Shown here piece by piece: positions 1 through 64,000 of a DNA stretch of 64,000 nt. A program made the position numbers and the translations under genes. This stretch comes from Chthoniobacteraceae bacterium (GTDB taxonomy: Bacteria; Verrucomicrobiota; Verrucomicrobiia; Chthoniobacterales; Chthoniobacteraceae): assembly GCA_031409335.1 (NCBI GenBank), contig JANNWY010000325.1:1-64000 (forward strand), written 5' to 3'. Each line of letters begins with the position of its first letter. The stretch's first letter is position 1. The notes under the pieces are model-generated. The model ran no database searches. It was not told the origin of the DNA and worked only from the letters and a program-made list of their open reading frames with translations.

Positions 1-76
1 AAGCGGAGCCCCCTCGGCAGAACCACCCACAAAGCAGCTCCCGTATTGACCTCAATCCCCGAATCATCCACCACTC

Positions 77-661
77 TCACACGCCACCCCGCCATAGCTT
101 AATTGCTAGCCACTCTGGCCGGATTCCGGGGTCCACCTCAAAATCAGGAATTTCCCTGGGATTAACAGGATCGCCTTCCAGTTTTATTCGCGGAAGCTCG
201 ATATAGAATTGTTCAGACAATTCATCTTCAATTAGATATTTTCCCACAGTCAAATAAGCTTCTACGCCAAGTCCCTGAAGCTCTTTCACTACGGTTTTAG
301 CCTGACTGTATATTGCACTGCTATCGCCGTTTCTTTCCCTCTCGGCTGCCCCTGCGATGTTGAGATTAACGCGTTTTGTTTCCACGGGGTAGTTCCCGTC
401 ATAGGACTTGGCTCTGATCTTATCGCTCCAAAAGCACTTTCCCTCACGGTCTTCTGTATGCTTATCGACAACGGAGGCATACTGTATAAAGCCACAGACT
501 TTAGGGAGTGGCGCTGCCTCCATACGTTTCCAAATGTCGTGCGAGTCCTTGCCCACATATCCAAGCATTATATCTGCGTGTCCTACCAACTTCTTCTCCC
601 GAAAATTTCGCTTCGTACAGTTACGCGCGGCGACCAGAGCATAGTCACAACCGACGCTCAC
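77..661 (-). CDS. Hypothetical protein
   Basis: 194-aa AT-rich ORF with natural composition; no recognised motif; start uncertain. Confidence 0.55.
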   Translation of the reverse strand: MSVGCDYALVAARNCTKRNFREKKLVGHADIMLGYVGKDSHDIWKRMEAAPLPKVCGFIQYASVVDKHTEDREGKCFWSDKIRAKSYDGNYPVETKRVNLNIAGAAERERNGDSSAIYSQAKTVVKELQGLGVEAYLTVGKYLIEDELSEQFYIELPRIKLEGDPVNPREIPDFEVDPGIRPEWLAIKLWRGGV

Positions 662-867
662 TGGATTTTACGCGAATATGCCAGATAACAATATGAATAA
701 AATGTTACAGTTTCTTTACAATGGTAAGTAGCCGCTTTTACTGAATAAAGTTTTCGCATCCTGGCTGCTATGAGCGGACTAGAGATAAAACGCCGCTTGC
801 GCCTCATCGGAGTCCAGAGGTCCCGACCTCTGGCGCGCGGGGTTTGGGGGCGCTGCTAGCCCCCAAT

Positions 868-902
868 AAAAGCAAAGCGGCTGGCCCCGAAGGGACAGCC
901 GC
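868..902 (-). terminator. Rho-independent terminator downstream of the ardC operon
   Basis: Minus strand reads GCGGCTGTCCC-TTCG-GGGCCAGCCGC followed by TTTGCTTTT, 18 nt after the stop at 921. Confidence 0.65.
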
Positions 903-920
903 CGCCATTTCTGGCCGCTT

Positions 921-1151
921 TCAGCGCGGCAATGCCGCCATGTGGAGGTGCAACCGGCGGTCTTTTGCCATGCTGCATGAGAGTAAGACGGCGCTGCCGT
1001 AGCTGAGGCACCGGTAAACGGTGCTCATGGGCTTCTGGTCGGCTGCTGCGACAATGGCGACCTGCCAGACGGGCTGCGCCCTTCCCTTGCGCTTCACGCG
1101 CGCGGTGTGCGGGCCGGTCATTTGAACGATGGCGGATGTTGTGGCGTTCAT
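921..1151 (-). CDS. Small hypothetical protein downstream of ardC
   Basis: ATG at 1151, 4 nt after the ardC stop; 76 aa; followed by a terminator. Confidence 0.5.
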   Translation of the reverse strand: MNATTSAIVQMTGPHTARVKRKGRAQPVWQVAIVAAADQKPMSTVYRCLSYGSAVLLSCSMAKDRRLHLHMAALPR

Positions 1152-1155
1152 CGGT

Positions 1156-2043
1156 TCACGCCTCCGGTTGAGTGTTGAGGATGAAATCCGCGGCCTTCTG
1201 CGCCTGCGACGCGGCACGGATGATCCAGCCTTTGGCATCCTTCGACTTCAAAGCGTCAATCCAGCCCTGCAAATACGCAGCGGAGTTCTCAAGCTCGGCT
1301 TCAATGATTCCCGCGTGAGCGCAAAGGAATGATGCGCCCATTTCGGCGACAAGCTCCTCCTCGGCGTAGGTCTTGCGCGCCTCACCTTCGGCGTCGATGC
1401 CTTTGTTTTCGAGAAGTGACGCACGGGCAAGGCGTGATTGATGGCCTGTCGAGTGTGATAGCTCATGAAAAAGCGTTGAAAAATACGCTTCCTCGCTGGT
1501 GAAAAACCGGCGCTCCGGCATGTGGACGCTATCCGTTGAGGGACGATAGCAGGGAACGGCGCTTCCCTCCCGCATCGCTGGCGCTTTAGGCATACCGGCG
1601 ATGATCTCGCGGGCACGGTTGCAAACGTCACTGGCTGCAAGCTCTGGCGCTGCTTCTGGTTCGGGGAAAGTGATTCCTTCAATCTGCGAAGCGTGAAACA
1701 CGGTGTAACCTTTGAGAAACTTGCGCTTCTCCTCGGCGGATTCGCCACCGGCTGCGCCCTCGGTCTCTTTGGTGTAGGTGCCGTATTTGATGACGAGCGA
1801 ACCCTTCTCGCCTTTCCTAACGTGTCCGCCTAGTTCCTTGGCCTGTAGAAAGGTGAGGAAATAGGGTGATGTGTAGCGAAGGCTACCAAGTAAGAAAACA
1901 TTGATTCCCTGATACCTTTTGCCGGATGAGAAGTTGCGGGGAAAGCCTACCTTTGAAAAGTAAGGTGACTTCCAAGGGCAAACCCCTTGTTCTAGCTGTG
2001 TGATGATGCGTTGTGTTACTTCGGTGTAGATGTCGTAGTTCAT
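1156..2043 (-). CDS. ardC: Antirestriction protein ArdC (ssDNA-binding plus zincin-like domain)
   Basis: Motifs PW, YQGIN, TFLQAKELGGHVRKGEKG, YTVF, HELSH and YAEEELVAEMGA; ATG at 2043 with GGAG upstream. Confidence 0.93.
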   Translation of the reverse strand: MNYDIYTEVTQRIITQLEQGVCPWKSPYFSKVGFPRNFSSGKRYQGINVFLLGSLRYTSPYFLTFLQAKELGGHVRKGEKGSLVIKYGTYTKETEGAAGGESAEEKRKFLKGYTVFHASQIEGITFPEPEAAPELAASDVCNRAREIIAGMPKAPAMREGSAVPCYRPSTDSVHMPERRFFTSEEAYFSTLFHELSHSTGHQSRLARASLLENKGIDAEGEARKTYAEEELVAEMGASFLCAHAGIIEAELENSAAYLQGWIDALKSKDAKGWIIRAASQAQKAADFILNTQPEA

Positions 2044-2291
2044 AAGTGTCTCCAAGTTTTGTGTTTGCAAAAAGCTCTGGGCTTTTGAAAAACATGGTGA
2101 CCAAACGCCGACGGGAATAAGGTGGGGCGTCATAGGGAGGCTCCGACGGAGGGTTCCCGAAAGTCCCGCAATGGACGCAGCGAAGACGCGCCATGAGGAC
2201 AATTTTGGGATACCGTTGGATGCCCTTGACGAACCTCCGCCCGTTGGCATCGAAGCCTACGGAGCGAGGCATGAGCGCAGAGGCGCACCTA

Positions 2292-2784
2292 AGCCGCGCG
2301 AAGACGCGGCTAACTAAATGACACGTAGCACCGCTTCGCGGTGGCCCAGCCGTGGGCAACGGCGGGGGCTAAGCCAACGTGAAGCTGCGCTTGGTGTTCA
2401 AACGGCAGGTAATGGCACGGTCTGGCTTGCCGACGCGTGGAGTTACGGGCGGAAGAGACGGCCAGTCGGTGCCATGCGGTGCGGAGCATCCAAATGGAGT
2501 GGCGGCGGAATGCCTCCGCGACAGCGGCAAGCCTCCCCGAGAAAGCGACGGTCGGCCCTGCCCGCAGCGATCGGACGGAAGCAAGGGAGGACGCATCGCG
2601 AGGACAGGGCCGACGGTCGCAATGTCCGCGCATGAAAAGCGAGTCTGCCGCTTTGAGCAGTCTCGCTTGCGCCTGACTACTCCCGGCAAATGCCGGCGTG
2701 GGGGCGTTGCGGGGAACTCCCCGCTGGAATGGGGAGCGGGAGCCGCTGCGGCTCCCGCGTGGGGAAAGTCTTTTCCCCAGCCTC
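2292..2784 (+). repeat. Structured direct repeat copy 1 (extended, with extra internal hairpins)
   Basis: Head CCGCGCGAAGACGCGG..GACAC; core 2639-2784 GCGAGTCTGCCGCTTTG..GCGTGGGGAAAGTCTTTTCCCC shared with copies 2-4. Confidence 0.9.
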
Positions 2785-2877
2785 TTACTCAACATTGTAT
2801 TCGTTTGCTTCGTTGTGCTCCACTTCGGTAACAATGGTCGAAGCTCTACGACCGCGAGAGGGGACCGTTGGATAGAG

Positions 2878-3345
2878 TTACGCCACCTCTTCATGTGTCT
2901 CAATGAGTCTGCCATCTTGGACGTGCCACTCAAGTACGCGGTGCTGTAATCGACTAAAGCCAATCAGCAAGTCTCCGAGTCGGTTCACGTCCGCGACGTT
3001 CGCCTTTATCGAGAATTCGCTTATCTCTCTGCTTGGGGGCTCCTCGTTATTGTTTAGTCGGATGAGCACAGCGCAATGACCTGTCGAATCGAGCGGCTTC
3101 ACCCTAAAGCTAAGGAAAAAGGCGAAACGGTCTTTCGGCTCTTCGGAGCCGAGTTCGTAAACGACCGCCTCACTGCTGGCCCCTGTGAAATCCACGAGTT
3201 GTTTACCGAGCGTCTTCAAATCGTCGGCGTTGCAGTAGTATTCGAGAGTGCTGTTGACTCGTCCGTTTGATGCCTCGATGTGCAGATTCAGATGGAAGGG
3301 TTCCTCGTAAGGATACCGTGTTATCCTGATGCCTGACGTGTTCAT
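2878..3345 (-). CDS. Hypothetical protein (cargo between repeat copies 1 and 2)
   Basis: 155-aa ORF with globular composition. Confidence 0.75.
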   Translation of the reverse strand: MNTSGIRITRYPYEEPFHLNLHIEASNGRVNSTLEYYCNADDLKTLGKQLVDFTGASSEAVVYELGSEEPKDRFAFFLSFRVKPLDSTGHCAVLIRLNNNEEPPSREISEFSIKANVADVNRLGDLLIGFSRLQHRVLEWHVQDGRLIETHEEVA

Positions 3346-3430
3346 GGTGCGCTAACAATAGTTCAGATAGAATTACCCTGTTACCGCCGTTATATTCTAT
3401 TTACTTCGGAGAGGCAACCGAGTATCGGAG

Positions 3431-3548
3431 GGGCCTGCGCCATGCTGCCCTCGGCGCTTGCGCCGACATCGGGGCGTTACGGGGTGTCCCCGTTAGAATG
3501 GGGAGTGAAAGACGCTGCGGCTTGCGCGTGGGGAAAGTCCTTTCCCCA
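3431..3548 (+). repeat. Structured direct repeat copy 2 (3' part only)
   Basis: GCCCTCGGCGCTTGCGCCGA..GTTACGGGGTGTCCCCGTTAGAATGGGAG..GCGTGGGGAAAGTCCTTTCCCC. Confidence 0.9.
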
Positions 3549-3731
3549 CAAAAAGATGAACTAGAACGTATTTACGAAACATCAAGAAAAGCCACTCGGT
3601 ATTAACTCATTGTTATTTAGGCAAAAAAGCCGTCCGCGTCATCTTGTAATAAAACCTTAACAAAATTAGCGATGACACCGCAACTGTGACGATGCTAAAA
3701 TGAACATTGTTAATTTGAATAGGAATGGCAT

Positions 3732-4358
3732 ATGTCCGATGATTATACGGCAAGAATGGAAAAGGCGATTGCGCAGGCGCGCTCGGCGGTTGCCGAAATA
3801 AACAAGAAGGAGCGAAGCGTTAACGCAACAGCAGCACTGTTGGTAGGCGTGTCAACGGGAGACCCTCTATTCGCCGCAGCACAAATTGCTGCTAGTGAGA
3901 AGCTACCGACGATGTTGGACAGCATAGGCGATAGTGCTCGTAATACCACGTTAGAACGCATGATTGATAGTGCTGGTAAAACCACGTTAGAACGCATGAA
4001 CGATAGTGCTCGTAATGCTAATTCCGGTAGCAACATGATCCTGCCAAGTGGCGTTGTAATGGATGCTGGCACAGCTCCAGCGAATCGGGGTAATAAGCTT
4101 GAGGCTGATCCTCTTAACCTGATTGCTACAGGGCCCGACGAGCGTGTAGAAAAGCAAGCTCCAACAATACCGAGGGATGATATCGACGCAGCAGGCGCGG
4201 CTTTGCGTGCCGCGACAAAAGAAGCGGCTACCTTGCCAAAAGAAGCGACTACCTTAGAGCAAATAGGTAGTAGCATGAAAAATACGAGTTCCTCTATTCT
4301 ACCACCGCCTACGCCTAGCGGTGAGAACAATAGGAACGAGTCCTTCGGAAGACAGTAG
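3732..4358 (+). CDS. Hypothetical low-complexity protein with internal repeats
   Basis: 208-aa ORF with AGGA upstream; tandem DSA(R/G)xTTLERM repeats. Confidence 0.65.
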   Translation: MSDDYTARMEKAIAQARSAVAEINKKERSVNATAALLVGVSTGDPLFAAAQIAASEKLPTMLDSIGDSARNTTLERMIDSAGKTTLERMNDSARNANSGSNMILPSGVVMDAGTAPANRGNKLEADPLNLIATGPDERVEKQAPTIPRDDIDAAGAALRAATKEAATLPKEATTLEQIGSSMKNTSSSILPPPTPSGENNRNESFGRQ

Positions 4359-4371
4359 AAATTGCAGCCCG

Positions 4372-4637
4372 GTCGCGCGAAGACGCGGCCAACATCCACT
4401 GACACGATAAGCGGTTGAATCGGCCAGAGTACAGCGACAGCGAAACGTGCCGTTCAATCGCTTTTGGTGTCCGCCGCCAGCGCGCAGAAAAGCGGGCCTG
4501 CCGCTTTGGGCAGTCTCGCTGTGCGCTGCCCTGCCCTCGGCGAATGCCGACTTCGGGGCGTTACGGGGTATCCCCGTTAGAATGGGGAGCGAGAGACGCT
4601 GCGGCTCCCGCGTGGGGAAAGACTTTTCCCCAGCCTC
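4372..4637 (+). repeat. Structured direct repeat copy 3 (full length)
   Basis: Aligns end to end with copy 4 and with both ends of copy 1. Confidence 0.92.
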
Positions 4638-4646
4638 AAAACCCCG

Positions 4647-4675
4647 TTGACAATGTGTAACCTATACGTTACACT
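4647..4675 (+). promoter_or_regulatory. Sigma70 promoter of the TA operon with overlapping operator
   Basis: TTGACA (4647-4652), 17-nt spacer, TACACT (4670-4675); inverted repeat GTGTAAC-N6-GTTACAC at 4655-4674. Confidence 0.8.
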
Positions 4676-4703
4676 TAGAAATCACTAAAGCTGGAGAATC
4701 ATT

Positions 4704-5039
4704 TTGCTCAAGCCTGGCCACTATGAAGTCCTTGTTTACCACGACCGTTCGGGGGAAAGCCCTTATCTCAAGTGGCTGGACTCGCTGGACTGGAAGACAC
4801 AGGAACGCATTCTCAGTAGGGTGGCGCGAGCGAAACACGGCCAGTTCGGAGATTTCAAGGCGCTCGATACCGGACTCTACGAGATGCGGCTATTTTTTGG
4901 CCCCGGATACCGCGTGTATTTCGGGGAGCACAAAGGACGGGTGATTTTACTTCTAACGGGAGGCGACAAATCCACCCAGCGGAAGGACATCGCGAAAGCG
5001 AAAGAATACTGGAGCATTTATTTGGAGGACAACCGATGA
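4704..5039 (+). CDS. Type II TA toxin, RelE/ParE-like addiction module killer protein (HigB-like order)
   Basis: GESPYLKWLDSL, GQFGDFK, GLYEMRLFFGPGYRVYF, LLLTGGDKSTQRKDIAKAK. Confidence 0.9.
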   Translation: MLKPGHYEVLVYHDRSGESPYLKWLDSLDWKTQERILSRVARAKHGQFGDFKALDTGLYEMRLFFGPGYRVYFGEHKGRVILLLTGGDKSTQRKDIAKAKEYWSIYLEDNR

Positions 5040-5374
5040 AAAAGAACACGAAAAGCACCGGCGTTTCACTCGATGAGATTCGACTCGAACGCCTCAAAGA
5101 TTCCAAGCGCGCCAACTTTGCCACGAAGCTGGCATTGCAGGAATTTGAAAAAGACAACGACGTTGCCGCCCTCCTCGACACGCTGCGCCTCGTCGCCCAA
5201 GCGCAAGGCGGGCTTGCCGGTTTGGCCCGCAAAACCTCAGTGAGCCGCAAGGCGCTGCACGAGGCGCTTTCGTCGGAGGGCAACCCGCGCCTGCGCACGT
5301 TTCAAAGCGTCCTCGATGGCCTCGGCATCCGCATGAGTTTCAAGCCGGTCAACCGGCCAATTCCCGCGCGCTAA
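5036..5374 (+). CDS. Addiction module antidote protein (Xre/HTH)
   Basis: ATGA overlap with toxin; GGLAGLARKTSVSRKALHEALSSEGNPRLRT HTH signature. Confidence 0.9.
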   Translation: MKKNTKSTGVSLDEIRLERLKDSKRANFATKLALQEFEKDNDVAALLDTLRLVAQAQGGLAGLARKTSVSRKALHEALSSEGNPRLRTFQSVLDGLGIRMSFKPVNRPIPAR

Positions 5375-5618
5375 AGCGCGGCAAACTTCCCCGACACGAG
5401 AAGAGCTTGCAACGGCGGAAGCGAAGCGTGCCGTTCAAGCTCTTTTGGTGTCCCGCCATAATCGCGCAGAATACGCGAGTCTGCCGCTTTGGGCAGTCTC
5501 GCGATATGCCAAGCCGCCCTCGGCGCTTGCGCCGACCTCGGGGGCGTTGCGGGGAACTCCCCGCTGGAATGGGTAGCGGGAGACGCTGCGACTGCCGCGT
5601 GGGGAAAGTCTTTTCCCC
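5364..5618 (+). repeat. Structured direct repeat copy 4 (full length, overlaps antitoxin stop)
   Basis: Aligns with copy 3 with compensatory base changes in stems. Confidence 0.92.
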
Positions 5619-5734
5619 GAGGAAATAAGCTGCTAAAAGATTATCTCCATCAGTCTCCTTTTTGGAAAAACGAGGTCACTGAATGAGCGAAAAATCAATT
5701 ACCCACCCGAACGACAAGACGGAATAAGGAAACT

Positions 5735-7375
5735 ATGCACTGGATAGCCTCTACGGAAAAAGACTCCGCGTCGAATGCACTAGAAAAGCGACTTTGGGAT
5801 GCTGCCGACCAGTTTCGGGCAAACTCGGGGCTTAAAGCTCAGGAGTATTCCGCGCCCGTGCTCGGTCTGATTTTTCTGCGCTTTGCCGAAGTTCGCTTTG
5901 CCGCGCAGCGGGCAAAACTTGAAAAATCTTCATCGTCATCTCGTCGCGGTTCGCGCGTTGACGAGTCTGCGGCGTATCACGCCGAAGGGGTGCTTTATCT
6001 ATCGAAAGAGGCGCGCTTTGATTTCCTGCTCACTCTGCCCGAAGGGGCGGATATAGGTGCGAAGGTCAATGAAGCGATGCGCGACATTGAAAAGCACAAT
6101 CCGTCGCTCGCGGGCGTTCTTCCCAAGAGTTACAACCTCTTTACGAGCACGCTGCTTAAGGAACTACTGAAAAAGGTTTCTGAGATTCCTGCGTCGGTGG
6201 ACTACGACGCCTTTGGACGCATCTACGAATACTTTCTCGGCGAGTTCGCCCGCACGGAAGGTCAGAAAGGCGGGGAATTCTACACACCGAGTGGCATTGT
6301 TCGTTTGCTCACGGAAGTCATCGAACCGTATCACGGGCGCATACTGGACCCCGCGTGCGGTTCGGGTGGCATGTTCGTCTCCTCGGCGCGCTTCGTCTCC
6401 GAGCATAAGCAGAATCCCGCCGCGGAACTCTCCATCCACGGCGTCGAGAAAACCGATGAAACCGGACGCCTGTGTCGCCTAAATCTAGCCATCCACGGCC
6501 TCGAAGGCGAAATCAAACACGGCGGCAACATCAACAGCTACTACGACGACCCGCACGACGCCACGGGCCGATTTGACTTCGTCCTCGCCAACCCGCCGTT
6601 CAACGTCAATGCCGTGGACAAGGAGCGGTTGAAGGAAATGGTCGGACAGGGCCGCCGCTTCCCCTTCGGGCTGCCGCGCACCGACAACGCCAATTACCTT
6701 TGGATTCAACTCTTTCACTCCGCGCTCAATGAAAAGGGGAGAGCCGGATTCGTCATGGCGGGCGGCGCGGAAAGCGCCGGTGGGTCAGAAAAGGAAATTC
6801 GGAAACAGCTAATTGAAAGCTGCGCGGTGGATGTAATTGTCGCCGTCGGCCCGAAGATGTTCTACACGGTACCGCTCGGTTGCGTTCTTTGGTTTCTCGA
6901 TCGTGGCAAAAGAAACACACCTCGCGGTGACAAGGTGCTCTTCATTGATGCGAGGCACATCTTTCGGCAAGTGGATCGTGCTCACCGTGAGTGGACACCA
7001 GACCAGCTTCGGCTGCTCGCTGAATTGGTCAGGAACTACCGCGGTGAGAAGCGAAGCGACGATTGGCAACCGCCGTGGGACGAAATCACGCTCCCCGACT
7101 CTTTGAAGGCTGAACTCCGCAGGGCTTTCGTGGCGGGCCGCCACATCGACATTCCCGGACTATGTCGCCAAGTTTCTGTGGTTGAGATTGCGGCGAAGGG
7201 GCATACCCTCCAACCGGGGACATGGGTTGGAGTGACGCCGGGCGAGGCAGTGGATGATGACGACTTCAAGCAACAGCTCGAAACGATGAGCAAGGAACTC
7301 GAAACCCTTAACGCCGAGGCGCGGGACATCGAACAATCCATCGCTAGTAACGTGTTGGAAATTCTGGAGGCTTGA
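5735..7375 (+). CDS. hsdM: Type I R-M methyltransferase subunit
   Basis: GEFYTP, ILDPACGSGGMF and catalytic NPPF motifs. Confidence 0.96.
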   Translation: MHWIASTEKDSASNALEKRLWDAADQFRANSGLKAQEYSAPVLGLIFLRFAEVRFAAQRAKLEKSSSSSRRGSRVDESAAYHAEGVLYLSKEARFDFLLTLPEGADIGAKVNEAMRDIEKHNPSLAGVLPKSYNLFTSTLLKELLKKVSEIPASVDYDAFGRIYEYFLGEFARTEGQKGGEFYTPSGIVRLLTEVIEPYHGRILDPACGSGGMFVSSARFVSEHKQNPAAELSIHGVEKTDETGRLCRLNLAIHGLEGEIKHGGNINSYYDDPHDATGRFDFVLANPPFNVNAVDKERLKEMVGQGRRFPFGLPRTDNANYLWIQLFHSALNEKGRAGFVMAGGAESAGGSEKEIRKQLIESCAVDVIVAVGPKMFYTVPLGCVLWFLDRGKRNTPRGDKVLFIDARHIFRQVDRAHREWTPDQLRLLAELVRNYRGEKRSDDWQPPWDEITLPDSLKAELRRAFVAGRHIDIPGLCRQVSVVEIAAKGHTLQPGTWVGVTPGEAVDDDDFKQQLETMSKELETLNAEARDIEQSIASNVLEILEA

Positions 7376-7377
7376 CG

Positions 7378-8622
7378 ATGGCAACGGCTGAATGGAAACC
7401 CGCCAAGCTAGATGAACTCGGTTTCGTTGGCCGTGGCAAATCGAGGCATCGTCCGCGCAACGCGACGTTTCTCTACGACGGTCCTTATCCTTTCTTCCAG
7501 ACTGGCGACATCAAGGCGGCGAATTTTCATCTGACCGAATACACGCAGACCTACAGCGAAGCAGGACTGGCGCAGAGCAAACTTTGGAAACCGGGAACAC
7601 TTTGCATTACCATTGCCGCGAACATTGCCGAGAATGCAATCCTCGGCATCGAGGGATGTTTCCCCGACAGTGTCGTCGGCTTCGTTGCTGACCCCAACAA
7701 GGCTGATGTCCGCTTCATCAAATACTGCATGGACACGCTCAAGCTTGGGATGCAAGGCGTGTCCCAAGGTGCAGCACAGGACAACCTGAGCGTCGAAAAG
7801 TTGCTGACGTTCGACTTTCGCGTTCCCCCGCTCCAGGTGCAACGGCGAATTGCGGGCACACTGTCGGCTTACGATGAGTTGATGGAGAACAGTCAGCAGC
7901 GCATCCGGCTCTTGGAGGCGATGGCCCGTGCCCTCTACCGCGAGTGGTTCGTTCGCTTCCGCTTCCCAGGCCACGAAAAGTTGCCGCGCATCGCCTCCTC
8001 CCTCGGCGACATCCCCAAAGGCTGGGAGGTAAAGCGGGTGCCCGAATGCGTGGACATCAGCCCGCGTGTCATCGTCCCGCGCGATGGCGAGAAACCGTTT
8101 GTGCCGATGGGCTGCCTCTCGAACGACTCGATGCTCATCACCGACATCGAATCCCGCGCTGGCAACAGCGGCGCGAAATTCCAGAACGGCGACACGCTCT
8201 TTGCTCGCATCACGCCTTGCCTGGAGAACGGCAAGACCGGCTTCGTCCAATTCCTACCCGACGCGCAAGCCGTCGGATTCGGCTCTACCGAGTTTATCGT
8301 CCTGCGCTCTCGCACACTCACACCAGAGTTCGTCTATCTGCTCGCCCGTAGTGATGAGTTTCGCGGCGTCGCCATCAAGAGCATGTCCGGCGCGACCGGA
8401 CGCCAACGAGTGCAGGAGCAATGCTTCGACGATTTCCAGATTGCCCAGCCGCCGCGCACCTTGCTCGACCGCTTCTCCGCCATTGTCGCGCCGAACTTTC
8501 GCCTCATCTACAAGCTGCATCTGCAAATTCAAAACCTCCACCGGACGCGCGACCTGCTGCTGCCGCGTCTGCTGTCGGGGCAGATTTCCCTCACGACCAA
8601 GGAAAACTATGCCAACGCCTGA
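7378..8622 (+). CDS. hsdS: Type I R-M specificity subunit
   Basis: Two TRDs separated by conserved helices (PPLQVQRRIAGTLSAYDEL..; RTRDLLLPRLLSGQI). Confidence 0.93.
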   Translation: MATAEWKPAKLDELGFVGRGKSRHRPRNATFLYDGPYPFFQTGDIKAANFHLTEYTQTYSEAGLAQSKLWKPGTLCITIAANIAENAILGIEGCFPDSVVGFVADPNKADVRFIKYCMDTLKLGMQGVSQGAAQDNLSVEKLLTFDFRVPPLQVQRRIAGTLSAYDELMENSQQRIRLLEAMARALYREWFVRFRFPGHEKLPRIASSLGDIPKGWEVKRVPECVDISPRVIVPRDGEKPFVPMGCLSNDSMLITDIESRAGNSGAKFQNGDTLFARITPCLENGKTGFVQFLPDAQAVGFGSTEFIVLRSRTLTPEFVYLLARSDEFRGVAIKSMSGATGRQRVQEQCFDDFQIAQPPRTLLDRFSAIVAPNFRLIYKLHLQIQNLHRTRDLLLPRLLSGQISLTTKENYANA

Positions 8623-9757
8623 CGACCTTTCACCGCTCAAAGCAAAACCATTTAGCGACGCCGTCGATAAATTTGAGAAGCTGATGACGCAAAGCGGGCG
8701 CGCATTTCTGCTTGGGGCGGGGTGCAGTAAATGCGCTAACCTGCCGCTCACGGCTGAACTAACAAGCAAGGCACTCGCGAGCACAAAACTCGATGAGAGC
8801 ACCAAGGAGATTTTGACTGCAATTCAAGGACATTTTGCCGGCGCAAATGCTCCGAACATCGAAGACTACCTCAGCGAATTGGTTGATCTGCTCGCAATCG
8901 CAGAACGCCGGACGGTTCGAGGCGCTACGAAGAAGGAAATTGAACTGGCTTCCAAGCCTTACGGACCGGATGCCCTGCGGGAAGCCGTGGAGCAAATCAA
9001 GCGGGCGATTGCCGAAGTCATTGACCAACCCGTCTCGATTGAAACGCACTGGGAGTTTGTGAGAGCCGTCCATCGGCCTGTCCGTGATGGCACATCTGGC
9101 AGTAACGAGCGTGTGGATTATCTGGTGCTCAATTATGACACGCTAATTGAAGATGCGTTGGCCTTGGAGAGGGTGCTGTTTGCAGACGGGCTTGACGGTG
9201 GTGTGACAGGCTGGTGGAACGCTCAAACCTTTTCGCAAAAGGGATTGGCAGCCCGCGTCTTAAAACTGCATGGGTCAATCAACTGGTCGGAGTTTCCAAA
9301 TGAAACGCTACCTCGCCGCGTGTCGAAATCACTCAGCGGCACAGCAGTGACGAATCAACGTATCGTGATATGGCCTGCCTCCACCAAGTATCGTGAGACG
9401 CAGCGAGACCCTTACGCCCAACTAGCATCTCTTGCGCGTGAAGTGCTCCGACCGACGGATGGCTCGCAGCGTGTTCTGGCAGTCTGCGGCTATAGGTTTG
9501 GAGACTCTCACATCAACATAGAACTGGATCGCGCTTTGCGAGAATCAGAAGGGCGCCTCACCATCGTGGCGTTCACCTCGGATGAAAGTCTGGAAGGCAC
9601 GCTAAAGGAATGGCACGGGGATTCCGCGGTCCGCGATCAAGTGTTGATTTATGGAAAGCGCGGGTTCTGGCACGGCGACACAGTTGATGCGTCCCCTACA
9701 GACTTGCCGTGGTGGAAATTTGAAAACATCACGCGACTACTTGGAGGTGAACGATGA
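8609..9757 (+). CDS. SIR2-like (sirtuin) domain protein 1
   Basis: FLLGAGCS, LNYD, LKLHGSINW, GYRFGDSHIN; ATG 8609 with AAGGA upstream, overlapping hsdS end. Confidence 0.88.
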   Translation: MPTPDDLSPLKAKPFSDAVDKFEKLMTQSGRAFLLGAGCSKCANLPLTAELTSKALASTKLDESTKEILTAIQGHFAGANAPNIEDYLSELVDLLAIAERRTVRGATKKEIELASKPYGPDALREAVEQIKRAIAEVIDQPVSIETHWEFVRAVHRPVRDGTSGSNERVDYLVLNYDTLIEDALALERVLFADGLDGGVTGWWNAQTFSQKGLAARVLKLHGSINWSEFPNETLPRRVSKSLSGTAVTNQRIVIWPASTKYRETQRDPYAQLASLAREVLRPTDGSQRVLAVCGYRFGDSHINIELDRALRESEGRLTIVAFTSDESLEGTLKEWHGDSAVRDQVLIYGKRGFWHGDTVDASPTDLPWWKFENITRLLGGER

Positions 9758-11463
9758 GCACAGCGCTACGCAATCCGCACGACACAATCGACAATCTCGC
9801 CATCGGTAAAATCATTGAAGTCGACGGGGCACACATCGTTGCCGAGCTAGAGCCGAAGCTATCTGAGCTTTCGCGCGTTTACGCAGGTGAGACTTATCCA
9901 ATTGGCCAGTTCGGATCTATCGTCAAAATCCACTTCGGTCGCCGTCTGATTTTCGCTTTCGTGGGTCGCCTGCGCATGAAGGCGGAGTACGAAGCCGAAC
10001 GGGGAATCACGTCACAAACTTCTGGAGACGAACGGGTCGTCGAAGCTGACTTGTTCGGTGAAGGAGAATGGGTTCTGGATTCGACAGCTACGCCACCGAA
10101 ATGGACGTTGAAGTTTGAACGAGGCGTCGCGACATATCCTCTCCCGCAGCAAACGGTTTATCTGACCCCAAAAGCCGAACTCCGTTTCATCTACGGTCAG
10201 AGCAAAGGAACTGTGGTTCGCCTTGGCGAACATGTTGGTTCTGGCGGGACACCGTGCTACGCAGAAATGAATGAGCTTCTTGGAAAACACACGGCTATCC
10301 TCGGTTCTACAGGCTCAGGAAAATCAGGCACAGTCGCCGCCGTAATCCACAGCCTCTTGGAGAGAGGAGAGAGTGCCGGTTATGGAAAGTGGCAGCCACG
10401 AATCATCATCCTAGACCCACACAACGAATATCCCGCTGCATTCCCCTCTCACAAGAAGCTCTCGACGGACGACGGGAGTTTGTCGCTGCCGTATTGGCTG
10501 CTGAATTTTCAAGAATTGGTGGCGCTTTTAATTGGGAAAACTGAGTTCGTTGCGACTTCGCAGGCAAACATCGTAAAGACAGCCCTGCTGAAAGCGCGGG
10601 AGGAAGGGGCTAAGGCAATCGGTCTTGACCCACAGAAGATAACGGTGGATTCACCAGTCCCTTTTCTGCTGAAAACATTTAGGACTATCGTCGAAACAGG
10701 AAAAGCAGCGTTGACACCGAGCAAGCAAGACTCGCATAACTCTATCTTGGAGAAACTGGACGTGCTCGTTCGTGATGCGCGAGTTTGTTTCCTCATGGCC
10801 GAGTGGACGGGTGGAAACCAAGACCCATTTCCAGCGATTGTAGAGCAGCTTGTTGGCGCTGGACCACAGCCTCGGATTGTCGATTTGTCGGGAGTTCCCA
10901 ACGAAGTCGCGGGTGTCTCAAGCGCTGTCATTGCGCGCACGCTGTTCAATCTAAAGGTCTGGCAGAACGCAGATGAGCGGAGCAAAGACCCTGTTCTGCT
11001 TGTTTGTGAAGAGGCGCATCGGTATGTGCCAAACAGAGGCGAGGCCCAGTATGAAGCAGCCCAAGAAGCAGTGCGGCGCATTGCAAAGGAGGGCCGCAAG
11101 TATGGCATCGGGCTGCTTCTTGTCTCGCAGAGGCCAAGCGAAGTCGAAGCAACCGTCCTTTCGCAGTGCAACAGTTGGATTGTGCTTCGCATCACGAACG
11201 ATGCTGACCGCGATCATGTGCGCTCCATCCTGCCAGACTCAATGGCCGGGCTGACCAAGATGCTGTCGGGATTGCGACGGCAGGAAGCGATTTTTGTCGG
11301 GCAGGCGGCAATGTTGCCTTCGCGCATTCTCGTGAGGACGCTTGCAGTAAATCAGCTTCCGAGGTCGCATGACATTGACTTCGACGACGGTTGGCAAAAC
11401 GACGCAATGACTTCTGAACAACTCAAAACTGTCGCCGAGCGTTGGCGCTACCAACAACGATGA
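9754..11463 (+). CDS. herA: HerA/DUF87-family ATPase (HAS-barrel plus helicase/translocase)
   Basis: Walker A GSTGSGKS, Walker B LLVCEEAHRY, EGRKYG and SQRPSE motifs. Confidence 0.92.
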   Translation: MSTALRNPHDTIDNLAIGKIIEVDGAHIVAELEPKLSELSRVYAGETYPIGQFGSIVKIHFGRRLIFAFVGRLRMKAEYEAERGITSQTSGDERVVEADLFGEGEWVLDSTATPPKWTLKFERGVATYPLPQQTVYLTPKAELRFIYGQSKGTVVRLGEHVGSGGTPCYAEMNELLGKHTAILGSTGSGKSGTVAAVIHSLLERGESAGYGKWQPRIIILDPHNEYPAAFPSHKKLSTDDGSLSLPYWLLNFQELVALLIGKTEFVATSQANIVKTALLKAREEGAKAIGLDPQKITVDSPVPFLLKTFRTIVETGKAALTPSKQDSHNSILEKLDVLVRDARVCFLMAEWTGGNQDPFPAIVEQLVGAGPQPRIVDLSGVPNEVAGVSSAVIARTLFNLKVWQNADERSKDPVLLVCEEAHRYVPNRGEAQYEAAQEAVRRIAKEGRKYGIGLLLVSQRPSEVEATVLSQCNSWIVLRITNDADRDHVRSILPDSMAGLTKMLSGLRRQEAIFVGQAAMLPSRILVRTLAVNQLPRSHDIDFDDGWQNDAMTSEQLKTVAERWRYQQR

Positions 11464-12785
11464 GCACTAACCTACTAATTCTAGGAGCGGGGGTAGATCG
11501 CACCAAAGGCATCGGATTTCCGATGGCAAACACCTTGCTTCCCGAGGTAGCGCAATATCTAGCCAGTGAAGGTAAGGCAGTTGACGAAGCATTGCGAAAA
11601 GCTCTTCCAGGACTTCGCTTTTCCTTCGGACGATTGATTGGCGGTGCGATTGACGCGCTGACTACTCGCGAGGTCGGAGAGCTTAGATCAGTTATACAAA
11701 GAGTACAGCAAGTTGCCGACGACATCGAGGACGAACACGACATAGTTAAAAAGCAGGGGCTTTTAATTGTTCGCCTCTTCGACAAACTTGTCGCGATTGC
11801 CAGTGAGAATCAACTTGATGACGAAACCTGTCAGTTAATTAGGGATGTCTTTGGTAAAGACGCGGACGAGATGGTGGACAATGATTCCATTGTTGACCTG
11901 CACAAGCTGTCATTGTCCGACACTTTCAAAAGCATTCTCAAGCGGACCCTACACCAGAGCTTGACGGGAAAATCTAATGCCGTGGCTGAGGCGTTGGGAA
12001 TGGACATGCTCAACATCGAACAATTGCTCATCGAAAAATTTCTCGGCTTCTACAACAACAAGAGCAGCGAGATTAAAAACTACATCTACATTTCGTGGTG
12101 TCTGTGGGCGTTTCTAGTGCACAGACAGAAGGAAGTTTTTGCTGCGTATCCAGAGCGAAATATTCCGTTTTACAGTGAAATCCCTAAAGGGACGAACGCA
12201 ATAACGTTGAACTATACTTCCTTTTTAGAGGAACATCTCGGGCGCGCTCACACGGTTCTCTTTCATGGAGGGCTATCCGAATATGTGCGGATGGATACTC
12301 GAGACTTAGTTGAAATCGAAAACATTTTGGACTGTGACCCTGCGAAATTCATCGAGACAGACATTGCTCCGAACATCTCTGTGACCGATGACAATTGGGA
12401 AAATCAAAAGCATGTCATACCGGCGTTAGTTCCGCCGCTGCGCTTAAAGCCAATCTTATCCCATAAGTATATTGAACTGTGGCACAAGGCATCCCAATGG
12501 GTTCACAACGCGAAGAAAATCATTGTAATCGGATATTCATTCAACAATGCGGATGAGCACTTTAACGACATACTGCGCGTCAACAAGGATAAGAAATTCG
12601 ATATAGTAGGTCCCCATGTTCACAGTAAGGTTTTTCTCAGACGTATTGAAAAGGTGCTAGGGATTCCGACGGGCAATTATGTTTCGTGTCATGTTCAGGG
12701 AAAAGGTTGTAAGAAAGCCGGAAACGTCCGTTTAATCGAAGCAAACGCCGACGGGTTAAATCTAATCCAACTGTTTGGAGAGTAG
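11460..12785 (+). CDS. SIR2-like domain protein 2 (divergent)
   Basis: LILGAGVD, TLNYT, LFHGG, IGYSFNNADEHFN; ATGA overlap with herA. Confidence 0.78.
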   Translation: MSTNLLILGAGVDRTKGIGFPMANTLLPEVAQYLASEGKAVDEALRKALPGLRFSFGRLIGGAIDALTTREVGELRSVIQRVQQVADDIEDEHDIVKKQGLLIVRLFDKLVAIASENQLDDETCQLIRDVFGKDADEMVDNDSIVDLHKLSLSDTFKSILKRTLHQSLTGKSNAVAEALGMDMLNIEQLLIEKFLGFYNNKSSEIKNYIYISWCLWAFLVHRQKEVFAAYPERNIPFYSEIPKGTNAITLNYTSFLEEHLGRAHTVLFHGGLSEYVRMDTRDLVEIENILDCDPAKFIETDIAPNISVTDDNWENQKHVIPALVPPLRLKPILSHKYIELWHKASQWVHNAKKIIVIGYSFNNADEHFNDILRVNKDKKFDIVGPHVHSKVFLRRIEKVLGIPTGNYVSCHVQGKGCKKAGNVRLIEANADGLNLIQLFGE

Positions 12786-12788
12786 TCT

Positions 12789-15700
12789 ATGCCTAGCGCC
12801 TACAACGAAGACCAGCTTGTGGAACAACCCGCCATTGGGTTGTTTGCGGAGCTTGGTTGGACCACGGTATCGGCACGGGAGGAGATTTTTGGCACCGCAA
12901 GCACGCTAGGGCGCGAGACAAGTGGTGAGGTCGTGCTGCTTCCACGCTTGCGGGCTGCTATGAAAGTTCTGAATCCAGCGCTTCCTCCCGAAGCAATTAC
13001 TTCTGCATTGGACGAGTTGACTCGCGATCGTTCAGCTATGAGCGCAGAGGCGGCAAACCGCGAAGTTTATTTAATTCTTAAAGAAGGCATTAAAGTATCG
13101 CTGGCAGACCGAGAGCATGGGGGGCAAAAGACTGAGCGATTGAGAGTTGTTGACTGGGAGAATCCGGCGAACAACGACTTTTTGCTCGTAAGTCAATTCA
13201 GTGTCACGGGCGCGCTCTATACGTGTCGTCCAGACTTGGTTGGATTCGTGAACGGCCTTCCGCTCGTGGTGATTGAGCTAAAAAAGCCTGGGGTTCCCGC
13301 GCGCGCGGCTTTTGATGAGAATCTGAAACACTACAAGGACCAGATTCCCGCATTGTTCTGGTATAATGCGCTCCTTATCGCGTCGAACGGCACGGATAGC
13401 CGCGTCGGTTCGCTTACGGCGGATTGGGAGCGGTTTTTCGAGTGGAAGCGTATTGAGCGTGAGGATGAGCCGCGCCGTGTATCGCTGGAAGTGATGATTC
13501 GCGGCACCTGCGACAAGGGACGGATGCTAGACGTTGTAGAGAATTTCACGCTTTTCTCCGAACACAAAGCGGGGCTGGTCAAAATTATTGGGCAGAACCA
13601 CCAATTTCTTGGTGTCAACAATGCCATTGCCTCGATGCTCGAAGCACGGAAAATGGGTCATGGTCGCGGCGGTGTATTCTGGCAAACGCAAGGTAGTGGC
13701 AAAAGTTTTTCAATGGTGTTCTTCGCGCAAAAGGTGCTGCGCAAAGTGGCTGGAAACTGGACATTCGTGGTAGTGACAGACCGTGTGGAATTGGATGGTC
13801 AAATTGCGACGACGTTCAAGGCGTCGGGAGCCGTGAGCGACGCGGAAGGAGATGAGTGCCACGCGACAAGCGGGGCACATCTGCGCGAATTGCTACGCGG
13901 CAATCATCGCTACGTCTTTACCCTCATTCATAAGTTTCAGACACCAGAGCTGCTGTGTGATCGGTCTGACGTTATTGTGCTTAATGACGAAGCGCATCGT
14001 AGCCAATACGACACGTTGGCGCTCAACATGCGTGCGGCGTTGCCGAAAGCGCTGTTTCTTGCGTTTACCGGCACGCCTCTGATTTCCGGTGAGGAACGGA
14101 CGAAGGACGTGTTCGGGGATTATGTTTCCATTTACGATTTCCAGCAATCCGTCGAAGACGGCGCAACGGTGCCGCTCTTTTATGAGAACCGGACACCGGA
14201 GTTGCAGTTAATAAACCCAGACCTTAATGAACAGATTTACGACCTCATAGAGGCGACGGAACTTGATCCGGAACAAGAGGCGCGGCTCGAACGGGAATTG
14301 AGTCGTCAATACCACATCATCACGCGCGATGATCGGTTAGAAACGGTGGCGAAAGACATTGTACGACATTTTCTTGGGCGGGGGTTCGTGGGCAAGGCAA
14401 TGGTGGTTTCAATCGACAAGGCGACCGCGCTCAAGATGTACGACAAGGTGAAGAAATATTGGGATGTCGAACGAAAACTGGGCGAAAACGAACTGGAACG
14501 TCTTTTGAAGGTCAAGGAACCGACTCCGGCGGTTCTGGATGCGGTTCAGGAATTAAAGAAACGACTGGATGTTCTCAAGACAACCGACATGGCGGTGATT
14601 GTTTCGCCTGGTCAGAACGAGATTCCGCTAATGAGGAAGCTGGGTCTCGACATCGGAGTTCACCGCAGGCGAATGAATGATGAGGCGCTTGATGAGAAGT
14701 TTAAGGATACGACAGACCCGCTGCGACTCGTCTTTGTCTGTGCTATGTGGCTCACCGGCTTTGATGCACCAAGCTGCTCGACGGTTTATCTCGACAAGCC
14801 GATGCGCAATCACACGCTGATGCAGACAATTGCGCGAGCGAACCGTGTCTTCCCTGGCAAGCACAGTGGCGTGATTGTGGACTACGCCAACGTGTTTGCT
14901 TCACTTGAAAAGGCGCTTGCGATTTATGGGGCGGGCAAAGACGGAAAGAATCCCGTTAAGGACAAAGCGAAGCTCGTGGAGGAATTGGGAAAAGCAGTAG
15001 AGAACGCGACGGCATTTTGCGATAAGCAGGGAGTTGACCTTAGCTCTATTGAGCAACTCAACGCTGGTGGCATGGACCGCTTGCAAAAGATTGACGACGC
15101 GGTCAACGCACTCATTTCACCGGACCCATTGCGCCGCGAGTTTCTCGGACACGAGCGTTTAGTGAGCACACTTTTCACCGCAGTGAAGCCGGACACGGCG
15201 GCATTGGAATTCGCGGGACGCACTGCATGTCTGGGCGCAATCGCTGCTGCCATTCGTACGAAGTTAAATCCCAATCCCGTGGACATTAGTGAGGTGATGG
15301 GAAAAGTGGGGGAATTGCTTGATGCTTCCATTACCGGCGTTGAGATGCCCGAGAAACCGGCACCGGTCATGGACCTGTCGAAAATTGATTTTGTGGCGTT
15401 GCGCAAGCGATTCAAGGAATCGAAGCACAAAAACACCGACTTGGAAGTTCTCAAGGCTGCCATTAAGGCACAGTTGGAAAAACTGATTCGCTTCAATAAG
15501 ACTCGTGCGGATTTCGCTGAGAAATTTGAAGAGTTGATCGAAAGCTACAATGCGGGCAGCAGAAATATTGAGGAACTCTTTGAAGAGCTGTTCAAACTGA
15601 GTGGCAGCTTATCCAATGAGCAACAGCGGCACTTGCGCGAAAACATGACGGAAGAGGAATTAGTAATACTCGATATTCTGACACGCCCTGCACCGGAACT

Positions 15701-15959
15701 GAGCACAGAAGAACGGGCAGAGGTGAAGAAAGTCGCTCGTGAACTTCTACACCGCTTGAAAGAACTGCTTGTTCTCAATTGGCGGCAAAAAGCCACAGCG
15801 CGTTCGCAACTTAAACTCACGATAGAGGACATGCTCGACACCGGTTTGCCCCGCGCTTACGAAAAGCCGCTTTACGAGCAAAAGTGTTCTGCCCTGTTTG
15901 AGCACATTTACGAATCCTACCCTGAGCGTGACGTAAGCGTGTATTCGGCAGTTATTTGA
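12789..15959 (+). CDS. hsdR: Type I R-M restriction subunit
   Basis: PD..IELK nuclease motif, QTQGSGKS, DEAH, FTGTP, MWLTGFD, QTIARANR. Confidence 0.96.
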   Translation: MPSAYNEDQLVEQPAIGLFAELGWTTVSAREEIFGTASTLGRETSGEVVLLPRLRAAMKVLNPALPPEAITSALDELTRDRSAMSAEAANREVYLILKEGIKVSLADREHGGQKTERLRVVDWENPANNDFLLVSQFSVTGALYTCRPDLVGFVNGLPLVVIELKKPGVPARAAFDENLKHYKDQIPALFWYNALLIASNGTDSRVGSLTADWERFFEWKRIEREDEPRRVSLEVMIRGTCDKGRMLDVVENFTLFSEHKAGLVKIIGQNHQFLGVNNAIASMLEARKMGHGRGGVFWQTQGSGKSFSMVFFAQKVLRKVAGNWTFVVVTDRVELDGQIATTFKASGAVSDAEGDECHATSGAHLRELLRGNHRYVFTLIHKFQTPELLCDRSDVIVLNDEAHRSQYDTLALNMRAALPKALFLAFTGTPLISGEERTKDVFGDYVSIYDFQQSVEDGATVPLFYENRTPELQLINPDLNEQIYDLIEATELDPEQEARLERELSRQYHIITRDDRLETVAKDIVRHFLGRGFVGKAMVVSIDKATALKMYDKVKKYWDVERKLGENELERLLKVKEPTPAVLDAVQELKKRLDVLKTTDMAVIVSPGQNEIPLMRKLGLDIGVHRRRMNDEALDEKFKDTTDPLRLVFVCAMWLTGFDAPSCSTVYLDKPMRNHTLMQTIARANRVFPGKHSGVIVDYANVFASLEKALAIYGAGKDGKNPVKDKAKLVEELGKAVENATAFCDKQGVDLSSIEQLNAGGMDRLQKIDDAVNALISPDPLRREFLGHERLVSTLFTAVKPDTAALEFAGRTACLGAIAAAIRTKLNPNPVDISEVMGKVGELLDASITGVEMPEKPAPVMDLSKIDFVALRKRFKESKHKNTDLEVLKAAIKAQLEKLIRFNKTRADFAEKFEELIESYNAGSRNIEELFEELFKLSGSLSNEQQRHLRENMTEEELVILDILTRPAPELSTEERAEVKKVARELLHRLKELLVLNWRQKATARSQLKLTIEDMLDTGLPRAYEKPLYEQKCSALFEHIYESYPERDVSVYSAVI

Positions 15960-16029
15960 TTGCCGGGAAAAAAGCCGGAGCCTCTACGTAACGGCTTATA
16001 CGATTACGTTAGTTCGCCCTGCTCTCTCA

Positions 16030-16353
16030 CTACGGCTTCTTGAAAAGCCTGTAGAGTCCGTATCCGACGCCCGCCGCGAGGACGAACGGAGCGGCGGCGG
16101 CACCGGCTACCGCAACGGCGGCAACCTTTGCGGTAATGATAGCGGTTCCTGCGGCAATCGATCCGCTTAGCCCGGCTCCACTGGCCGCTGCGGCTCCCAC
16201 GGCGGAGCCAACTTGAATGGCCAAGCTGTTTCTGGTTCCGGGTCCAGGTTTGGCGACATGTTTTGTTAGTGCGCCAACGGCACCACCGATCCCGAGAGCG
16301 GCGGTATTTGTAAGCACCGCATTTTTGATCTTATTCGATTCGGATTTTGTCAT
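16030..16353 (-). CDS. Small Gly/Ala-rich (glycine-zipper-like) membrane protein
   Basis: GIGGAVGA, GSAVGAAAASGAG and a hydrophobic C-terminal half ending YRLFKKP. Confidence 0.6.
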   Translation of the reverse strand: MTKSESNKIKNAVLTNTAALGIGGAVGALTKHVAKPGPGTRNSLAIQVGSAVGAAAASGAGLSGSIAAGTAIITAKVAAVAVAGAAAAPFVLAAGVGYGLYRLFKKP

Positions 16354-16412
16354 TTTATTTTTGGGTTTCTTTTTTTCATTGCTGCAAAGGAATGACCGGA
16401 CTGCCACGGCTT

Positions 16413-16919
16413 CTAAAGCTCTGCCAAAATCTGCTGACGCTTGGCGTCGTATTCTTCCTGCGAGATGAGGTTTTTCTCGAACAATGCGAGGAGGTTTCTT
16501 AACCGCTTTTGAACCGCCGCGTCCTTGCGCGGTGGTAGTGGCGGAACGACTAGCGGGACAGCATGGGCCGTAGAATCTCCGCTTTCTTGCTCAGTCTCGT
16601 AAGAAGCCGCAGAAGATCGCGCCAATTCGTTCCTGCGCATTCTCACCACACAAGCGACGCAACCCGTCCATGTCGGGAACATCTCAAGTCCGGGAACGAC
16701 TTCTATGAAAAGTGAAGGCAACAGAAGCCAATGAAACCCGAGTAAAATGCTGGTAAGGAGCATGACCAAGCAATCAATCATGAAATCCACGAACTCGCCG
16801 GGGATCGCGAGAATGCCGGTGGCAGTCATAGCGGTTAAGGGTAGCTGTACTAAATCGGCAACAATAGCGATGGCGTAGGCTGCCGTGATGTGTCTTTGCG
16901 ATAGTTGAGATGTTGTCAT
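16413..16919 (-). CDS. Membrane protein with C-terminal SHOCT domain
   Basis: Hydrophobic N-terminus; LRNLLALFEKNLISQEEYDAKRQQIL SHOCT pattern. Confidence 0.78.
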   Translation of the reverse strand: MTTSQLSQRHITAAYAIAIVADLVQLPLTAMTATGILAIPGEFVDFMIDCLVMLLTSILLGFHWLLLPSLFIEVVPGLEMFPTWTGCVACVVRMRRNELARSSAASYETEQESGDSTAHAVPLVVPPLPPRKDAAVQKRLRNLLALFEKNLISQEEYDAKRQQILAEL

Positions 16920-16930
16920 AGTGGTTTTGT

Positions 16931-17662
16931 TTATCTCCAGAAACTGAATGCCTGTCTTTTGCGACGCCTGATTTGTTTCGCGATGTCAGGGCCAATGCCG
17001 GTTGGGACACCGGTAGTGGTTCTTTTCTTTGGTTTCGGCTGCGCTTTGGGCGGTGGCTCGAATGTATCGACCTCCTTGGTTTTGACCTCCGACTCGACAA
17101 GACCATCTAGCATATCGAGCCTTTCGTTTAATTCCCTGCGACGAATACGCCCTTCAAAGTGGCATAGACACAATGCGGCAAAGATCACCCAAAGGCATAA
17201 AATGGGAGAGATTGGCAGATAGTGGAATGCGATAAAGATAACGATCCCAGGTTCGACGAAGCGTTCGCATCTGCGTTCTCGGCGGAGAAATGCTGGGGTA
17301 AGCCGGCCTTTGGAAAAACCGGAAGTGCCGATGTAGAAGCTGTGCTGCAAGATTCCGCGTTTATGTTCATGGAAACGCTTTGCTTGCTGGAACCCCCCAA
17401 ACAGGAACGCTAAGAGCGCAAAAATGAATAGATCGCCTACTCGGTCTTGCTCCGAGGCACCTGTGGCGACGAGGAAGATTGATACTACCACCAAAGACCC
17501 GCAAATGAGAGCCAAGTGGACAGTGTTAAGAAACCGGTAGCCAATATCGTTGCGAAGAAAGACCATGATGGTCAGCGCCGGTAATTTGGTGAGGTGTCGC
17601 GCAATCGCCACCTGCTCCCAAAAAGGTATTTTATAGCGGGATGGTGGCTGTTGCTGTTGCAT
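16931..17662 (-). CDS. Hypothetical multi-pass membrane protein
   Basis: Three to four hydrophobic segments; starts 1 nt after the T4CP stop. Confidence 0.72.
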   Translation of the reverse strand: MQQQQPPSRYKIPFWEQVAIARHLTKLPALTIMVFLRNDIGYRFLNTVHLALICGSLVVVSIFLVATGASEQDRVGDLFIFALLAFLFGGFQQAKRFHEHKRGILQHSFYIGTSGFSKGRLTPAFLRRERRCERFVEPGIVIFIAFHYLPISPILCLWVIFAALCLCHFEGRIRRRELNERLDMLDGLVESEVKTKEVDTFEPPPKAQPKPKKRTTTGVPTGIGPDIAKQIRRRKRQAFSFWR

Positions 17663-17663
17663 G

Positions 17664-19133
17664 TCAACTTTGGTTGAAGGTTATCAGTCTGTAGGGAAGG
17701 GATTCTTCGCCATTGGGAAAAAGATGGCCGCCCATGTAAACGAGGGCTTCGACTTGAAAATTGTGCATCGGTCCACCGCGCTTTAGCGTGGTAAAGAACG
17801 ATGGCTCCACGAAGAGCCGCCGTTGTTCACTTCGGCTTACGCCTGAAGTGTGGCTCCCGTTTGCCGGACGGGTTCCGTCGGTTTGGGACTGCCCGATATT
17901 GGTGCTGGTGATTTTCAGCCAGCGTTCGCCCAAAAGTTTGGAGGCCCATTCGTTGGTCTCGCCGCTGCCTTGGCAGAAGAACTTTGTCTGCAAATTCCCG
18001 AGCAGGGAATCAACCGCGTCTGCGTTGCCCAAAACGCGCCGGTAGCTCTCCCTGTTTTGCGTCAGATACACCGTGCATCCGGCGGCGGATCGCGCGACGG
18101 CCTGATATTCCGCGTCAAACTTGGTCACAAAGTTTTGCGCCTCGTCGGCCCACAGGAAAACGGGTCGCAGGTGTTTGTTGCGCTTTATCGGCGGCGTGCG
18201 CCTGAGCACGGCGACTTGGAAGCAGAATTTCCACGCCAGATTGGCGATGCGTCCGGCGAGCCGATATTCTTGAACGGGCAAATCAACGATGATGATTTTC
18301 CCGTCGAACGTGTCCTCTGGCTTGATGTTGGTGTCCGTGGAAAAGATCGTTCGCAGTGGCCGCGTGATGAGCGGACGCGCCAGCATCGAGAATGATAAAT
18401 TGATAATGCTGCGGGTCTTTTCCGAAAGGAGCGGATACTCCTTCATCCAGTAGTTGCGGCACTCTTCAAAATCGGCGCGAACTTCTGGCCTGCCGTTTAT
18501 CGTGGCGTTGTCCGCCTCGCGGACGACCGCTGCGCAAGTGCTGGTTTCCTGCCACTGCGGATCGTCGATCTGCTCAAGATTGTGGGGCGCTGTGTTCACG
18601 ATCGAACGCATCAGCGGCAACGAAACTTGCAGTCCAGCGAAGATGGGCAAATCCACCAGATTGGTGTTCATGTGATGCAGGGCGTCTTCCCAAAACTTGT
18701 TGTCTCCACTGCCGCCATCGGATGATCCGCCTGAACTTGCGATAGCTCCGGCGATTTCATCGAGGATGGCGACAATGTTGATCGTCAGCCCTCCTCCTGC
18801 CTCCGGCCTCGACGCCTCCCAATCGAGGAAATTGAACCGCCATTTTCCTTCGCCGTCGATGATGACGAGATCTTTGTGTCGGCCTGTTTCTTTTGCCCAC
18901 TGCTCCCACTGGCGGCGTTCTTCTTTCTTGGCGCACAAGACTAACCCGCCGCATCCGGCGGCAAGGTAGCCGTATGCTAAATTCTTTGCGGGTCCGCTGG
19001 TCTTACCGCTGCCGGTAGCACCAAAAACACACACGCCTGCTTTTGCGTCCTCGATGCGGAAGGCGTGCCCATTTCCCCAGTCACGTAACTTGGTTTGCGG
19101 ATCGAATTCATGCGTGCGTTTAAGGCTCCACAT
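17664..19133 (-). CDS. Type IV coupling protein-like ATPase (TraD/VirD4/TraG family)
   Basis: Walker A GATGSGKT, FLWADEAQNF, YLTQN, LGNLQTKFF; start uncertain. Confidence 0.85.
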   Translation of the reverse strand: MWSLKRTHEFDPQTKLRDWGNGHAFRIEDAKAGVCVFGATGSGKTSGPAKNLAYGYLAAGCGGLVLCAKKEERRQWEQWAKETGRHKDLVIIDGEGKWRFNFLDWEASRPEAGGGLTINIVAILDEIAGAIASSGGSSDGGSGDNKFWEDALHHMNTNLVDLPIFAGLQVSLPLMRSIVNTAPHNLEQIDDPQWQETSTCAAVVREADNATINGRPEVRADFEECRNYWMKEYPLLSEKTRSIINLSFSMLARPLITRPLRTIFSTDTNIKPEDTFDGKIIIVDLPVQEYRLAGRIANLAWKFCFQVAVLRRTPPIKRNKHLRPVFLWADEAQNFVTKFDAEYQAVARSAAGCTVYLTQNRESYRRVLGNADAVDSLLGNLQTKFFCQGSGETNEWASKLLGERWLKITSTNIGQSQTDGTRPANGSHTSGVSRSEQRRLFVEPSFFTTLKRGGPMHNFQVEALVYMGGHLFPNGEESLPYRLITFNQS

Positions 19134-19246
19134 GGGAAGTGGACAACCGCACGGAGCGTGCCACGCACCGGCAAACTTTGCCGGTTGAGCCGCGGTGACT
19201 GCTGCTGGCGGCAAATTTGGACTGGCATTTTCTGCCTGGAAAAAGC

Positions 19247-19473
19247 GGGGGTTTTCAGGGGCGGCACGTCCTTGATGGCGGGTTCCAAGGGTGCAATCCT
19301 TTGGGCAGGGATTTTAAGGGCGGCACGCCCTTGCACGCGGCGTGCCTAACGCCCGTGAGAGCTGGTTCCAAGGGGGCACCCCTTGGTCGGGTTCGTAAGG
19401 GCCGATGCCCTTAACTGAGCGGTGGCGACCGCTCACTAAGCTGGGGTCTAGGGGGCGGCTTCGGAGCCCCCTG
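19247..19473. repeat. Tandem array of GGGTTY-AAGGG-Nn-CCCTT hairpins (candidate oriT/ssi region)
   Basis: Six to seven consecutive short hairpins in the intergenic gap between the divergent T4CP and nuclease/relaxase genes. Confidence 0.7.
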
Positions 19474-19690
19474 CGAGGTATGTTGCGGCTGCAACATATA
19501 ACCTCGCCATTCCTCCTCTCGCCTGTCGGCTCGCTCCGCAACGGGCTGTGGTGCTCGCTGGCGCTCGCGGCATGTTGTTGTGGGACCGCGCACGGTCATC
19601 AAGAAGGCCCACGGCAGAATGGGCCAACGTGGGAGTAGCAAAAAAGAATCGTGTTTATGCGGATCGCCCGCTGATAGAGGAGCACGACGA

Positions 19691-20428
19691 ATGAAATGGT
19701 TTTTGCCGGTCATCGCGTTCATCCAACTCGTCACGATTGAAGCGGCGGCAAATGCCGATAGTTCCGCTCCAATCCACTCGCGCAAATTTGTGCGTCTTAA
19801 TGACTGTGAATTTGTTTCGACCGAATACGCAGACGGCGATTCGTTCCGTGTGCGGACGGCGCGAGGCGAGTTTGTGTTTCGCCTTTACTACGTGGACGCT
19901 CCCGAATCAGACGAACGGTTTCCCGACCGAAACCGCGAGCAAGCGCAGTATTTCGGCATCACTCCGGCAGAGTCGGTGGCGTCGGGGAAAGCGGCGGCGA
20001 AGCTCATGCGAGATACACTCACGGGAAAGAAAATAACGGTCTATACGCGCTGGTCGTCGGCGCTCGGATCGAGCCGCCTTCCCCGCTTTTACGCCGTCGT
20101 CGAAGTGGACGGGCGCGGCCTGTCCGATGTGCTCGTTGAAAATGGTCTGGCGCGTCTTCATGGCGTTAGCGTGAACCATCCCGACGGACGAAAAGCGCCC
20201 GACTACATCGCGACACTTCAAACGCTGGAGCGTGAAGCCAAGGCGCAAAAGCGCGGTGCTTGGGCGAACTCACGTCCAGAGATAGAAGACTCCTCGATGG
20301 TTGAAACACCGGAGGTCATGGAGGCATCGCCCTGGCTGGAGCGAATCGGATTTGCCGGTGCCGGTGCGGCAATCGTTGGGGCCGGTTGGCTGCTGACGAA
20401 ACGCCGTCGTCGGCTGCACAGTCACTAA
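19691..20428 (+). CDS. Thermonuclease (SNase) family protein with signal peptide and C-terminal anchor
   Basis: DGDSFRV, RLYYVDAPES, LVENGLAR, EREAKAQKRGAW; terminal TM helix followed by KRRRR. Confidence 0.87.
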   Translation: MKWFLPVIAFIQLVTIEAAANADSSAPIHSRKFVRLNDCEFVSTEYADGDSFRVRTARGEFVFRLYYVDAPESDERFPDRNREQAQYFGITPAESVASGKAAAKLMRDTLTGKKITVYTRWSSALGSSRLPRFYAVVEVDGRGLSDVLVENGLARLHGVSVNHPDGRKAPDYIATLQTLEREAKAQKRGAWANSRPEIEDSSMVETPEVMEASPWLERIGFAGAGAAIVGAGWLLTKRRRRLHSH

Positions 20429-20609
20429 GTCGCGACTCTCAATAATCCGCGGGCGAAGCATCGCCTTTTCTTTGCGGTGCGAGCCATGAGCAATTTGTCA
20501 GATAGATAAAATGCTCTGTAACCCGCACTCACCCTCATTCTCCGAGACATTGCGATAATTTTTTGATATACTGTTCGTAATAGAGTTTGGCGCACGACTG
20601 GTAGCGCAC

Positions 20610-21521
20610 ATGGCAATGTTCAGGTTAGAAGCGAAGATTTTCAGCCGCGAGAAGCGAGGGCGCTCCGTGATCGCTGCTGCCGCTTATCGGGCGGGCGTGA
20701 AACTCAAGGACGAGATTCGGGACAAAATCTTTGACTACGCGCGTAGAAGTAAGGGCGTAGTGGACACGACGATATTAGCGCCCGAAGGCGCTCCGGCGTG
20801 GGCGACGGATTCCAATAAATTGTGGAATGCCGTCGAAGCGGGAGAGAAGCGCGTCGATGCGCAGCTCGCCCGCGAATTCATTTTAGCGGTTCCGCCGGAA
20901 CTGCCGGCGGACGCTCAATTTCAAACGGCGGTCGATTGGGCGCAAACGCACTTGGTCAGCTCCGGCGTGACTGCCGAAGTCTCCCTTCATCACACCAAAA
21001 CGGGAAAGAATCCTCACGTTCACATTCTCTGCACCATGCGCAGATTCGACGGAGACAAGTTCAGCACCAAGAAAGCGACGGAATGGAATGATGTCGGCTT
21101 GCTGGTGAAACAACGCGAATCCTGGGCAGAGGCGGTGAACACCGCATTAGAAAAAGCGGGACGCAGTGAGCGTGTGGATCACCGATCTTTGAAAGAGCGG
21201 GGAATTGACCGCGATCCCGAGCCGAAAATCGGCGTGGCAGCCACCGCCATGAAACGCCGTGGCGTGGAAGCGGACCCTGATCGCTTTCAATTGGTCCGGC
21301 GCGTCAAACTGCTCAACGAGGTTCGCCCGATGATGAAATCCATCAAAGGGCATGGCGAAGTGAAACAAAAGGGGATGGGTGCAACGTGGTGGGAAAAATC
21401 CATCGTATTCATGTCGCGAGTCCGCGAGCAGACCGCACATGCGGTCAAAGACACATGGCGAAAGCTGTTTGACGCGCGGCGGGTAAGAGACGACAAAAAC
21501 GGGCCACAACATGAGATGTGA
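20610..21521 (+). CDS. mobA: MobA/MobL (MOBQ) relaxase
   Basis: SVIAAAAYRAG, LWNAVE..EKR..AQLARE, H..NPHVHI, VDHRS motifs. Confidence 0.93.
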   Translation: MAMFRLEAKIFSREKRGRSVIAAAAYRAGVKLKDEIRDKIFDYARRSKGVVDTTILAPEGAPAWATDSNKLWNAVEAGEKRVDAQLAREFILAVPPELPADAQFQTAVDWAQTHLVSSGVTAEVSLHHTKTGKNPHVHILCTMRRFDGDKFSTKKATEWNDVGLLVKQRESWAEAVNTALEKAGRSERVDHRSLKERGIDRDPEPKIGVAATAMKRRGVEADPDRFQLVRRVKLLNEVRPMMKSIKGHGEVKQKGMGATWWEKSIVFMSRVREQTAHAVKDTWRKLFDARRVRDDKNGPQHEM

Positions 21522-21527
21522 TGCGCT

Positions 21528-21866
21528 ATGGCGATACCTGAGCATATAAAGCGGCGTTCAATGGACGCGATTTCTCACCGAGAAACGCAGGCCCAACGGT
21601 TGTTGTTTTGGCGGGTCGTCGCTCCCAAATCGGCATCTCCTGTAAAGTCTCACGGGCTAATTCCGGCTGCGACGAAGCGCTCGGCAATGGATGCCATCAC
21701 GAATGCGGCGACGGTCGCTCAGAAGGGGATGATTAAAGCAACGGGCGGCATCGCTCTTTATACGGCGCACATTCGGCAAATGGATCAAGAGAATCGTCGG
21801 GATGCCATGTTGCGCAAAATGAGCAAGCCGCACGATAAAACGAGGGAAGGATTAGTGAGGGAATAG
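21528..21866 (+). CDS. Hypothetical protein
   Basis: 112-aa ORF in operon with the relaxase. Confidence 0.55.
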   Translation: MAIPEHIKRRSMDAISHRETQAQRLLFWRVVAPKSASPVKSHGLIPAATKRSAMDAITNAATVAQKGMIKATGGIALYTAHIRQMDQENRRDAMLRKMSKPHDKTREGLVRE

Positions 21867-21868
21867 CA

Positions 21869-22303
21869 ATGAACGACCCCCTAGCACAATTTCGGAAAAA
21901 GCCGCTTATTCCGGGTGCGCAAATGAAGCCGCCCATCGGGACGGATGAGTATGTGGCGTTTGATGCGAAAGACAAAGTGGATCGCCTAAAAATCAGGCGA
22001 GCGAACGATCCGACACGCTCGCCCGGATACGCCTATCTCTTGGACATCGTGTATGACGGAACTTATGGGACAAACTTCGTCCTCGTTTACACCTTCTTGA
22101 TGGTGCTAGTCCGTGGGAAGAATTTGCAAGGTCTCACGTCCGCACTGGAAATGGGCACGGTGGATTTCATTCAGGAATTCGATCCTGACAGGTGGCAAGC
22201 GCCGAGAGACGACAAAGCGCCGTTCATCGAGTCAATCGAAGTGGTGGTGCAGGAAAATGGATCGAATTCCGAAAATGACGGCTCCGGTAACACGGTGCAT
22301 TAG
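21869..22303 (+). CDS. Hypothetical protein
   Basis: 144-aa ORF with GAGG upstream, in operon. Confidence 0.7.
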   Translation: MNDPLAQFRKKPLIPGAQMKPPIGTDEYVAFDAKDKVDRLKIRRANDPTRSPGYAYLLDIVYDGTYGTNFVLVYTFLMVLVRGKNLQGLTSALEMGTVDFIQEFDPDRWQAPRDDKAPFIESIEVVVQENGSNSENDGSGNTVH

Positions 22304-22345
22304 GAATTTGAAAATTGGTTTGGATGGTTTGGAAGGAGAGAGAAA

Positions 22346-22555
22346 ATGTTACACACGATTCCTGAAATCGGCTTTGTCCGACTTTCACAGATTTTGACGG
22401 TTATACCGGTGGGAAAAACCTGTTGGTGGGAAGGCGTTAAGACAGGGCGCTTTCCGAAGCCGATTAAACTTTCGGAGCGATGCACGGCGTGGAAGGCGGA
22501 AGATATTCACAGCCTCATAAAACAGCTTTCAGAGCAAACGCCTGGAAAACACTAG
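22346..22555 (+). CDS. alpA: AlpA-family regulator / recombination directionality factor
   Basis: FVRLSQIL..IPVGKTCWWEGVKTGRFPKPIKLSERCTAW. Confidence 0.9.
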   Translation: MLHTIPEIGFVRLSQILTVIPVGKTCWWEGVKTGRFPKPIKLSERCTAWKAEDIHSLIKQLSEQTPGKH

Positions 22556-22742
22556 ACGATGATAGAGGACCTTTTGTCTATTCCTCCGTCTTTTGTTAGA
22601 AAGGCATGAAAGTGGCGAGCAAACTGCAATAGCGTGGGGCCTTAACCCATTTTAGGAATCACGGACATGACAATATGCTTTTCATTAACTATATTTTATG
22701 ATTAGCTAAAATCCGTCACATTCATCAGTTTAAGGATTTTTT

Positions 22743-23165
22743 ATGGGTAATGACTTGGACCTCCCGCTAATAACTCCCCCATCGCCAGCCAGAATATGGG
22801 CGATGGATTTTTTAGAGAAAGTTTCTTTTAATCGCGTTCCCACCACGAACACCGAATGGAAGGCGCTAACGGGAGACGGTCAAAAGGTAAGGGCCTTGGG
22901 GAAGAAAGCGGTGCTTCCCAACACAACTGCCGATGATAAAGCACGCAATCGCGAAATTTTCGGATTGTTGCAAGGATTTGCGCAATGGTGGGACAAAGAA
23001 GGATTTAGTGCCAATGCAGCTACGGTTGATGAAGGGAGTCTGACCATGACAAATAATATGGTGTCAACGAATGTTGCTGGCGATCAATTTACTGTATCTT
23101 TAGACTTTGGAGCACAAAGGACCATCACTGGTTACCTTACCAAGCAAGGAAAAAGCCGCGGGTAG
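22743..23165 (+). CDS. Hypothetical protein
   Basis: 140-aa AT-rich ORF with AAGGA upstream. Confidence 0.6.
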   Translation: MGNDLDLPLITPPSPARIWAMDFLEKVSFNRVPTTNTEWKALTGDGQKVRALGKKAVLPNTTADDKARNREIFGLLQGFAQWWDKEGFSANAATVDEGSLTMTNNMVSTNVAGDQFTVSLDFGAQRTITGYLTKQGKSRG

Positions 23166-23255
23166 TGAACTTTCCACATCGGAAACCCTGGGTGTCGCTC
23201 CTGCCTTTGTCCTACAATAGTGATCTCATCGGCCCCACATGGGAGCGTAAATATC

Positions 23256-23519
23256 TGGGGGTAGATTTGGGGGTCTGCCCATTTCTAACAATGACGATTG
23301 TTTATCTTTTACAGATAGTTAGCTTATCATTGTGAATCCTATCTCCCCGACCATTTCATTAGCCGGACATGTCCGGCAACATCCTCCAAAGCAAGACTCG
23401 AAGCCATTCACAAGACGATAGTCGGTCGCTTGCGTCCGGTAGCCAATCGTTGACATTCGGGGGTAAATGGGGGTAGAATAATAACAGTTTACCCCCAACT
23501 GCTTATGGAGTTACCCCCA
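23256..23519 (+). other. attP-like site: tRNA-Pro 3' core flanked by arm-type repeats
   Basis: Core GAATCCTATCTCCCCGACCA at 23334-23353; GGGGGTA-type repeats at 23256-23276 and 23458-23476, inverted copies at 23489-23497 and 23511-23519. Confidence 0.75.
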
Positions 23520-24703
23520 TGCCTCTTACAAGCACGACAATCCGCAATGCGAAGCCAAAGAGCAAGCCTTTCAAACTATCAGACGGTGGCGGCCTTTTTC
23601 TCCTAGTCCAACCAAACGGGAAAAAGTGGTGGCGGTATAAGTATCGCTTTGCCGGAAAGGAAAAGCTGCTGGCTCTTGGCTCCTTTCCCGACGTTGCCCT
23701 TACGAAAGCGAGGGAGCTTCACCATGAGGCTCGCAAAACGCTGGCGGCGGGCTGCGACCCCAGCGAAGCAAGGAAAGAAGCCAAACGCCAAGTAGCAATT
23801 AAGGCCGAAAACGATTTTGAAACCATTGCGCGAGAATATCATGGGCAACACGTTCACGAGTGGACACCACACTACGCCAAGGACGTGCTCAATAGGCTCG
23901 AAACGCACCTTTTCCCGAAACTAGGGAAAAGGCCCATAGCCGATATTACCTCACTCGAAGTCTTAGAGGCTCTGCGCGTCATCGAGAAATCCGGTGCTTT
24001 AGATATGGCCCAACGGATGATGCAGACGTGCGCCCAAGTTTTTCGCTATGCCGTCACCACAGGGCGAGCCGAACGAAACCCCGTGACTGATTTGCGCGGG
24101 GCGCTTAAACCCCCAGTGAGAAAGCATCACTCATATTTAGATGCGAATCAGTTGCCTGACTATCTAAGAAATTTAGACGCTTATCCAGGCGCTACTCAAA
24201 CGAAGCTGGCACTCAAGTTCCTACTTCTGACATTCGTGCGCACAACTGAGTTGCGCGGTGCGGAATGGAAAGAAATCAATTTCGACAATGCCGATTGGCG
24301 AATTCCTGCCGAGCGCATGAAAATGAAAGACCCTCATATCGTGCCTCTGTCATGTCAGGCGATAGCTGTCTTAAAAGAGCTGCAAGCGCACACCGGCAAC
24401 CGAAAGCACCTATTTCCTAATCAGAATAAGCCGTCAACCTTCATGTCTGAAAACACGATGCTCTATGCCTTATATCGCATGGGCTATCATAGCCGCACGA
24501 CGGGCCACGGATTCCGAGCAACGGCGAGCACGATTCTAAATGAGAATGGCTTCACGCCGGACTTGATCGAACGCCAGCTTGCGCATTGCGAGCGCAATAA
24601 GGTGCGGGCGGCATACAATCACGCTCAATATCTGCCGGAACGTCGGAAGATGATGCAATGGTGGGCGGACTATCTCGACTGCGCCATACGGAAGAAGAAA
24701 TAG
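23519..24703 (+). CDS. int: P4-family tyrosine integrase (Arm-DNA-binding domain)
   Basis: KLSDGGGLFL, LALGSFP; catalytic R (VRTTE), HGFR, LAH and Y (AAYN). Confidence 0.96.
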   Translation: MPLTSTTIRNAKPKSKPFKLSDGGGLFLLVQPNGKKWWRYKYRFAGKEKLLALGSFPDVALTKARELHHEARKTLAAGCDPSEARKEAKRQVAIKAENDFETIAREYHGQHVHEWTPHYAKDVLNRLETHLFPKLGKRPIADITSLEVLEALRVIEKSGALDMAQRMMQTCAQVFRYAVTTGRAERNPVTDLRGALKPPVRKHHSYLDANQLPDYLRNLDAYPGATQTKLALKFLLLTFVRTTELRGAEWKEINFDNADWRIPAERMKMKDPHIVPLSCQAIAVLKELQAHTGNRKHLFPNQNKPSTFMSENTMLYALYRMGYHSRTTGHGFRATASTILNENGFTPDLIERQLAHCERNKVRAAYNHAQYLPERRKMMQWWADYLDCAIRKKK

Positions 24704-24750
24704 GCTACTCACGCAATTCAGCACTGTTTGAAATCAATGTCAGGCTCTTC

Positions 24751-24945
24751 GTCTCCTCGCCTTCGGCGTGACGCGGCCAACCTTTAGCCGGTAATACGCT
24801 TCGGGAAAGGCTGCTCACTTCCGCGCGAGTGCTTGTGCAGTTTCCCCCGCCCTGCGGCGCTACGCGGCCTTTCCCGAAGCGTTCTGAAACCGGCTCTTTC
24901 CCTCGCTCGCGTCACGCCACTAAAGGCGGACAGAAACGAGGAGAC
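24751..24945 (+). promoter_or_regulatory. Long fold-back 5' leader sequestering a Shine-Dalgarno sequence
   Basis: Nested pairs GTCTCCTCG/CGAGGAGAC, GGCGTGACGCG/CGCGTCACGCC, AGCCGGT/ACCGGCT, ACGCTTCGGGAAAGG/CCTTTCCCGAAGCGT. Confidence 0.75.
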
Positions 24946-24946
24946 C

Positions 24947-25042
24947 ATGACAACTCTTGATTTTGCAACACTGATTAGCGCGATTGCGCAACTCGTCACT
25001 GCATATGCTGCATTCATCGTCGCAACTCGCCGTCGAAGATAG
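24947..25042 (+). CDS. 31-aa hydrophobic peptide, candidate type I toxin
   Basis: MTTLDFATLISAIAQLVTAYAAFIVATRRRR preceded by a GAGGAG RBS. Confidence 0.6.
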   Translation: MTTLDFATLISAIAQLVTAYAAFIVATRRRR

Positions 25043-25048
25043 CTGCGG

Positions 25049-25273
25049 CTATCGCTCGGGTTCCGGCTCTGGTGGTTGCCGTCCCTTCCCTTTGGCGGCG
25101 TCTGGCGCGGACTTCGCAGCACGCGGCGTTTTTTGCTCCTGCGCGTATTGCTCGCGCACTGCTTCGCGCACAGTGTCAAGATTCTGCGCGGGATGCTCCT
25201 TGGCAAAACCGGCGCGTAGGCGCTCGCCCAGCTTTTGAAGGGCGGCTTCGGGGTCTGGTGTTTTCTTCGGCAT
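25049..25273 (-). CDS. Small hypothetical protein
   Basis: 74 aa, starts 2 nt after the sigma-factor stop. Confidence 0.55.
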   Translation of the reverse strand: MPKKTPDPEAALQKLGERLRAGFAKEHPAQNLDTVREAVREQYAQEQKTPRAAKSAPDAAKGKGRQPPEPEPER

Positions 25274-25275
25274 GG

Positions 25276-25836
25276 TCAGGCAACGAGTGATTTGGCTTGG
25301 TCAAGACAACGGCCAATCTTCATCCGCACATTGTCATAGCTGAGCTTCTGCTCCTCGGCAATTTCGGAGTAGTCGAGTCCAAGGACATAATGCTGCCAGA
25401 GGTATTCGCGGCATTCCGGTTTTGAAGCAGTCAGCAATTTCATCGCGTAGTCGAGGTCGTGCTTGTCCGCTGCTGAGAGCGGCGCACTTTGAGAAGACGC
25501 CTCAACCAATCGCCGAAGTTCCTTTTCCGACATCGGCTGCAAACGCTCATTCGCTTGGCGGCGGTATTGGTCGTTTATTTTGTGACGGGCGATGCCGTAG
25601 GCCCACGCCCAAAATTTCGCGGGGCTGTCACCGGCAAATTTTCCCAGCGAAGTGGCGACGGCTTTCAACACTTCCTGCAACACGTCATCGCTGGCGGGAG
25701 GACGAACGGCGTTGAAGACAAACATCCGCAAGCCTGGCTCAACCGTGCGGAAAATTTCTTCCGCGAGCCGGAGCCGCTCCGGCAGACCTGCCGTCACTCG
25801 GTAGGTGCGGACTAATTTCATGAGGTCGTCCGTCAT
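25276..25836 (-). CDS. ECF-type sigma-70 factor
   Basis: DDVLQEV..FWAWAYGIARHKINDQYRR (region 2); GLDYSEIAE..VRMKIGR (region 4). Confidence 0.85.
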   Translation of the reverse strand: MTDDLMKLVRTYRVTAGLPERLRLAEEIFRTVEPGLRMFVFNAVRPPASDDVLQEVLKAVATSLGKFAGDSPAKFWAWAYGIARHKINDQYRRQANERLQPMSEKELRRLVEASSQSAPLSAADKHDLDYAMKLLTASKPECREYLWQHYVLGLDYSEIAEEQKLSYDNVRMKIGRCLDQAKSLVA

Positions 25837-25934
25837 TGCGTGCAGCGTAAAATCCGCGGCTGTGCTCGGGCAAACGATTTCCGCGAATTTGTTTGTTCGG
25901 TTTTGGAGGTGAGAGCGGACTGAGCAGGCAATCC

Positions 25935-26252
25935 ATGAAATCGCAAAACCACGACAAGCAACTGCGCGACATCGCGCTTGAGGCCGTTTTGGAAAAGCGC
26001 CGTTTGGATCAGGCGCTCAACGCGAAAGAATTCGCGGTGTGCGCGGGCGTGTCCTATTCGACGGCGCGGAGCTGGTTTCGTCTGCCAGGATTTCCGGCGT
26101 TTCGCGGTGTGATCTTCTGGCAGGATTTCGCGCAGTGGCGGACGGCGCAAAACGCAATTCCTGCGAGGGCGACGGTCGCCGGTCCCGCCAATGAAGTGGC
26201 GGGTGGTAGCGCCCTGCCCGCTCGCGCGGCGCGAATTCTTCTCGAAGCGTAG
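25935..26252 (+). CDS. Excisionase-like HTH DNA-binding protein
   Basis: LNAKEFAVCAGVSYSTARSW..GFP..FWQDFAQW, a MerR/Xis-type pattern. Confidence 0.6.
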   Translation: MKSQNHDKQLRDIALEAVLEKRRLDQALNAKEFAVCAGVSYSTARSWFRLPGFPAFRGVIFWQDFAQWRTAQNAIPARATVAGPANEVAGGSALPARAARILLEA

Positions 26253-26323
26253 GCTTTCAGCAGTATCGGCACGCCGCGAAGTGGCGTTGCGGTTTTTTGC
26301 ATTCTCGGTAGCGTCCGCGCACC

Positions 26324-26722
26324 ATGTGCAATCGCTTTGTGCAAAAAGGCCGCGAGGTAAAACCGCAGCAAAACGCGACGGTGTTAATGAAAGGCCCAGG
26401 CGGGTTTTTCGAGTTGCCGTTTGAAGCTGTGTTCGGCGGTCCCGCCCGAAACGAGAGCCGGAATTACTGGATCAAAAAGGAAGGCGCGGAACCGGTGCTC
26501 GTGCCGGACATTTCGAGGTTCGGCGAAAAGGACAAAGCGACCGGCGCACAAAATTGGGAGGACGTTCCGGCGGGGTCGTCAATGGAGGGGCTGCTCCTGC
26601 CGCGTCCGCTTGGGAAAGAATACCGGCTTCTCAAGGTGGTGACGCAAGCGGCAACGCCTGAGCAAGTCGTACGACTTGGGAATGATCGCGTGCCGATTTT
26701 GCACCCGCCACCGCCGAATTGA
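26324..26722 (+). CDS. Short SRAP (YedK/HMCES)-like protein
   Basis: N-terminal MCNRF, ARNES and C-terminal NDRVPIL resemble SRAP MCGR, NARxE and HDRMPVIL. Confidence 0.55.
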   Translation: MCNRFVQKGREVKPQQNATVLMKGPGGFFELPFEAVFGGPARNESRNYWIKKEGAEPVLVPDISRFGEKDKATGAQNWEDVPAGSSMEGLLLPRPLGKEYRLLKVVTQAATPEQVVRLGNDRVPILHPPPPN

Positions 26723-26751
26723 AGGCGGAAAAAAATCCAAAATCTTTTAAC

Positions 26752-26860
26752 TTTACTGCACTTTTACTGCACCGAGTCATAAGTCGTTCAATACGAACGT
26801 GTGGAAAACAACGAATCCAAGTTGCACTTGGGAACGCCCGATTCCCCGAAGCGGTGCTTC
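26752..26860. repeat. Island right junction: TTTACTGCAC direct repeats followed by a truncated REP-like palindrome
   Basis: TTTACTGCAC at 26752-26761 and 26763-26772; CCAAG-TTGCA-CTTGGGAACG at 26817-26836 lacks the left CGTTC arm. Confidence 0.55.
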
Positions 26861-26949
26861 CCTGCCGTAGTTGGAGGTTCCCCGATTTCGCTCGGAATGA
26901 CGTGCTTTTTTGCGCGACTCATTCACATCCACTGCGACATCACCAGCCC

Positions 26950-27660
26950 ATGAAAATCGACGTCGCCCTGAATCCCGCCGAAATCGCGCGCCTGCACTCC
27001 CGCGATCTGGCGCGGACGACTTGCGTGGTTTTCGATGTGTTGCGCGCGACCTCGTCGATGATCACTGCGCTGGCGCACGGGGTGCGGGAGATTCATCCGG
27101 TTTGCACGATCGATGAGGCGCGGCAGCTCAAGGCGGACCTGCCGCACGCGATCCTTGGCGGAGAGCGGGATGGCGAATTGATCGCGGGATTCGACGTGGG
27201 GAATTCGCCGTTTGAATATCGCGAGCTGTCCGGGCGGACGATCATCACGACGACGACGAACGGGACCGTGGCGCTGCGCGCGTGCGAAAATGCGGACGCG
27301 GTGCTGGTCGGTGCGATGCTGAATCTGGCGGAGCTGGCGAATGAAATCTCGTGGCGCGACCCGGAGGAATTGCTGCTGGTGTGCGCGGGGACGTTTGAGG
27401 AATTCGCGCTGGAGGATGCGTGCGCGGCGGGGCTGCTGATCGGCGCGCTGCCGGATGCGCAGCTCAGCGATTCCGCGCACGCGGCGTGCGCGATCACGAA
27501 ACTTTTTTCCACGCCGCTCGCCGCACTGCGCGCCGCGCGCAATGGCCGGGCGCTGGAGGCGAAAGGGCGGGGCAAAGAAGTAGATTGGTGTGCGCAAGTT
27601 TCGCGGTTTAACGTGGTCGGCATCATGGAAAACGCCGTCATCCGCCCGATCGAAGATTGA
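26950..27660 (+). CDS. comB: 2-phosphosulfolactate phosphatase family protein
   Basis: VVFDVLRATS, LGGER, GNSP, TTTNGT, ALEDACAAG. Confidence 0.9.
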   Translation: MKIDVALNPAEIARLHSRDLARTTCVVFDVLRATSSMITALAHGVREIHPVCTIDEARQLKADLPHAILGGERDGELIAGFDVGNSPFEYRELSGRTIITTTTNGTVALRACENADAVLVGAMLNLAELANEISWRDPEELLLVCAGTFEEFALEDACAAGLLIGALPDAQLSDSAHAACAITKLFSTPLAALRAARNGRALEAKGRGKEVDWCAQVSRFNVVGIMENAVIRPIED

Positions 27661-28835
27661 GAACTGCTTTCGCCAAATGGACGGAGCCCGTGCTCGCGCT
27701 GCTGCCCGATCCGCGCGGCGTGCCAGTGCGCCGGCAGGCGACGATCGCGATCGTCTTCTCGGCGCTGCTGCACGTGCTGCTGCTGATCTTCGTGGCGTGG
27801 ATTTTCGCCGCGCCGCCGCCGCCCAAGATTCAATTTGCGCGCTCCAAACCCAAACTGAAGCCACTCGAAATCGAGCTGCTCCCATTGCCCAAGGAAGAGC
27901 CGAGACTTTTCACGCTGAGCGAGCAGAACAAGCCGGAATACCTCGACTCGAGCGGACTCGCGAAGGCCGACAAGCCGCCGGAGAATCCGCTGTTTGAAGC
28001 GGATCAGGACATGGTCGCGGCGAGCATGAACGCGCCGACCGGCGACCAGCCGCTGCCCTCGATGGATGGGCGAAAGGATTTGAGCTTCACCAATTTCAAA
28101 TCGCAAAACGCGCTGCTTGGCCCGAAGCCGGAGCTTTTCCCGCGCGACATCCAGCTCGCCGCCGCACCGCTGGCAAATGCGCCCATCTATAAACCGCAGC
28201 CCGTGCGGACAGAGCCGCCGCAGAAGCGGCCCGACACACCGGTGCCGCCGGTGGCGGAGAAGCCCCAGCCCGCAACTCCCGAGGATCTGAAGACGGTTGA
28301 TTTGCCGAATGAAAATCAATTCCCGATGCCGCCGAAGAAGCCGCGGCAGGATGAGCCCGCGCCGATCCCGCCGCCATCGAAACCGCAGCCGTCCGCCCAA
28401 CTCGCGAAGCTCGATCCGCCCGCGCCGAAACCGCCGGACCCGCCGAAGACCAACTACCAGCCGCACCTGGCGCAGACGAAAATCGAGGGCAGCATTTCCA
28501 ATCGCGGCGCGCCCGCGGTGGATGCGGTGCGCACGCCGCTCGGCGTTTTCAAAAAGCAAATCAGCGAGGCGATCGGCTCGCGCTGGCATTATTACATCAA
28601 ACAGCGCAACGACCTCGTCACCGTCGGGCTCGCGCGTGTGACTTTTTTCGTGACCAAGGATGGACGCATCCAAGATGTTCGCGTGATCAACAATTCCTCG
28701 AATGACATTTTCGCATTCGCCTGCAAACAATCCATCCTCGAAGCCGAGCTGCCCGCCGCGCCACCGGAAGCCTTCGAGGCGATGAAGGACGGGCGCATGG
28801 AAATCACCTTCACGTTCAATCTTTACCCCAACTGA
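27657..28835 (+). CDS. TonB/TolA-like energy transducer
   Basis: N-terminal TM with S..H motif, Pro-rich linker, TonB_C-like C-terminus; upstream of exbB/exbD. Confidence 0.8.
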   Translation: MRTAFAKWTEPVLALLPDPRGVPVRRQATIAIVFSALLHVLLLIFVAWIFAAPPPPKIQFARSKPKLKPLEIELLPLPKEEPRLFTLSEQNKPEYLDSSGLAKADKPPENPLFEADQDMVAASMNAPTGDQPLPSMDGRKDLSFTNFKSQNALLGPKPELFPRDIQLAAAPLANAPIYKPQPVRTEPPQKRPDTPVPPVAEKPQPATPEDLKTVDLPNENQFPMPPKKPRQDEPAPIPPPSKPQPSAQLAKLDPPAPKPPDPPKTNYQPHLAQTKIEGSISNRGAPAVDAVRTPLGVFKKQISEAIGSRWHYYIKQRNDLVTVGLARVTFFVTKDGRIQDVRVINNSSNDIFAFACKQSILEAELPAAPPEAFEAMKDGRMEITFTFNLYPN

Positions 28836-29536
28836 TGCTCACTCCGCTGCTCCTCGTTTCGATCCATTCGATCACCCAGTTTTTCGTCAAGGGTGGCGTC
28901 TTCATGGCGCTGCTGCTCGCGTGTTCGCTGGTGTCGCTCGCCGTGATCATCCTCCGCGCGCTCGCGCTGCGCCGCGGGCTGGTGATGCCGTCGATCATCG
29001 AGCAGGAGATCGAAATCCTGCAGCCGGATGACACCGAGGGCGTGGTGAAACTTTCGCGGCTCGTGCGCAACGACAACTCGACGCTCGCGCGCATCGCGCA
29101 GGTCGGGCTGCAAAATCTGAACTGGCCGAAGATGGAAAATCTCGAAGCCGTGCAGACGCGGGCGCGCAATGAAATCGTGCGGCTCGAAAGCGGCCTCTTT
29201 ATTCTCGAAATCATCGTCGGCATCTCGCCGCTGCTCGGCCTGCTCGGCGCGGTGTCGGGGCTGGTGAAAGTGTTCGCGTCATTCGGCTCGAACTCGGCGC
29301 AGACCGATCCGCACCTCATGGCCAGCGGCATTTCGGAAGCGCTCAGCACCACGATCGTCGGCCTCGCGATCGCGATCCCGAGCCTCATCGCCTACAGCTA
29401 TTTCTCGAAAAAGATCGAGATCATGGCGTCCGAAATGGAGTCGCTCATCTCGGAGCTTTTGGCGAAATGCTACTACCAGCGCCAGCGCCGCGCGCTCCGC
29501 GGGATGCCCGCGGAAATCCCCGAGCCGCTGCCATGA
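28835..29536 (+). CDS. exbB: MotA/TolQ/ExbB proton channel protein
   Basis: SPLLGLLGAVSG, GISEALSTTIVGLAIAIP. Confidence 0.9.
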   Translation: MLTPLLLVSIHSITQFFVKGGVFMALLLACSLVSLAVIILRALALRRGLVMPSIIEQEIEILQPDDTEGVVKLSRLVRNDNSTLARIAQVGLQNLNWPKMENLEAVQTRARNEIVRLESGLFILEIIVGISPLLGLLGAVSGLVKVFASFGSNSAQTDPHLMASGISEALSTTIVGLAIAIPSLIAYSYFSKKIEIMASEMESLISELLAKCYYQRQRRALRGMPAEIPEPLP

Positions 29537-29958
29537 ACTTCATGCCACGCCGTCGGCGGAAGCCGGAGATCATCATCGTGTCGCTCATCGATATCTTCGC
29601 GATCCTGCTCATCTTCATGGTGATGAATACGGAGTTCAAAGAGGAGTCGAAGGAGAAGCCGCAAGTCACCATCAAACTCCCCGAATCCAAATCCGCCGTC
29701 GCCGCGGAGAATCCATCCCGTCCGTTGGTTCTCTCGATTTCGGAAGACGAGGAAATTTTCCTTGGGGCCAAAAAGATCGAGCTCGATGAACTCGGTGCCG
29801 CACTCGCAGGGCTGCTGGAGCAGACCCCGCCGCCTCGCCTCGCCTTGAGCGTCGATCGCAAGGCGCCGTTCGGCGTGATGATCAAAGTGCTCGATGCCTT
29901 GAAAGATGCCGGAGTCGAAGGGAACCTCTCAGCCTTCACGGAAAAAATGCTGAAATGA
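29533..29958 (+). CDS. exbD: ExbD/TolR biopolymer transport protein
   Basis: SLIDIFAILLIFMV; DRKAPFGVMIKVLD. Confidence 0.88.
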   Translation: MNFMPRRRRKPEIIIVSLIDIFAILLIFMVMNTEFKEESKEKPQVTIKLPESKSAVAAENPSRPLVLSISEDEEIFLGAKKIELDELGAALAGLLEQTPPPRLALSVDRKAPFGVMIKVLDALKDAGVEGNLSAFTEKMLK

Positions 29959-30509
29959 TTTTGGAGATCGTCAAATACGGACATCCCGCGCTGCGCGCGA
30001 AAGGCACCCGCGTTGCCGAAGCCGACGCGAAGATCCGCAAACTCGCCGAGGACATGCTCGAAACGATGGAATCCGCAAATGGCGTCGGCCTCGCCGCGCA
30101 GCAGGTCGGCGTGCCGATCCAGCTCGCGGTGATCGACGTGGCCGGCATCGAGGATCGGCCGAGCACGATGAAAATCGCCGGACGCCCCGTGACGGTGGAA
30201 GAGCACATGCCGCTCGTGCTGATGAATCCCGAGCTGATGCTGAGCAAGGAAAAAGAATCCGGCAATGAAGGCTGCCTGAGTTTTCCCGAAATGAACGCCG
30301 AAATCGTGCGCTCCGCCGCGGTGAGAATGAAGGCGCAATTGCTCGACGGATCGACCATCGAATTGGAAGCGACCGGCCTGCTCGCCCGCGCGCTCCAGCA
30401 CGAAGTGGATCATCTCCACGGCATCCTTTTCATCGACCGCATGAACTCCGCATCCAAGGCCAGCCTTGCCGGAAAGCTCAAGCGATTGCAAAAGGAAGCG
30501 CGCGAATAG
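29955..30509 (+). CDS. def: Peptide deformylase
   Basis: GVGLAAQQ, EGCLS, QHEVDHLHG. Confidence 0.96.
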   Translation: MILEIVKYGHPALRAKGTRVAEADAKIRKLAEDMLETMESANGVGLAAQQVGVPIQLAVIDVAGIEDRPSTMKIAGRPVTVEEHMPLVLMNPELMLSKEKESGNEGCLSFPEMNAEIVRSAAVRMKAQLLDGSTIELEATGLLARALQHEVDHLHGILFIDRMNSASKASLAGKLKRLQKEARE

Positions 30510-30527
30510 CGACCAGCGAGGAGAACC

Positions 30528-31028
30528 ATGATTCAAAAGAAAATCTGCATGATCGGCACATCGGGTGTGGGAAAAACGAGCCTGGTCTCGCGTTTCGTCA
30601 GCAGCATCTTTGCGGACAAATACCTGACCACCGTGGGCGTGAAGATCGACAAAAAGACGGTGCAGGTGGATGGCGCGGACGTGATGCTGATGATCTGGGA
30701 TCTCGCGGGTGACGATGATTTTCAGCGCCTGCAAACCTCGTATCTACGGGGGTCGAGCGGCTACCTGCTCGTGGCCGATGGCACGCGGCGCGTCACTTTG
30801 GACATGGCGCTGCAAGTCCAGGAGCGAGTCGTCGCGGCAATCGGGGCGGTGCCATTCATCCTCGTGCTGAACAAGGCGGACCTCGCTCCGGAATGGGACA
30901 TGGATGCGCAGCGGCTGGCGAGTCTGGCGGCGGGCGGTTGGAAAATCGTGAAGACCAGCGCGAAGGACGGCTCGGGAGTTGAGGAAACTTTCGCGGACCT
31001 GAGCCGCATGATGGTTTCCCAAAAATAG
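30528..31028 (+). CDS. Small Ras/Rab-like GTPase (Rup/Roc type)
   Basis: G1 GTSGVGKT, G2 T (YLTT), G3 WDLAG, G4 NKAD, G5 TSAK. Confidence 0.92.
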   Translation: MIQKKICMIGTSGVGKTSLVSRFVSSIFADKYLTTVGVKIDKKTVQVDGADVMLMIWDLAGDDDFQRLQTSYLRGSSGYLLVADGTRRVTLDMALQVQERVVAAIGAVPFILVLNKADLAPEWDMDAQRLASLAAGGWKIVKTSAKDGSGVEETFADLSRMMVSQK

Positions 31029-31033
31029 TCGCG

Positions 31034-32131
31034 ATGCCTTCCGAAGATTCGTCATCCAGCGCGGTGCTCGAAGCTCTCGGATACGCGCTTTTCGTCCGCG
31101 ACGAAGTGGGTGCGCTGCGCCTCGCGGGCCATGCGCCGGCGTGGCTCGCGGAGCTCTGGCCCGCGGCACGATCTGCCGGCGCGGAACTGCCCGTCGCGGA
31201 TGCTTCACCGTTCCTCGAAAATTTCCTCATCGATGCCTGCGAATGCTGGAGCGCGGACGCTGGCCGCCGCGTCGAATCCGGACCGTGGGTGGAGCAGGAT
31301 GCCGCCAGTGGCGAAGTGCAGCTCCAGGCGCGCGCGCTGACGGTGGCGGGTCGCGCGTGTCTGCTGATCGAGCGGCTCGGCGCGGCATTTGCCAGCCAGG
31401 TTGCGGTGTTGCAAAAGGCGCGTGAAACGGTGATCGCGTTGCAGCGGCTCGATGCGGAGATTCAAAAAAAGGAGATCCTCGTGCATTGCCTCGCGGGAGA
31501 TTTGAGCGGAGCGCTCGGCAACATCGTGACCTCGCTGCGGCTCATCGAACTCGAACGGAATTCACCGCAGACGCTGCAACTCCTGAATCTCGCGATGCGC
31601 GGCGCGCAGGAGCAGCGGAGTTTGATCGACAAAGTGCTCGGCCTTTTCCCCGACGAATTGAGCGGGCTCTACGGAGGCACGGGCGAAATCCGGGCGCGCG
31701 CGAATCTGGCAGGCGCGCTGAATCTCTCGATTGAAAAAGTGACGGCGAGCTTTTCCGAGAAAGGCGTGCGTCTGGCAAAGCCGGATGCACTCGGCGATGA
31801 GATCGCTGTGGTCGCGGACTCCGCCCATATCGAGCGCGTGCTGGAAAATCTTTTGCGCAACGCGCTCGAACACACCCCGACCGGCGCCGAGGTCGCCGCG
31901 CGCGTCTCGGAAGAAGCGGACGCTGTGCTGGTGATGATCGAGTTTCCGCACGAAGCCCCACTCACGTCGCGATCCGCTCCTTCGAGCGCGCCGACCCCGG
32001 AGGTTTTGCTGCGGATGCGTTTTTGCCGGATCGCGCTGGAGAGTTGTCACGGCGAGATGGGGTCGCGGCCGCGCGAAGGCGGGGGGACTTGCGTGTGGGT
32101 GCGGCTGCCGAAATGGGGCTCGTCTGAATGA
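31034..32131 (+). CDS. Histidine kinase-like protein, degenerate
   Basis: DHp-like helices and N-box (ENLLRNALEH) present; G1 and G2 boxes not recognisable. Confidence 0.7.
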   Translation: MPSEDSSSSAVLEALGYALFVRDEVGALRLAGHAPAWLAELWPAARSAGAELPVADASPFLENFLIDACECWSADAGRRVESGPWVEQDAASGEVQLQARALTVAGRACLLIERLGAAFASQVAVLQKARETVIALQRLDAEIQKKEILVHCLAGDLSGALGNIVTSLRLIELERNSPQTLQLLNLAMRGAQEQRSLIDKVLGLFPDELSGLYGGTGEIRARANLAGALNLSIEKVTASFSEKGVRLAKPDALGDEIAVVADSAHIERVLENLLRNALEHTPTGAEVAARVSEEADAVLVMIEFPHEAPLTSRSAPSSAPTPEVLLRMRFCRIALESCHGEMGSRPREGGGTCVWVRLPKWGSSE

Positions 32132-33444
32132 AGACGATCGTCGTCATCGAAAACGATGCGCTTTCGCGAGCACTGGTTTCGCAATGCCTGGCGGGCAAAG
32201 GCTGGCGCGTGCTGGAGGCGGAAAATGGCGAGTCGGGAATGGAACTCGTGACCAAGCACAGGCCAGCCGCAGTGCTGTGCGACATTCGCACCATGCGGTT
32301 CAACGGATTCAAGGTGTGCCGCCTGATTCGCGAACACAGCGAACTCAAAAAGACGACCGTCATCCTCTCCACCGCGAGCCATTTTCTCAATGACCGCGAG
32401 ACGGCCCTCCAAAGCGGTGCGGACGCGTTTCTCGTAAAGCCGATCCTGCCGCCCGATCTCTGGCGCATCCTCGATTCGTGCGCTGACGATCCGGTCGTCG
32501 CTCCCGATCCGCGAATCGATAAAGCAACCATCGGCCCGACCACGATCCGTTTTTGGGGAGTGCGCGGCTCGATCCCGACGCCGGGGCCGGACACGTCGAA
32601 TTTCGGCGGCAACACGTCGTGCGTGGAAGTCCGTGTCGGCGGCCAGGTGCTGATCCTCGATGCGGGTTCCGGCATTCGGAAGCTCGGGCAATCGCTCGCC
32701 GAGGAATTCCGCGACCGGCACCTGAACATCACCCTGCTCGTCTCGCACACGCACTGGGATCACATTCAGGGATTCCCCTTTTTCATGCCGGCCTACAGCC
32801 GGCGCGTGAATGTGCGCATCCTCGGCTACGGCGGCGCGGTACATGGATTGCGCGGCGCGCTTTTTGAGCAAATGCAGAGCGCGTTTTTCCCAGTCGGGCT
32901 CGATCGCATGGCGAGTCACGTCACCTTCGAGGAAGTCAGCGGCGCGCCGTTTCAGATCGGCGCAGTCAGTGTCCGGACGATCTTCGCAAATCATCCGGGA
33001 ATCTGCATCGGCTACCGGCTTTCGACTCCCGACGGCGACATCGTCTATCTTCCCGATCACGAGGCCTACGAGCGAAACGAGGTGGAGCGGCAAAAGGCGA
33101 AGGGTGAGTCGTCGCACAACAGCCTCGAATACGCGCGCATGGAGGATGAGAAGGTCACCGAATTCATGCGAGACGCCGATGTGATCATCGCCGACTCGCA
33201 GTACGACGAGGTGGAATATGCGGCGCGTGTCGGATGGGGGCACATGTGCGCGGATGACACGGTGCAACTCGCGGCGCGCGCCCATGCAAAGCGGTTGTTC
33301 CTCTTCCATCACGACCCCGATCATCGCGATCAAAAGATCTCCGAAATGCTCGCGCGCGCGCAGGCGCGGGCGGCGGCGATCGGCTCACCGCTGCTGGTGG
33401 ACGCCGCGCAGGAGGGAGCCACGGTTTCATTAAAGACTGAGTGA
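32128..33444 (+). CDS. Response regulator (REC) fused to MBL-fold metallohydrolase
   Basis: REC with Asp (LCD) and KP; FWGVRGSIP, GGNTSCVE, HTHWDH, FHHDP. Confidence 0.9.
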   Translation: MKTIVVIENDALSRALVSQCLAGKGWRVLEAENGESGMELVTKHRPAAVLCDIRTMRFNGFKVCRLIREHSELKKTTVILSTASHFLNDRETALQSGADAFLVKPILPPDLWRILDSCADDPVVAPDPRIDKATIGPTTIRFWGVRGSIPTPGPDTSNFGGNTSCVEVRVGGQVLILDAGSGIRKLGQSLAEEFRDRHLNITLLVSHTHWDHIQGFPFFMPAYSRRVNVRILGYGGAVHGLRGALFEQMQSAFFPVGLDRMASHVTFEEVSGAPFQIGAVSVRTIFANHPGICIGYRLSTPDGDIVYLPDHEAYERNEVERQKAKGESSHNSLEYARMEDEKVTEFMRDADVIIADSQYDEVEYAARVGWGHMCADDTVQLAARAHAKRLFLFHHDPDHRDQKISEMLARAQARAAAIGSPLLVDAAQEGATVSLKTE

Positions 33445-33466
33445 TATTCGCGCAAACGCGTCCACC

Positions 33467-34870
33467 GTGCGCCTCTCCGTGAAAATGTTCCCCGCATTTC
33501 GATTCGCCGCCATTGCCTGCGTCCTCGCGGTCCTATCGCAGGCTGTGCTGCGCGCCGCGGTGCCGCGGCGTCTGCTGGTGATCGCCCCCGAGGCGTGGAT
33601 GCCGATCCTCTCGGATTTCATGGCGTTCAAGGCATCGCAACTGCCCTCGCAATTGCGCTCGCTGGAAAGCGTTCTCCGATCAACGAGCGGTGTCGATGAC
33701 CCGGAGAAATTGAAACGGTTTTTCCATCATGAATGGCGGGCCGGGCGCCTCGATTACGTGCTCCTGGTCGGGGATGTGGATGTGATGCCAGTGCGCTTCA
33801 TGGTGCTGGATCGCGTGTCACCGGCGGCGTTCGACTACGCATTCTACCCCAGCGATCTTTACTACGCCGACCTGGCCAGGCGCGATGGGTCTTTTGATGA
33901 CTGGAACGCGCGCAAGGATTCGTATCACGCCCGCTATTTCGGAGAGGTGCGCGGCGAGAAGAACAAGGACGATCGCATCAACTTCGATGGCGTGGACTAT
34001 CTGCCGGAAATCGCGGTGGGCCGATGGCCGGTGAGCACGACGGCGGACGCGCGACTGGTGGCGTGGAAGTCGGTCGAATATGAAACGGCGGTATTGCGCG
34101 ACACCAGCCCGCATCTGCGCCGCGCGGCCTTTGCGGCTGTCGGCGGATGGGTGGATAGCCGCGGCTTGATGGATCGGCTTGCCGCAAAACTCGCGAACCC
34201 GTGGCAGATCGAAAAGCGGTACTTTTCCGACCGGCGTCGCGAATCCGGCACACCACCACCGACCCACAAGGAGTTGCGGCTGCTCTTGAACGAAGGGGTC
34301 GGGCTCGCCGTACACGCGGGGCATGGACAAACGGATGCTTGGGAGCAATGCCTGTCCATTCGCGGCCTCGAAAACATCTCGAATTCCACGGTGTTGCCAG
34401 TCGTGATTTCCGCCGGATGCAGCACGGCCTACTTCACAACCCTCCCACCTTACGAACCCTATCTCGATGCCGATGGCAGGGAACACGAAGGCTTGGATCG
34501 CGGTGAACTTTTCACCTCGCCTCCTTCCCCGCCCTCGCCATACCAGCGCGGGCGATTCAACCCCACCGGACTCGGCGAGCAACTCCTCAAGCGCAGCGCA
34601 AACGGGGCCGTGGCATACATCGGCTGCGTTACCGGCAGCCAGCCGAGCGGTCTGACCCTTGTCGAAGGCTTTGTCTCTTCGGTCTCGCAATTGAAGAAGC
34701 CGCGTCTCGGGGACTGCTGGACGGAGGCGATTCACTACTATTTTGAAAAGGAAAAGCTCGCCACACTCACGCCCAACGCAGCCTGGTATCCACCGAGTGT
34801 TTTCTTTCAGGGAATGAAGTTCATGGTCTTTGGTGACCCCAGCCTGCGCCTTCCAGAAAATAGCCGATGA
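33467..34870 (+). CDS. C25 (gingipain-like) cysteine peptidase family protein
   Basis: Signal peptide; YVLLVGD, SDLYYAD, EIAVGRWP, HAGHG, SAGCST, FGDPSL; start may be 33485. Confidence 0.8.
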   Translation: MRLSVKMFPAFRFAAIACVLAVLSQAVLRAAVPRRLLVIAPEAWMPILSDFMAFKASQLPSQLRSLESVLRSTSGVDDPEKLKRFFHHEWRAGRLDYVLLVGDVDVMPVRFMVLDRVSPAAFDYAFYPSDLYYADLARRDGSFDDWNARKDSYHARYFGEVRGEKNKDDRINFDGVDYLPEIAVGRWPVSTTADARLVAWKSVEYETAVLRDTSPHLRRAAFAAVGGWVDSRGLMDRLAAKLANPWQIEKRYFSDRRRESGTPPPTHKELRLLLNEGVGLAVHAGHGQTDAWEQCLSIRGLENISNSTVLPVVISAGCSTAYFTTLPPYEPYLDADGREHEGLDRGELFTSPPSPPSPYQRGRFNPTGLGEQLLKRSANGAVAYIGCVTGSQPSGLTLVEGFVSSVSQLKKPRLGDCWTEAIHYYFEKEKLATLTPNAAWYPPSVFFQGMKFMVFGDPSLRLPENSR

Positions 34871-35532
34871 GGTTGTGCCTTGGTCTCTTCCAGCGCCGGC
34901 AATGCGTCGTGCCAACCCTGCGCGGATGGCTGCTCATGCTCCTCGTCGCGGGCGCGCTGGCAGTGACGGTGGTCCGTGGTATCCACCCATTCCTCGCAGT
35001 ACACGACCCTAAACCCGGAGGAGTGCTGGTGGTGGAAGGCTGGAGCTCCGAGGAATCCATGCGCGACGTCATCAATGAATTCAAACTCAATCACTACGAT
35101 GCCATCTATTCGATCGGCGGACCCATCGAGGACAGCTCGCCTTTGGCGCAATACAAGACCTTCGCGGAATACGGCGCGGTGGTCCTGACCGGGCTTGGCT
35201 GCGATCCAAAGGTGGTGCATGCGATACCCACGCCGAGAGTGGTGAAAGATCGCACTTACTCATCAGCGGTGGCCTTGAAGGCATGGCTCAAGAGCAAAGG
35301 CATCCCGGCGACTACCGTGAATGTTTACTCGACAGGAACCCACGCAAGGCGTTCGCGATTGCTGTTCCAGAAAGCCTTTGGCGATGAGGCTCAGATTGGC
35401 GTCGTGGCCAGCGAGAACCGCGAATTCGACCCACGCCGCTGGTGGACATCCAGCGTCGGCTTTCGCAATGTGACGAGCGAGGCGATCGCCTATTGCTACG
35501 CACGGTGCCTTTTCCACCCTCCGGCGGAATGA
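34867..35532 (+). CDS. YdcF/ElyC (DUF218) family protein
   Basis: N-terminal TM; DRTYSSA, HARRSRLLF, terminal SE motif. Confidence 0.75.
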   Translation: MRLCLGLFQRRQCVVPTLRGWLLMLLVAGALAVTVVRGIHPFLAVHDPKPGGVLVVEGWSSEESMRDVINEFKLNHYDAIYSIGGPIEDSSPLAQYKTFAEYGAVVLTGLGCDPKVVHAIPTPRVVKDRTYSSAVALKAWLKSKGIPATTVNVYSTGTHARRSRLLFQKAFGDEAQIGVVASENREFDPRRWWTSSVGFRNVTSEAIAYCYARCLFHPPAE

Positions 35533-35545
35533 CCGCCCGAATCCG

Positions 35546-36196
35546 CTATTGCGCCACCGGCTCCGACCACAACCGGCGATAAAGCGCGCCGAGCGCAACG
35601 CCAACCGCGAGAAAGGGAATCAGGAGCATCGACGCGGGCCAAAGTGCGCCGGCAATCATTTTCGTTTCAGCGGACCATGTGCTGATGCAGCGAGAGCGAT
35701 CCGGCTGGAAAACCCGGTCGCTCAGCTCGCAGAGTCGGTGCAACGCGGAAAACACGGCGCGTCCGAGCAGCGCGTGGACCACCGGATACAAAACCGCGAC
35801 CGCAACCAATGCAGCTTGCAGCCATCCACCCAGCATCGAATAGCTCACCGCGGCCGGGCCAGTGTAGTCACCGAACATTCCATTGAAAACCTGCGGAGGA
35901 AGACTGTTCTCCGCGCGGTATTGGGTGAAGGCCATCGAACTCGCAGTCACAAATGCGAACAGGGTGGCGGCGACGGTGATTCCGACGGAAACCAGGATCG
36001 TCTTGGGATTGGCGGCAGTGGTCATTTCAGATGGATCGCTGATGAGAAAATACTTGGTCTGTGAGCTGGTATCTTGAGACCGCTTGAACTGAAGCGTTAG
36101 CGGCGTTTCCTTGGTGCGCGCGATGCGGGAGAATCGGGAGCGTTTTGGAGGATTTGCCGGCGGGACCGGAGCGGGACGTTCTGGCATTTGACTCAT
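35546..36196 (-). CDS. Hypothetical membrane protein
   Basis: Three hydrophobic segments; start uncertain. Confidence 0.55.
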   Translation of the reverse strand: MSQMPERPAPVPPANPPKRSRFSRIARTKETPLTLQFKRSQDTSSQTKYFLISDPSEMTTAANPKTILVSVGITVAATLFAFVTASSMAFTQYRAENSLPPQVFNGMFGDYTGPAAVSYSMLGGWLQAALVAVAVLYPVVHALLGRAVFSALHRLCELSDRVFQPDRSRCISTWSAETKMIAGALWPASMLLIPFLAVGVALGALYRRLWSEPVAQ

Positions 36197-36323
36197 GATG
36201 TTTTGGCGATGGAACTATCCACAATTATCAGCAGCTCATATACCCGCCACGCGCGCAATTTTCAGGATGATGCAGTGCGACCTGTCGATTGACGACATGA
36301 AGTGCGTCGGCGACGATGCCGCA

Positions 36324-39300
36324 ATGAATCGCCACCCCGGATCGCTTCTGCTCGCCATCCTGCTTGTCGTCCAGGCATTTGCGTCTGCGCAAACGCCCCG
36401 CGACACGACCGTGGAGATCACCGCCACCGTCCAGGAATCGCCGCCGCAGATCGCGCTGAATTGGCTGCCGACGACATTTCCGATCACGCTTCAGAAAGTG
36501 TTCCGCAAAGCGACGGGCGCTTCCACTTGGACGGACATAGCGACTCTGGCCAACAGCGCGACCGCTCACGTCGATACGGGAGTCGCGATGGGTATCTCTT
36601 ACGAATACTTTGTTCTACGCATCTTCAACACCACCGACCCTGGTTCCGCATCCGGCTACGTCAATGCCGGCATTCGCGTGCCGCTGGTCAACTCCCGTGG
36701 CCGGGTCCTGTTACTCGTCGATACTACCATCGCAGGGGCGCTGGCAACGGAGCTGGATACCTTCGTGAGTGATCTGATCGGTGACGGTTGGGTAGTATCC
36801 CGGCAGAATGTCCCGCGAAATGGAACATCTGTGGCAACCAAGGCGATCGTCCAAACGCTTTACAACGAAAGCCCTGCCATCACTCGCAGCCTCATTCTAT
36901 TTGGGCACGTTCCGGTTCCGTACTCGGGTGACTTGAATCCCGATGGTCATCCCGATCATCGCGGCGCGTGGCCGGCAGATAGCTACTACGCCGATCTCGA
37001 TGGCGTGTGGACCGATACCGATGTGAATAACGTCGGCGCGAATCGGCCGGAAAATCAAAATGTACCTGGGGACGGAAAATTTGACCAAAGCGGCCTGCCC
37101 AGCAATGTGGAACTGGAAGTCGGCCGCATCGACCTCGCTAACCTGTTCTCTGCCTCGCCGACACCGAACGAGGTGGATCTACTCCGCCAATATCTCAATC
37201 GCGATCATGCGTTTCGCTTCAAGAGTGGGAACTACGCCAATGTGCCGCGACGCGGGTTGATAGCTGATAACTTTGCCTACTTCGGCGGAGAAGCCTTTGC
37301 CGCGTCCGGCTGGAGAAACTTCACCGCATTCTTTGGCTCTGAACCAGGTGCCGTCGTCCAGAATGTGTGGTTTCCCACGCTGGAGAACGGCAGTTACCTG
37401 TGCGCGTATGGGTGCGGCCCCGGAAACTACTATGGCGCTGCCGGAGTAGCAGGCACGATCGACTTTTCCACGAAGGACTGCCGCTCCGTCTTCAATTTGT
37501 TGTTTGGCAGCTACTTTGGCGATTGGGATGTGGGTGACAGCTTTCTTCGCGCGCCGCTCGCCGGGCGTCCGAACTCGCTTGGCCTGGTCAGCGCGTGGGC
37601 TGGCCGCCCGCACTGGCACCTTTATCACATGGCTTTGGGCGAAACCGTCGGTTACTCCGCGCGCACGACGATGAATAACGTCGGCTTCTCTTCCGGCGGC
37701 TACGTTCTGAATGCTGCCGGGCACGGCGTCCACATCGCATTGATGGGAGATCCCACGCTTCGGCTGCACCCTGTTTTGCCGCCTGCTGGCCTGACGATCG
37801 ATTCCAATCCCGGCCTGCCATCGCTCTCGTGGGCGGCTTCGACCGACACCAACATTGAAGGCTATGGCATCCTGCGCGCGACCTCGGCAGCCGGGCCATT
37901 CAGTCCGGTGAGTGGCTCTTTGGTCACTGGCACCGCTTTTGTCGATCGTTCCGGAACTCCGGGACAAACCTATCACTACCAAGTGCGGACTGTGAAGCTG
38001 GAGACCAGCGCGAGCGGAACCTATCTCAACTCCAGCCAGGGCATCTTCGGCATGGGTAGTTTCCTGGGTCCGGTGAGTCGCGAAATACAGATGACCGGGA
38101 ATGGACTTCCAATTCCCAACGGTGATCCCGCTCCCAGTGCGAACACTGGCACCGATTTCGGCAGCGCGGAGGCGACAGTCGGGTCCGTCTTCCGAACATT
38201 TGCAATCTCGAACGAGGGAACTGGATCGCTGTCGCTCCTTGGATCTCCGGCCGTCCAGATTAGCGGACCGGGAACCGGGGATTTTTTCATCGTGCTTCAA
38301 CCTGCGAGCACGATTGGCGGAGCGTCCGGCGTTACTTTTCAAGTCCGATTCTCGCCAACGGCGACCGGGCGGCGATCGGCAACGGTGAGCATCGCGAGCG
38401 ATGATGCTGACGAGGCTTCGTATCAGTTCGCGATTGAGGGAACGGGACTTCCACTGAGTCCCGAAATCGCAGTCTCACCCGCACTGATCGCCGGGACCGT
38501 CGCTCCGAACGGTGCGATGAGTGCGCCGATTTCGGTGGGCAACTCCGGAGCGGGTGCGCTGCATCACACAGTGACAACGTCGCAAGCGGGATACACTTTT
38601 CGAGACTCCAATTCCTTTGGCGGGCCGGGCTATGCGTGGATTGAGATCAGTGCCACGGGTAGCGAGGTGACGGCATTCAGCAATCCTGACGATGGCATGA
38701 GCGCTGATCTGCCGATTGGCTTTAGCTTTCCGTTTTACGGAAACAACTTCAGTTCGCTGAGGGTCTGCACGAATGCGTTCATTAGCTTTGGAAACGCCGT
38801 GCCGCTCTACTTCGGCACGACTTTCCCGAGCATTGAGGCATCGGGGAATATTGTCGCGGCGTTTTGGAACGATCTGGTCCTTGATGCAAGCGGTCATGTC
38901 TATTCTCAGCAGATTGGTGATTTGTTTGTAGTTCAGTTTGAGAACATTCTCCGGTTTGGCACGACCTCGGAACGGGTGACGTGCCAGATCGTGCTGCGGC
39001 AGACGGGAGAGATATTCCTCCAATACAAGCAAGTGCCGGCAGGATTTACCGACTATAGCGTCGGAATCCAGGATGGGTTGCGGTCGCAAGGGTTGCAAGT
39101 GGCTTACCACACTGCGTTCGCGCAAGCAGGGCTCGCTGTGCGGATCGTTCCGCCGGGATACGATTCATGGCTTGCGTCGAACCCTTCGGCTGGCACGGTG
39201 GCTTCACTTGGCTCGCAGGTTGTGAATGCCCTCATCAACGCCAATGGGTTGCCTTCAGGCCGCTATTTTGCGCAGCTTCACGTGAATTCGGATGACGCGG

Positions 39301-40127
39301 ACGAGGCGCGAGTTTCGATTCCGGTGGAGTTGACGGTTTCGGGACCGGAAGTGGAGCCGTTGGGAAATGGGTTGCGGATCGCTTCCGGCGACGTGACGCC
39401 AATGGTGGTGGACGGGACTAGCTTTGGCATGGTTGCCATCGCGGGTGGTTCGGTTGCGCGGACGTTCACCATTCGTAATTCGGGTGCCGATCCGCTGACG
39501 CTTGGTTCGGTCGGCGTCACTGGCGCGGGATTTTCAGTGACGGCGCAGCCAGCGAGTTCAGTGGCGGCGTCGGGAATGACCAGTTTTGTGGTTACCTTTG
39601 CGCCGACGGTGGCGGGTGCGGTGGCGGGAACGGTTGGTTTCGCCACGAATGATGCGGACGAAGCCAGCTACAGCTTCGCGGTAAGCGGGCTCGCACTTTC
39701 CCCGATCGAGAGTTGGCGGCTGACCCATTTCAACACGATAGGCAATGCTGGCAGCGGGGCGGACCTTGCGGACCCGGATGGCGATGGGTTGCTGAACCTC
39801 GCTGAGTATGGCTTTACGCTGGACCCAATTGTTCCCACCACATCGGCTGGCGCGACGGGGCGTGTCAATGGGAGCGGCTATCTGGAGATACAGTTCGCGC
39901 GAAACACGGGTCGCACGGACTTGACTTATACGGTCGAGGCTTCGTCGAACCTTGGGTCGTGGGTTCCGATCGCCAGCAGCACGATGGGTGCGGCGACGGT
40001 GGGTGCGGGTGCGCATTCGGTGGTCGAGTCCGGCGCGGGCGCGGTAAGGACAGTGACGGTCGAGGATTCACAGGCTGCGCTCGCGGGAAGCCCGCGATTC
40101 CTTCGGGTGAAAATGGTGCGAAACTGA
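36324..40127 (+). CDS. Large secreted protein: C25-like N-terminal domain, Fn3, choice-of-anchor D/ASH Ig-like domains
   Basis: Signal peptide; LFGHVP, EVGRID, LMGDPTLR; repeated TDFG..RTFxIxN..FxP..SDDADE; DPDGDGLLNLAEY tail. Confidence 0.8.
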   Translation: MNRHPGSLLLAILLVVQAFASAQTPRDTTVEITATVQESPPQIALNWLPTTFPITLQKVFRKATGASTWTDIATLANSATAHVDTGVAMGISYEYFVLRIFNTTDPGSASGYVNAGIRVPLVNSRGRVLLLVDTTIAGALATELDTFVSDLIGDGWVVSRQNVPRNGTSVATKAIVQTLYNESPAITRSLILFGHVPVPYSGDLNPDGHPDHRGAWPADSYYADLDGVWTDTDVNNVGANRPENQNVPGDGKFDQSGLPSNVELEVGRIDLANLFSASPTPNEVDLLRQYLNRDHAFRFKSGNYANVPRRGLIADNFAYFGGEAFAASGWRNFTAFFGSEPGAVVQNVWFPTLENGSYLCAYGCGPGNYYGAAGVAGTIDFSTKDCRSVFNLLFGSYFGDWDVGDSFLRAPLAGRPNSLGLVSAWAGRPHWHLYHMALGETVGYSARTTMNNVGFSSGGYVLNAAGHGVHIALMGDPTLRLHPVLPPAGLTIDSNPGLPSLSWAASTDTNIEGYGILRATSAAGPFSPVSGSLVTGTAFVDRSGTPGQTYHYQVRTVKLETSASGTYLNSSQGIFGMGSFLGPVSREIQMTGNGLPIPNGDPAPSANTGTDFGSAEATVGSVFRTFAISNEGTGSLSLLGSPAVQISGPGTGDFFIVLQPASTIGGASGVTFQVRFSPTATGRRSATVSIASDDADEASYQFAIEGTGLPLSPEIAVSPALIAGTVAPNGAMSAPISVGNSGAGALHHTVTTSQAGYTFRDSNSFGGPGYAWIEISATGSEVTAFSNPDDGMSADLPIGFSFPFYGNNFSSLRVCTNAFISFGNAVPLYFGTTFPSIEASGNIVAAFWNDLVLDASGHVYSQQIGDLFVVQFENILRFGTTSERVTCQIVLRQTGEIFLQYKQVPAGFTDYSVGIQDGLRSQGLQVAYHTAFAQAGLAVRIVPPGYDSWLASNPSAGTVASLGSQVVNALINANGLPSGRYFAQLHVNSDDADEARVSIPVELTVSGPEVEPLGNGLRIASGDVTPMVVDGTSFGMVAIAGGSVARTFTIRNSGADPLTLGSVGVTGAGFSVTAQPASSVAASGMTSFVVTFAPTVAGAVAGTVGFATNDADEASYSFAVSGLALSPIESWRLTHFNTIGNAGSGADLADPDGDGLLNLAEYGFTLDPIVPTTSAGATGRVNGSGYLEIQFARNTGRTDLTYTVEASSNLGSWVPIASSTMGAATVGAGAHSVVESGAGAVRTVTVEDSQAALAGSPRFLRVKMVRN

Positions 40128-40192
40128 CGGACGCGGGAGTTGGCGGTGGACATCGGTGGAAAGGAGGCGACCTTCCGCCACCCATCCCCCGC

Positions 40193-43100
40193 ATGTATAA
40201 AACCGCCCCGTTATTCTTAGTGGCCGCGCTCGTCTGTAGGCAGGCGTTGTCGCAGGTCATCCTCAATGAAATTCACTACCATCCGGTCGAGTTGCCGGCG
40301 TTCGATTCGAGTGGAAATCCGGTTTTCCAGGGGACTGCGACAGTGGCGAACTTCACGGAGGAGCAGCATGAGTTTGTCGAGATTCGCAATGCCGGAGCGA
40401 GCGCGGTGGACATCAGCGGGTGGAAAATCTCGGGTGGCATCGACTTCACGTTTCCCGCGAGCACGAGCATCGCGGCAGGCGGATACAAGGTGATCGCGAA
40501 AAACCCGGCGCGAGTGCAGACGGTGTATTCCATCGCAGGCGTGCTCGGGCCGTGGGTCGGCACTTTGAAAAATGGCGGCGAGACGGTGCGGCTGCTTGAT
40601 GCGGCGACGGCGACGGTGGACACGGTGAACTACGACCGTGAATTCCCGTGGCCGAATTCACCGGATGCACTCGGCGCGGGGGATGACTTCACGCTGCTGA
40701 ATTCCGCGACCTATCAATACAAGGGCCGCTCGCTCCAGCGCGTGAGCGCGACGACTCCGACGAACGATCCCGCGAACTGGCTTGGCTCGCCGCTTTCCGG
40801 CCCGACGCCCGGCGCGGCGAATGCGGTGACGCGCGCGGTGCCGAAGCCGCTCGCGCTCGCTTTTAGCGCGGTGCAGCTCAGCGACGACTCGGCAACGATC
40901 CGCGCGACGCAGCAGGTGCGCATTGGAATTACGATGTCGTCGCTTGCGTCGCTGATGAATATGCAGGTCGAGTATTTCATCGACGCGATCGACGGCGCGA
41001 CGGCGTACTCGGAGACGCGATCGACGGTCGTGATGACGGCGCTGGGAAATAACCAATTCACCGCGACGCTGCCCGGCCAGGCGGATCGCAGCGTGGTGCG
41101 CTGGCGCGTGAAAGCGGATCGCGGCGATGGCGTGGAGCAGGTCTTCCCGCGGACGGACGACGCGGCGATCGTGCCGGTCGGCGCGACGACGCGCGAAGTG
41201 TGGGCGTCGTATTTCGTGCAGCCGGTGCGCACGACGACGAAGACGGCGATCTACGATGTCTTCGTGTCGAGCAGCGATGCGACGAATGCTGCGTTCAACG
41301 GGCTCAACGGACTCGCGGCGATGAACTACAACATCTCCGGCAACCCAAAGCGCGTGACGAATTCCGCGAACACTGGCCTGCCGCGCGCGGAGCCGCATGT
41401 GCCTGCGACGGCGCAGCTTTGGAACGGCAGCGTGCCGTGCATTTTCGTCCAGGATGGCGTGGTGCGCGACGCACACCTGCGCTACCACGGCAGCCGTTAC
41501 AATCGCAATGCGAGCCGCAATTCCTTCAAGCTGCGCTTTGCCGACACGCAGCTCATCGGCGGCGCGGACAGCTTCTTCATAACAGATAAAAGCGACTACT
41601 TCAGCGTGAGCCAGGGGCTCTATATCAACGCGAATTTGCCGATGTCGGAGATCGCGTGGGTGGACTGGTATCTCAATGGCAACACGGTGCTGACGCGGCT
41701 GCAACAAGGCGAATACAACGGCGATCTGCTCGACAAATATCACGAGCGCATTTCCGACCTGACTCCCGGCGTGCCGAAGGAAGCGGCGGGTGAATTTTAC
41801 AAAAGCACTGGCACGATCGAGGACGCGGGCGAAGGCCCGTACGGCCATGGCAGCGAACGCAAGCTGCTCGCGGCGGGCGGATGGACGGCGCTCCAGCGTC
41901 ACGAGTGGACTTATGCGCTGCAGAGCCATGCGTGGAAGGGGGCGAAGCCGGTGAAGGATTTGATTGATGGCCTGTGGACGGCGCGCGGCGACACGCACAC
42001 CGCGCCGAATCCGAACATCGCGAATCTGCGCGCGTATCTCGACACGCAACTCGACCTGCCCAGCGTGCTCGATGCGCTCGCGCTCGGAAACTGGATGTGC
42101 CCGTGGGATGACACGACGCAGAATCATTTTCTGTGGAAACGCGCGAGCGGGCGCTGGAGCCATGTGCTGTGGGACTTTGACGCGATGTTTGGAAATGGCG
42201 ACACGACTGGCACGAATTCGTGGATTTACCTCGGCGAAAATGGCACGCCGCCCGGCGGCATCCTCGGCAACAATTTCCGCGGGCCGAACTGGTTCAAGGA
42301 CTCGATCTTCAAAGCCTACCGCACGGAGTACAACAACCGCCTCTGGATCCTGAACAACACATATCTCACCCCGGCGAATCTCCAGACCCTCTTTTACCGG
42401 AACCAAAACGGGACGTTGACGAGCTACTACAGCTTCATCAATGGCGTGAAGGCGAATTTCTGCGAGCTGCGTTTCGCGAGCGTGAACACGCAGACCGGCC
42501 ATGCGGCGGATGGCAGCGATTTTTTCCGCCCGGTAAAACCGACGGCGACTTCACCGACGGGCGCGGCCACGACGCTGCCGCCCGCATCGCTCGTCGCGAG
42601 CGCCTACGCGCACACGAGCGGCAGCACGGCGGGCGCAAACGCGCACGCGAAATCGAAATGGGAAATCCGCCGCGCGACGGGCGATTACTTTTCGCCGGTC
42701 GTCGTCGTCACCAGCGCGACGAGCCTCACTTCGTTCGCGATTCCTTTCAGCGAGCTGACCTTCGGCGAGCAGTATTTTTGGCGCGTGACTTACCTCGACG
42801 GCGCGGATCATCCGTCGCTCACGTCGGATGAAGTTTCATTTTCCTTCGGCCCGCCACCGACAGCGACGACGCTCATCAATTTCGCGGACACCTGGAAATA
42901 CAACAACGCCATCCAGCCCGCCGACGCCTCGTGGGCCGCGACGGCTTTCGACGACACCGCGTGGCCCGGCGGCCAGGGTACGCTCGCTTTTGAAACCCAG
43001 GCGCAAATCCCAGAGACCATCCGCACCGTGCTCACCGCGCCCGCGACACTCACGCCCGCGGGCCGCGCGTATTATTTCCGCGCGCATTTCAACTGCCCCG

Positions 43101-45607
43101 TCGCGCCCGCCGCGCTCGCGAATCTCCGCATCCGCCACCTCATCGACGACGGCTGCGTGATCTACATCAACGGCACGCGCATCGCCCGCCACTTCATGCT
43201 CGACGCCGCGAACTACACGCACGCGCAGCTTTCCAGCGGCAACACCACCGACGGCACCTATCAATTCGCCGACGCACCCACGCTGCCGCCCGCGAATGCG
43301 TGGTCCTACCTCGATCCGCGACCTTTCATGGTGCAAGGCGATAACGTGATTGCTGTCGAAGTGCATCAAGGCACGAACGGCAGCACCGACATCGTGATGG
43401 GCCTCGAAATGACCGCGATCGTCCCCGCGACCGGCGGCCAGGTCGTCATCAACGAAGTCAGCGCGAATCCGGCGGCGAGCGCGGATTGGATCGAGTTGAA
43501 AAACATCACCGCCAGCGCGGTGGACATCTCCGGCTGGGGTCTGACCGACGACATCCTGAATACCACGCGCTACGTTTTCCCCGCCGCCACGAGCATCCCG
43601 GCGGGCGGCTACCTCATCCTGTATTGCGATGGGAAGCAGCCTGCGAGTTCCACGAACACGGGCTTCGGACTCGACAGCGGCGGGCAGCGGCTCGTGGTCA
43701 CGAGCGGCGGCGCGATCAAGGATTTCGTCGCGTTCGGCGCCCAAGCGCGCGCTTACACGATCGGGCGCACCCCGGATGGCACGGGCGCATTCACGCTGTG
43801 TACACCGACGCTCGGCGCGGTGAATATTGCCGTCGTCGCGCTTGGCACCACCGCCGGCCTGCGCATCAACGAATGGATGGCCGCGCCCGCGCATGGCGAC
43901 GATTGGTTTGAAATCCACAACGGCGACGCGCTGCCCGTCGCGCTCGCCGGGCTCTGGCTCAGCGACACACTCGCCACGCCGAAGATCACGCAAATTCCGC
44001 CACTCAGTTACATCGCGGAAAAGGGCTTCGCCGATTTTATCGCCGACGGCAGCAACGACGGGAATAACCACGCCAATTTCAAACTCAGCGGCAGCGGCGA
44101 CAACCTGCTGCTCACCGGCACCACCGGCGGCACGGTGCTCGACGCGCTCGCGATCGTGAGCGGCGGCGCGAACGTCTCGCGCGGACGCCTGCCCGACGGT
44201 GCGGCGACGATTGTGAACTTCCCGCTCACCGCGTCCCGCGCGCAGAGCAACTGGCTGGAAAGTGCCGTCGTCATCAACGAAATCCGCGTCAACTCGTCGG
44301 ACTCCCGCGACTTCATCGAGGTCCGCAACAGCAGCGCGGGCAGCGTGGACATCAGCGGCTGGTGGCTCTCCGACGAACGCTACGACCGGCATAAATATCA
44401 GTTCCCCATCGGCACCATCCTCACAGCAGGCGGCTATCTGGCCGTCCACCAGAATATCTTCGGCCAGGGACCGCTCCCGTTTGGATTCAGCGCCTTCGGC
44501 GAGTCCGCTTTCCTCACGCAAAACGACGGACTCGGCGGCGAGACTGGCTACCGCTCGCAAGTCAGCTTCGGCGTCGCCTTCGGCACCGAATCATTTGCCC
44601 GCGTGCTCACCGGCAGTCCAGCCGGGTCGTGGAAACCGGAGTTCTGGCCGACGGTCAGCATCACCGAAGGCACAGCGAACAGCGCCCCGCTTGTCACGCC
44701 CGTCATCATCAACGAAATCAGCTACCACCCGCCGGACTTCGCCGGACCTTTGGATAATGCACGCGACGAATTCGTCGAGCTGCACAACCCGACCAACAGT
44801 GCCGTCGATCTCAGCGGCTGGAAACTCAAAGGCGCGAGCGACTTCATTTTCCCGAATGGCAGCACGCTCCGCGCAGGCGACTACCTCGTCGTCGTTGGCT
44901 TCAATCCCGCCACCGACACCGCCTCGCTGAACGCCTTCCGCCTCGCGACCGGCATGACGGCAGGCGTCCCGGTCTTCGGCCCATTCGCCCCGAAGCTCGT
45001 GAACGACGAAGGCGACGTGGAGATTGCAAGACCCACGACGTTCCCGGCCGGCTATTTCGTGAACGTCGATAAAGTCAGCTACGCCGACTTCGCCCCGTGG
45101 CCCGCGAACGCCGACGGCTCCCGCCCGTCGCTCCAGCGCGAAAGCCGCACGGTCATCGGCAACGACCCATCGAACTGGTTCGCACTCGCGCCCACGCCCG
45201 GCGCAAAAAACACGAATCAATCCGCGATCCTCGACAACGACGGCGACGGAATGAGCAACGCCTACGAAGATGCCAACGGCCTCGACAAATTTGTGAACGA
45301 CGCCGCGCTCGACCGCGACGGCGACGGTCGCACGAACCTCGCAGAATTCATCGCCGGCACCGATCCACAAAATCCGGTGAGCTACCTCAGCGCCACCATC
45401 ACCAAAATCGCGGGCGGCTTCCGCATCCAATTCACCGCGCAAGCCAGCAAAGGCTACACGATCCAATACCGTGACAGCCTCACCACTGGCACATGGCTGC
45501 GCCTCACCGACATCGCCGCGCCTGGCAGCACGCAAGTCGTGACATTCGACGACCTCACCGCCCTCTCGCAACGCTTCTACCGCATCGTCACGCCGACCGT
45601 GCCGTGA
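40193..45607 (+). CDS. Secreted lamin-tail-domain / CotH kinase family protein
   Basis: Several INEIxY..EFVE..VDISGW lamin-tail repeats; CotH-like RYHGS..SFKLRF..NHFLW..WDFD. Confidence 0.85.
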   Translation: MYKTAPLFLVAALVCRQALSQVILNEIHYHPVELPAFDSSGNPVFQGTATVANFTEEQHEFVEIRNAGASAVDISGWKISGGIDFTFPASTSIAAGGYKVIAKNPARVQTVYSIAGVLGPWVGTLKNGGETVRLLDAATATVDTVNYDREFPWPNSPDALGAGDDFTLLNSATYQYKGRSLQRVSATTPTNDPANWLGSPLSGPTPGAANAVTRAVPKPLALAFSAVQLSDDSATIRATQQVRIGITMSSLASLMNMQVEYFIDAIDGATAYSETRSTVVMTALGNNQFTATLPGQADRSVVRWRVKADRGDGVEQVFPRTDDAAIVPVGATTREVWASYFVQPVRTTTKTAIYDVFVSSSDATNAAFNGLNGLAAMNYNISGNPKRVTNSANTGLPRAEPHVPATAQLWNGSVPCIFVQDGVVRDAHLRYHGSRYNRNASRNSFKLRFADTQLIGGADSFFITDKSDYFSVSQGLYINANLPMSEIAWVDWYLNGNTVLTRLQQGEYNGDLLDKYHERISDLTPGVPKEAAGEFYKSTGTIEDAGEGPYGHGSERKLLAAGGWTALQRHEWTYALQSHAWKGAKPVKDLIDGLWTARGDTHTAPNPNIANLRAYLDTQLDLPSVLDALALGNWMCPWDDTTQNHFLWKRASGRWSHVLWDFDAMFGNGDTTGTNSWIYLGENGTPPGGILGNNFRGPNWFKDSIFKAYRTEYNNRLWILNNTYLTPANLQTLFYRNQNGTLTSYYSFINGVKANFCELRFASVNTQTGHAADGSDFFRPVKPTATSPTGAATTLPPASLVASAYAHTSGSTAGANAHAKSKWEIRRATGDYFSPVVVVTSATSLTSFAIPFSELTFGEQYFWRVTYLDGADHPSLTSDEVSFSFGPPPTATTLINFADTWKYNNAIQPADASWAATAFDDTAWPGGQGTLAFETQAQIPETIRTVLTAPATLTPAGRAYYFRAHFNCPVAPAALANLRIRHLIDDGCVIYINGTRIARHFMLDAANYTHAQLSSGNTTDGTYQFADAPTLPPANAWSYLDPRPFMVQGDNVIAVEVHQGTNGSTDIVMGLEMTAIVPATGGQVVINEVSANPAASADWIELKNITASAVDISGWGLTDDILNTTRYVFPAATSIPAGGYLILYCDGKQPASSTNTGFGLDSGGQRLVVTSGGAIKDFVAFGAQARAYTIGRTPDGTGAFTLCTPTLGAVNIAVVALGTTAGLRINEWMAAPAHGDDWFEIHNGDALPVALAGLWLSDTLATPKITQIPPLSYIAEKGFADFIADGSNDGNNHANFKLSGSGDNLLLTGTTGGTVLDALAIVSGGANVSRGRLPDGAATIVNFPLTASRAQSNWLESAVVINEIRVNSSDSRDFIEVRNSSAGSVDISGWWLSDERYDRHKYQFPIGTILTAGGYLAVHQNIFGQGPLPFGFSAFGESAFLTQNDGLGGETGYRSQVSFGVAFGTESFARVLTGSPAGSWKPEFWPTVSITEGTANSAPLVTPVIINEISYHPPDFAGPLDNARDEFVELHNPTNSAVDLSGWKLKGASDFIFPNGSTLRAGDYLVVVGFNPATDTASLNAFRLATGMTAGVPVFGPFAPKLVNDEGDVEIARPTTFPAGYFVNVDKVSYADFAPWPANADGSRPSLQRESRTVIGNDPSNWFALAPTPGAKNTNQSAILDNDGDGMSNAYEDANGLDKFVNDAALDRDGDGRTNLAEFIAGTDPQNPVSYLSATITKIAGGFRIQFTAQASKGYTIQYRDSLTTGTWLRLTDIAAPGSTQVVTFDDLTALSQRFYRIVTPTVP

Positions 45608-45750
45608 CCTCGATGTGAAAAAAGGAATGGCCCGCCGCTCGGTGGCGTCGCTCGTGACCCAAACACCGTCGCGCCTTTCGGGAGAGGATTTCGCGACGTG
45701 ATGATTGTCAAACCGTCGCGTGCCGTGTTTATTTCTTCGTCCCCAAATTT

Positions 45751-47163
45751 ATGCCCATTCAGACTGAAAAAGATCTCTCCCCAAATGCCCGCGCCTTGTG
45801 GCTGAAAGCACTCAGCGCGGTCGAACTCCGCAATTACGGCTATTCGATCTCGCTGATCCAGGCCGTGCTGAAGGAATTTCCTGCCTTCCTCGACGCGCGC
45901 CGCATGCTGCGGAAAGCCGAAGTCACTTCGACGAAGGGAAAGAAGAGTTTCCTCTCCGGTCTCTCGACCGCGTCGATGAAGGGCGCGAGTGCGGTGAAGA
46001 AAGATCCCGTCGCAGCGATGGAACTCGCCGAGAAAAGTCTCGAAACCGACCCATACAATGCGGCGGCAAACAACCTTCTCAAAGACGCTGCGAAGGCGGC
46101 TGGTTTCCCGGAGATCGCCGCGTTTGCGCTGGAGACGATCATTGAGGGAAGTCCGAAGGATACCAAAGTGATGCACGAACTCGGCGAGCATTACCTGGCG
46201 ATGGGCGATGCCGAAAAGGCGGTGAACGTTTACTCGAAGATCGCGGAGATCAATCCCGCGGATCTCAACGCGATCAAGCGGAGCAAGGATGCGTCGGCAA
46301 CGGCCTCGATGAAAAGCGGCGGATGGGACCAGGCGGACAAGAGCTATCGCGATTTGATCAAGGACAAGGATCAGGCAGTGTCGCTCGAGCAAAAGAACCG
46401 CGTGGTGAAGAGCCTCGAAATGATCAACGATCAGTTGAACGAGCTGTATCCGCAGTGGGAGGCGAATCAGGAGAACTCCGATCTCACGCGGCGCATCGCA
46501 AAGCTGTGGGAGGATCGTTTTGAACAGGAAGGCGACGAGGAAAGTCTCGACGGCGCGATCGGCTACTACGCGCACGCAAATCAATTGATCAGCGGCACCG
46601 ATCCGGCGGTGGCGCGCAAGCTCAGCGATCTCCAGATGAAGAAACTGGATGTGCGGATCGACGTGCTGGAAAAGTGGTTCACCGAGGGCGGCGATCAGCA
46701 CGAGGACGCGGCGACGTATCAGGCCGAACTCGAAAAATTGAAACGGGAGAAACTCGAGTCGCAACTCGTCGAGGCCAGGAAGCGCGTGGAGCGGAATCCG
46801 ACCGACCTGCAATTGCGTTTCGAACTCGGCGAAATGCTGCTCACGCTTGGCCAGTTCAATGACGCCATTCCCGAGCTGCAACGCGCCCGCCAGAATCCCA
46901 ACTCGCGCCTGAAGGCGATGAGCATGCTCGGGCGCTGCTTTGTGCAAAAGGGAATGCTCGACATGGCTGCCACGCAGTTCAAGAGCGCGGCGAGCGAGAT
47001 GATCGCGATGGACGTCACAAAGAAGGACACGCTGTACGACCTCGGTCTCGTCTATGAAACGATGGGCAAGAAAGAGGAATATCTTCAGTGTATGAAGGAA
47101 ATCATGGAGACGGACTACGGCTACAAGGACGTGTCAAAACGCGTCGAAGCCTCCTACGGCTAG
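45751..47163 (+). CDS. Tetratricopeptide repeat protein
   Basis: Helical TPR-like repeats, e.g. ELGEMLLTLGQFNDAIPELQRA. Confidence 0.8.
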   Translation: MPIQTEKDLSPNARALWLKALSAVELRNYGYSISLIQAVLKEFPAFLDARRMLRKAEVTSTKGKKSFLSGLSTASMKGASAVKKDPVAAMELAEKSLETDPYNAAANNLLKDAAKAAGFPEIAAFALETIIEGSPKDTKVMHELGEHYLAMGDAEKAVNVYSKIAEINPADLNAIKRSKDASATASMKSGGWDQADKSYRDLIKDKDQAVSLEQKNRVVKSLEMINDQLNELYPQWEANQENSDLTRRIAKLWEDRFEQEGDEESLDGAIGYYAHANQLISGTDPAVARKLSDLQMKKLDVRIDVLEKWFTEGGDQHEDAATYQAELEKLKREKLESQLVEARKRVERNPTDLQLRFELGEMLLTLGQFNDAIPELQRARQNPNSRLKAMSMLGRCFVQKGMLDMAATQFKSAASEMIAMDVTKKDTLYDLGLVYETMGKKEEYLQCMKEIMETDYGYKDVSKRVEASYG

Positions 47164-47211
47164 CCGCCCCGCGGCGCGAGGCTCGGCAGCGCCACCCCGG
47201 GTTCGTATTGC

Positions 47212-48171
47212 ATGAATTGGTTCACGTTTAGTTTCAACGATTTCGCGGTTTCGTTTCTCAGCGTCCTTTTTGAAGGAATCCCGTTTCTGCTGCTCGGAGC
47301 GCTCATCTCCGGGCTCGTCGATGTCTTCGTCCCGGCAGAGCGAATGCAGCGCCTGCTCCCGAAAAATCCCGCCGCCGCTATTTTCGCCAGCGGGCTGCTC
47401 GGGCTGATTTTCCCGATGTGCGAATGCGGCAGCGTCATCATCATTCGCCGCTTCATCCGCAAGGGGCTGCCCGTCTCCTCCGCCGTCACCTACATGCTCG
47501 CCGCGCCGATCGTGAGTCCCGTCGTCGCGATCAGCACCTACGCGGCATTCCGCGGAAATAGTCCGCTGCTGATGACCTGCCTCCGCCTCGGAATCGGCTT
47601 TCTCATCGCCGTCGCCATCGGCTTCATCGTGCGGCAGATTTCACTGCAAAAGCTGCTCCAGCCCGGTGTCCTTAAGGATGGATCGAACGAAAAACGCACT
47701 GGCCTCAGCGTCGGTGCGCAGCCGGGCGTCGTCGATTTTTCGGCGCTCGCCGCGTCGTTGAGTTTCCCGCGCCGACTACTCCTCGCGATCCAGTCCGCCA
47801 CCGCGGACTTTCTCGATGTCGCATTTTTCCTCGTCATCGGCACCGCGCTCACCAGCGTTTTTAACACCGCGATCGACCGCTCCATCATCGACCCGCTCGC
47901 CACGAATCCGCCGGTCGCGATCGTCGCCATGATGGGCCTCGCCGCCGCCATCGCGCTGTGCAGCACCACCGACGCATTCATCGCCGCCACGTTCACGTCG
48001 TTTCCCTTTGCCGCAAAACTCGCCTTCCTCCTGTTCGGCCCGGTCTTCGATCTGAAACTTTTCTGGCTCTACGGCCTCGTCTTCAAGCGCCGCTGGGTCG
48101 TGGCTCTTTCGCTCTTCCTGTTCGTCACGATCTTTTTCATCGCTTGGCGAATCTCGATGCTTTCGCTGTAG
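47212..48171 (+). CDS. Predicted permease (DUF318/ArsP family)
   Basis: FPMCECG and LCSTTDAF motifs; about 8 TM segments. Confidence 0.85.
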   Translation: MNWFTFSFNDFAVSFLSVLFEGIPFLLLGALISGLVDVFVPAERMQRLLPKNPAAAIFASGLLGLIFPMCECGSVIIIRRFIRKGLPVSSAVTYMLAAPIVSPVVAISTYAAFRGNSPLLMTCLRLGIGFLIAVAIGFIVRQISLQKLLQPGVLKDGSNEKRTGLSVGAQPGVVDFSALAASLSFPRRLLLAIQSATADFLDVAFFLVIGTALTSVFNTAIDRSIIDPLATNPPVAIVAMMGLAAAIALCSTTDAFIAATFTSFPFAAKLAFLLFGPVFDLKLFWLYGLVFKRRWVVALSLFLFVTIFFIAWRISMLSL

Positions 48172-48192
48172 TCGTCGGAAACAATTCACGCC

Positions 48193-48585
48193 ATGACCTA
48201 CAACGATCTTCTCCAGCACTACTTCGAGCGTTCCGATGCCCTGCAAAACTACTGGACGCTTTACGTCGTCGTCATCGGCGGACTGCTCGCCTTTTCGTCG
48301 ATCCGCAAACAGGGCGACATGCTCACCACGCTGCTCGTATCGATTCTATTCGGCTTCTTCGCATTCAAAAATCTTGATGCAATCCATGACGTAACCGTGC
48401 AGCGATTCGCCGTGCTGGAGTCGATCAAACAACTTCCCGCAACCGCAAAGGACACGATCGCCAGCACGCTCACGCCGCCCGAATTCGCAGGCGTGCGCAC
48501 CTTTCACATCGCGAGCGACGTGCTCACCATCCTCGCACTGTGGTCGATGGAGCGGCGGCGGCGGAAGGCTGGCGCGACTCACTGA
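48193..48585 (+). CDS. Hypothetical membrane protein
   Basis: Three TM segments; host-like codon usage. Confidence 0.7.
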   Translation: MTYNDLLQHYFERSDALQNYWTLYVVVIGGLLAFSSIRKQGDMLTTLLVSILFGFFAFKNLDAIHDVTVQRFAVLESIKQLPATAKDTIASTLTPPEFAGVRTFHIASDVLTILALWSMERRRRKAGATH

Positions 48586-48624
48586 TGCGTTGCTATCGTC
48601 CCGCAACGCTGGCACTTTCCGACC

Positions 48625-49209
48625 ATGCTCCGCAAGCCTCTCGCCGCGAAAGACGAGCCCGTTCCCTATCGCTTCACCGTGAAAGACTGGCATCGACTCG
48701 GCGAAGCCGGGCTGTTCGAGCCCCGCGATCGAGTGGAGCTGCTGGATGGGGAAATCATCATTATGTCGCCGATCGGAAGCCGCCACGCCTGGTGCGTCAC
48801 TTACCTCACAGAATTGTTCGTCGAGCAAAACCGAAAGCGATATTTTCTCTGGCCCGGAAATCCGGTCGAGGCCGACAATTATTCGGAGCCGCTCCCAGAT
48901 TTGACGCTCGTTCCTCGTACGCAAAAAAATTCCAAGCGGCATCCGAAGACTCGCGAGGCGTTGCTCATCGTGGAAGTCGCGGACAGCAGCCTTTCCCACG
49001 ATCGAAAACGCAAACTGCACAAGTACGCGCAGGCCGGAGTTCGCGAATACTGGATCGTGAATCTGAAACAGGATGTCGTTGAAATTTACCGCTCACCGAA
49101 GGGCCAGGACTATCTGCAACAGTCGATCGCAAAGGCCGGAGACAAAGTGGCCCCGCTGGAGTTTCCAGATTTGAAGCTGGCTGTGGACGACATCATCCCG
49201 GCGCGCTGA
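48625..49209 (+). CDS. Uma2 (DUF820) family endonuclease-fold protein
   Basis: RVELLDGEI..MSP, EPLPD, LIVEVADSS, YAQAGVREYWIVN. Confidence 0.9.
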   Translation: MLRKPLAAKDEPVPYRFTVKDWHRLGEAGLFEPRDRVELLDGEIIIMSPIGSRHAWCVTYLTELFVEQNRKRYFLWPGNPVEADNYSEPLPDLTLVPRTQKNSKRHPKTREALLIVEVADSSLSHDRKRKLHKYAQAGVREYWIVNLKQDVVEIYRSPKGQDYLQQSIAKAGDKVAPLEFPDLKLAVDDIIPAR

Positions 49210-49232
49210 TCAGCAGCCGCACCATTTCATCG

Positions 49233-50657
49233 GTGGCAGATTTCAAACGCACGCTCTTCATCAATCCGCCATCGTGGCAGGGCTTCGATGGCGGCGCGGG
49301 GTCGCGGTATCAGGCAAAGCGCGAGATCAAATCGTTCTGGTTTCCGACGTGGCTCGCGCAGCCGGCGGCGCTCATCGAAGGCTCGCGCTTGGTCGATGCG
49401 CCGCCGCACGATCAGTCGGTCGCGGACGTGGTGAAAATCGCGCGCGATTTTGAAGTCGCGATCATTCACACGAGCGCGCCGACTTTGCGCGGCGATGCGG
49501 AATTGGCCGAGGCGCTGAAGTCACAAAACCGGGACATGACCGTTGGTTTCGTCGGCGCGCACGCCGCAGTTTTGCCAGAGGAAACTTTGGCGGCGAGCGA
49601 GGCGATTGATTTTGTCGGGCGGAAGGAATTCGACTTCACCTGCCAGGATGTCGCGCTCGGAAAACCGCTCGCCGCCATCGACGGCCTGTCGTTTCGTCGC
49701 GATGGGAAAATCATCCACAACGCCGAGCGCGCGAGCATTCAGGAATTCGACGCGCTGCCGAGCGTGATGGACGTGTATGCGCGCGATCTCACGATCGAGA
49801 GCTACTTCATCGGCTACCTGAAACATCCCTACGTCTCGCACTACACGGGCCGCGGTTGTCCCGCGCAATGCACCTTCTGTCTCTGGCCGCAGACCGTCGG
49901 TGGGCACAAATATCGCGCGAAATCACCGGAGGGAGTTGCACGTGAAATGGCGCACGCAAAGAAACTTTTCCCATACGTGAAAGAGTTCTTTTTCGACGAC
50001 GACACCTTCACCGCCTACCAGCCGCGCGCCCGGGAGATCGCGAAACAACTCGGCAAACTCGGCATGACTTGGAGCTGCAACGCGCGCGCCAACGTCAACT
50101 ACGAGACGCTAAAAACGATGCGCGACAACGGCCTGCGGCTGCTGCTCGTCGGCTACGAAAGCGGCAACCAGCAAATCCTCGACAACATCAAAAAAGGCAT
50201 CCGCCTGGAAGAAGCGCGCGAGTTCACCGCGAACTGCAAAAAGCTCGGCATCACGATCCACGGCACCTTCATCCTCGGCCTGCCCGGCGAGACGCACGCA
50301 ACGATCAAACAGACGATCGAGTTCGCGAAAGAGGTCGATCCCTTCTCGATGCAAGTGAGCCTCGCCGCACCGTATCCCGGCACCGAGCTATACCGGCAGG
50401 CAAAGGAAAATGGCTGGTTCAGCGAGGCAGTCGGCCTAGTCGATGGCAGCGGCCAGCAAACCGCCGCGCTCGAATACGACGGCCTCTCACGCGACGAAAT
50501 TTTCCACTACGTCGAGCGCTTCTACAAAGCCTACTACTTCCGCCCACGCGCCATTGGCCGAATGCTCGGCGAAATGCTGCTCGACTTCGACGTGCTGAAA
50601 CGTCGGTTGCGCGAAGGCGGGGAATTCTTCCGCTTCCTGCGCCTGCGCAGCGTGTAA
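49233..50657 (+). CDS. hpnJ: Hopanoid biosynthesis-associated B12-binding radical SAM protein
   Basis: FDGGAGSRYQAKREIKSFWFPTWLAQPAA; CPAQCTFC; FFDDDTF. Confidence 0.88.
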   Translation: MADFKRTLFINPPSWQGFDGGAGSRYQAKREIKSFWFPTWLAQPAALIEGSRLVDAPPHDQSVADVVKIARDFEVAIIHTSAPTLRGDAELAEALKSQNRDMTVGFVGAHAAVLPEETLAASEAIDFVGRKEFDFTCQDVALGKPLAAIDGLSFRRDGKIIHNAERASIQEFDALPSVMDVYARDLTIESYFIGYLKHPYVSHYTGRGCPAQCTFCLWPQTVGGHKYRAKSPEGVAREMAHAKKLFPYVKEFFFDDDTFTAYQPRAREIAKQLGKLGMTWSCNARANVNYETLKTMRDNGLRLLLVGYESGNQQILDNIKKGIRLEEAREFTANCKKLGITIHGTFILGLPGETHATIKQTIEFAKEVDPFSMQVSLAAPYPGTELYRQAKENGWFSEAVGLVDGSGQQTAALEYDGLSRDEIFHYVERFYKAYYFRPRAIGRMLGEMLLDFDVLKRRLREGGEFFRFLRLRSV

Positions 50658-50690
50658 CGCATTCCGCGCGGTTTGGGAGGAAGCTGAACC

Positions 50691-51776
50691 TCAATCCTTC
50701 AAACCAATCCCGATTTTCTCGCGGAGGTAAGTGATCGAGCGCTCCAGGTCGCCTTTCTGGAAATCCTGCTCGGCTTTCTTGCGATCGACGCTTTCCGGTG
50801 GTTGGAAGCCTTCGAGTTTGTGGCCGCGTTTTGCGAGTGCTTCAAAGTTCGCGAGTGCTTCGGGGCGTTTGTCGAAGTGTTTCCAGAACTCTTCTTTTTT
50901 GTAAGGAAACGCGCGAGAGAAACCGGAGATCGTCTCGATCATGATTGGCACTTTCGGGCATTGTTTTTGCCACTCGTCGGCGAATTCCTTCCAGTCGATC
51001 AGACCCTCGCCGGCGGCGGTCCATTGCACGGATGCGCCTTCCGGCGTTTCCCAGATCATGTTGTCGCGGAGGCTGGAGCAGATCGTGTGTTTTCCGAGCG
51101 CGCGGAGCGCGTCCATCGGATCTTCCAGCGTCCACGCCGCATTGCCCGAGTCGATATTCACGCCGACGAAATCCGGCCCGGCTTCCTCCACCAAATCGCG
51201 CAGCTCCCACGAATGCATATCGCCGGCGTGATTCTCCACCGCCACCTTCACGCCCGCATCGAGCGCTTCCTGTTTGCACGCTTTCAGCACCTTCACCGTA
51301 TCGGCGATCCGGGCGCGAATGCCACCCGGCGTCTGGCGGTCTTCTCCCGCACCCAGTACGACGCGAAACACCGGTGAACCGAGCGTTTTCGACACTCGCA
51401 AACCGAGTCGCAGATGCTCCTCCGCGGTGCCCCAGTTCTTCTTAAATTTCACGGAGGTCGGGCAAATACTCCAACTCCCCGTGTAAAGCTCCAGCCCGCG
51501 ATCGTCGGCCCTCTTTTTCACTTCGCGAAGATGGGTGTCTTCGAGCGACTCGCAAGCGTCCAGGTCCGAAATCAGCAGCGTGTCGAGTTTCAGCCCAGCC
51601 GCATAGTCGATCAAATCCTTTGCCTTCCAACCCATCGCGCGCACCGCGAAGTTATCCATACCGAGCTTGATCCCACGCCGCGCTGCCGGTGCCGCGATGG
51701 CGGATGTGCGCGCTGCGACCGAGGCGAGCGCGAGTGTTTTTAGGAAGGAGCGGCGGGCGAGGGGAGTGGCGTGCAT
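50691..51776 (-). CDS. Tat-exported sugar phosphate isomerase/epimerase (TIM barrel)
   Basis: RRSFLK Tat motif; AVENHAGD, NIDSGN. Confidence 0.85.
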   Translation of the reverse strand: MHATPLARRSFLKTLALASVAARTSAIAAPAARRGIKLGMDNFAVRAMGWKAKDLIDYAAGLKLDTLLISDLDACESLEDTHLREVKKRADDRGLELYTGSWSICPTSVKFKKNWGTAEEHLRLGLRVSKTLGSPVFRVVLGAGEDRQTPGGIRARIADTVKVLKACKQEALDAGVKVAVENHAGDMHSWELRDLVEEAGPDFVGVNIDSGNAAWTLEDPMDALRALGKHTICSSLRDNMIWETPEGASVQWTAAGEGLIDWKEFADEWQKQCPKVPIMIETISGFSRAFPYKKEEFWKHFDKRPEALANFEALAKRGHKLEGFQPPESVDRKKAEQDFQKGDLERSITYLREKIGIGLKD

Positions 51777-51890
51777 CGTGGTCGGTAGGTTCTGCGCGGC
51801 ATTTCACCCACAGCGGTGCGGGGCGTCAAACCTTGTTCGCCGCTTGACGCGTTCGTTGCGCGTTGAAATAAAAGCGGTCCAATTTTTTCC

Positions 51891-53159
51891 ATGAACACCG
51901 TTACCGCTCTCAAGACCCTCACCAAGAACGTCCAAAAAACCGTCGAAGGCGCGCTCGGCGAAAGTGGCGGACTGCTGCGCCTCGCGCCTTGCTGGGTGCC
52001 GCGGAGCTTTCTCCAGCCGGGCAAGCGGCTGAAGCTCCACCCTGACGACTTGTATGCCTACGGCCTCAATCGCGGCGGCATCGACGAGCGTTGGTTTGCC
52101 TCGACGACGCCCGCGGCGAATGACAACCGCACGCCCGACGAGGGGCTGAGTTATGTCGTCGTTGGAAAGCAACGCTTCACCCTTCAGCAAGCCGTCGCCG
52201 AATGCGGCGCGATGCTGATTGGTTCAGCGATCTGGACGAAGTATGGGAAGTGGCCGGTTTACTCGAAGTTCTTCGATAACATGGGGCCCATCCCGCACCA
52301 CATGCACCAGTCGGCGAAGCAGGCGAAACTGGTCGGCCAGGAGGGGAAACCGGAGTCCTACTATTTTCCGCCACAGCACAACAATGTCGGCAATAACTTC
52401 CCCTACACCTTCATGGGTTTCGAGCCAGGCACCACCAAGGCGCAGGTTCGCAAATGTCTGGAGAATTGGAACAAGGGTGACAATGGCATCCTTGATCTCT
52501 CCAAAGCCTACCGTCTGAAGGTAGGCAGCGGATGGCTTATCGATCCATGCATCCTGCACGCACCTGGCTCGCTTTGCACCTATGAGCCTCAGTGGGGTAG
52601 CGATGTCTTTGGGATGTATCAGTCGCTGGTCGAGGGGCGCGAGGTTCCTTGGAGCCTGCTTGTAAAAGACATGCCGAAGAAGCATCACAAGGATCTCGAC
52701 TTCATTGTCGAGCAGCTTGACTGGGATAAGAACGTCGATCCGAGATTCAAGGACAAGCATTACCTCGAACCCGTTCCGGTCGCGGACACGCGCAGTGAAG
52801 GCTACGTCGATCGATGGATCGTCTATGGAAAGGTCGATGGCGAACAGCTATTCACCGCGAAGGAGCTCACCGTCGAACCGGGAATCACTGCCACGATCAA
52901 GGATACCGGAGCCTATGGCCTCATCTGCGTGCAAGGCAGCGGACGGATCAACCATCAGCCGCTGAATTCGCCGAAGCTCATCCGCTTCCACGAGCTCACC
53001 GAGGACGAATACTTCTGCACCGAGTCCGGCGCGAAAGCGGGCGTGACCTTCCAGAATACCAGCACCACCGAACCGCTCGTCGTCCTCCGCTATTTTGGCC
53101 CTGATGCAAATCCGAATGCTCCTGCGATGGGGGCGCATCGAAAAAACAAGTTCAACTAG
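51891..53159 (+). CDS. Cupin-fold protein, mannose-6-phosphate isomerase-like
   Basis: ERW, KFFD..PIPHHMHQ, GKPESY, LHAPG. Confidence 0.7.
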   Translation: MNTVTALKTLTKNVQKTVEGALGESGGLLRLAPCWVPRSFLQPGKRLKLHPDDLYAYGLNRGGIDERWFASTTPAANDNRTPDEGLSYVVVGKQRFTLQQAVAECGAMLIGSAIWTKYGKWPVYSKFFDNMGPIPHHMHQSAKQAKLVGQEGKPESYYFPPQHNNVGNNFPYTFMGFEPGTTKAQVRKCLENWNKGDNGILDLSKAYRLKVGSGWLIDPCILHAPGSLCTYEPQWGSDVFGMYQSLVEGREVPWSLLVKDMPKKHHKDLDFIVEQLDWDKNVDPRFKDKHYLEPVPVADTRSEGYVDRWIVYGKVDGEQLFTAKELTVEPGITATIKDTGAYGLICVQGSGRINHQPLNSPKLIRFHELTEDEYFCTESGAKAGVTFQNTSTTEPLVVLRYFGPDANPNAPAMGAHRKNKFN

Positions 53160-53204
53160 CCCATTTCGTTGGCCGTCGCGCGCGGGCGGGCGGCACTTGA
53201 GAAT

Positions 53205-53279
53205 TGGCTCCTGAGGTAGGATTTGAACCTACGACCGATCGATTAACAGTCGATTGCTCTACCACTGAGCTACTCAGGA
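53205..53279 (-). tRNA. tRNA-Asn (GTT)
   Basis: TCCTGAGTAGCTCAGTGGTAGAGCAATCGACTGTTAATCGATCGGTCGTAGGTTCAAATCCTACCTCAGGAGCCA: full cloverleaf with CCA. Confidence 0.97.
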
Positions 53280-53446
53280 ATTTCCCGCTGCGGGGCCGCT
53301 ATATGGCGCACTCTCCGCGCACGGGCAACAAATTTTTCGCGCTCCTTTAGGCGGGGCATTCCCCGGAAGCGGACCGATCCGCGACTCCTGTGGAAATCGT
53401 GAATGGCCGTGGACGCACCGCCTTTTGAAAACGTAGTCTGCCCGCG

Positions 53447-54463
53447 ATGAAACTGCTGCTCCGCGACATCCATCTGCCGATGCGCCATCCGTTCACCATT
53501 GCGCACGGCACGACGACGGTGCAGCACAACTTACTCGTCGAGCTGCGCGAAAATGGCGTGAGCGGATACGGCGAGGGCGCTTCCTCGCAGGCGTACGCCT
53601 TCACTGCCGAGTCGATGCGCGCTGCGCTGGAATCCGCGCGCCCGCAGATCGAAGCGGAGTCGCTGGATGATCCGGCGGCATTTTGGCAACGGCTGCTGCC
53701 CGCGCTCGGCAACAATCGTTTTGCGCTCTGCGCGCTCGACGAAGCGGCGCACGATCTCTGGGGAAAACTGCGCGGTGCGCCGGTGTGGAAGCTGTGGGGC
53801 TTGGAGCTGCGCGGCCTGCCAATGAGCGACTACACGATCGGCATCGACCCGATCGAAAAAATGGTTGCGAAGATGAAGGAGTTCGACGGCTGGCCAATCT
53901 ACAAAATCAAACTCGGCACGTCCGACGACCTCGCGATCGTGCGCGAACTGCGCCGCCACACCGGCGCGATTTTTCGGATCGACGCAAACACGGCATGGAC
54001 CGCGGAGCAGACGATCGCGTTTGCGCCAGAGATGAAGGCGCTGGGCGTCGAGTTCATTGAGCAGCCATTGCGGGCGGATGATTGGGAGGGAATGCGGCGC
54101 GTTTTTCGCGAATGCGCGCTGCCCGTCATCGCGGATGAGGGCTGCCTCACGGAGGAGGACGTGGCGCGCTGCGCGGGCGTTTTTCACGGCATCAACATCA
54201 AGCTCACGAAAGCCGGCGGGCTGACTCCGGCGCGGCGCATGATCGCGCGCGGACGCGAGCTGGGATTGAAAATCATGGTCGGCTGCATGAGCGAAAGCAC
54301 CGTGGGCATCAGCGCCATCGGCCAACTGCTGCCGCTGCTCGACTACGTGGACATGGATGGCGCGCTGCTGATCGGGCGGGACATCGCGAGCGGCGTCCAT
54401 TTGGAACGCGGTCGCGCCATTTTCCCGGAGGAAAACGGCAACTGCGTGCGATTGCTCGATTGA
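53447..54463 (+). CDS. L-Ala-D/L-Glu dipeptide epimerase (enolase superfamily)
   Basis: YKIKLG, RIDAN, IEQP, ADE, NIKLTKAGG, DMDG. Confidence 0.88.
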   Translation: MKLLLRDIHLPMRHPFTIAHGTTTVQHNLLVELRENGVSGYGEGASSQAYAFTAESMRAALESARPQIEAESLDDPAAFWQRLLPALGNNRFALCALDEAAHDLWGKLRGAPVWKLWGLELRGLPMSDYTIGIDPIEKMVAKMKEFDGWPIYKIKLGTSDDLAIVRELRRHTGAIFRIDANTAWTAEQTIAFAPEMKALGVEFIEQPLRADDWEGMRRVFRECALPVIADEGCLTEEDVARCAGVFHGINIKLTKAGGLTPARRMIARGRELGLKIMVGCMSESTVGISAIGQLLPLLDYVDMDGALLIGRDIASGVHLERGRAIFPEENGNCVRLLD

Positions 54464-54519
54464 TCGAAGACCATCTGTTGACCGCGCTGCATCGCTCCCC
54501 ATAATGCGCGGCTCTCGAC

Positions 54520-56325
54520 ATGCCGCTCTCACGCACCCGTAATTTTTGCATTATCGCCCACATCGACCACGGGAAAACCACGCTCTCGGACCGGCTGCTG
54601 GAATTCACCGGGACGATCCAAAAACGCGAGCAGCAGGATCAGCTTTTGGATGCGATGGATTTGGAACGCGAACGCGGGATCACGATCAAGGCGCACCCGA
54701 TCGCGATGACTTACCAGGCGAAGGACGGGCACACTTACAAGCTCAATCTGATGGATACGCCGGGGCACGTCGATTTCGCGTATGAAGTGTCGCGCTCGCT
54801 CGCGGCGTGCGAGGGCGCGCTGTTGATCGTGGATGCGGCGCAGGGCGTGGAGGCGCAGACGGTGGCGAATGTGCATCTCGCGAATACGCAGGGGCTGACG
54901 CTGATTCCGGTGATCAACAAGATTGATTTGCCGAACTCGGACATCCCGACGGTGAAGCGCCAGCTTGAGGATATTCTGACGATCCCCGGTGATGATGCGG
55001 TGCTCGCGAGTGCGAAGGCGGGAATCGGGATTGAGGAAATTTTGGAGGCGGTCGTGGCGCGCATCCCGCCGCCGAAAGGGCACGCGCATGACGCGCTGCG
55101 GGCGCTGGTGTTCGATTCGACCTTCGACACCTATCGCGGCGTGATCGTGTATGTGCGCGTGGTCGATGGCGTGGTGAAGGCGGGCGATCAGGTGAAGATG
55201 ATGGCGACCGATCGCAGCTACGAAGTGAAGGAAGTGGGCATCTTTCGCCCGCAGCAGCCGAAGCTTTTGCCCCAGCCGAAACTCGGCCCGGGTGATGTCG
55301 GCTACGTGATCGCCAACATGAAGACGAGCACCGAGGTGAAGGTGGGCGATACGCTGACTTCGCGGACGAATATGGCGCCGGAGCCGCTGCCCGGTTTTCA
55401 GGAAATCCAGCCGATGGTTTTCAGCGGGATTTATCCGATCAACACGGCGGATTTCGAGCACCTCAAAGGAGCCATCGCGAAGCTCCAGCTCAACGACTCG
55501 GCGTTTCACTACATGCCGGAATCGAGCGTCGCGCTGGGCTTCGGATTCCGCTGCGGATTCCTCGGGCTGCTGCACATGGAGATCATCGTGGAGCGTCTGC
55601 GCCGCGAGTATGGGATGGACATTATCGCCACGTATCCGTCGGTGATTTACGAGGTTTTGAAGACCAACGGCGAGATGCTGCACGTCGATAACCCGGAGCA
55701 CTTGCCGGATGCGTCCGTGATCCAGGAAATCCGCGAGCCGATCGTGCGCTGCTTCATCATGATCCCGAACGACTACATATCGCCGATGATGCAGCTCATC
55801 ATGGACAAGCGCGGCGAGGTGAAGCACACCGAGTCGCTCGACACGAAGCGCGTGATGATGACGACCGAGCTGCCGCTAAATGAGATCCTCGTCGATTTCG
55901 TGGACAAGATGAAATCCATGACGCGCGGGTATGGGTCGATGGATTACGAGCAGGCGGGCTATCGTCCGTCGAAACTCGTAAAGCTCGACATGCTCGTGAA
56001 CGGCGAGCCGGTGGATGCCTTCAGCAGCATCGTGCATCGCGACAAGGCCGAAGCCCGTGGGCGCTCGCTCGCCGCGAAGCTGAAGGAAGTCATCCCGACG
56101 CAGCTTTACCAAGTGGCTATCCAGGCCGCGATCGGCGGCAAAATCATCGCGCGGGAAAGTGTCAGCGCGCTGCGCAAAGACGTGACCGCGAAGTGCTACG
56201 GCGGCGACATTTCCCGCAAGCGGAAGCTGCTGGAGAAGCAGAAGGAAGGGAAGAAGCGGATGAAGTCGATCGGTCGCGTGAACATCCCGCAGGAGGCGTT
56301 CATCCAGGTGCTGAAGACGAACTGA
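54520..56325 (+). CDS. lepA: Elongation factor 4 (LepA)
   Basis: [57 protein letters not shown]. Confidence 0.98.
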   Translation: MPLSRTRNFCIIAHIDHGKTTLSDRLLEFTGTIQKREQQDQLLDAMDLERERGITIKAHPIAMTYQAKDGHTYKLNLMDTPGHVDFAYEVSRSLAACEGALLIVDAAQGVEAQTVANVHLANTQGLTLIPVINKIDLPNSDIPTVKRQLEDILTIPGDDAVLASAKAGIGIEEILEAVVARIPPPKGHAHDALRALVFDSTFDTYRGVIVYVRVVDGVVKAGDQVKMMATDRSYEVKEVGIFRPQQPKLLPQPKLGPGDVGYVIANMKTSTEVKVGDTLTSRTNMAPEPLPGFQEIQPMVFSGIYPINTADFEHLKGAIAKLQLNDSAFHYMPESSVALGFGFRCGFLGLLHMEIIVERLRREYGMDIIATYPSVIYEVLKTNGEMLHVDNPEHLPDASVIQEIREPIVRCFIMIPNDYISPMMQLIMDKRGEVKHTESLDTKRVMMTTELPLNEILVDFVDKMKSMTRGYGSMDYEQAGYRPSKLVKLDMLVNGEPVDAFSSIVHRDKAEARGRSLAAKLKEVIPTQLYQVAIQAAIGGKIIARESVSALRKDVTAKCYGGDISRKRKLLEKQKEGKKRMKSIGRVNIPQEAFIQVLKTN

Positions 56326-56377
56326 CGGGGCGGCTTTTGCGGGCGGACACTCGTTGCACGAAAGGTGACGCCGGAGG

Positions 56378-56513
56378 CTTTGGACTGCGGCGGGAAGCGT
56401 CAGCGCCACTCCGCTTTTGGACCGTTCTACGGGCGGGTTCGGTGGGGTGAAGCGGGATGTCCCCGAAAGGACGAAAGCGGCGTCGCGCTAACGCTTCCCA
56501 CCGCAGTCCAAGG
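56378..56513. repeat. REP-like inverted doublet
   Basis: TTGGACTGCGG-GGGAAGCG..CCGCTTT paired with AAAGCGG..CGCTTCCC-CCGCAGTCCAA. Confidence 0.7.
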
Positions 56514-56621
56514 CGCTCCACGCTCCCCATTCACGCAACACTACTGCGTAAATCGTGAACACCGTTGGCGGGTCTATCCTGCATTTCTCACACTCTGAGA
56601 AGAACGGCCCACAGCCTGTTT

Positions 56622-56696
56622 TCTTCCTCTTCCTCTTCCGCTTAATCTTCCTCCTATCGTGACAGAGGAAGATTAAGCGGAAGAGGAAGAGGAAGA
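56622..56696. repeat. Perfect 32-bp inverted repeat with 11-nt loop
   Basis: TCTTCCTCTTCCTCTTCCGCTTAATCTTCCTC (56622-56653) and its exact reverse complement (56665-56696). Confidence 0.9.
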
Positions 56697-56720
56697 GTGG
56701 CGGGCTGTGAGAAATGCGGG

Positions 56721-59700
56721 CTATCCCTCCCGGCGACGGCGCAGGCCGAGGAGGCTGGCGAGGCCGCTCAGGAGCAGCGCGGCGCTGCCGGGCTCGGGGA
56801 CGGCCTGGCCGATGGGGCCGGCTTCCGCGAAGAGCGGCTCCTCGAAGGACGCGGCGGGCGGCGGGAGGTCGCCGAGGGCGAAGACAGCACCGGGTCCGAT
56901 CTTGAGCGAGGCGAGCGTCTGGCTGATGTTCGTGTTCGTTTCCGCGTTCGCGATGATGCTGGATGTTCCGCTGCCGAGGACGTTGGCGAGATTGGTGCGA
57001 CCTCCCTCGGTGTCGAGCGTGGCGTAGTCCTGAAATCCGTTCAGGTTCAGCGTGCCGGTGCCGAATTTTTTCAGGATGCCGGTGCCGGGACTACTGGCGA
57101 CGATGCTTTGCGAAACGGTGATCGCGAAGCTGTTCGTGTCGATATTCGCGCCGCCGGCTTCCACTACGAGCGAGCCGTCCGGCATGCCGATGAAGAAGTC
57201 GGCGGCGTTGTCGGAAGCCTTGAGCAGGCCGCCATTGAAGTTGAACTGCGCCGCGGAGCTCCCGTCGGTTTTTTGAATGAACCGCGTGATCAGCGTGCCG
57301 CCGTCGAGATCGACCGCGCCATTGCCCGTCGCGGTATGGCCGAGGCGCAGGCTGCGGGCATCGACTGTGCCGGTGCCGGAAATCCGCAGCACGCCGGTGC
57401 CATCTTCGCCGATGATGAAGGAGGTGCCGGCATTCGTGTGGGTGAACGTTCCGCCGCTGATTTCGGCGAGGCCGTTCGATCCGGCGAAACGCCCGATGAC
57501 CGGCCAAGTGCTCGCGCTCAAGGTGCCCGCGGACATGTTCAGCCTGCCGACGCCGAATGCGCCGATTTGGAAATTCGACGCGGTGGTGATCGCGCCGCCG
57601 GTGAGATTCAGCGCGCCCTGCGAAGTGGCGCTGGTGGCGTTGTTGTCGCCACCGATGCGGCTTTCGCCCGCCGCGCCGGTGAGATTCAGCGTGCCGCCGC
57701 TCATCGTCACGGTGCCGATGGCATCGCCCGATCCCGCAGTTTCGGAGCCGATGGCGAGGCGGCCGCCGGTGACGTTGCCGGCTGAAAGTTTCCACTCCGC
57801 CGTGGAGCCGGTCCAGCCGACGTTGATCGTCCCGGCCACGGTCGCCGTGCCGCCGGTCATGTTCCACTCGCTGCCGTTGCTCCGGTCCGCACCGTTGTTT
57901 TCGCCGATCCGGACGTCATCGCCACTCGTCAGCGTGCTCGTTCCGCTTTGATTCAGCCTGCCGACGCCCGCGAGGCTGCCGATGATGATGTGGGTGCCGT
58001 TGCCGGTCGTTTTGTTGAGCGAACCACCGGTGAGATTCACCTCGCCATCGCCACCAGCGCGACCGATCGCGATCCAGCTATCGGCGGACACGCTGCCTCC
58101 GCTGATATTGATCCGCGCGCTGTTGCCGGGGTTGTTCGAGGCCCAGAGTTCACCCGTCGTGGAAATGGTGCCGCCAGTGATTGTGCCGGTTGATATTGGG
58201 CCAGCCGAGCCATCGGAAAACTTGAGGCCGCCGCCGCCGATCGCGAGCGTGCCAGAGGTCATCTCGAGGCTGCCATTGCCGCCGTTCAAACCCACGGCCA
58301 CTGCGCCCGTCACCACCGTTCCCGAGTTGGTGATTTTCAGGGAGGCGGAATTGCCCGGCGTGCTGGCGACGGTGATGCTGTTCGTCCCGGCGATCGTGCC
58401 TTCGTGAATGAACGGCCCGTTCAGAATGGTCGCGCCCGTGTAAGTCGCTGCGCCCGTGAAAGTGAGCGTGCCCGGGCCAGCGTGCGTGAGCGATCCCGCG
58501 CCGCTGATCGCGTTCGCGATGGAAAGACTGTTCGCGCGATTGATCGTGAGCAGTGCGGTCGCGCCGATGCTGACGGCTCCGCTGCCGAGCGAGCCGGTGG
58601 TTCCACCATCGCCGACCGAGAGCGTGCCCGCCGTCACATTGGTGCCAGCGTAGCTATTGCTGCCAGTGAGCACGACGGTGCCGAAGTCCGTGACGCCCAA
58701 GCTGCCCGCGCCGGAGATGTCGCCGGAAAGCGTCAGCGTCGTCCCGGTGGCAGCGGCGGCGTTCGACGTGGAGGAAAGGATGAGCGGCGCGGCGACGGTG
58801 TGGTTTCCCTGAAGCTGCTGGATGAGCGGCGTGCCGAAGCCGTTATTGAGCGTGATGGCATCGCCCGCGCCGCCCGTGATCGTGTAGGGATTCGCGTTGT
58901 CCAAGGTGATGACGCCGACAGTTTTCGGGCCGTTCACCGAGACGGTCGCGGCCGCGGAAATGGCGCTGCCGAAAGTCGCAATCGCGCCCTGGCCGTTCGG
59001 CACGACGCCACCCGCCCAGTTCCCGCCGACCGGCCAGCCGCCGCTGCCATCCGTGATCCACGTCGCGGTGGTCGCGGTGGAAATCGTCAGCTCGATGGTG
59101 GTCGCGCCGAGGTTGTTGGTGATGCCATACACTTTTCCGACCTGGCTGTTGGCGATCGAGAAAAAGCTGTTCAGCGCGACGGGCAGCGTGCCGGCGTAGT
59201 CGAAAAGTGTGTACGTCCCGTTGTCGGTGAACGCCGTCGTGCCGCCGGTCTGGTAAAGATTCAGCGCGGTGCTCGTGAGCGTGAGCCCGTTCGCGCCGGT
59301 GATGGCGATGAGATCGTGGCCCGCGTTCAGCGTCGCTCCGAAGTCCAATTCAAAGTCCACGAAGCTGCCAGCATTCAGCGCGAGCGATGGCACGGTGAGC
59401 GTGCCGACGGCAACATCGAGCGCCGCCAGATGACCGCCCGCATTCACCGCAAAGCCCGCCGGGAAAGTGCCGCCCGCGGCGAGGGTGCCGCCATTGACGC
59501 TGGTCGTGCCGGTGTGCGCGTAGATGCCGGCGAGGGAAAGGGTGCCGGCTCCGGTTTTCGTGAGCCCGCCATTCGTCGCCGCTGATCCGCCGGTGAGCGT
59601 GAGGACGTTGCCCGCCGTGGACACATCGACCACGGCGGTCTTGCCGGAGCTGATTGTGAAATCGCGATTCGTCGAGGCGGAGAAGCCGGTGAATTGGAGC

Positions 59701-61463
59701 GCACCGCCATTGAAGACGAGATTCCCCGCCGCACTCGGCGACGCGCCGAGGCTGCTCGCGATGCCGCCATCCGCGATCGAGTTCACGCTGAGCGTGCCCG
59801 CGGTGATCGTGGTGGGGCCGCTGTAAGTATTCGCACCGGAACCGACGGTGAGCGTGCCGTTGCCGAGCTTGGTCACGCCGCCGGTGGTCACATTCGCGCC
59901 GATGACTGGAGCGCCCAGCGTTGCCACGGCGGTGGAGCCGCTTTCCACCACGGCGACGGAAGCCGTCGTGTAGCCGGTGCCCGGATTCGTGATGGTGATG
60001 CCCGTGATGACGCCGCCGCTCATGTTCGCGATCGCGGTCGCGCCGATGCCGTCGCCGGTGATTTTGATGATCGGCTGCGCGGCATATGCGGTGCCGCCGA
60101 AAGTCACCGGGATCGAGGCCACGCCATCGCCGGTCGGCGCGGCGAGCGATTGGTTGACGGTGATGTTGTTGCCGTTCGTGTCAAAAATCGCGCCGCCCGG
60201 ACCGACGATCGCGCTGTCGAGACCCTGGAGATACTGCGTGGTGGAAATACGCGGCTGCATCACGCCGCCATTTAGATAGAGGAAGCTTAACGCGCCATTG
60301 TCCACGATGCGGTCCACCTTCAAGACGCCGCCGCCGAGATTCACCGTGCCGGTGCCGCCGTTTTCCGAGATGCGCAGGTCGCCGCCATTCGTGGCTTCCA
60401 TCGAGCCGCCGGTCATATTCACCACGCCAGTGCCGCCGAGGCTGCCGATGATGAAAAAGCGCCCGCTGCCGGCGGTCATGCGCGCGGAGCCGGTGCCGCT
60501 GATATTCAACACGCCGTAGGAATTTGCCTGCCGCCCCACGGCGAGCCAGCTATTGGTTGCCACCACGCCGCCGCTCAGGTCCATGAGGCCATTGCTGCCT
60601 CCGCCCTGCCCGACCCAAAGTTCCCCGCTCGCATTCACCTGCCCGCCCGAGATCGTCGCAAAACCGCGTCCGACATTCGTCGCATTGTTGGCGCCGCCGA
60701 TGGTGAAAAGGTTCGAATTCACCGTGCCGCTGCTCACGTTGAGCAAGCCGGTCGTGTTCACATTTTTCCCGATGAACAGCACCCCGGGGCTGGTCACCGT
60801 CGCCGTCCCACTGACATCCAAAACGCCGCGGCTGGTGCCGACATCCGCCACGTTGAAATCCCCCGTCGCGCTCAGGCCGCCGCCGCTGATGTTGTAAAAA
60901 CCGTTGCCATTCGCCCCGATGCTGAACCAGCCATTCGTCTTGTTCACGATGCCGCCCGTCTGATTCACCGTGCCCGTCGAGCCCGCGTTCGACGCCAGCA
61001 TAAACCCTTGGCCACCGCTGAAATTGAGCGTGCCGCCGCTCACATTCATCGTCCCCGTGCCGCTCTCGCCCACCAGCACCTGCGCGCCCGTGACGGTATT
61101 CGTGCCGCCACTCACGTTAAAAATACCCGTGCCACCCGCTCCGGTGGCGATGCGGAAAAATCCGGTCTGCGTGATGGCCCCCGCCGTCTGATTCAACGTG
61201 GCCGTGCCGCCTGCCGTGTCGTTCACCCGGATGTCAGTCACCGTCACCGCATTGGCCGAAATCGTCGGATCGGGGAAAGCACCCACGTTGGGATTCACGA
61301 TTGCGTTGGTCGCGGCGGGATACCCAGCCGTCCAGTTCGCGGCATCGTTCCAATCCAGACTGCTCACCCCAGTCCAGACGGAGTCAGCGAGAACCGGAAG
61401 CGAGCCGAGCAGCAGGCTGGCGATGGAGGTGGCGAGGAAAGTGGTGGGACGTGGAGTTTTCAT
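56721..61463 (-). CDS. PEP-CTERM surface protein with autotransporter-associated beta-strand repeats
   Basis: Signal peptide; repeated LTKxGxGTLxL..NxYxG; C-terminal VPEPGS + TM + RRRR. Confidence 0.92.
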   Translation of the reverse strand: MKTPRPTTFLATSIASLLLGSLPVLADSVWTGVSSLDWNDAANWTAGYPAATNAIVNPNVGAFPDPTISANAVTVTDIRVNDTAGGTATLNQTAGAITQTGFFRIATGAGGTGIFNVSGGTNTVTGAQVLVGESGTGTMNVSGGTLNFSGGQGFMLASNAGSTGTVNQTGGIVNKTNGWFSIGANGNGFYNISGGGLSATGDFNVADVGTSRGVLDVSGTATVTSPGVLFIGKNVNTTGLLNVSSGTVNSNLFTIGGANNATNVGRGFATISGGQVNASGELWVGQGGGSNGLMDLSGGVVATNSWLAVGRQANSYGVLNISGTGSARMTAGSGRFFIIGSLGGTGVVNMTGGSMEATNGGDLRISENGGTGTVNLGGGVLKVDRIVDNGALSFLYLNGGVMQPRISTTQYLQGLDSAIVGPGGAIFDTNGNNITVNQSLAAPTGDGVASIPVTFGGTAYAAQPIIKITGDGIGATAIANMSGGVITGITITNPGTGYTTASVAVVESGSTAVATLGAPVIGANVTTGGVTKLGNGTLTVGSGANTYSGPTTITAGTLSVNSIADGGIASSLGASPSAAGNLVFNGGALQFTGFSASTNRDFTISSGKTAVVDVSTAGNVLTLTGGSAATNGGLTKTGAGTLSLAGIYAHTGTTSVNGGTLAAGGTFPAGFAVNAGGHLAALDVAVGTLTVPSLALNAGSFVDFELDFGATLNAGHDLIAITGANGLTLTSTALNLYQTGGTTAFTDNGTYTLFDYAGTLPVALNSFFSIANSQVGKVYGITNNLGATTIELTISTATTATWITDGSGGWPVGGNWAGGVVPNGQGAIATFGSAISAAATVSVNGPKTVGVITLDNANPYTITGGAGDAITLNNGFGTPLIQQLQGNHTVAAPLILSSTSNAAAATGTTLTLSGDISGAGSLGVTDFGTVVLTGSNSYAGTNVTAGTLSVGDGGTTGSLGSGAVSIGATALLTINRANSLSIANAISGAGSLTHAGPGTLTFTGAATYTGATILNGPFIHEGTIAGTNSITVASTPGNSASLKITNSGTVVTGAVAVGLNGGNGSLEMTSGTLAIGGGGLKFSDGSAGPISTGTITGGTISTTGELWASNNPGNSARINISGGSVSADSWIAIGRAGGDGEVNLTGGSLNKTTGNGTHIIIGSLAGVGRLNQSGTSTLTSGDDVRIGENNGADRSNGSEWNMTGGTATVAGTINVGWTGSTAEWKLSAGNVTGGRLAIGSETAGSGDAIGTVTMSGGTLNLTGAAGESRIGGDNNATSATSQGALNLTGGAITTASNFQIGAFGVGRLNMSAGTLSASTWPVIGRFAGSNGLAEISGGTFTHTNAGTSFIIGEDGTGVLRISGTGTVDARSLRLGHTATGNGAVDLDGGTLITRFIQKTDGSSAAQFNFNGGLLKASDNAADFFIGMPDGSLVVEAGGANIDTNSFAITVSQSIVASSPGTGILKKFGTGTLNLNGFQDYATLDTEGGRTNLANVLGSGTSSIIANAETNTNISQTLASLKIGPGAVFALGDLPPPAASFEEPLFAEAGPIGQAVPEPGSAALLLSGLASLLGLRRRREG

Positions 61464-61740
61464 GAATGACGGGATGGGTAAGAGGACGGCGAAATGCTCG
61501 TGAAAGAGGGAGCAGGCCAAAAAATGAACTCCACCGCCGCCATCCCCACAATGAGCTTCAGCGCATTAGAAATGTGTTTTCGCGTATATTTGAAACACCG
61601 CGAAAATCACCCCGCGCCAGCCTCTGCCCACGCCGCCCGTTTTGAGAAATCCCGCGCGGGAAAAAAAGTCAGCGAGCCACCCGCGCGAGCACGGCCTTCT
61701 GCGCGTGGAGGCGGTTCTCGGCTTGGGAAAAGATCGTGTC

Positions 61741-61932
61741 GGCGGGAAAATCATCGCGCGCGAAAGTGTGAGCGCGCTGCGCAAGGACGTGACGGCGAAG
61801 TGCTACGGCGGCGACATTTCCCGAAAACGCAAACTGCTCGAAAAGCAGAAGGAAGGGAAAAAGCGGATGAAGTCGATCGGTCGCGTGAACATCCCGCAGG
61901 AGGCGTTCATCCAAGTGCTGAAGACGAACTGA
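61741..61932 (+). pseudogene. lepA: Duplicated 3' end of lepA (63 codons plus stop)
   Basis: Direct repeat of 56134-56325; identical protein sequence; no 5' part of the gene. Confidence 0.95.
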
Positions 61933-61966
61933 AATGTGACACGGGCTGGAAAGCCCGTGTCACATT
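61933..61966. repeat. Perfect 15-bp hairpin (REP-like or terminator) directly after the lepA fragment
   Basis: AATGTGACACGGGCT-GGAA-AGCCCGTGTCACATT. Confidence 0.75.
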
Positions 61967-62289
61967 CATTCAGCCCACTGATTGCAAGTGCGGCGCGGTC
62001 GCGCCATCTGGCACCACGCCATGCCGAATGCGCCGATCATTCCCGCCGAAAAAGATTAGCCAGCCATCGGGCATGCGGTCCGCGGAACCGCAGAAGACCA
62101 CGTCGCGCGCCCCTCGTTCGGGGACTGGCAAAGGCTCCCACTCAGACGCTGGTAGTCTTCCATGGTTCTTGGGCGGTCATACGCAATGGACGGCTCACAA
62201 CCTCATTCCCGCAGATGATTCTGGAACTTCACTATCGAATATTCTTACGACCCCTTTCGACCCCTTTCGCCGACCCCTTTCGCGACCTT

Positions 62290-62868
62290 CCCGCGCCAGT
62301 TTATAAAGCGTCGCCGAGACCGTGTACGGCGCGTGCGGACTCAGCCCGAAACTATCCAGCGGCCGCGTCTTCGCCGCGAAAAAAACTCAACGCCCCCGCC
62401 ATCGCCCGCTCCGTCGGCAACCGGTGCCGGATGTCGATCATTTCGCGAAACCACCAAGTCCGCAGCGGCGACAGCGGCAGCCGCAGCATCAGCTCCGGGA
62501 AGGATTCGATATGCCCGATCGTCGTCGTCCCCCAGCGCCGCGACTCCGCGAATCCCTTCGCGATCGCCGCCAGATAGTCGTCATCATCGAGACTGCGTTT
62601 CAATGCATTGATCCGCCGCACCCATGCCGTGAAACTCTTCGGCGGATCGATCGCGTGCCGCGTCATTGAGCAATCAAGATGGCAATGTGCATTGATGATC
62701 TCCGGCATCAGCACCACCTCGCCGAGATGTGTCACCGCGCCCGGATGCGCCGTCATCACCTCCGCCGAATCGCCCACCGCCACGATACGATTCCCCTCGA
62801 CGGCGACCGCGTCATTTTCAATCGGCGAGCCTTCGATGGGCAGGACGGTGCGTGCGCGAAAAAATCAT
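62290..62868 (-). pseudogene. Frameshifted, truncated amidohydrolase (MTA/SAH-deaminase-like)
   Basis: MIF/RARTVLP needs a frameshift at a T6 run; INAHCHLD; GTTT; GLSPHAPYTVS appears in another frame; similarity ends near 62290. Confidence 0.8.
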
Positions 62869-63013
62869 GGTTTAGTGAGTCGCGAAGAGCCGCCCGAGTC
62901 CAGCCTGCGTGTCAAGGGACGCGACGCGCTGGGTCACGCAAGGTGATGCTCGCGGGAGAGAAGTGATCACGAGTCAGGAGCGAACTGCTCCTCAGTGACC
63001 ATCCGTAACTTAT

Positions 63014-64000
63014 CTAGAATTTCACATTCGCGAAGATCGCAGCTTCTTCGCCGGAGGAGAGATTCCGGCGGATGTCGCCTTCGGCAAAAGTCACGCCGAG
63101 GGTGAGGTTGCGGTTCACCCGCGCACTGAGCGTGTAGCGCCATCCGAAGTGTTGATCGCCCGACGGTAGGAGCGGCGTGTACGCGAAGTTTCCGGACAGG
63201 CTTGAGACCAGCCACTCGGTGTGATTGTAGTAAAGAGCTAGGAGCGCAGTCGTCTGATCCCCGTCGAGATTCGCATCTCCGGCGTCCCAAAATCGCGTGT
63301 AATCGACCTCGGCCAGCAGTGACCACTTTCGGGAAATACCCCAGCGCGCGTAGCCGCCAATACGCATCCGATCCGATTGCTCGGAAAATCCGGTGAGCGC
63401 CTGGACGCCGAGCGCGAGACGGTTCGTCGGATAGGTTTCATACATAAATCCGCCGCCCCATTCCCGCCGGCTGCCGGACTCGTCGAAAGTCGGCGCGTAA
63501 ACGTATGCGGAAGCCAGATACTTTTCCGTCCATTTAAAATACTTGAGCTGCAGCGGGTAGTCGAAAATCCCGTCCCGATTCAGGTGCAGAATGTAAGTCG
63601 TGTAGTCGTCGATTTGAATACCGATCGGCAGGTAGTCGCGGCCAAGCACCAGTTCGCTCCCGCCCTTCGCTCCACCGCCGTCGATGCGCCATTCGAACGT
63701 CGCCTTTTTTAGAAACACCGTCCCGCCACCCGTGGCGGTAAGGTTCGACCCGAGCGCAGTGTTTCGCAGCCCTGTGTCGCGCAAGCCCACTTCATAGTTC
63801 ACGCGAAACTTCTGCTTTATCCCGAGGAAGATGATCTGCCGAATCAGCGCGGAAAACGTGGGATCGGTCTTGGCGGTATCGAACTCCTGATTGATGCGGG
63901 TCGTGGTCGTGAAATCGGCGAGCACGTTTCCAAAACGGCCTTCCCAATCGCCCTCGGCGTATTTGTCCCCGAGAATATACGAGGCACCCCGCGCCGAGAA
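63014..64000 (-). CDS. Probable outer-membrane beta-barrel protein (5' partial)
   Basis: Frame open to the window edge; alternating aromatic strands; C-terminal Phe (ANVKF). Confidence 0.65.
   Translation of the reverse strand, partial: FSARGASYILGDKYAEGDWEGRFGNVLADFTTTTRINQEFDTAKTDPTFSALIRQIIFLGIKQKFRVNYEVGLRDTGLRNTALGSNLTATGGGTVFLKKATFEWRIDGGGAKGGSELVLGRDYLPIGIQIDDYTTYILHLNRDGIFDYPLQLKYFKWTEKYLASAYVYAPTFDESGSRREWGGGFMYETYPTNRLALGVQALTGFSEQSDRMRIGGYARWGISRKWSLLAEVDYTRFWDAGDANLDGDQTTALLALYYNHTEWLVSSLSGNFAYTPLLPSGDQHFGWRYTLSARVNRNLTLGVTFAEGDIRRNLSSGEEAAIFANVKF

Follow-up and report, generated by a model that had tools for sequence, protein, structure and literature searches.

A conserved three-hairpin core in a repeat array beside ardC of a Chthoniobacteraceae bacterium: a possible single-strand initiation signal

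Introduction

What does a structured repeat do when it recurs, in one orientation, between unrelated genes beside an anti-restriction gene? The window analyzed here (64,000 nucleotides of a Chthoniobacteraceae bacterium; assembly GCA_031409335.1, contig JANNWY010000325.1, positions 1 to 64,000) contains four such copies, which a first-pass annotation took for a conserved RNA or ssDNA structure: a leading-region element, an undescribed ncRNA, or a recombination scaffold comparable to attC sites. Our answer is tentative and held with somewhat less than even confidence, namely that each repeat ends in a three-hairpin DNA motif, the core, that may act as a single-strand initiation (priming) signal. 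Conversion of transferred strands from single- to double-stranded DNA is largely open outside enterobacterial plasmids, and the core is a directly testable candidate. A motif with a fixed strand and position could also mark the transferred strand and the establishment region in elements with no known oriT.

Repeat array and conserved core

The features of the array are as follows.

1156..2043, minus strand: ardC anti-restriction gene (Pfam PF08401 and PF18818)
2107..2248, plus strand: long imperfect hairpin adjoining the ardC start, kept in ardC leaders of homologues
2292..2700, plus strand: variable multi-hairpin 5' extension of copy 1, within the ~740-nt ardC leader (folding, homologous leaders)
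2701..2778, plus strand: core copy 1, consisting of a GGGGCGTT leader, H1, purine linker, H2, and H3 (covariance model R1, 78.5 bits; alignment A2; pair counts)
2785..4637: repeat-bounded segment with a 155-aa ORF (minus strand), copy 2, a 208-aa ORF, and copy 3; absent from the G129 sister element
3471..3547, plus strand: core copy 2, its 5' extension reduced to ~40 nt from 3431 (75.4 bits)
4372..4554, plus strand: 5' extension of copy 3 (folding, alignment)
4555..4631, plus strand: core copy 3, then AGCCTC, the same as in copy 1 (78.3 bits)
4704..5374, plus strand: Gp49/HigB-like toxin and HI1420-type antitoxin pair, common to the window and G129
5364..5540, plus strand: 5' extension of copy 4, overlapping the antitoxin stop (folding, ORFs)
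5541..5618, plus strand: core copy 4 (78.9 bits)
5735..15959, plus strand: type I restriction-modification system with inserted SIR2 and HerA genes (defence cargo)

The four same-orientation copies are present as first described, as is every stem quoted for them; copy 3 begins 13 nt beyond the stop at 4358, and the first loop of copy 4 contains the antitoxin stop (5372-5374). The alternation of repeats and cargo also stands, with the refinement that the cargo begins with a minus-strand ORF (2878-3345). The copies hold up as structured repeats, but the part they share, which distant homologues also have, shrinks to a core of 75-78 nt, with 64-74 identical positions of 77-78 in pairwise comparisons between window cores. 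By blastn, copy 1 aligned with copies 3 and 4 over the last ~160 nt only, and copy 2 was 5'-truncated. The conserved part of the repeats is a 75-nt three-hairpin core, and the upstream hairpins differ by lineage. The core folds on the strand that is the template of ardC. The hairpin at 2107-2248 has no counterpart in copies 2-4, folds better on the plus strand than on the minus strand (z only -1.3), and is a candidate ssDNA promoter. A genome-wide REP in the host was considered and rejected, since the 7.9-Mb genome held only the four strong window copies and two weaker ones on other islands (150 of ~3600 candidates scored); blastn agreed.

Folding, covariation, and loops

Folding z-scores were calculated for the plus strand against 40 dinucleotide shuffles with RNA and DNA parameters. 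Copies 1, 3, and 4 scored -5.6/-6.0, -4.5/-5.3, and -5.5/-5.8 (RNA/DNA), and copy 2 only -0.7/-2.6. Across 76 sequences, paired cells amounted to 86.2% compared to 78.2% when shuffled. Pairs varied within both H1 (GC52/AU23 and GC63/AU10) and H3 (GC31/AU27 and AU48/GC23), and these compensatory pairs bear out the conserved, covarying structure claimed at first. The unpaired bases GGGC-TT and GAA-GGG were invariant in the alignment, which suggests specific recognition rather than a mere barrier.

Before loops were counted, L052 was removed because it matched by chance within coding DNA; the pattern-match set leaves out 22 matches in which a regex found no H3. C-GNA-G triloops, with all four middle bases occurring, were found in 76/182 distinct cores on the plus strand and 3/182 on the minus strand. 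GNA mini-hairpins are described as far more stable in DNA than in RNA and as occurring at the G4 priming origin and RepB' ssiA (PMC13037366). The four window copies have no plus-strand GNA loop, and both strands fold about equally. There was no strand bias for GNNA loops (13 vs 16 of 182 cores) or for an upstream GCGNNAGC (21 vs 15 of 122), and the CTG primase site was not conserved (74/182 cores on the plus strand). G-U-type pairs were more common on the plus strand (412 vs 84) because that strand is G-rich. The GNA loops, together with the lack of sense bias to genes reported below, favor ssDNA over RNA; the structural half of the original proposal stands, and an undescribed ncRNA is unlikely.

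Orientation to establishment genes and the transferred strand

The core was found in Verrucomicrobiota, Proteobacteria, Nitrospinota, Acidobacteriota, Spirochaetota, and Fibrobacterota. On mobile elements, after 20 duplicate or own loci were removed, ardC/ardA/DUF932/radC-type genes were opposite to the motif, placing it on the template strand, in 76/76 gene-locus pairs (240 loci), a count for which the marker families were chosen from the same loci and in which related genomes are not independent. The establishment gene was on the 5' side of the motif in 64 of the 76 pairs, and the core was 0.1-1 kb from ardC/ardA/DUF932 starts across phyla. Annotated records reached by DNA similarity alone had the same geometry (Ketogulonicigenium pYP1, Granulicella pACIX903, and a Sphingobium plasmid); the ardC operon of pACIX903 also has SSB and a RepB-type primase. 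The suggested tie to ardC-type genes of a leading or establishment region was supported by this count and by the plasmid records.

In both pYP1 and pACIX903, ardC and a relaxase-type gene point the same way, the layout usual for a transferred template strand. The motif shares its direction with six TrwC relaxases and with the pVir relaxase, however, which counts against priming; nic sites were looked for in these elements and not found, and an alignment of four TrwC upstream regions yielded none. The transfer module of the window has the following features.

17664..19214, minus strand: TraD/TrwB-like coupling protein
19477..19514, plus strand: candidate MOBQ oriT, an inverted repeat followed by TAACCTCG/CCATTCCT, with a predicted nick after 19506
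20610..21521, plus strand: MobA/MobL (MOBQ) relaxase (Pfam PF03389)
22346-22555: AlpA-like gene
23519..24703, plus strand: tyrosine integrase with a P4-like domain set

The nic candidate came from conservation, after a search with the canonical MOBQ nic pattern (<=3 mismatches) that was uninformative, with 61 matches vs 88 expected. The candidate oriT is invariant in G129, and its nic site shares 13/16 nt with the site that precedes the closest plasmid mobQ; the RSF1010 nic described in PMC4814116 is a further line of evidence. Further oriT homologues in 251 genomes were limited to short weak matches, with none in viral contigs. Given the candidate nic (19499-19514, plus strand), the folding strand of the core would be the transferred strand here. 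In G129, ardC would enter ~10-11 kb into the 25.6-kb element and not first, which argues against priming.

We propose that the core would fold on the template strand of the establishment genes, presumably the transferred strand, while the element is single-stranded after transfer. A conserved enzyme of the host or the element could then recognize the folded core, and second-strand synthesis would start there. Any primer synthesized at the core would be elongated back across the hairpin leader and ardC. Priming next to an ssDNA promoter would shorten ardC expression, a point against the proposal.

Sister element and cargo turnover

Comparison by blastn against contig C72 of G129, with alignment of the junction, showed that the sister element lacks 2785-4637 and that the junction is at the core end. 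G129 also carries different defence cargo where the window has 5735..15959. Recombination between copies is therefore likely, and the prediction that cargo varies in related islands while the repeats persist was borne out, G129 included. In contigs of four sequencing runs, same-strain pieces contained no exact excision joint. The array is probably secondary: incoming DNA with its own copy would recombine with a resident copy, and cargo would accumulate between direct repeats.

The joints listed for the sequencing-run contigs are of undefined span and likely come from relatives.

Dispersed copies in rumen Treponema and Fibrobacter

The motif has spread as a dispersed repeat through genomes of rumen Treponema and Fibrobacter, with 15-59 chromosomal copies per genome unoriented to genes, and 47/50 Fibrobacter-genus genomes matched a partial pattern. 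Among tandem genes of the complete chromosome G621, 23 copies were sense and 21 antisense. Depending on the terminus chosen, 38-42 of the 59 G621 copies were on the lagging-strand template (p 0.04-0.002). This bias was positive in 1/3 complete chromosomes; it was not replicated in G659 (7/15) or, by a GC skew read by hand, in G747 (9/18). The G621 copies are clustered, with 8 pairs of them within 3 kb (2.9 expected), and the 15 genes between closely spaced copies included no transposase and were instead metabolic or toxin-antitoxin genes. At one orthologous intergenic site, the core was present in 4/30 genomes, once reversed, and the rest had other repeats or nothing. A GTRG tag preceded H2 in 46/182 cores. 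A match to a known MITE or genome-wide REP had been named as grounds for refutation, and the outcome is divided: the motif is dispersed in these genera, but it matched none of the known REPs or MITEs compared. A priming role leaves this chromosomal spread unexplained. The motif links an element-borne signal to a chromosomal repeat of rumen bacteria.

Comparison with known systems

At the gathering score, an Rfam search of the window returned a tRNA alone, with chance-level matches only in 600-5800; no family reached the cut-off for the repeats. A literature search with literal core motif strings gave only papers unrelated by title.

EGeRS1 of the pLS20 family is, like the leader here, a GC-rich, multi-hairpin repeat of 400-750 bp upstream of ardC and other genes, with a mechanism described as unknown (PMC8708921). 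All five pLS20 EGeRS1 copies have GGGGCGTT on the template strand of the gene, and the window likewise has a GC-rich leader with multiple inverted repeats upstream of establishment genes. However, EGeRS1 reached only 12-15 bits with the covariance model, lacks H1, had no blastn match, and has only an 8-mer in common with the core (criterion >60% identity); pLS20 transfers the non-template strand, unlike the arrangement inferred here. Frpo/ssi1-3 and class 2-3 ssDNA promoters (F, ColIb-P9, pESBL) resemble the core as template-strand hairpins upstream of leading-region genes, and have been proposed both to transcribe and to prime (PMC12672017; bioRxiv 2023.02.15.528439). They consist of single long stems rebuilding -35/-10 boxes, whereas the core has three short hairpins without paired boxes; TTGACA at >=5/6 matches occurred in 9/182 cores on the plus strand, and comparison of the core with F 45-70 kb showed no similarity. 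Frpo resembles the hairpin at 2107-2248 more closely than it does the core. EGeRS1 and Frpo/ssi are analogues of the core.

Like the core, the phage G4 complementary-strand origin and RSF1010 ssiA are clusters of short hairpins in ssDNA, and in these two the GNA/GNNA mini-hairpins occur where priming takes place (PMC13037366), a likeness drawn by description; unlike them, the core has no conserved CTG. CUP repeats (IncN) also stand before anti-restriction operons, and cargo rearrangement by recombination between them has been proposed (PMC5371602), but they differ in containing a dsDNA promoter together with an ArdK site, and R46 20-50 kb gave no covariance-model or blastn match. Like the copies of the core, GTAG-tagged REPs of the REP/RAYT type are intergenic palindromes that are dispersed, occur in either orientation, and lie close to stop codons; the core differs in its three hairpins, its infrequent GTRG, and the lack of a flanked RAYT and of a terminal GTAG/CGTC tag. 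It is a high-copy intergenic palindrome in Treponema and Fibrobacter, not in the genome of the window, and neither genus is named in the main text of PMC3733652.

Alternative explanations

A structured RNA (sRNA or leader) related to Rfam Clostridiales-2 (RF02937) is very unlikely. Both have, in similar order, a G-tract, a GGGG/CCCC hairpin, a purine linker ending GGGTGC, a second hairpin, and GGGAA, and weak full-length RF02937 matches fall exactly on 5 copies (21-25 bits; best 24.8, gathering score 58.6), with the window copies and G000 unmatched. The G-U pairs would also fit RNA, but their excess follows from the G-rich strand, GNA triloops that accept any middle base are characteristic of DNA, the copies show no sense bias, and the folding strand is antisense to ardC. 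An H3 stem is missing from the RF02937 model, which is classed as an sRNA; motif screens of this kind also return ssDNA motifs (Weinberg 2017, PMC5737381). On these matches, Clostridiales-2 is a probable distant relative of the core, which suggests a DNA-level role for that orphan motif. There is a modest chance that the core serves as a roadblock or insulator on ssDNA; at the leader's far edge it would stall second-strand synthesis or read-through transcription and so prolong or tighten ardC expression from the proximal hairpin. The core would be the first structure met by a polymerase arriving from the 3' side, F ssp2 is described as a replication roadblock (bioRxiv 10.64898/2026.01.09.698686), and EGeRS1-B blocks read-through in one orientation (PMC8708921). 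The core stems are short, however, no establishment gene lies behind copies 2-4, and the invariant unpaired bases point to recognition.

The rumen copy numbers, the spread across Fibrobacter, the variable orthologous site, and the GTRG tag would all suit a small non-autonomous mobile repeat, REP/MITE-like and moved as ssDNA by an HUH enzyme, whose copies would gather on transferred strands by inserting into single-stranded DNA. We consider this quite unlikely; random insertion would not fix its place near establishment gene starts across phyla. A RAYT/IS200 link was looked for and not found: four high-copy genomes, one of them complete, had no Y1 transposase, and 1/50 Y1 loci had a copy, 1.2 kb away. 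The ends are only 4-5 nt of GGGG/CCCC, and no target duplication was visible at the one orthologous site examined. Similarly little probability attaches to a broader idea, that one ssDNA fold and its enzyme, across at least 8 phyla, prime the second strand, form the joint that captures cargo circles, and move as a repeat in rumen Treponema and Fibrobacter; if true, this would amount to a cassette and mini-element system of a new kind, with neither an integron integrase nor a RAYT. Only a slight chance is left for a dedicated, attC-like recombination site capturing defence cargo. In all multi-copy mobile loci seen, unrelated cargo is flanked by direct repeats, the segment missing from G129 is bounded by repeats, and H1 may carry a bulged T. 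In attC, paired RYYYAAC/GTTRRRY core sites lie in one imperfect hairpin, and cassettes are mostly promoterless and co-oriented. Here, the two sites never occur together on one strand of a copy, the first cargo is on the minus strand, sigma-70-like sites follow copy 2 (3672-3701) and copy 3 (4647-4675, ahead of the toxin-antitoxin pair), and most loci are single-copy, so the comparison with attC cassettes is not supported. No integrase is consistently adjacent, and that of the window, with its P4-like domains, is 18 kb from the array, compared to the adjacency of IntI in integrons. RecA-type recombination over ~160 nt at 82-85% identity would suffice, as in the CUP proposal (PMC5371602).

Repeats and their conserved core

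Four multi-hairpin repeats were found where the first-pass annotation had placed them, all on the forward strand (+), and every stem that it quoted was present in the sequence. Copies 1, 3, and 4 folded far better than shuffles; copy 2, which is truncated, was weaker. The part common to all four was the 3' end alone, a 75-78-nt core (hairpins H1, H2, and H3).

2292-2784, +, copy 1, core starting at 2701
3431-3548, +, copy 2, core starting at 3471
4372-4637, +, copy 3, core starting at 4555
5364-5618, +, copy 4, core starting at 5541

A covariance model (CM) search of the host genome, with 150 candidates scored, returned 4 strong and 2 weak copies. Two copies in this genome, at L505:6596-6676 and L506:8420-8506, are divergent and have duplicated 5' extensions; one is close to a DUF932 gene and the other close to two integrases and an ABC-3C defense system. 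No Rfam family matched the repeats at or above cut-off, and no description of the core was found in the literature searched, literal motif strings included, with subscription journals mostly outside coverage. The motif is real and apparently undescribed.

Structure and strand asymmetry

Pairing, which along with base invariance was partly enforced by the search pattern, was kept in 86.2% of cells across 76 aligned cores compared to 78.2% in shuffles and 38-67% in slid controls. Double-sided changes occurred at 11 of the 19 pairs, which upholds the covariation proposed from the window's copies. H1 and H3 were paired almost always; H2 was variable in length and poorly aligned (61%). The unpaired GGGC-TT and GAA-GGG were close to invariant, and variants found by CM still kept the G-tracts.

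C-GNA-G triloops were present in 76 of 182 cores on the folding strand compared to 3 on the opposite strand. A review (PMC13037366, available text) reports that such mini-hairpins have much higher stability as DNA than as RNA and occur at the G4 priming origin and in ssiA. Counting against strand-specific folding, the window copies are without a C-GNA-G loop and fold about equally well on either strand, and GNNA loops showed no strand bias.

The mobile element and its sister

The repeats sit in an integrative mobilizable element that carries ardC, a toxin-antitoxin pair, a type I R-M system with SIR2/HerA, a coupling protein, a MOBQ relaxase, an AlpA-like gene, and a tyrosine integrase. The ardC leader is non-coding and approximately 740 nt long, with copy 1 as its distal end. 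Directly 5' of ardC, a long imperfect hairpin (2107-2248) that is kept in many Verrucomicrobial ardC leaders has TTGAC/TTTAC in its 3' arm but lacks an evident -10 box and is a candidate for a separate ssDNA promoter. A palindromic, strongly folding stretch (790-935; z about -3) lies 3' of the ardC operon and is conserved in G129, a genome with a sister element. Inserted between hsdS and hsdR (8609-12785) are a SIR2-like gene, HerA, and a 447-aa gene without annotation, which likely form a Sir2-HerA defense system. The opening of the contig (1-120) lies in a sequence that nine contigs of this genome have at their ends. It is probably an insertion sequence, and the left end of the element is therefore out of view.

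The G129 element has the same backbone, is 25.6 kb long, and lies at a tRNA gene with a 35-bp direct repeat on either side. It has two repeat copies and the same toxin-antitoxin pair, but its defense cargo differs (TIR/SLOG and another type I system) and the segment at 2785-4637 is absent. The expectation that related islands would keep the repeats and vary the cargo was thus borne out; cargo changes between repeats. In the first G129 copy, the sequence as far as the core resembles copy 1, and what directly follows the core resembles copy 3; the crossover point is not locatable because the two G129 copies are near-identical. Recombination between copies is the preferred reading of the alternation of repeats and cargo; a similar process has been proposed for CUP repeats in the accessible part of PMC5371602. 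The window's element seems to occupy another insertion site than that of G129: a tRNA-3'-end-like fragment (23325-23353) matches nowhere else in the assembly, and the G129 counterpart of an att-like end (26750-26785) abuts a tRNA.

Distribution

At the blastn level, 12 of the 150 other family genomes that were searched had a match to the repeat, as did 8 in a sample of 400 from the phylum; a few of these matches are short and may be due to chance. A degenerate pattern that specified the first 33 nt of the core, leaving the second half free, matched at least 126 genome stretches, at least 127 metagenome stretches, and 5 viral stretches. Named records among the matches listed were from Verrucomicrobiota, Treponema, Fibrobacter, Gamma- and Alphaproteobacteria, Nitrospina, Scalindua, and Acidobacteriota. 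Among those listed, most had the second half of the core behind the pattern (124 distinct full cores vs 22 without detectable H3), and 113 of 124 metagenome loci scored 25 bits or more. The motif's range is broader than could be seen from the window. On Campylobacter plasmid pVir (L198:12005-12033), the leader and H1 half only were present in two places, one adjoining a toprim gene.

Orientation to establishment genes

In 240 loci, 144 of them longer than 2 kb, the gene was on the strand opposite the motif in 76 of 76 gene-locus pairs, and on the motif's 5' side in 64; the families were picked because they recur in these same loci, and related genomes are not independent. These genes encoded ArdC (22), DUF932 (21), RadC (9), ArdA (8), DUF6876 (7), amidoligase (4), GATase (4), and DUF3560 (1). 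This agrees with the earlier suggestion of a leading-region element beside ardC. For leading-region anti-defense genes, the available portion of bioRxiv 2023.02.15.528439 describes a strand that permits reading from entering ssDNA.

A full CM match was present in seven non-Campylobacter plasmid records. Three showed the same geometry with ardC or DUF932, a Magnetospira record had ssb and parA further off on the opposite strand, two had no establishment-type gene near the motif, and one more was without annotation. Four IMG/VR contigs (L035, L036, L038, and L039) also had the core 5' of amidoligase/glutamine-amidotransferase operons in this geometry, although single-stranded entry is not an obvious step for a dsDNA phage.

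The transferred strand

The window's MobA gene has the same direction as the motif, and so do six TrwC genes at other loci; by the usual layout, the other strand would therefore be the transferred one. No nic site was found in four aligned TrwC upstream regions. In the Ketogulonicigenium plasmid pYP1 and the Granulicella plasmid pACIX903, the relaxase-type gene and ardC point the same way, making the motif strand the expected transferred strand. The window has a candidate site:

19245-19470, run of AAGGG...CCCTT palindromes and a GGGGTCTAGGGGG hairpin adjoining the oriT candidate, 84% conserved in G129
19477-19514, +, candidate MOBQ nic/oriT, inverted repeat then TAACCTCG/CCATTCCT at 19499

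The site at 19499 is invariant in G129 and is identical at 13 of 16 nt to the site 5' of the closest plasmid mobQ gene; no other site of this kind in the island comes with an inverted repeat. The candidate resembles the RSF1010 nic as given in the accessible part of PMC4814116. Lying on the relaxase's coding strand, it is inverted relative to its counterparts in the two related plasmids that carry the pattern, and its core differs from theirs (TAACCTCG in place of TAAGTGCG). Its position on the forward strand would tentatively settle the window, with the motif strand as the transferred strand despite the MobA direction. Overall, the motif probably folds on the transferred strand.

Chromosomal copies

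By CM, with 150 candidates scored per genome so that all counts are lower bounds, there were at least 55 and at least 44 copies in two Treponema drafts, at least 22 in one Fibrobacter draft, at least 59 and at least 15 in complete chromosomes of the Treponema genus (G621 and G659), and at least 17-27 in five Fibrobacter-genus genomes. In G621, 38-42 of 59 copies were on the lagging-strand template; this bias was not repeated in G659 (7 of 15) or in a third complete chromosome, G747 (9 of 18 by skew, 10 by half-genome split). Of 30 genomes compared at one orthologous Treponema intergenic site (L290-L319), 4 had the motif, one of them in reverse orientation. This site is a hot spot, with at least 5 unrelated small repeats in different species, and its flanking genes are presumably paaK and an ACT protein gene.

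Possible function

The motif is conserved, covarying, and strand-asymmetric, and its orientation to establishment genes is fixed. Judged from sequence, it would most likely serve as an ssDNA signal in the establishment regions of mobile elements. The core would fold on the transferred single strand, and the folded core could then prime second-strand synthesis, a putative role that we consider a little short of an even chance.

A roadblock or insulator is an unlikely alternative role for the core, and a selfish mini-element is somewhat less likely again; four high-copy genomes had no Y1 transposase, and of 50 Y1 loci one had a copy of the core, 1.2 kb off. Action as an RNA is improbable: in G621, 23 copies were sense and 21 antisense to tandem genes, 10 lay between convergent genes, and 5 lay between divergent ones, a mixture that points to a DNA-level element. 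Equally improbable is a site-specific recombination site: attC features are missing from the repeats, and the attC-like cassette array once suggested for them was not supported.

Known relatives

CM and blastn searches found no core member in F (45-70 kb), R46 (20-50 kb), or pLS20 (40-66 kb). In layout, the closest analogue of the repeats is EGeRS1 of pLS20, as described in the available text of PMC8708921, but the sequence in common with the core is one octamer only. All five EGeRS1 copies (L569:4303-14206) have GGGGCGTT, the octamer opening the core, on the genes' template strand; being near-identical, they count as one observation, and the match may be chance. Rfam Clostridiales-2 matched five core copies weakly with a similar order of parts, and is probably a distant relative.
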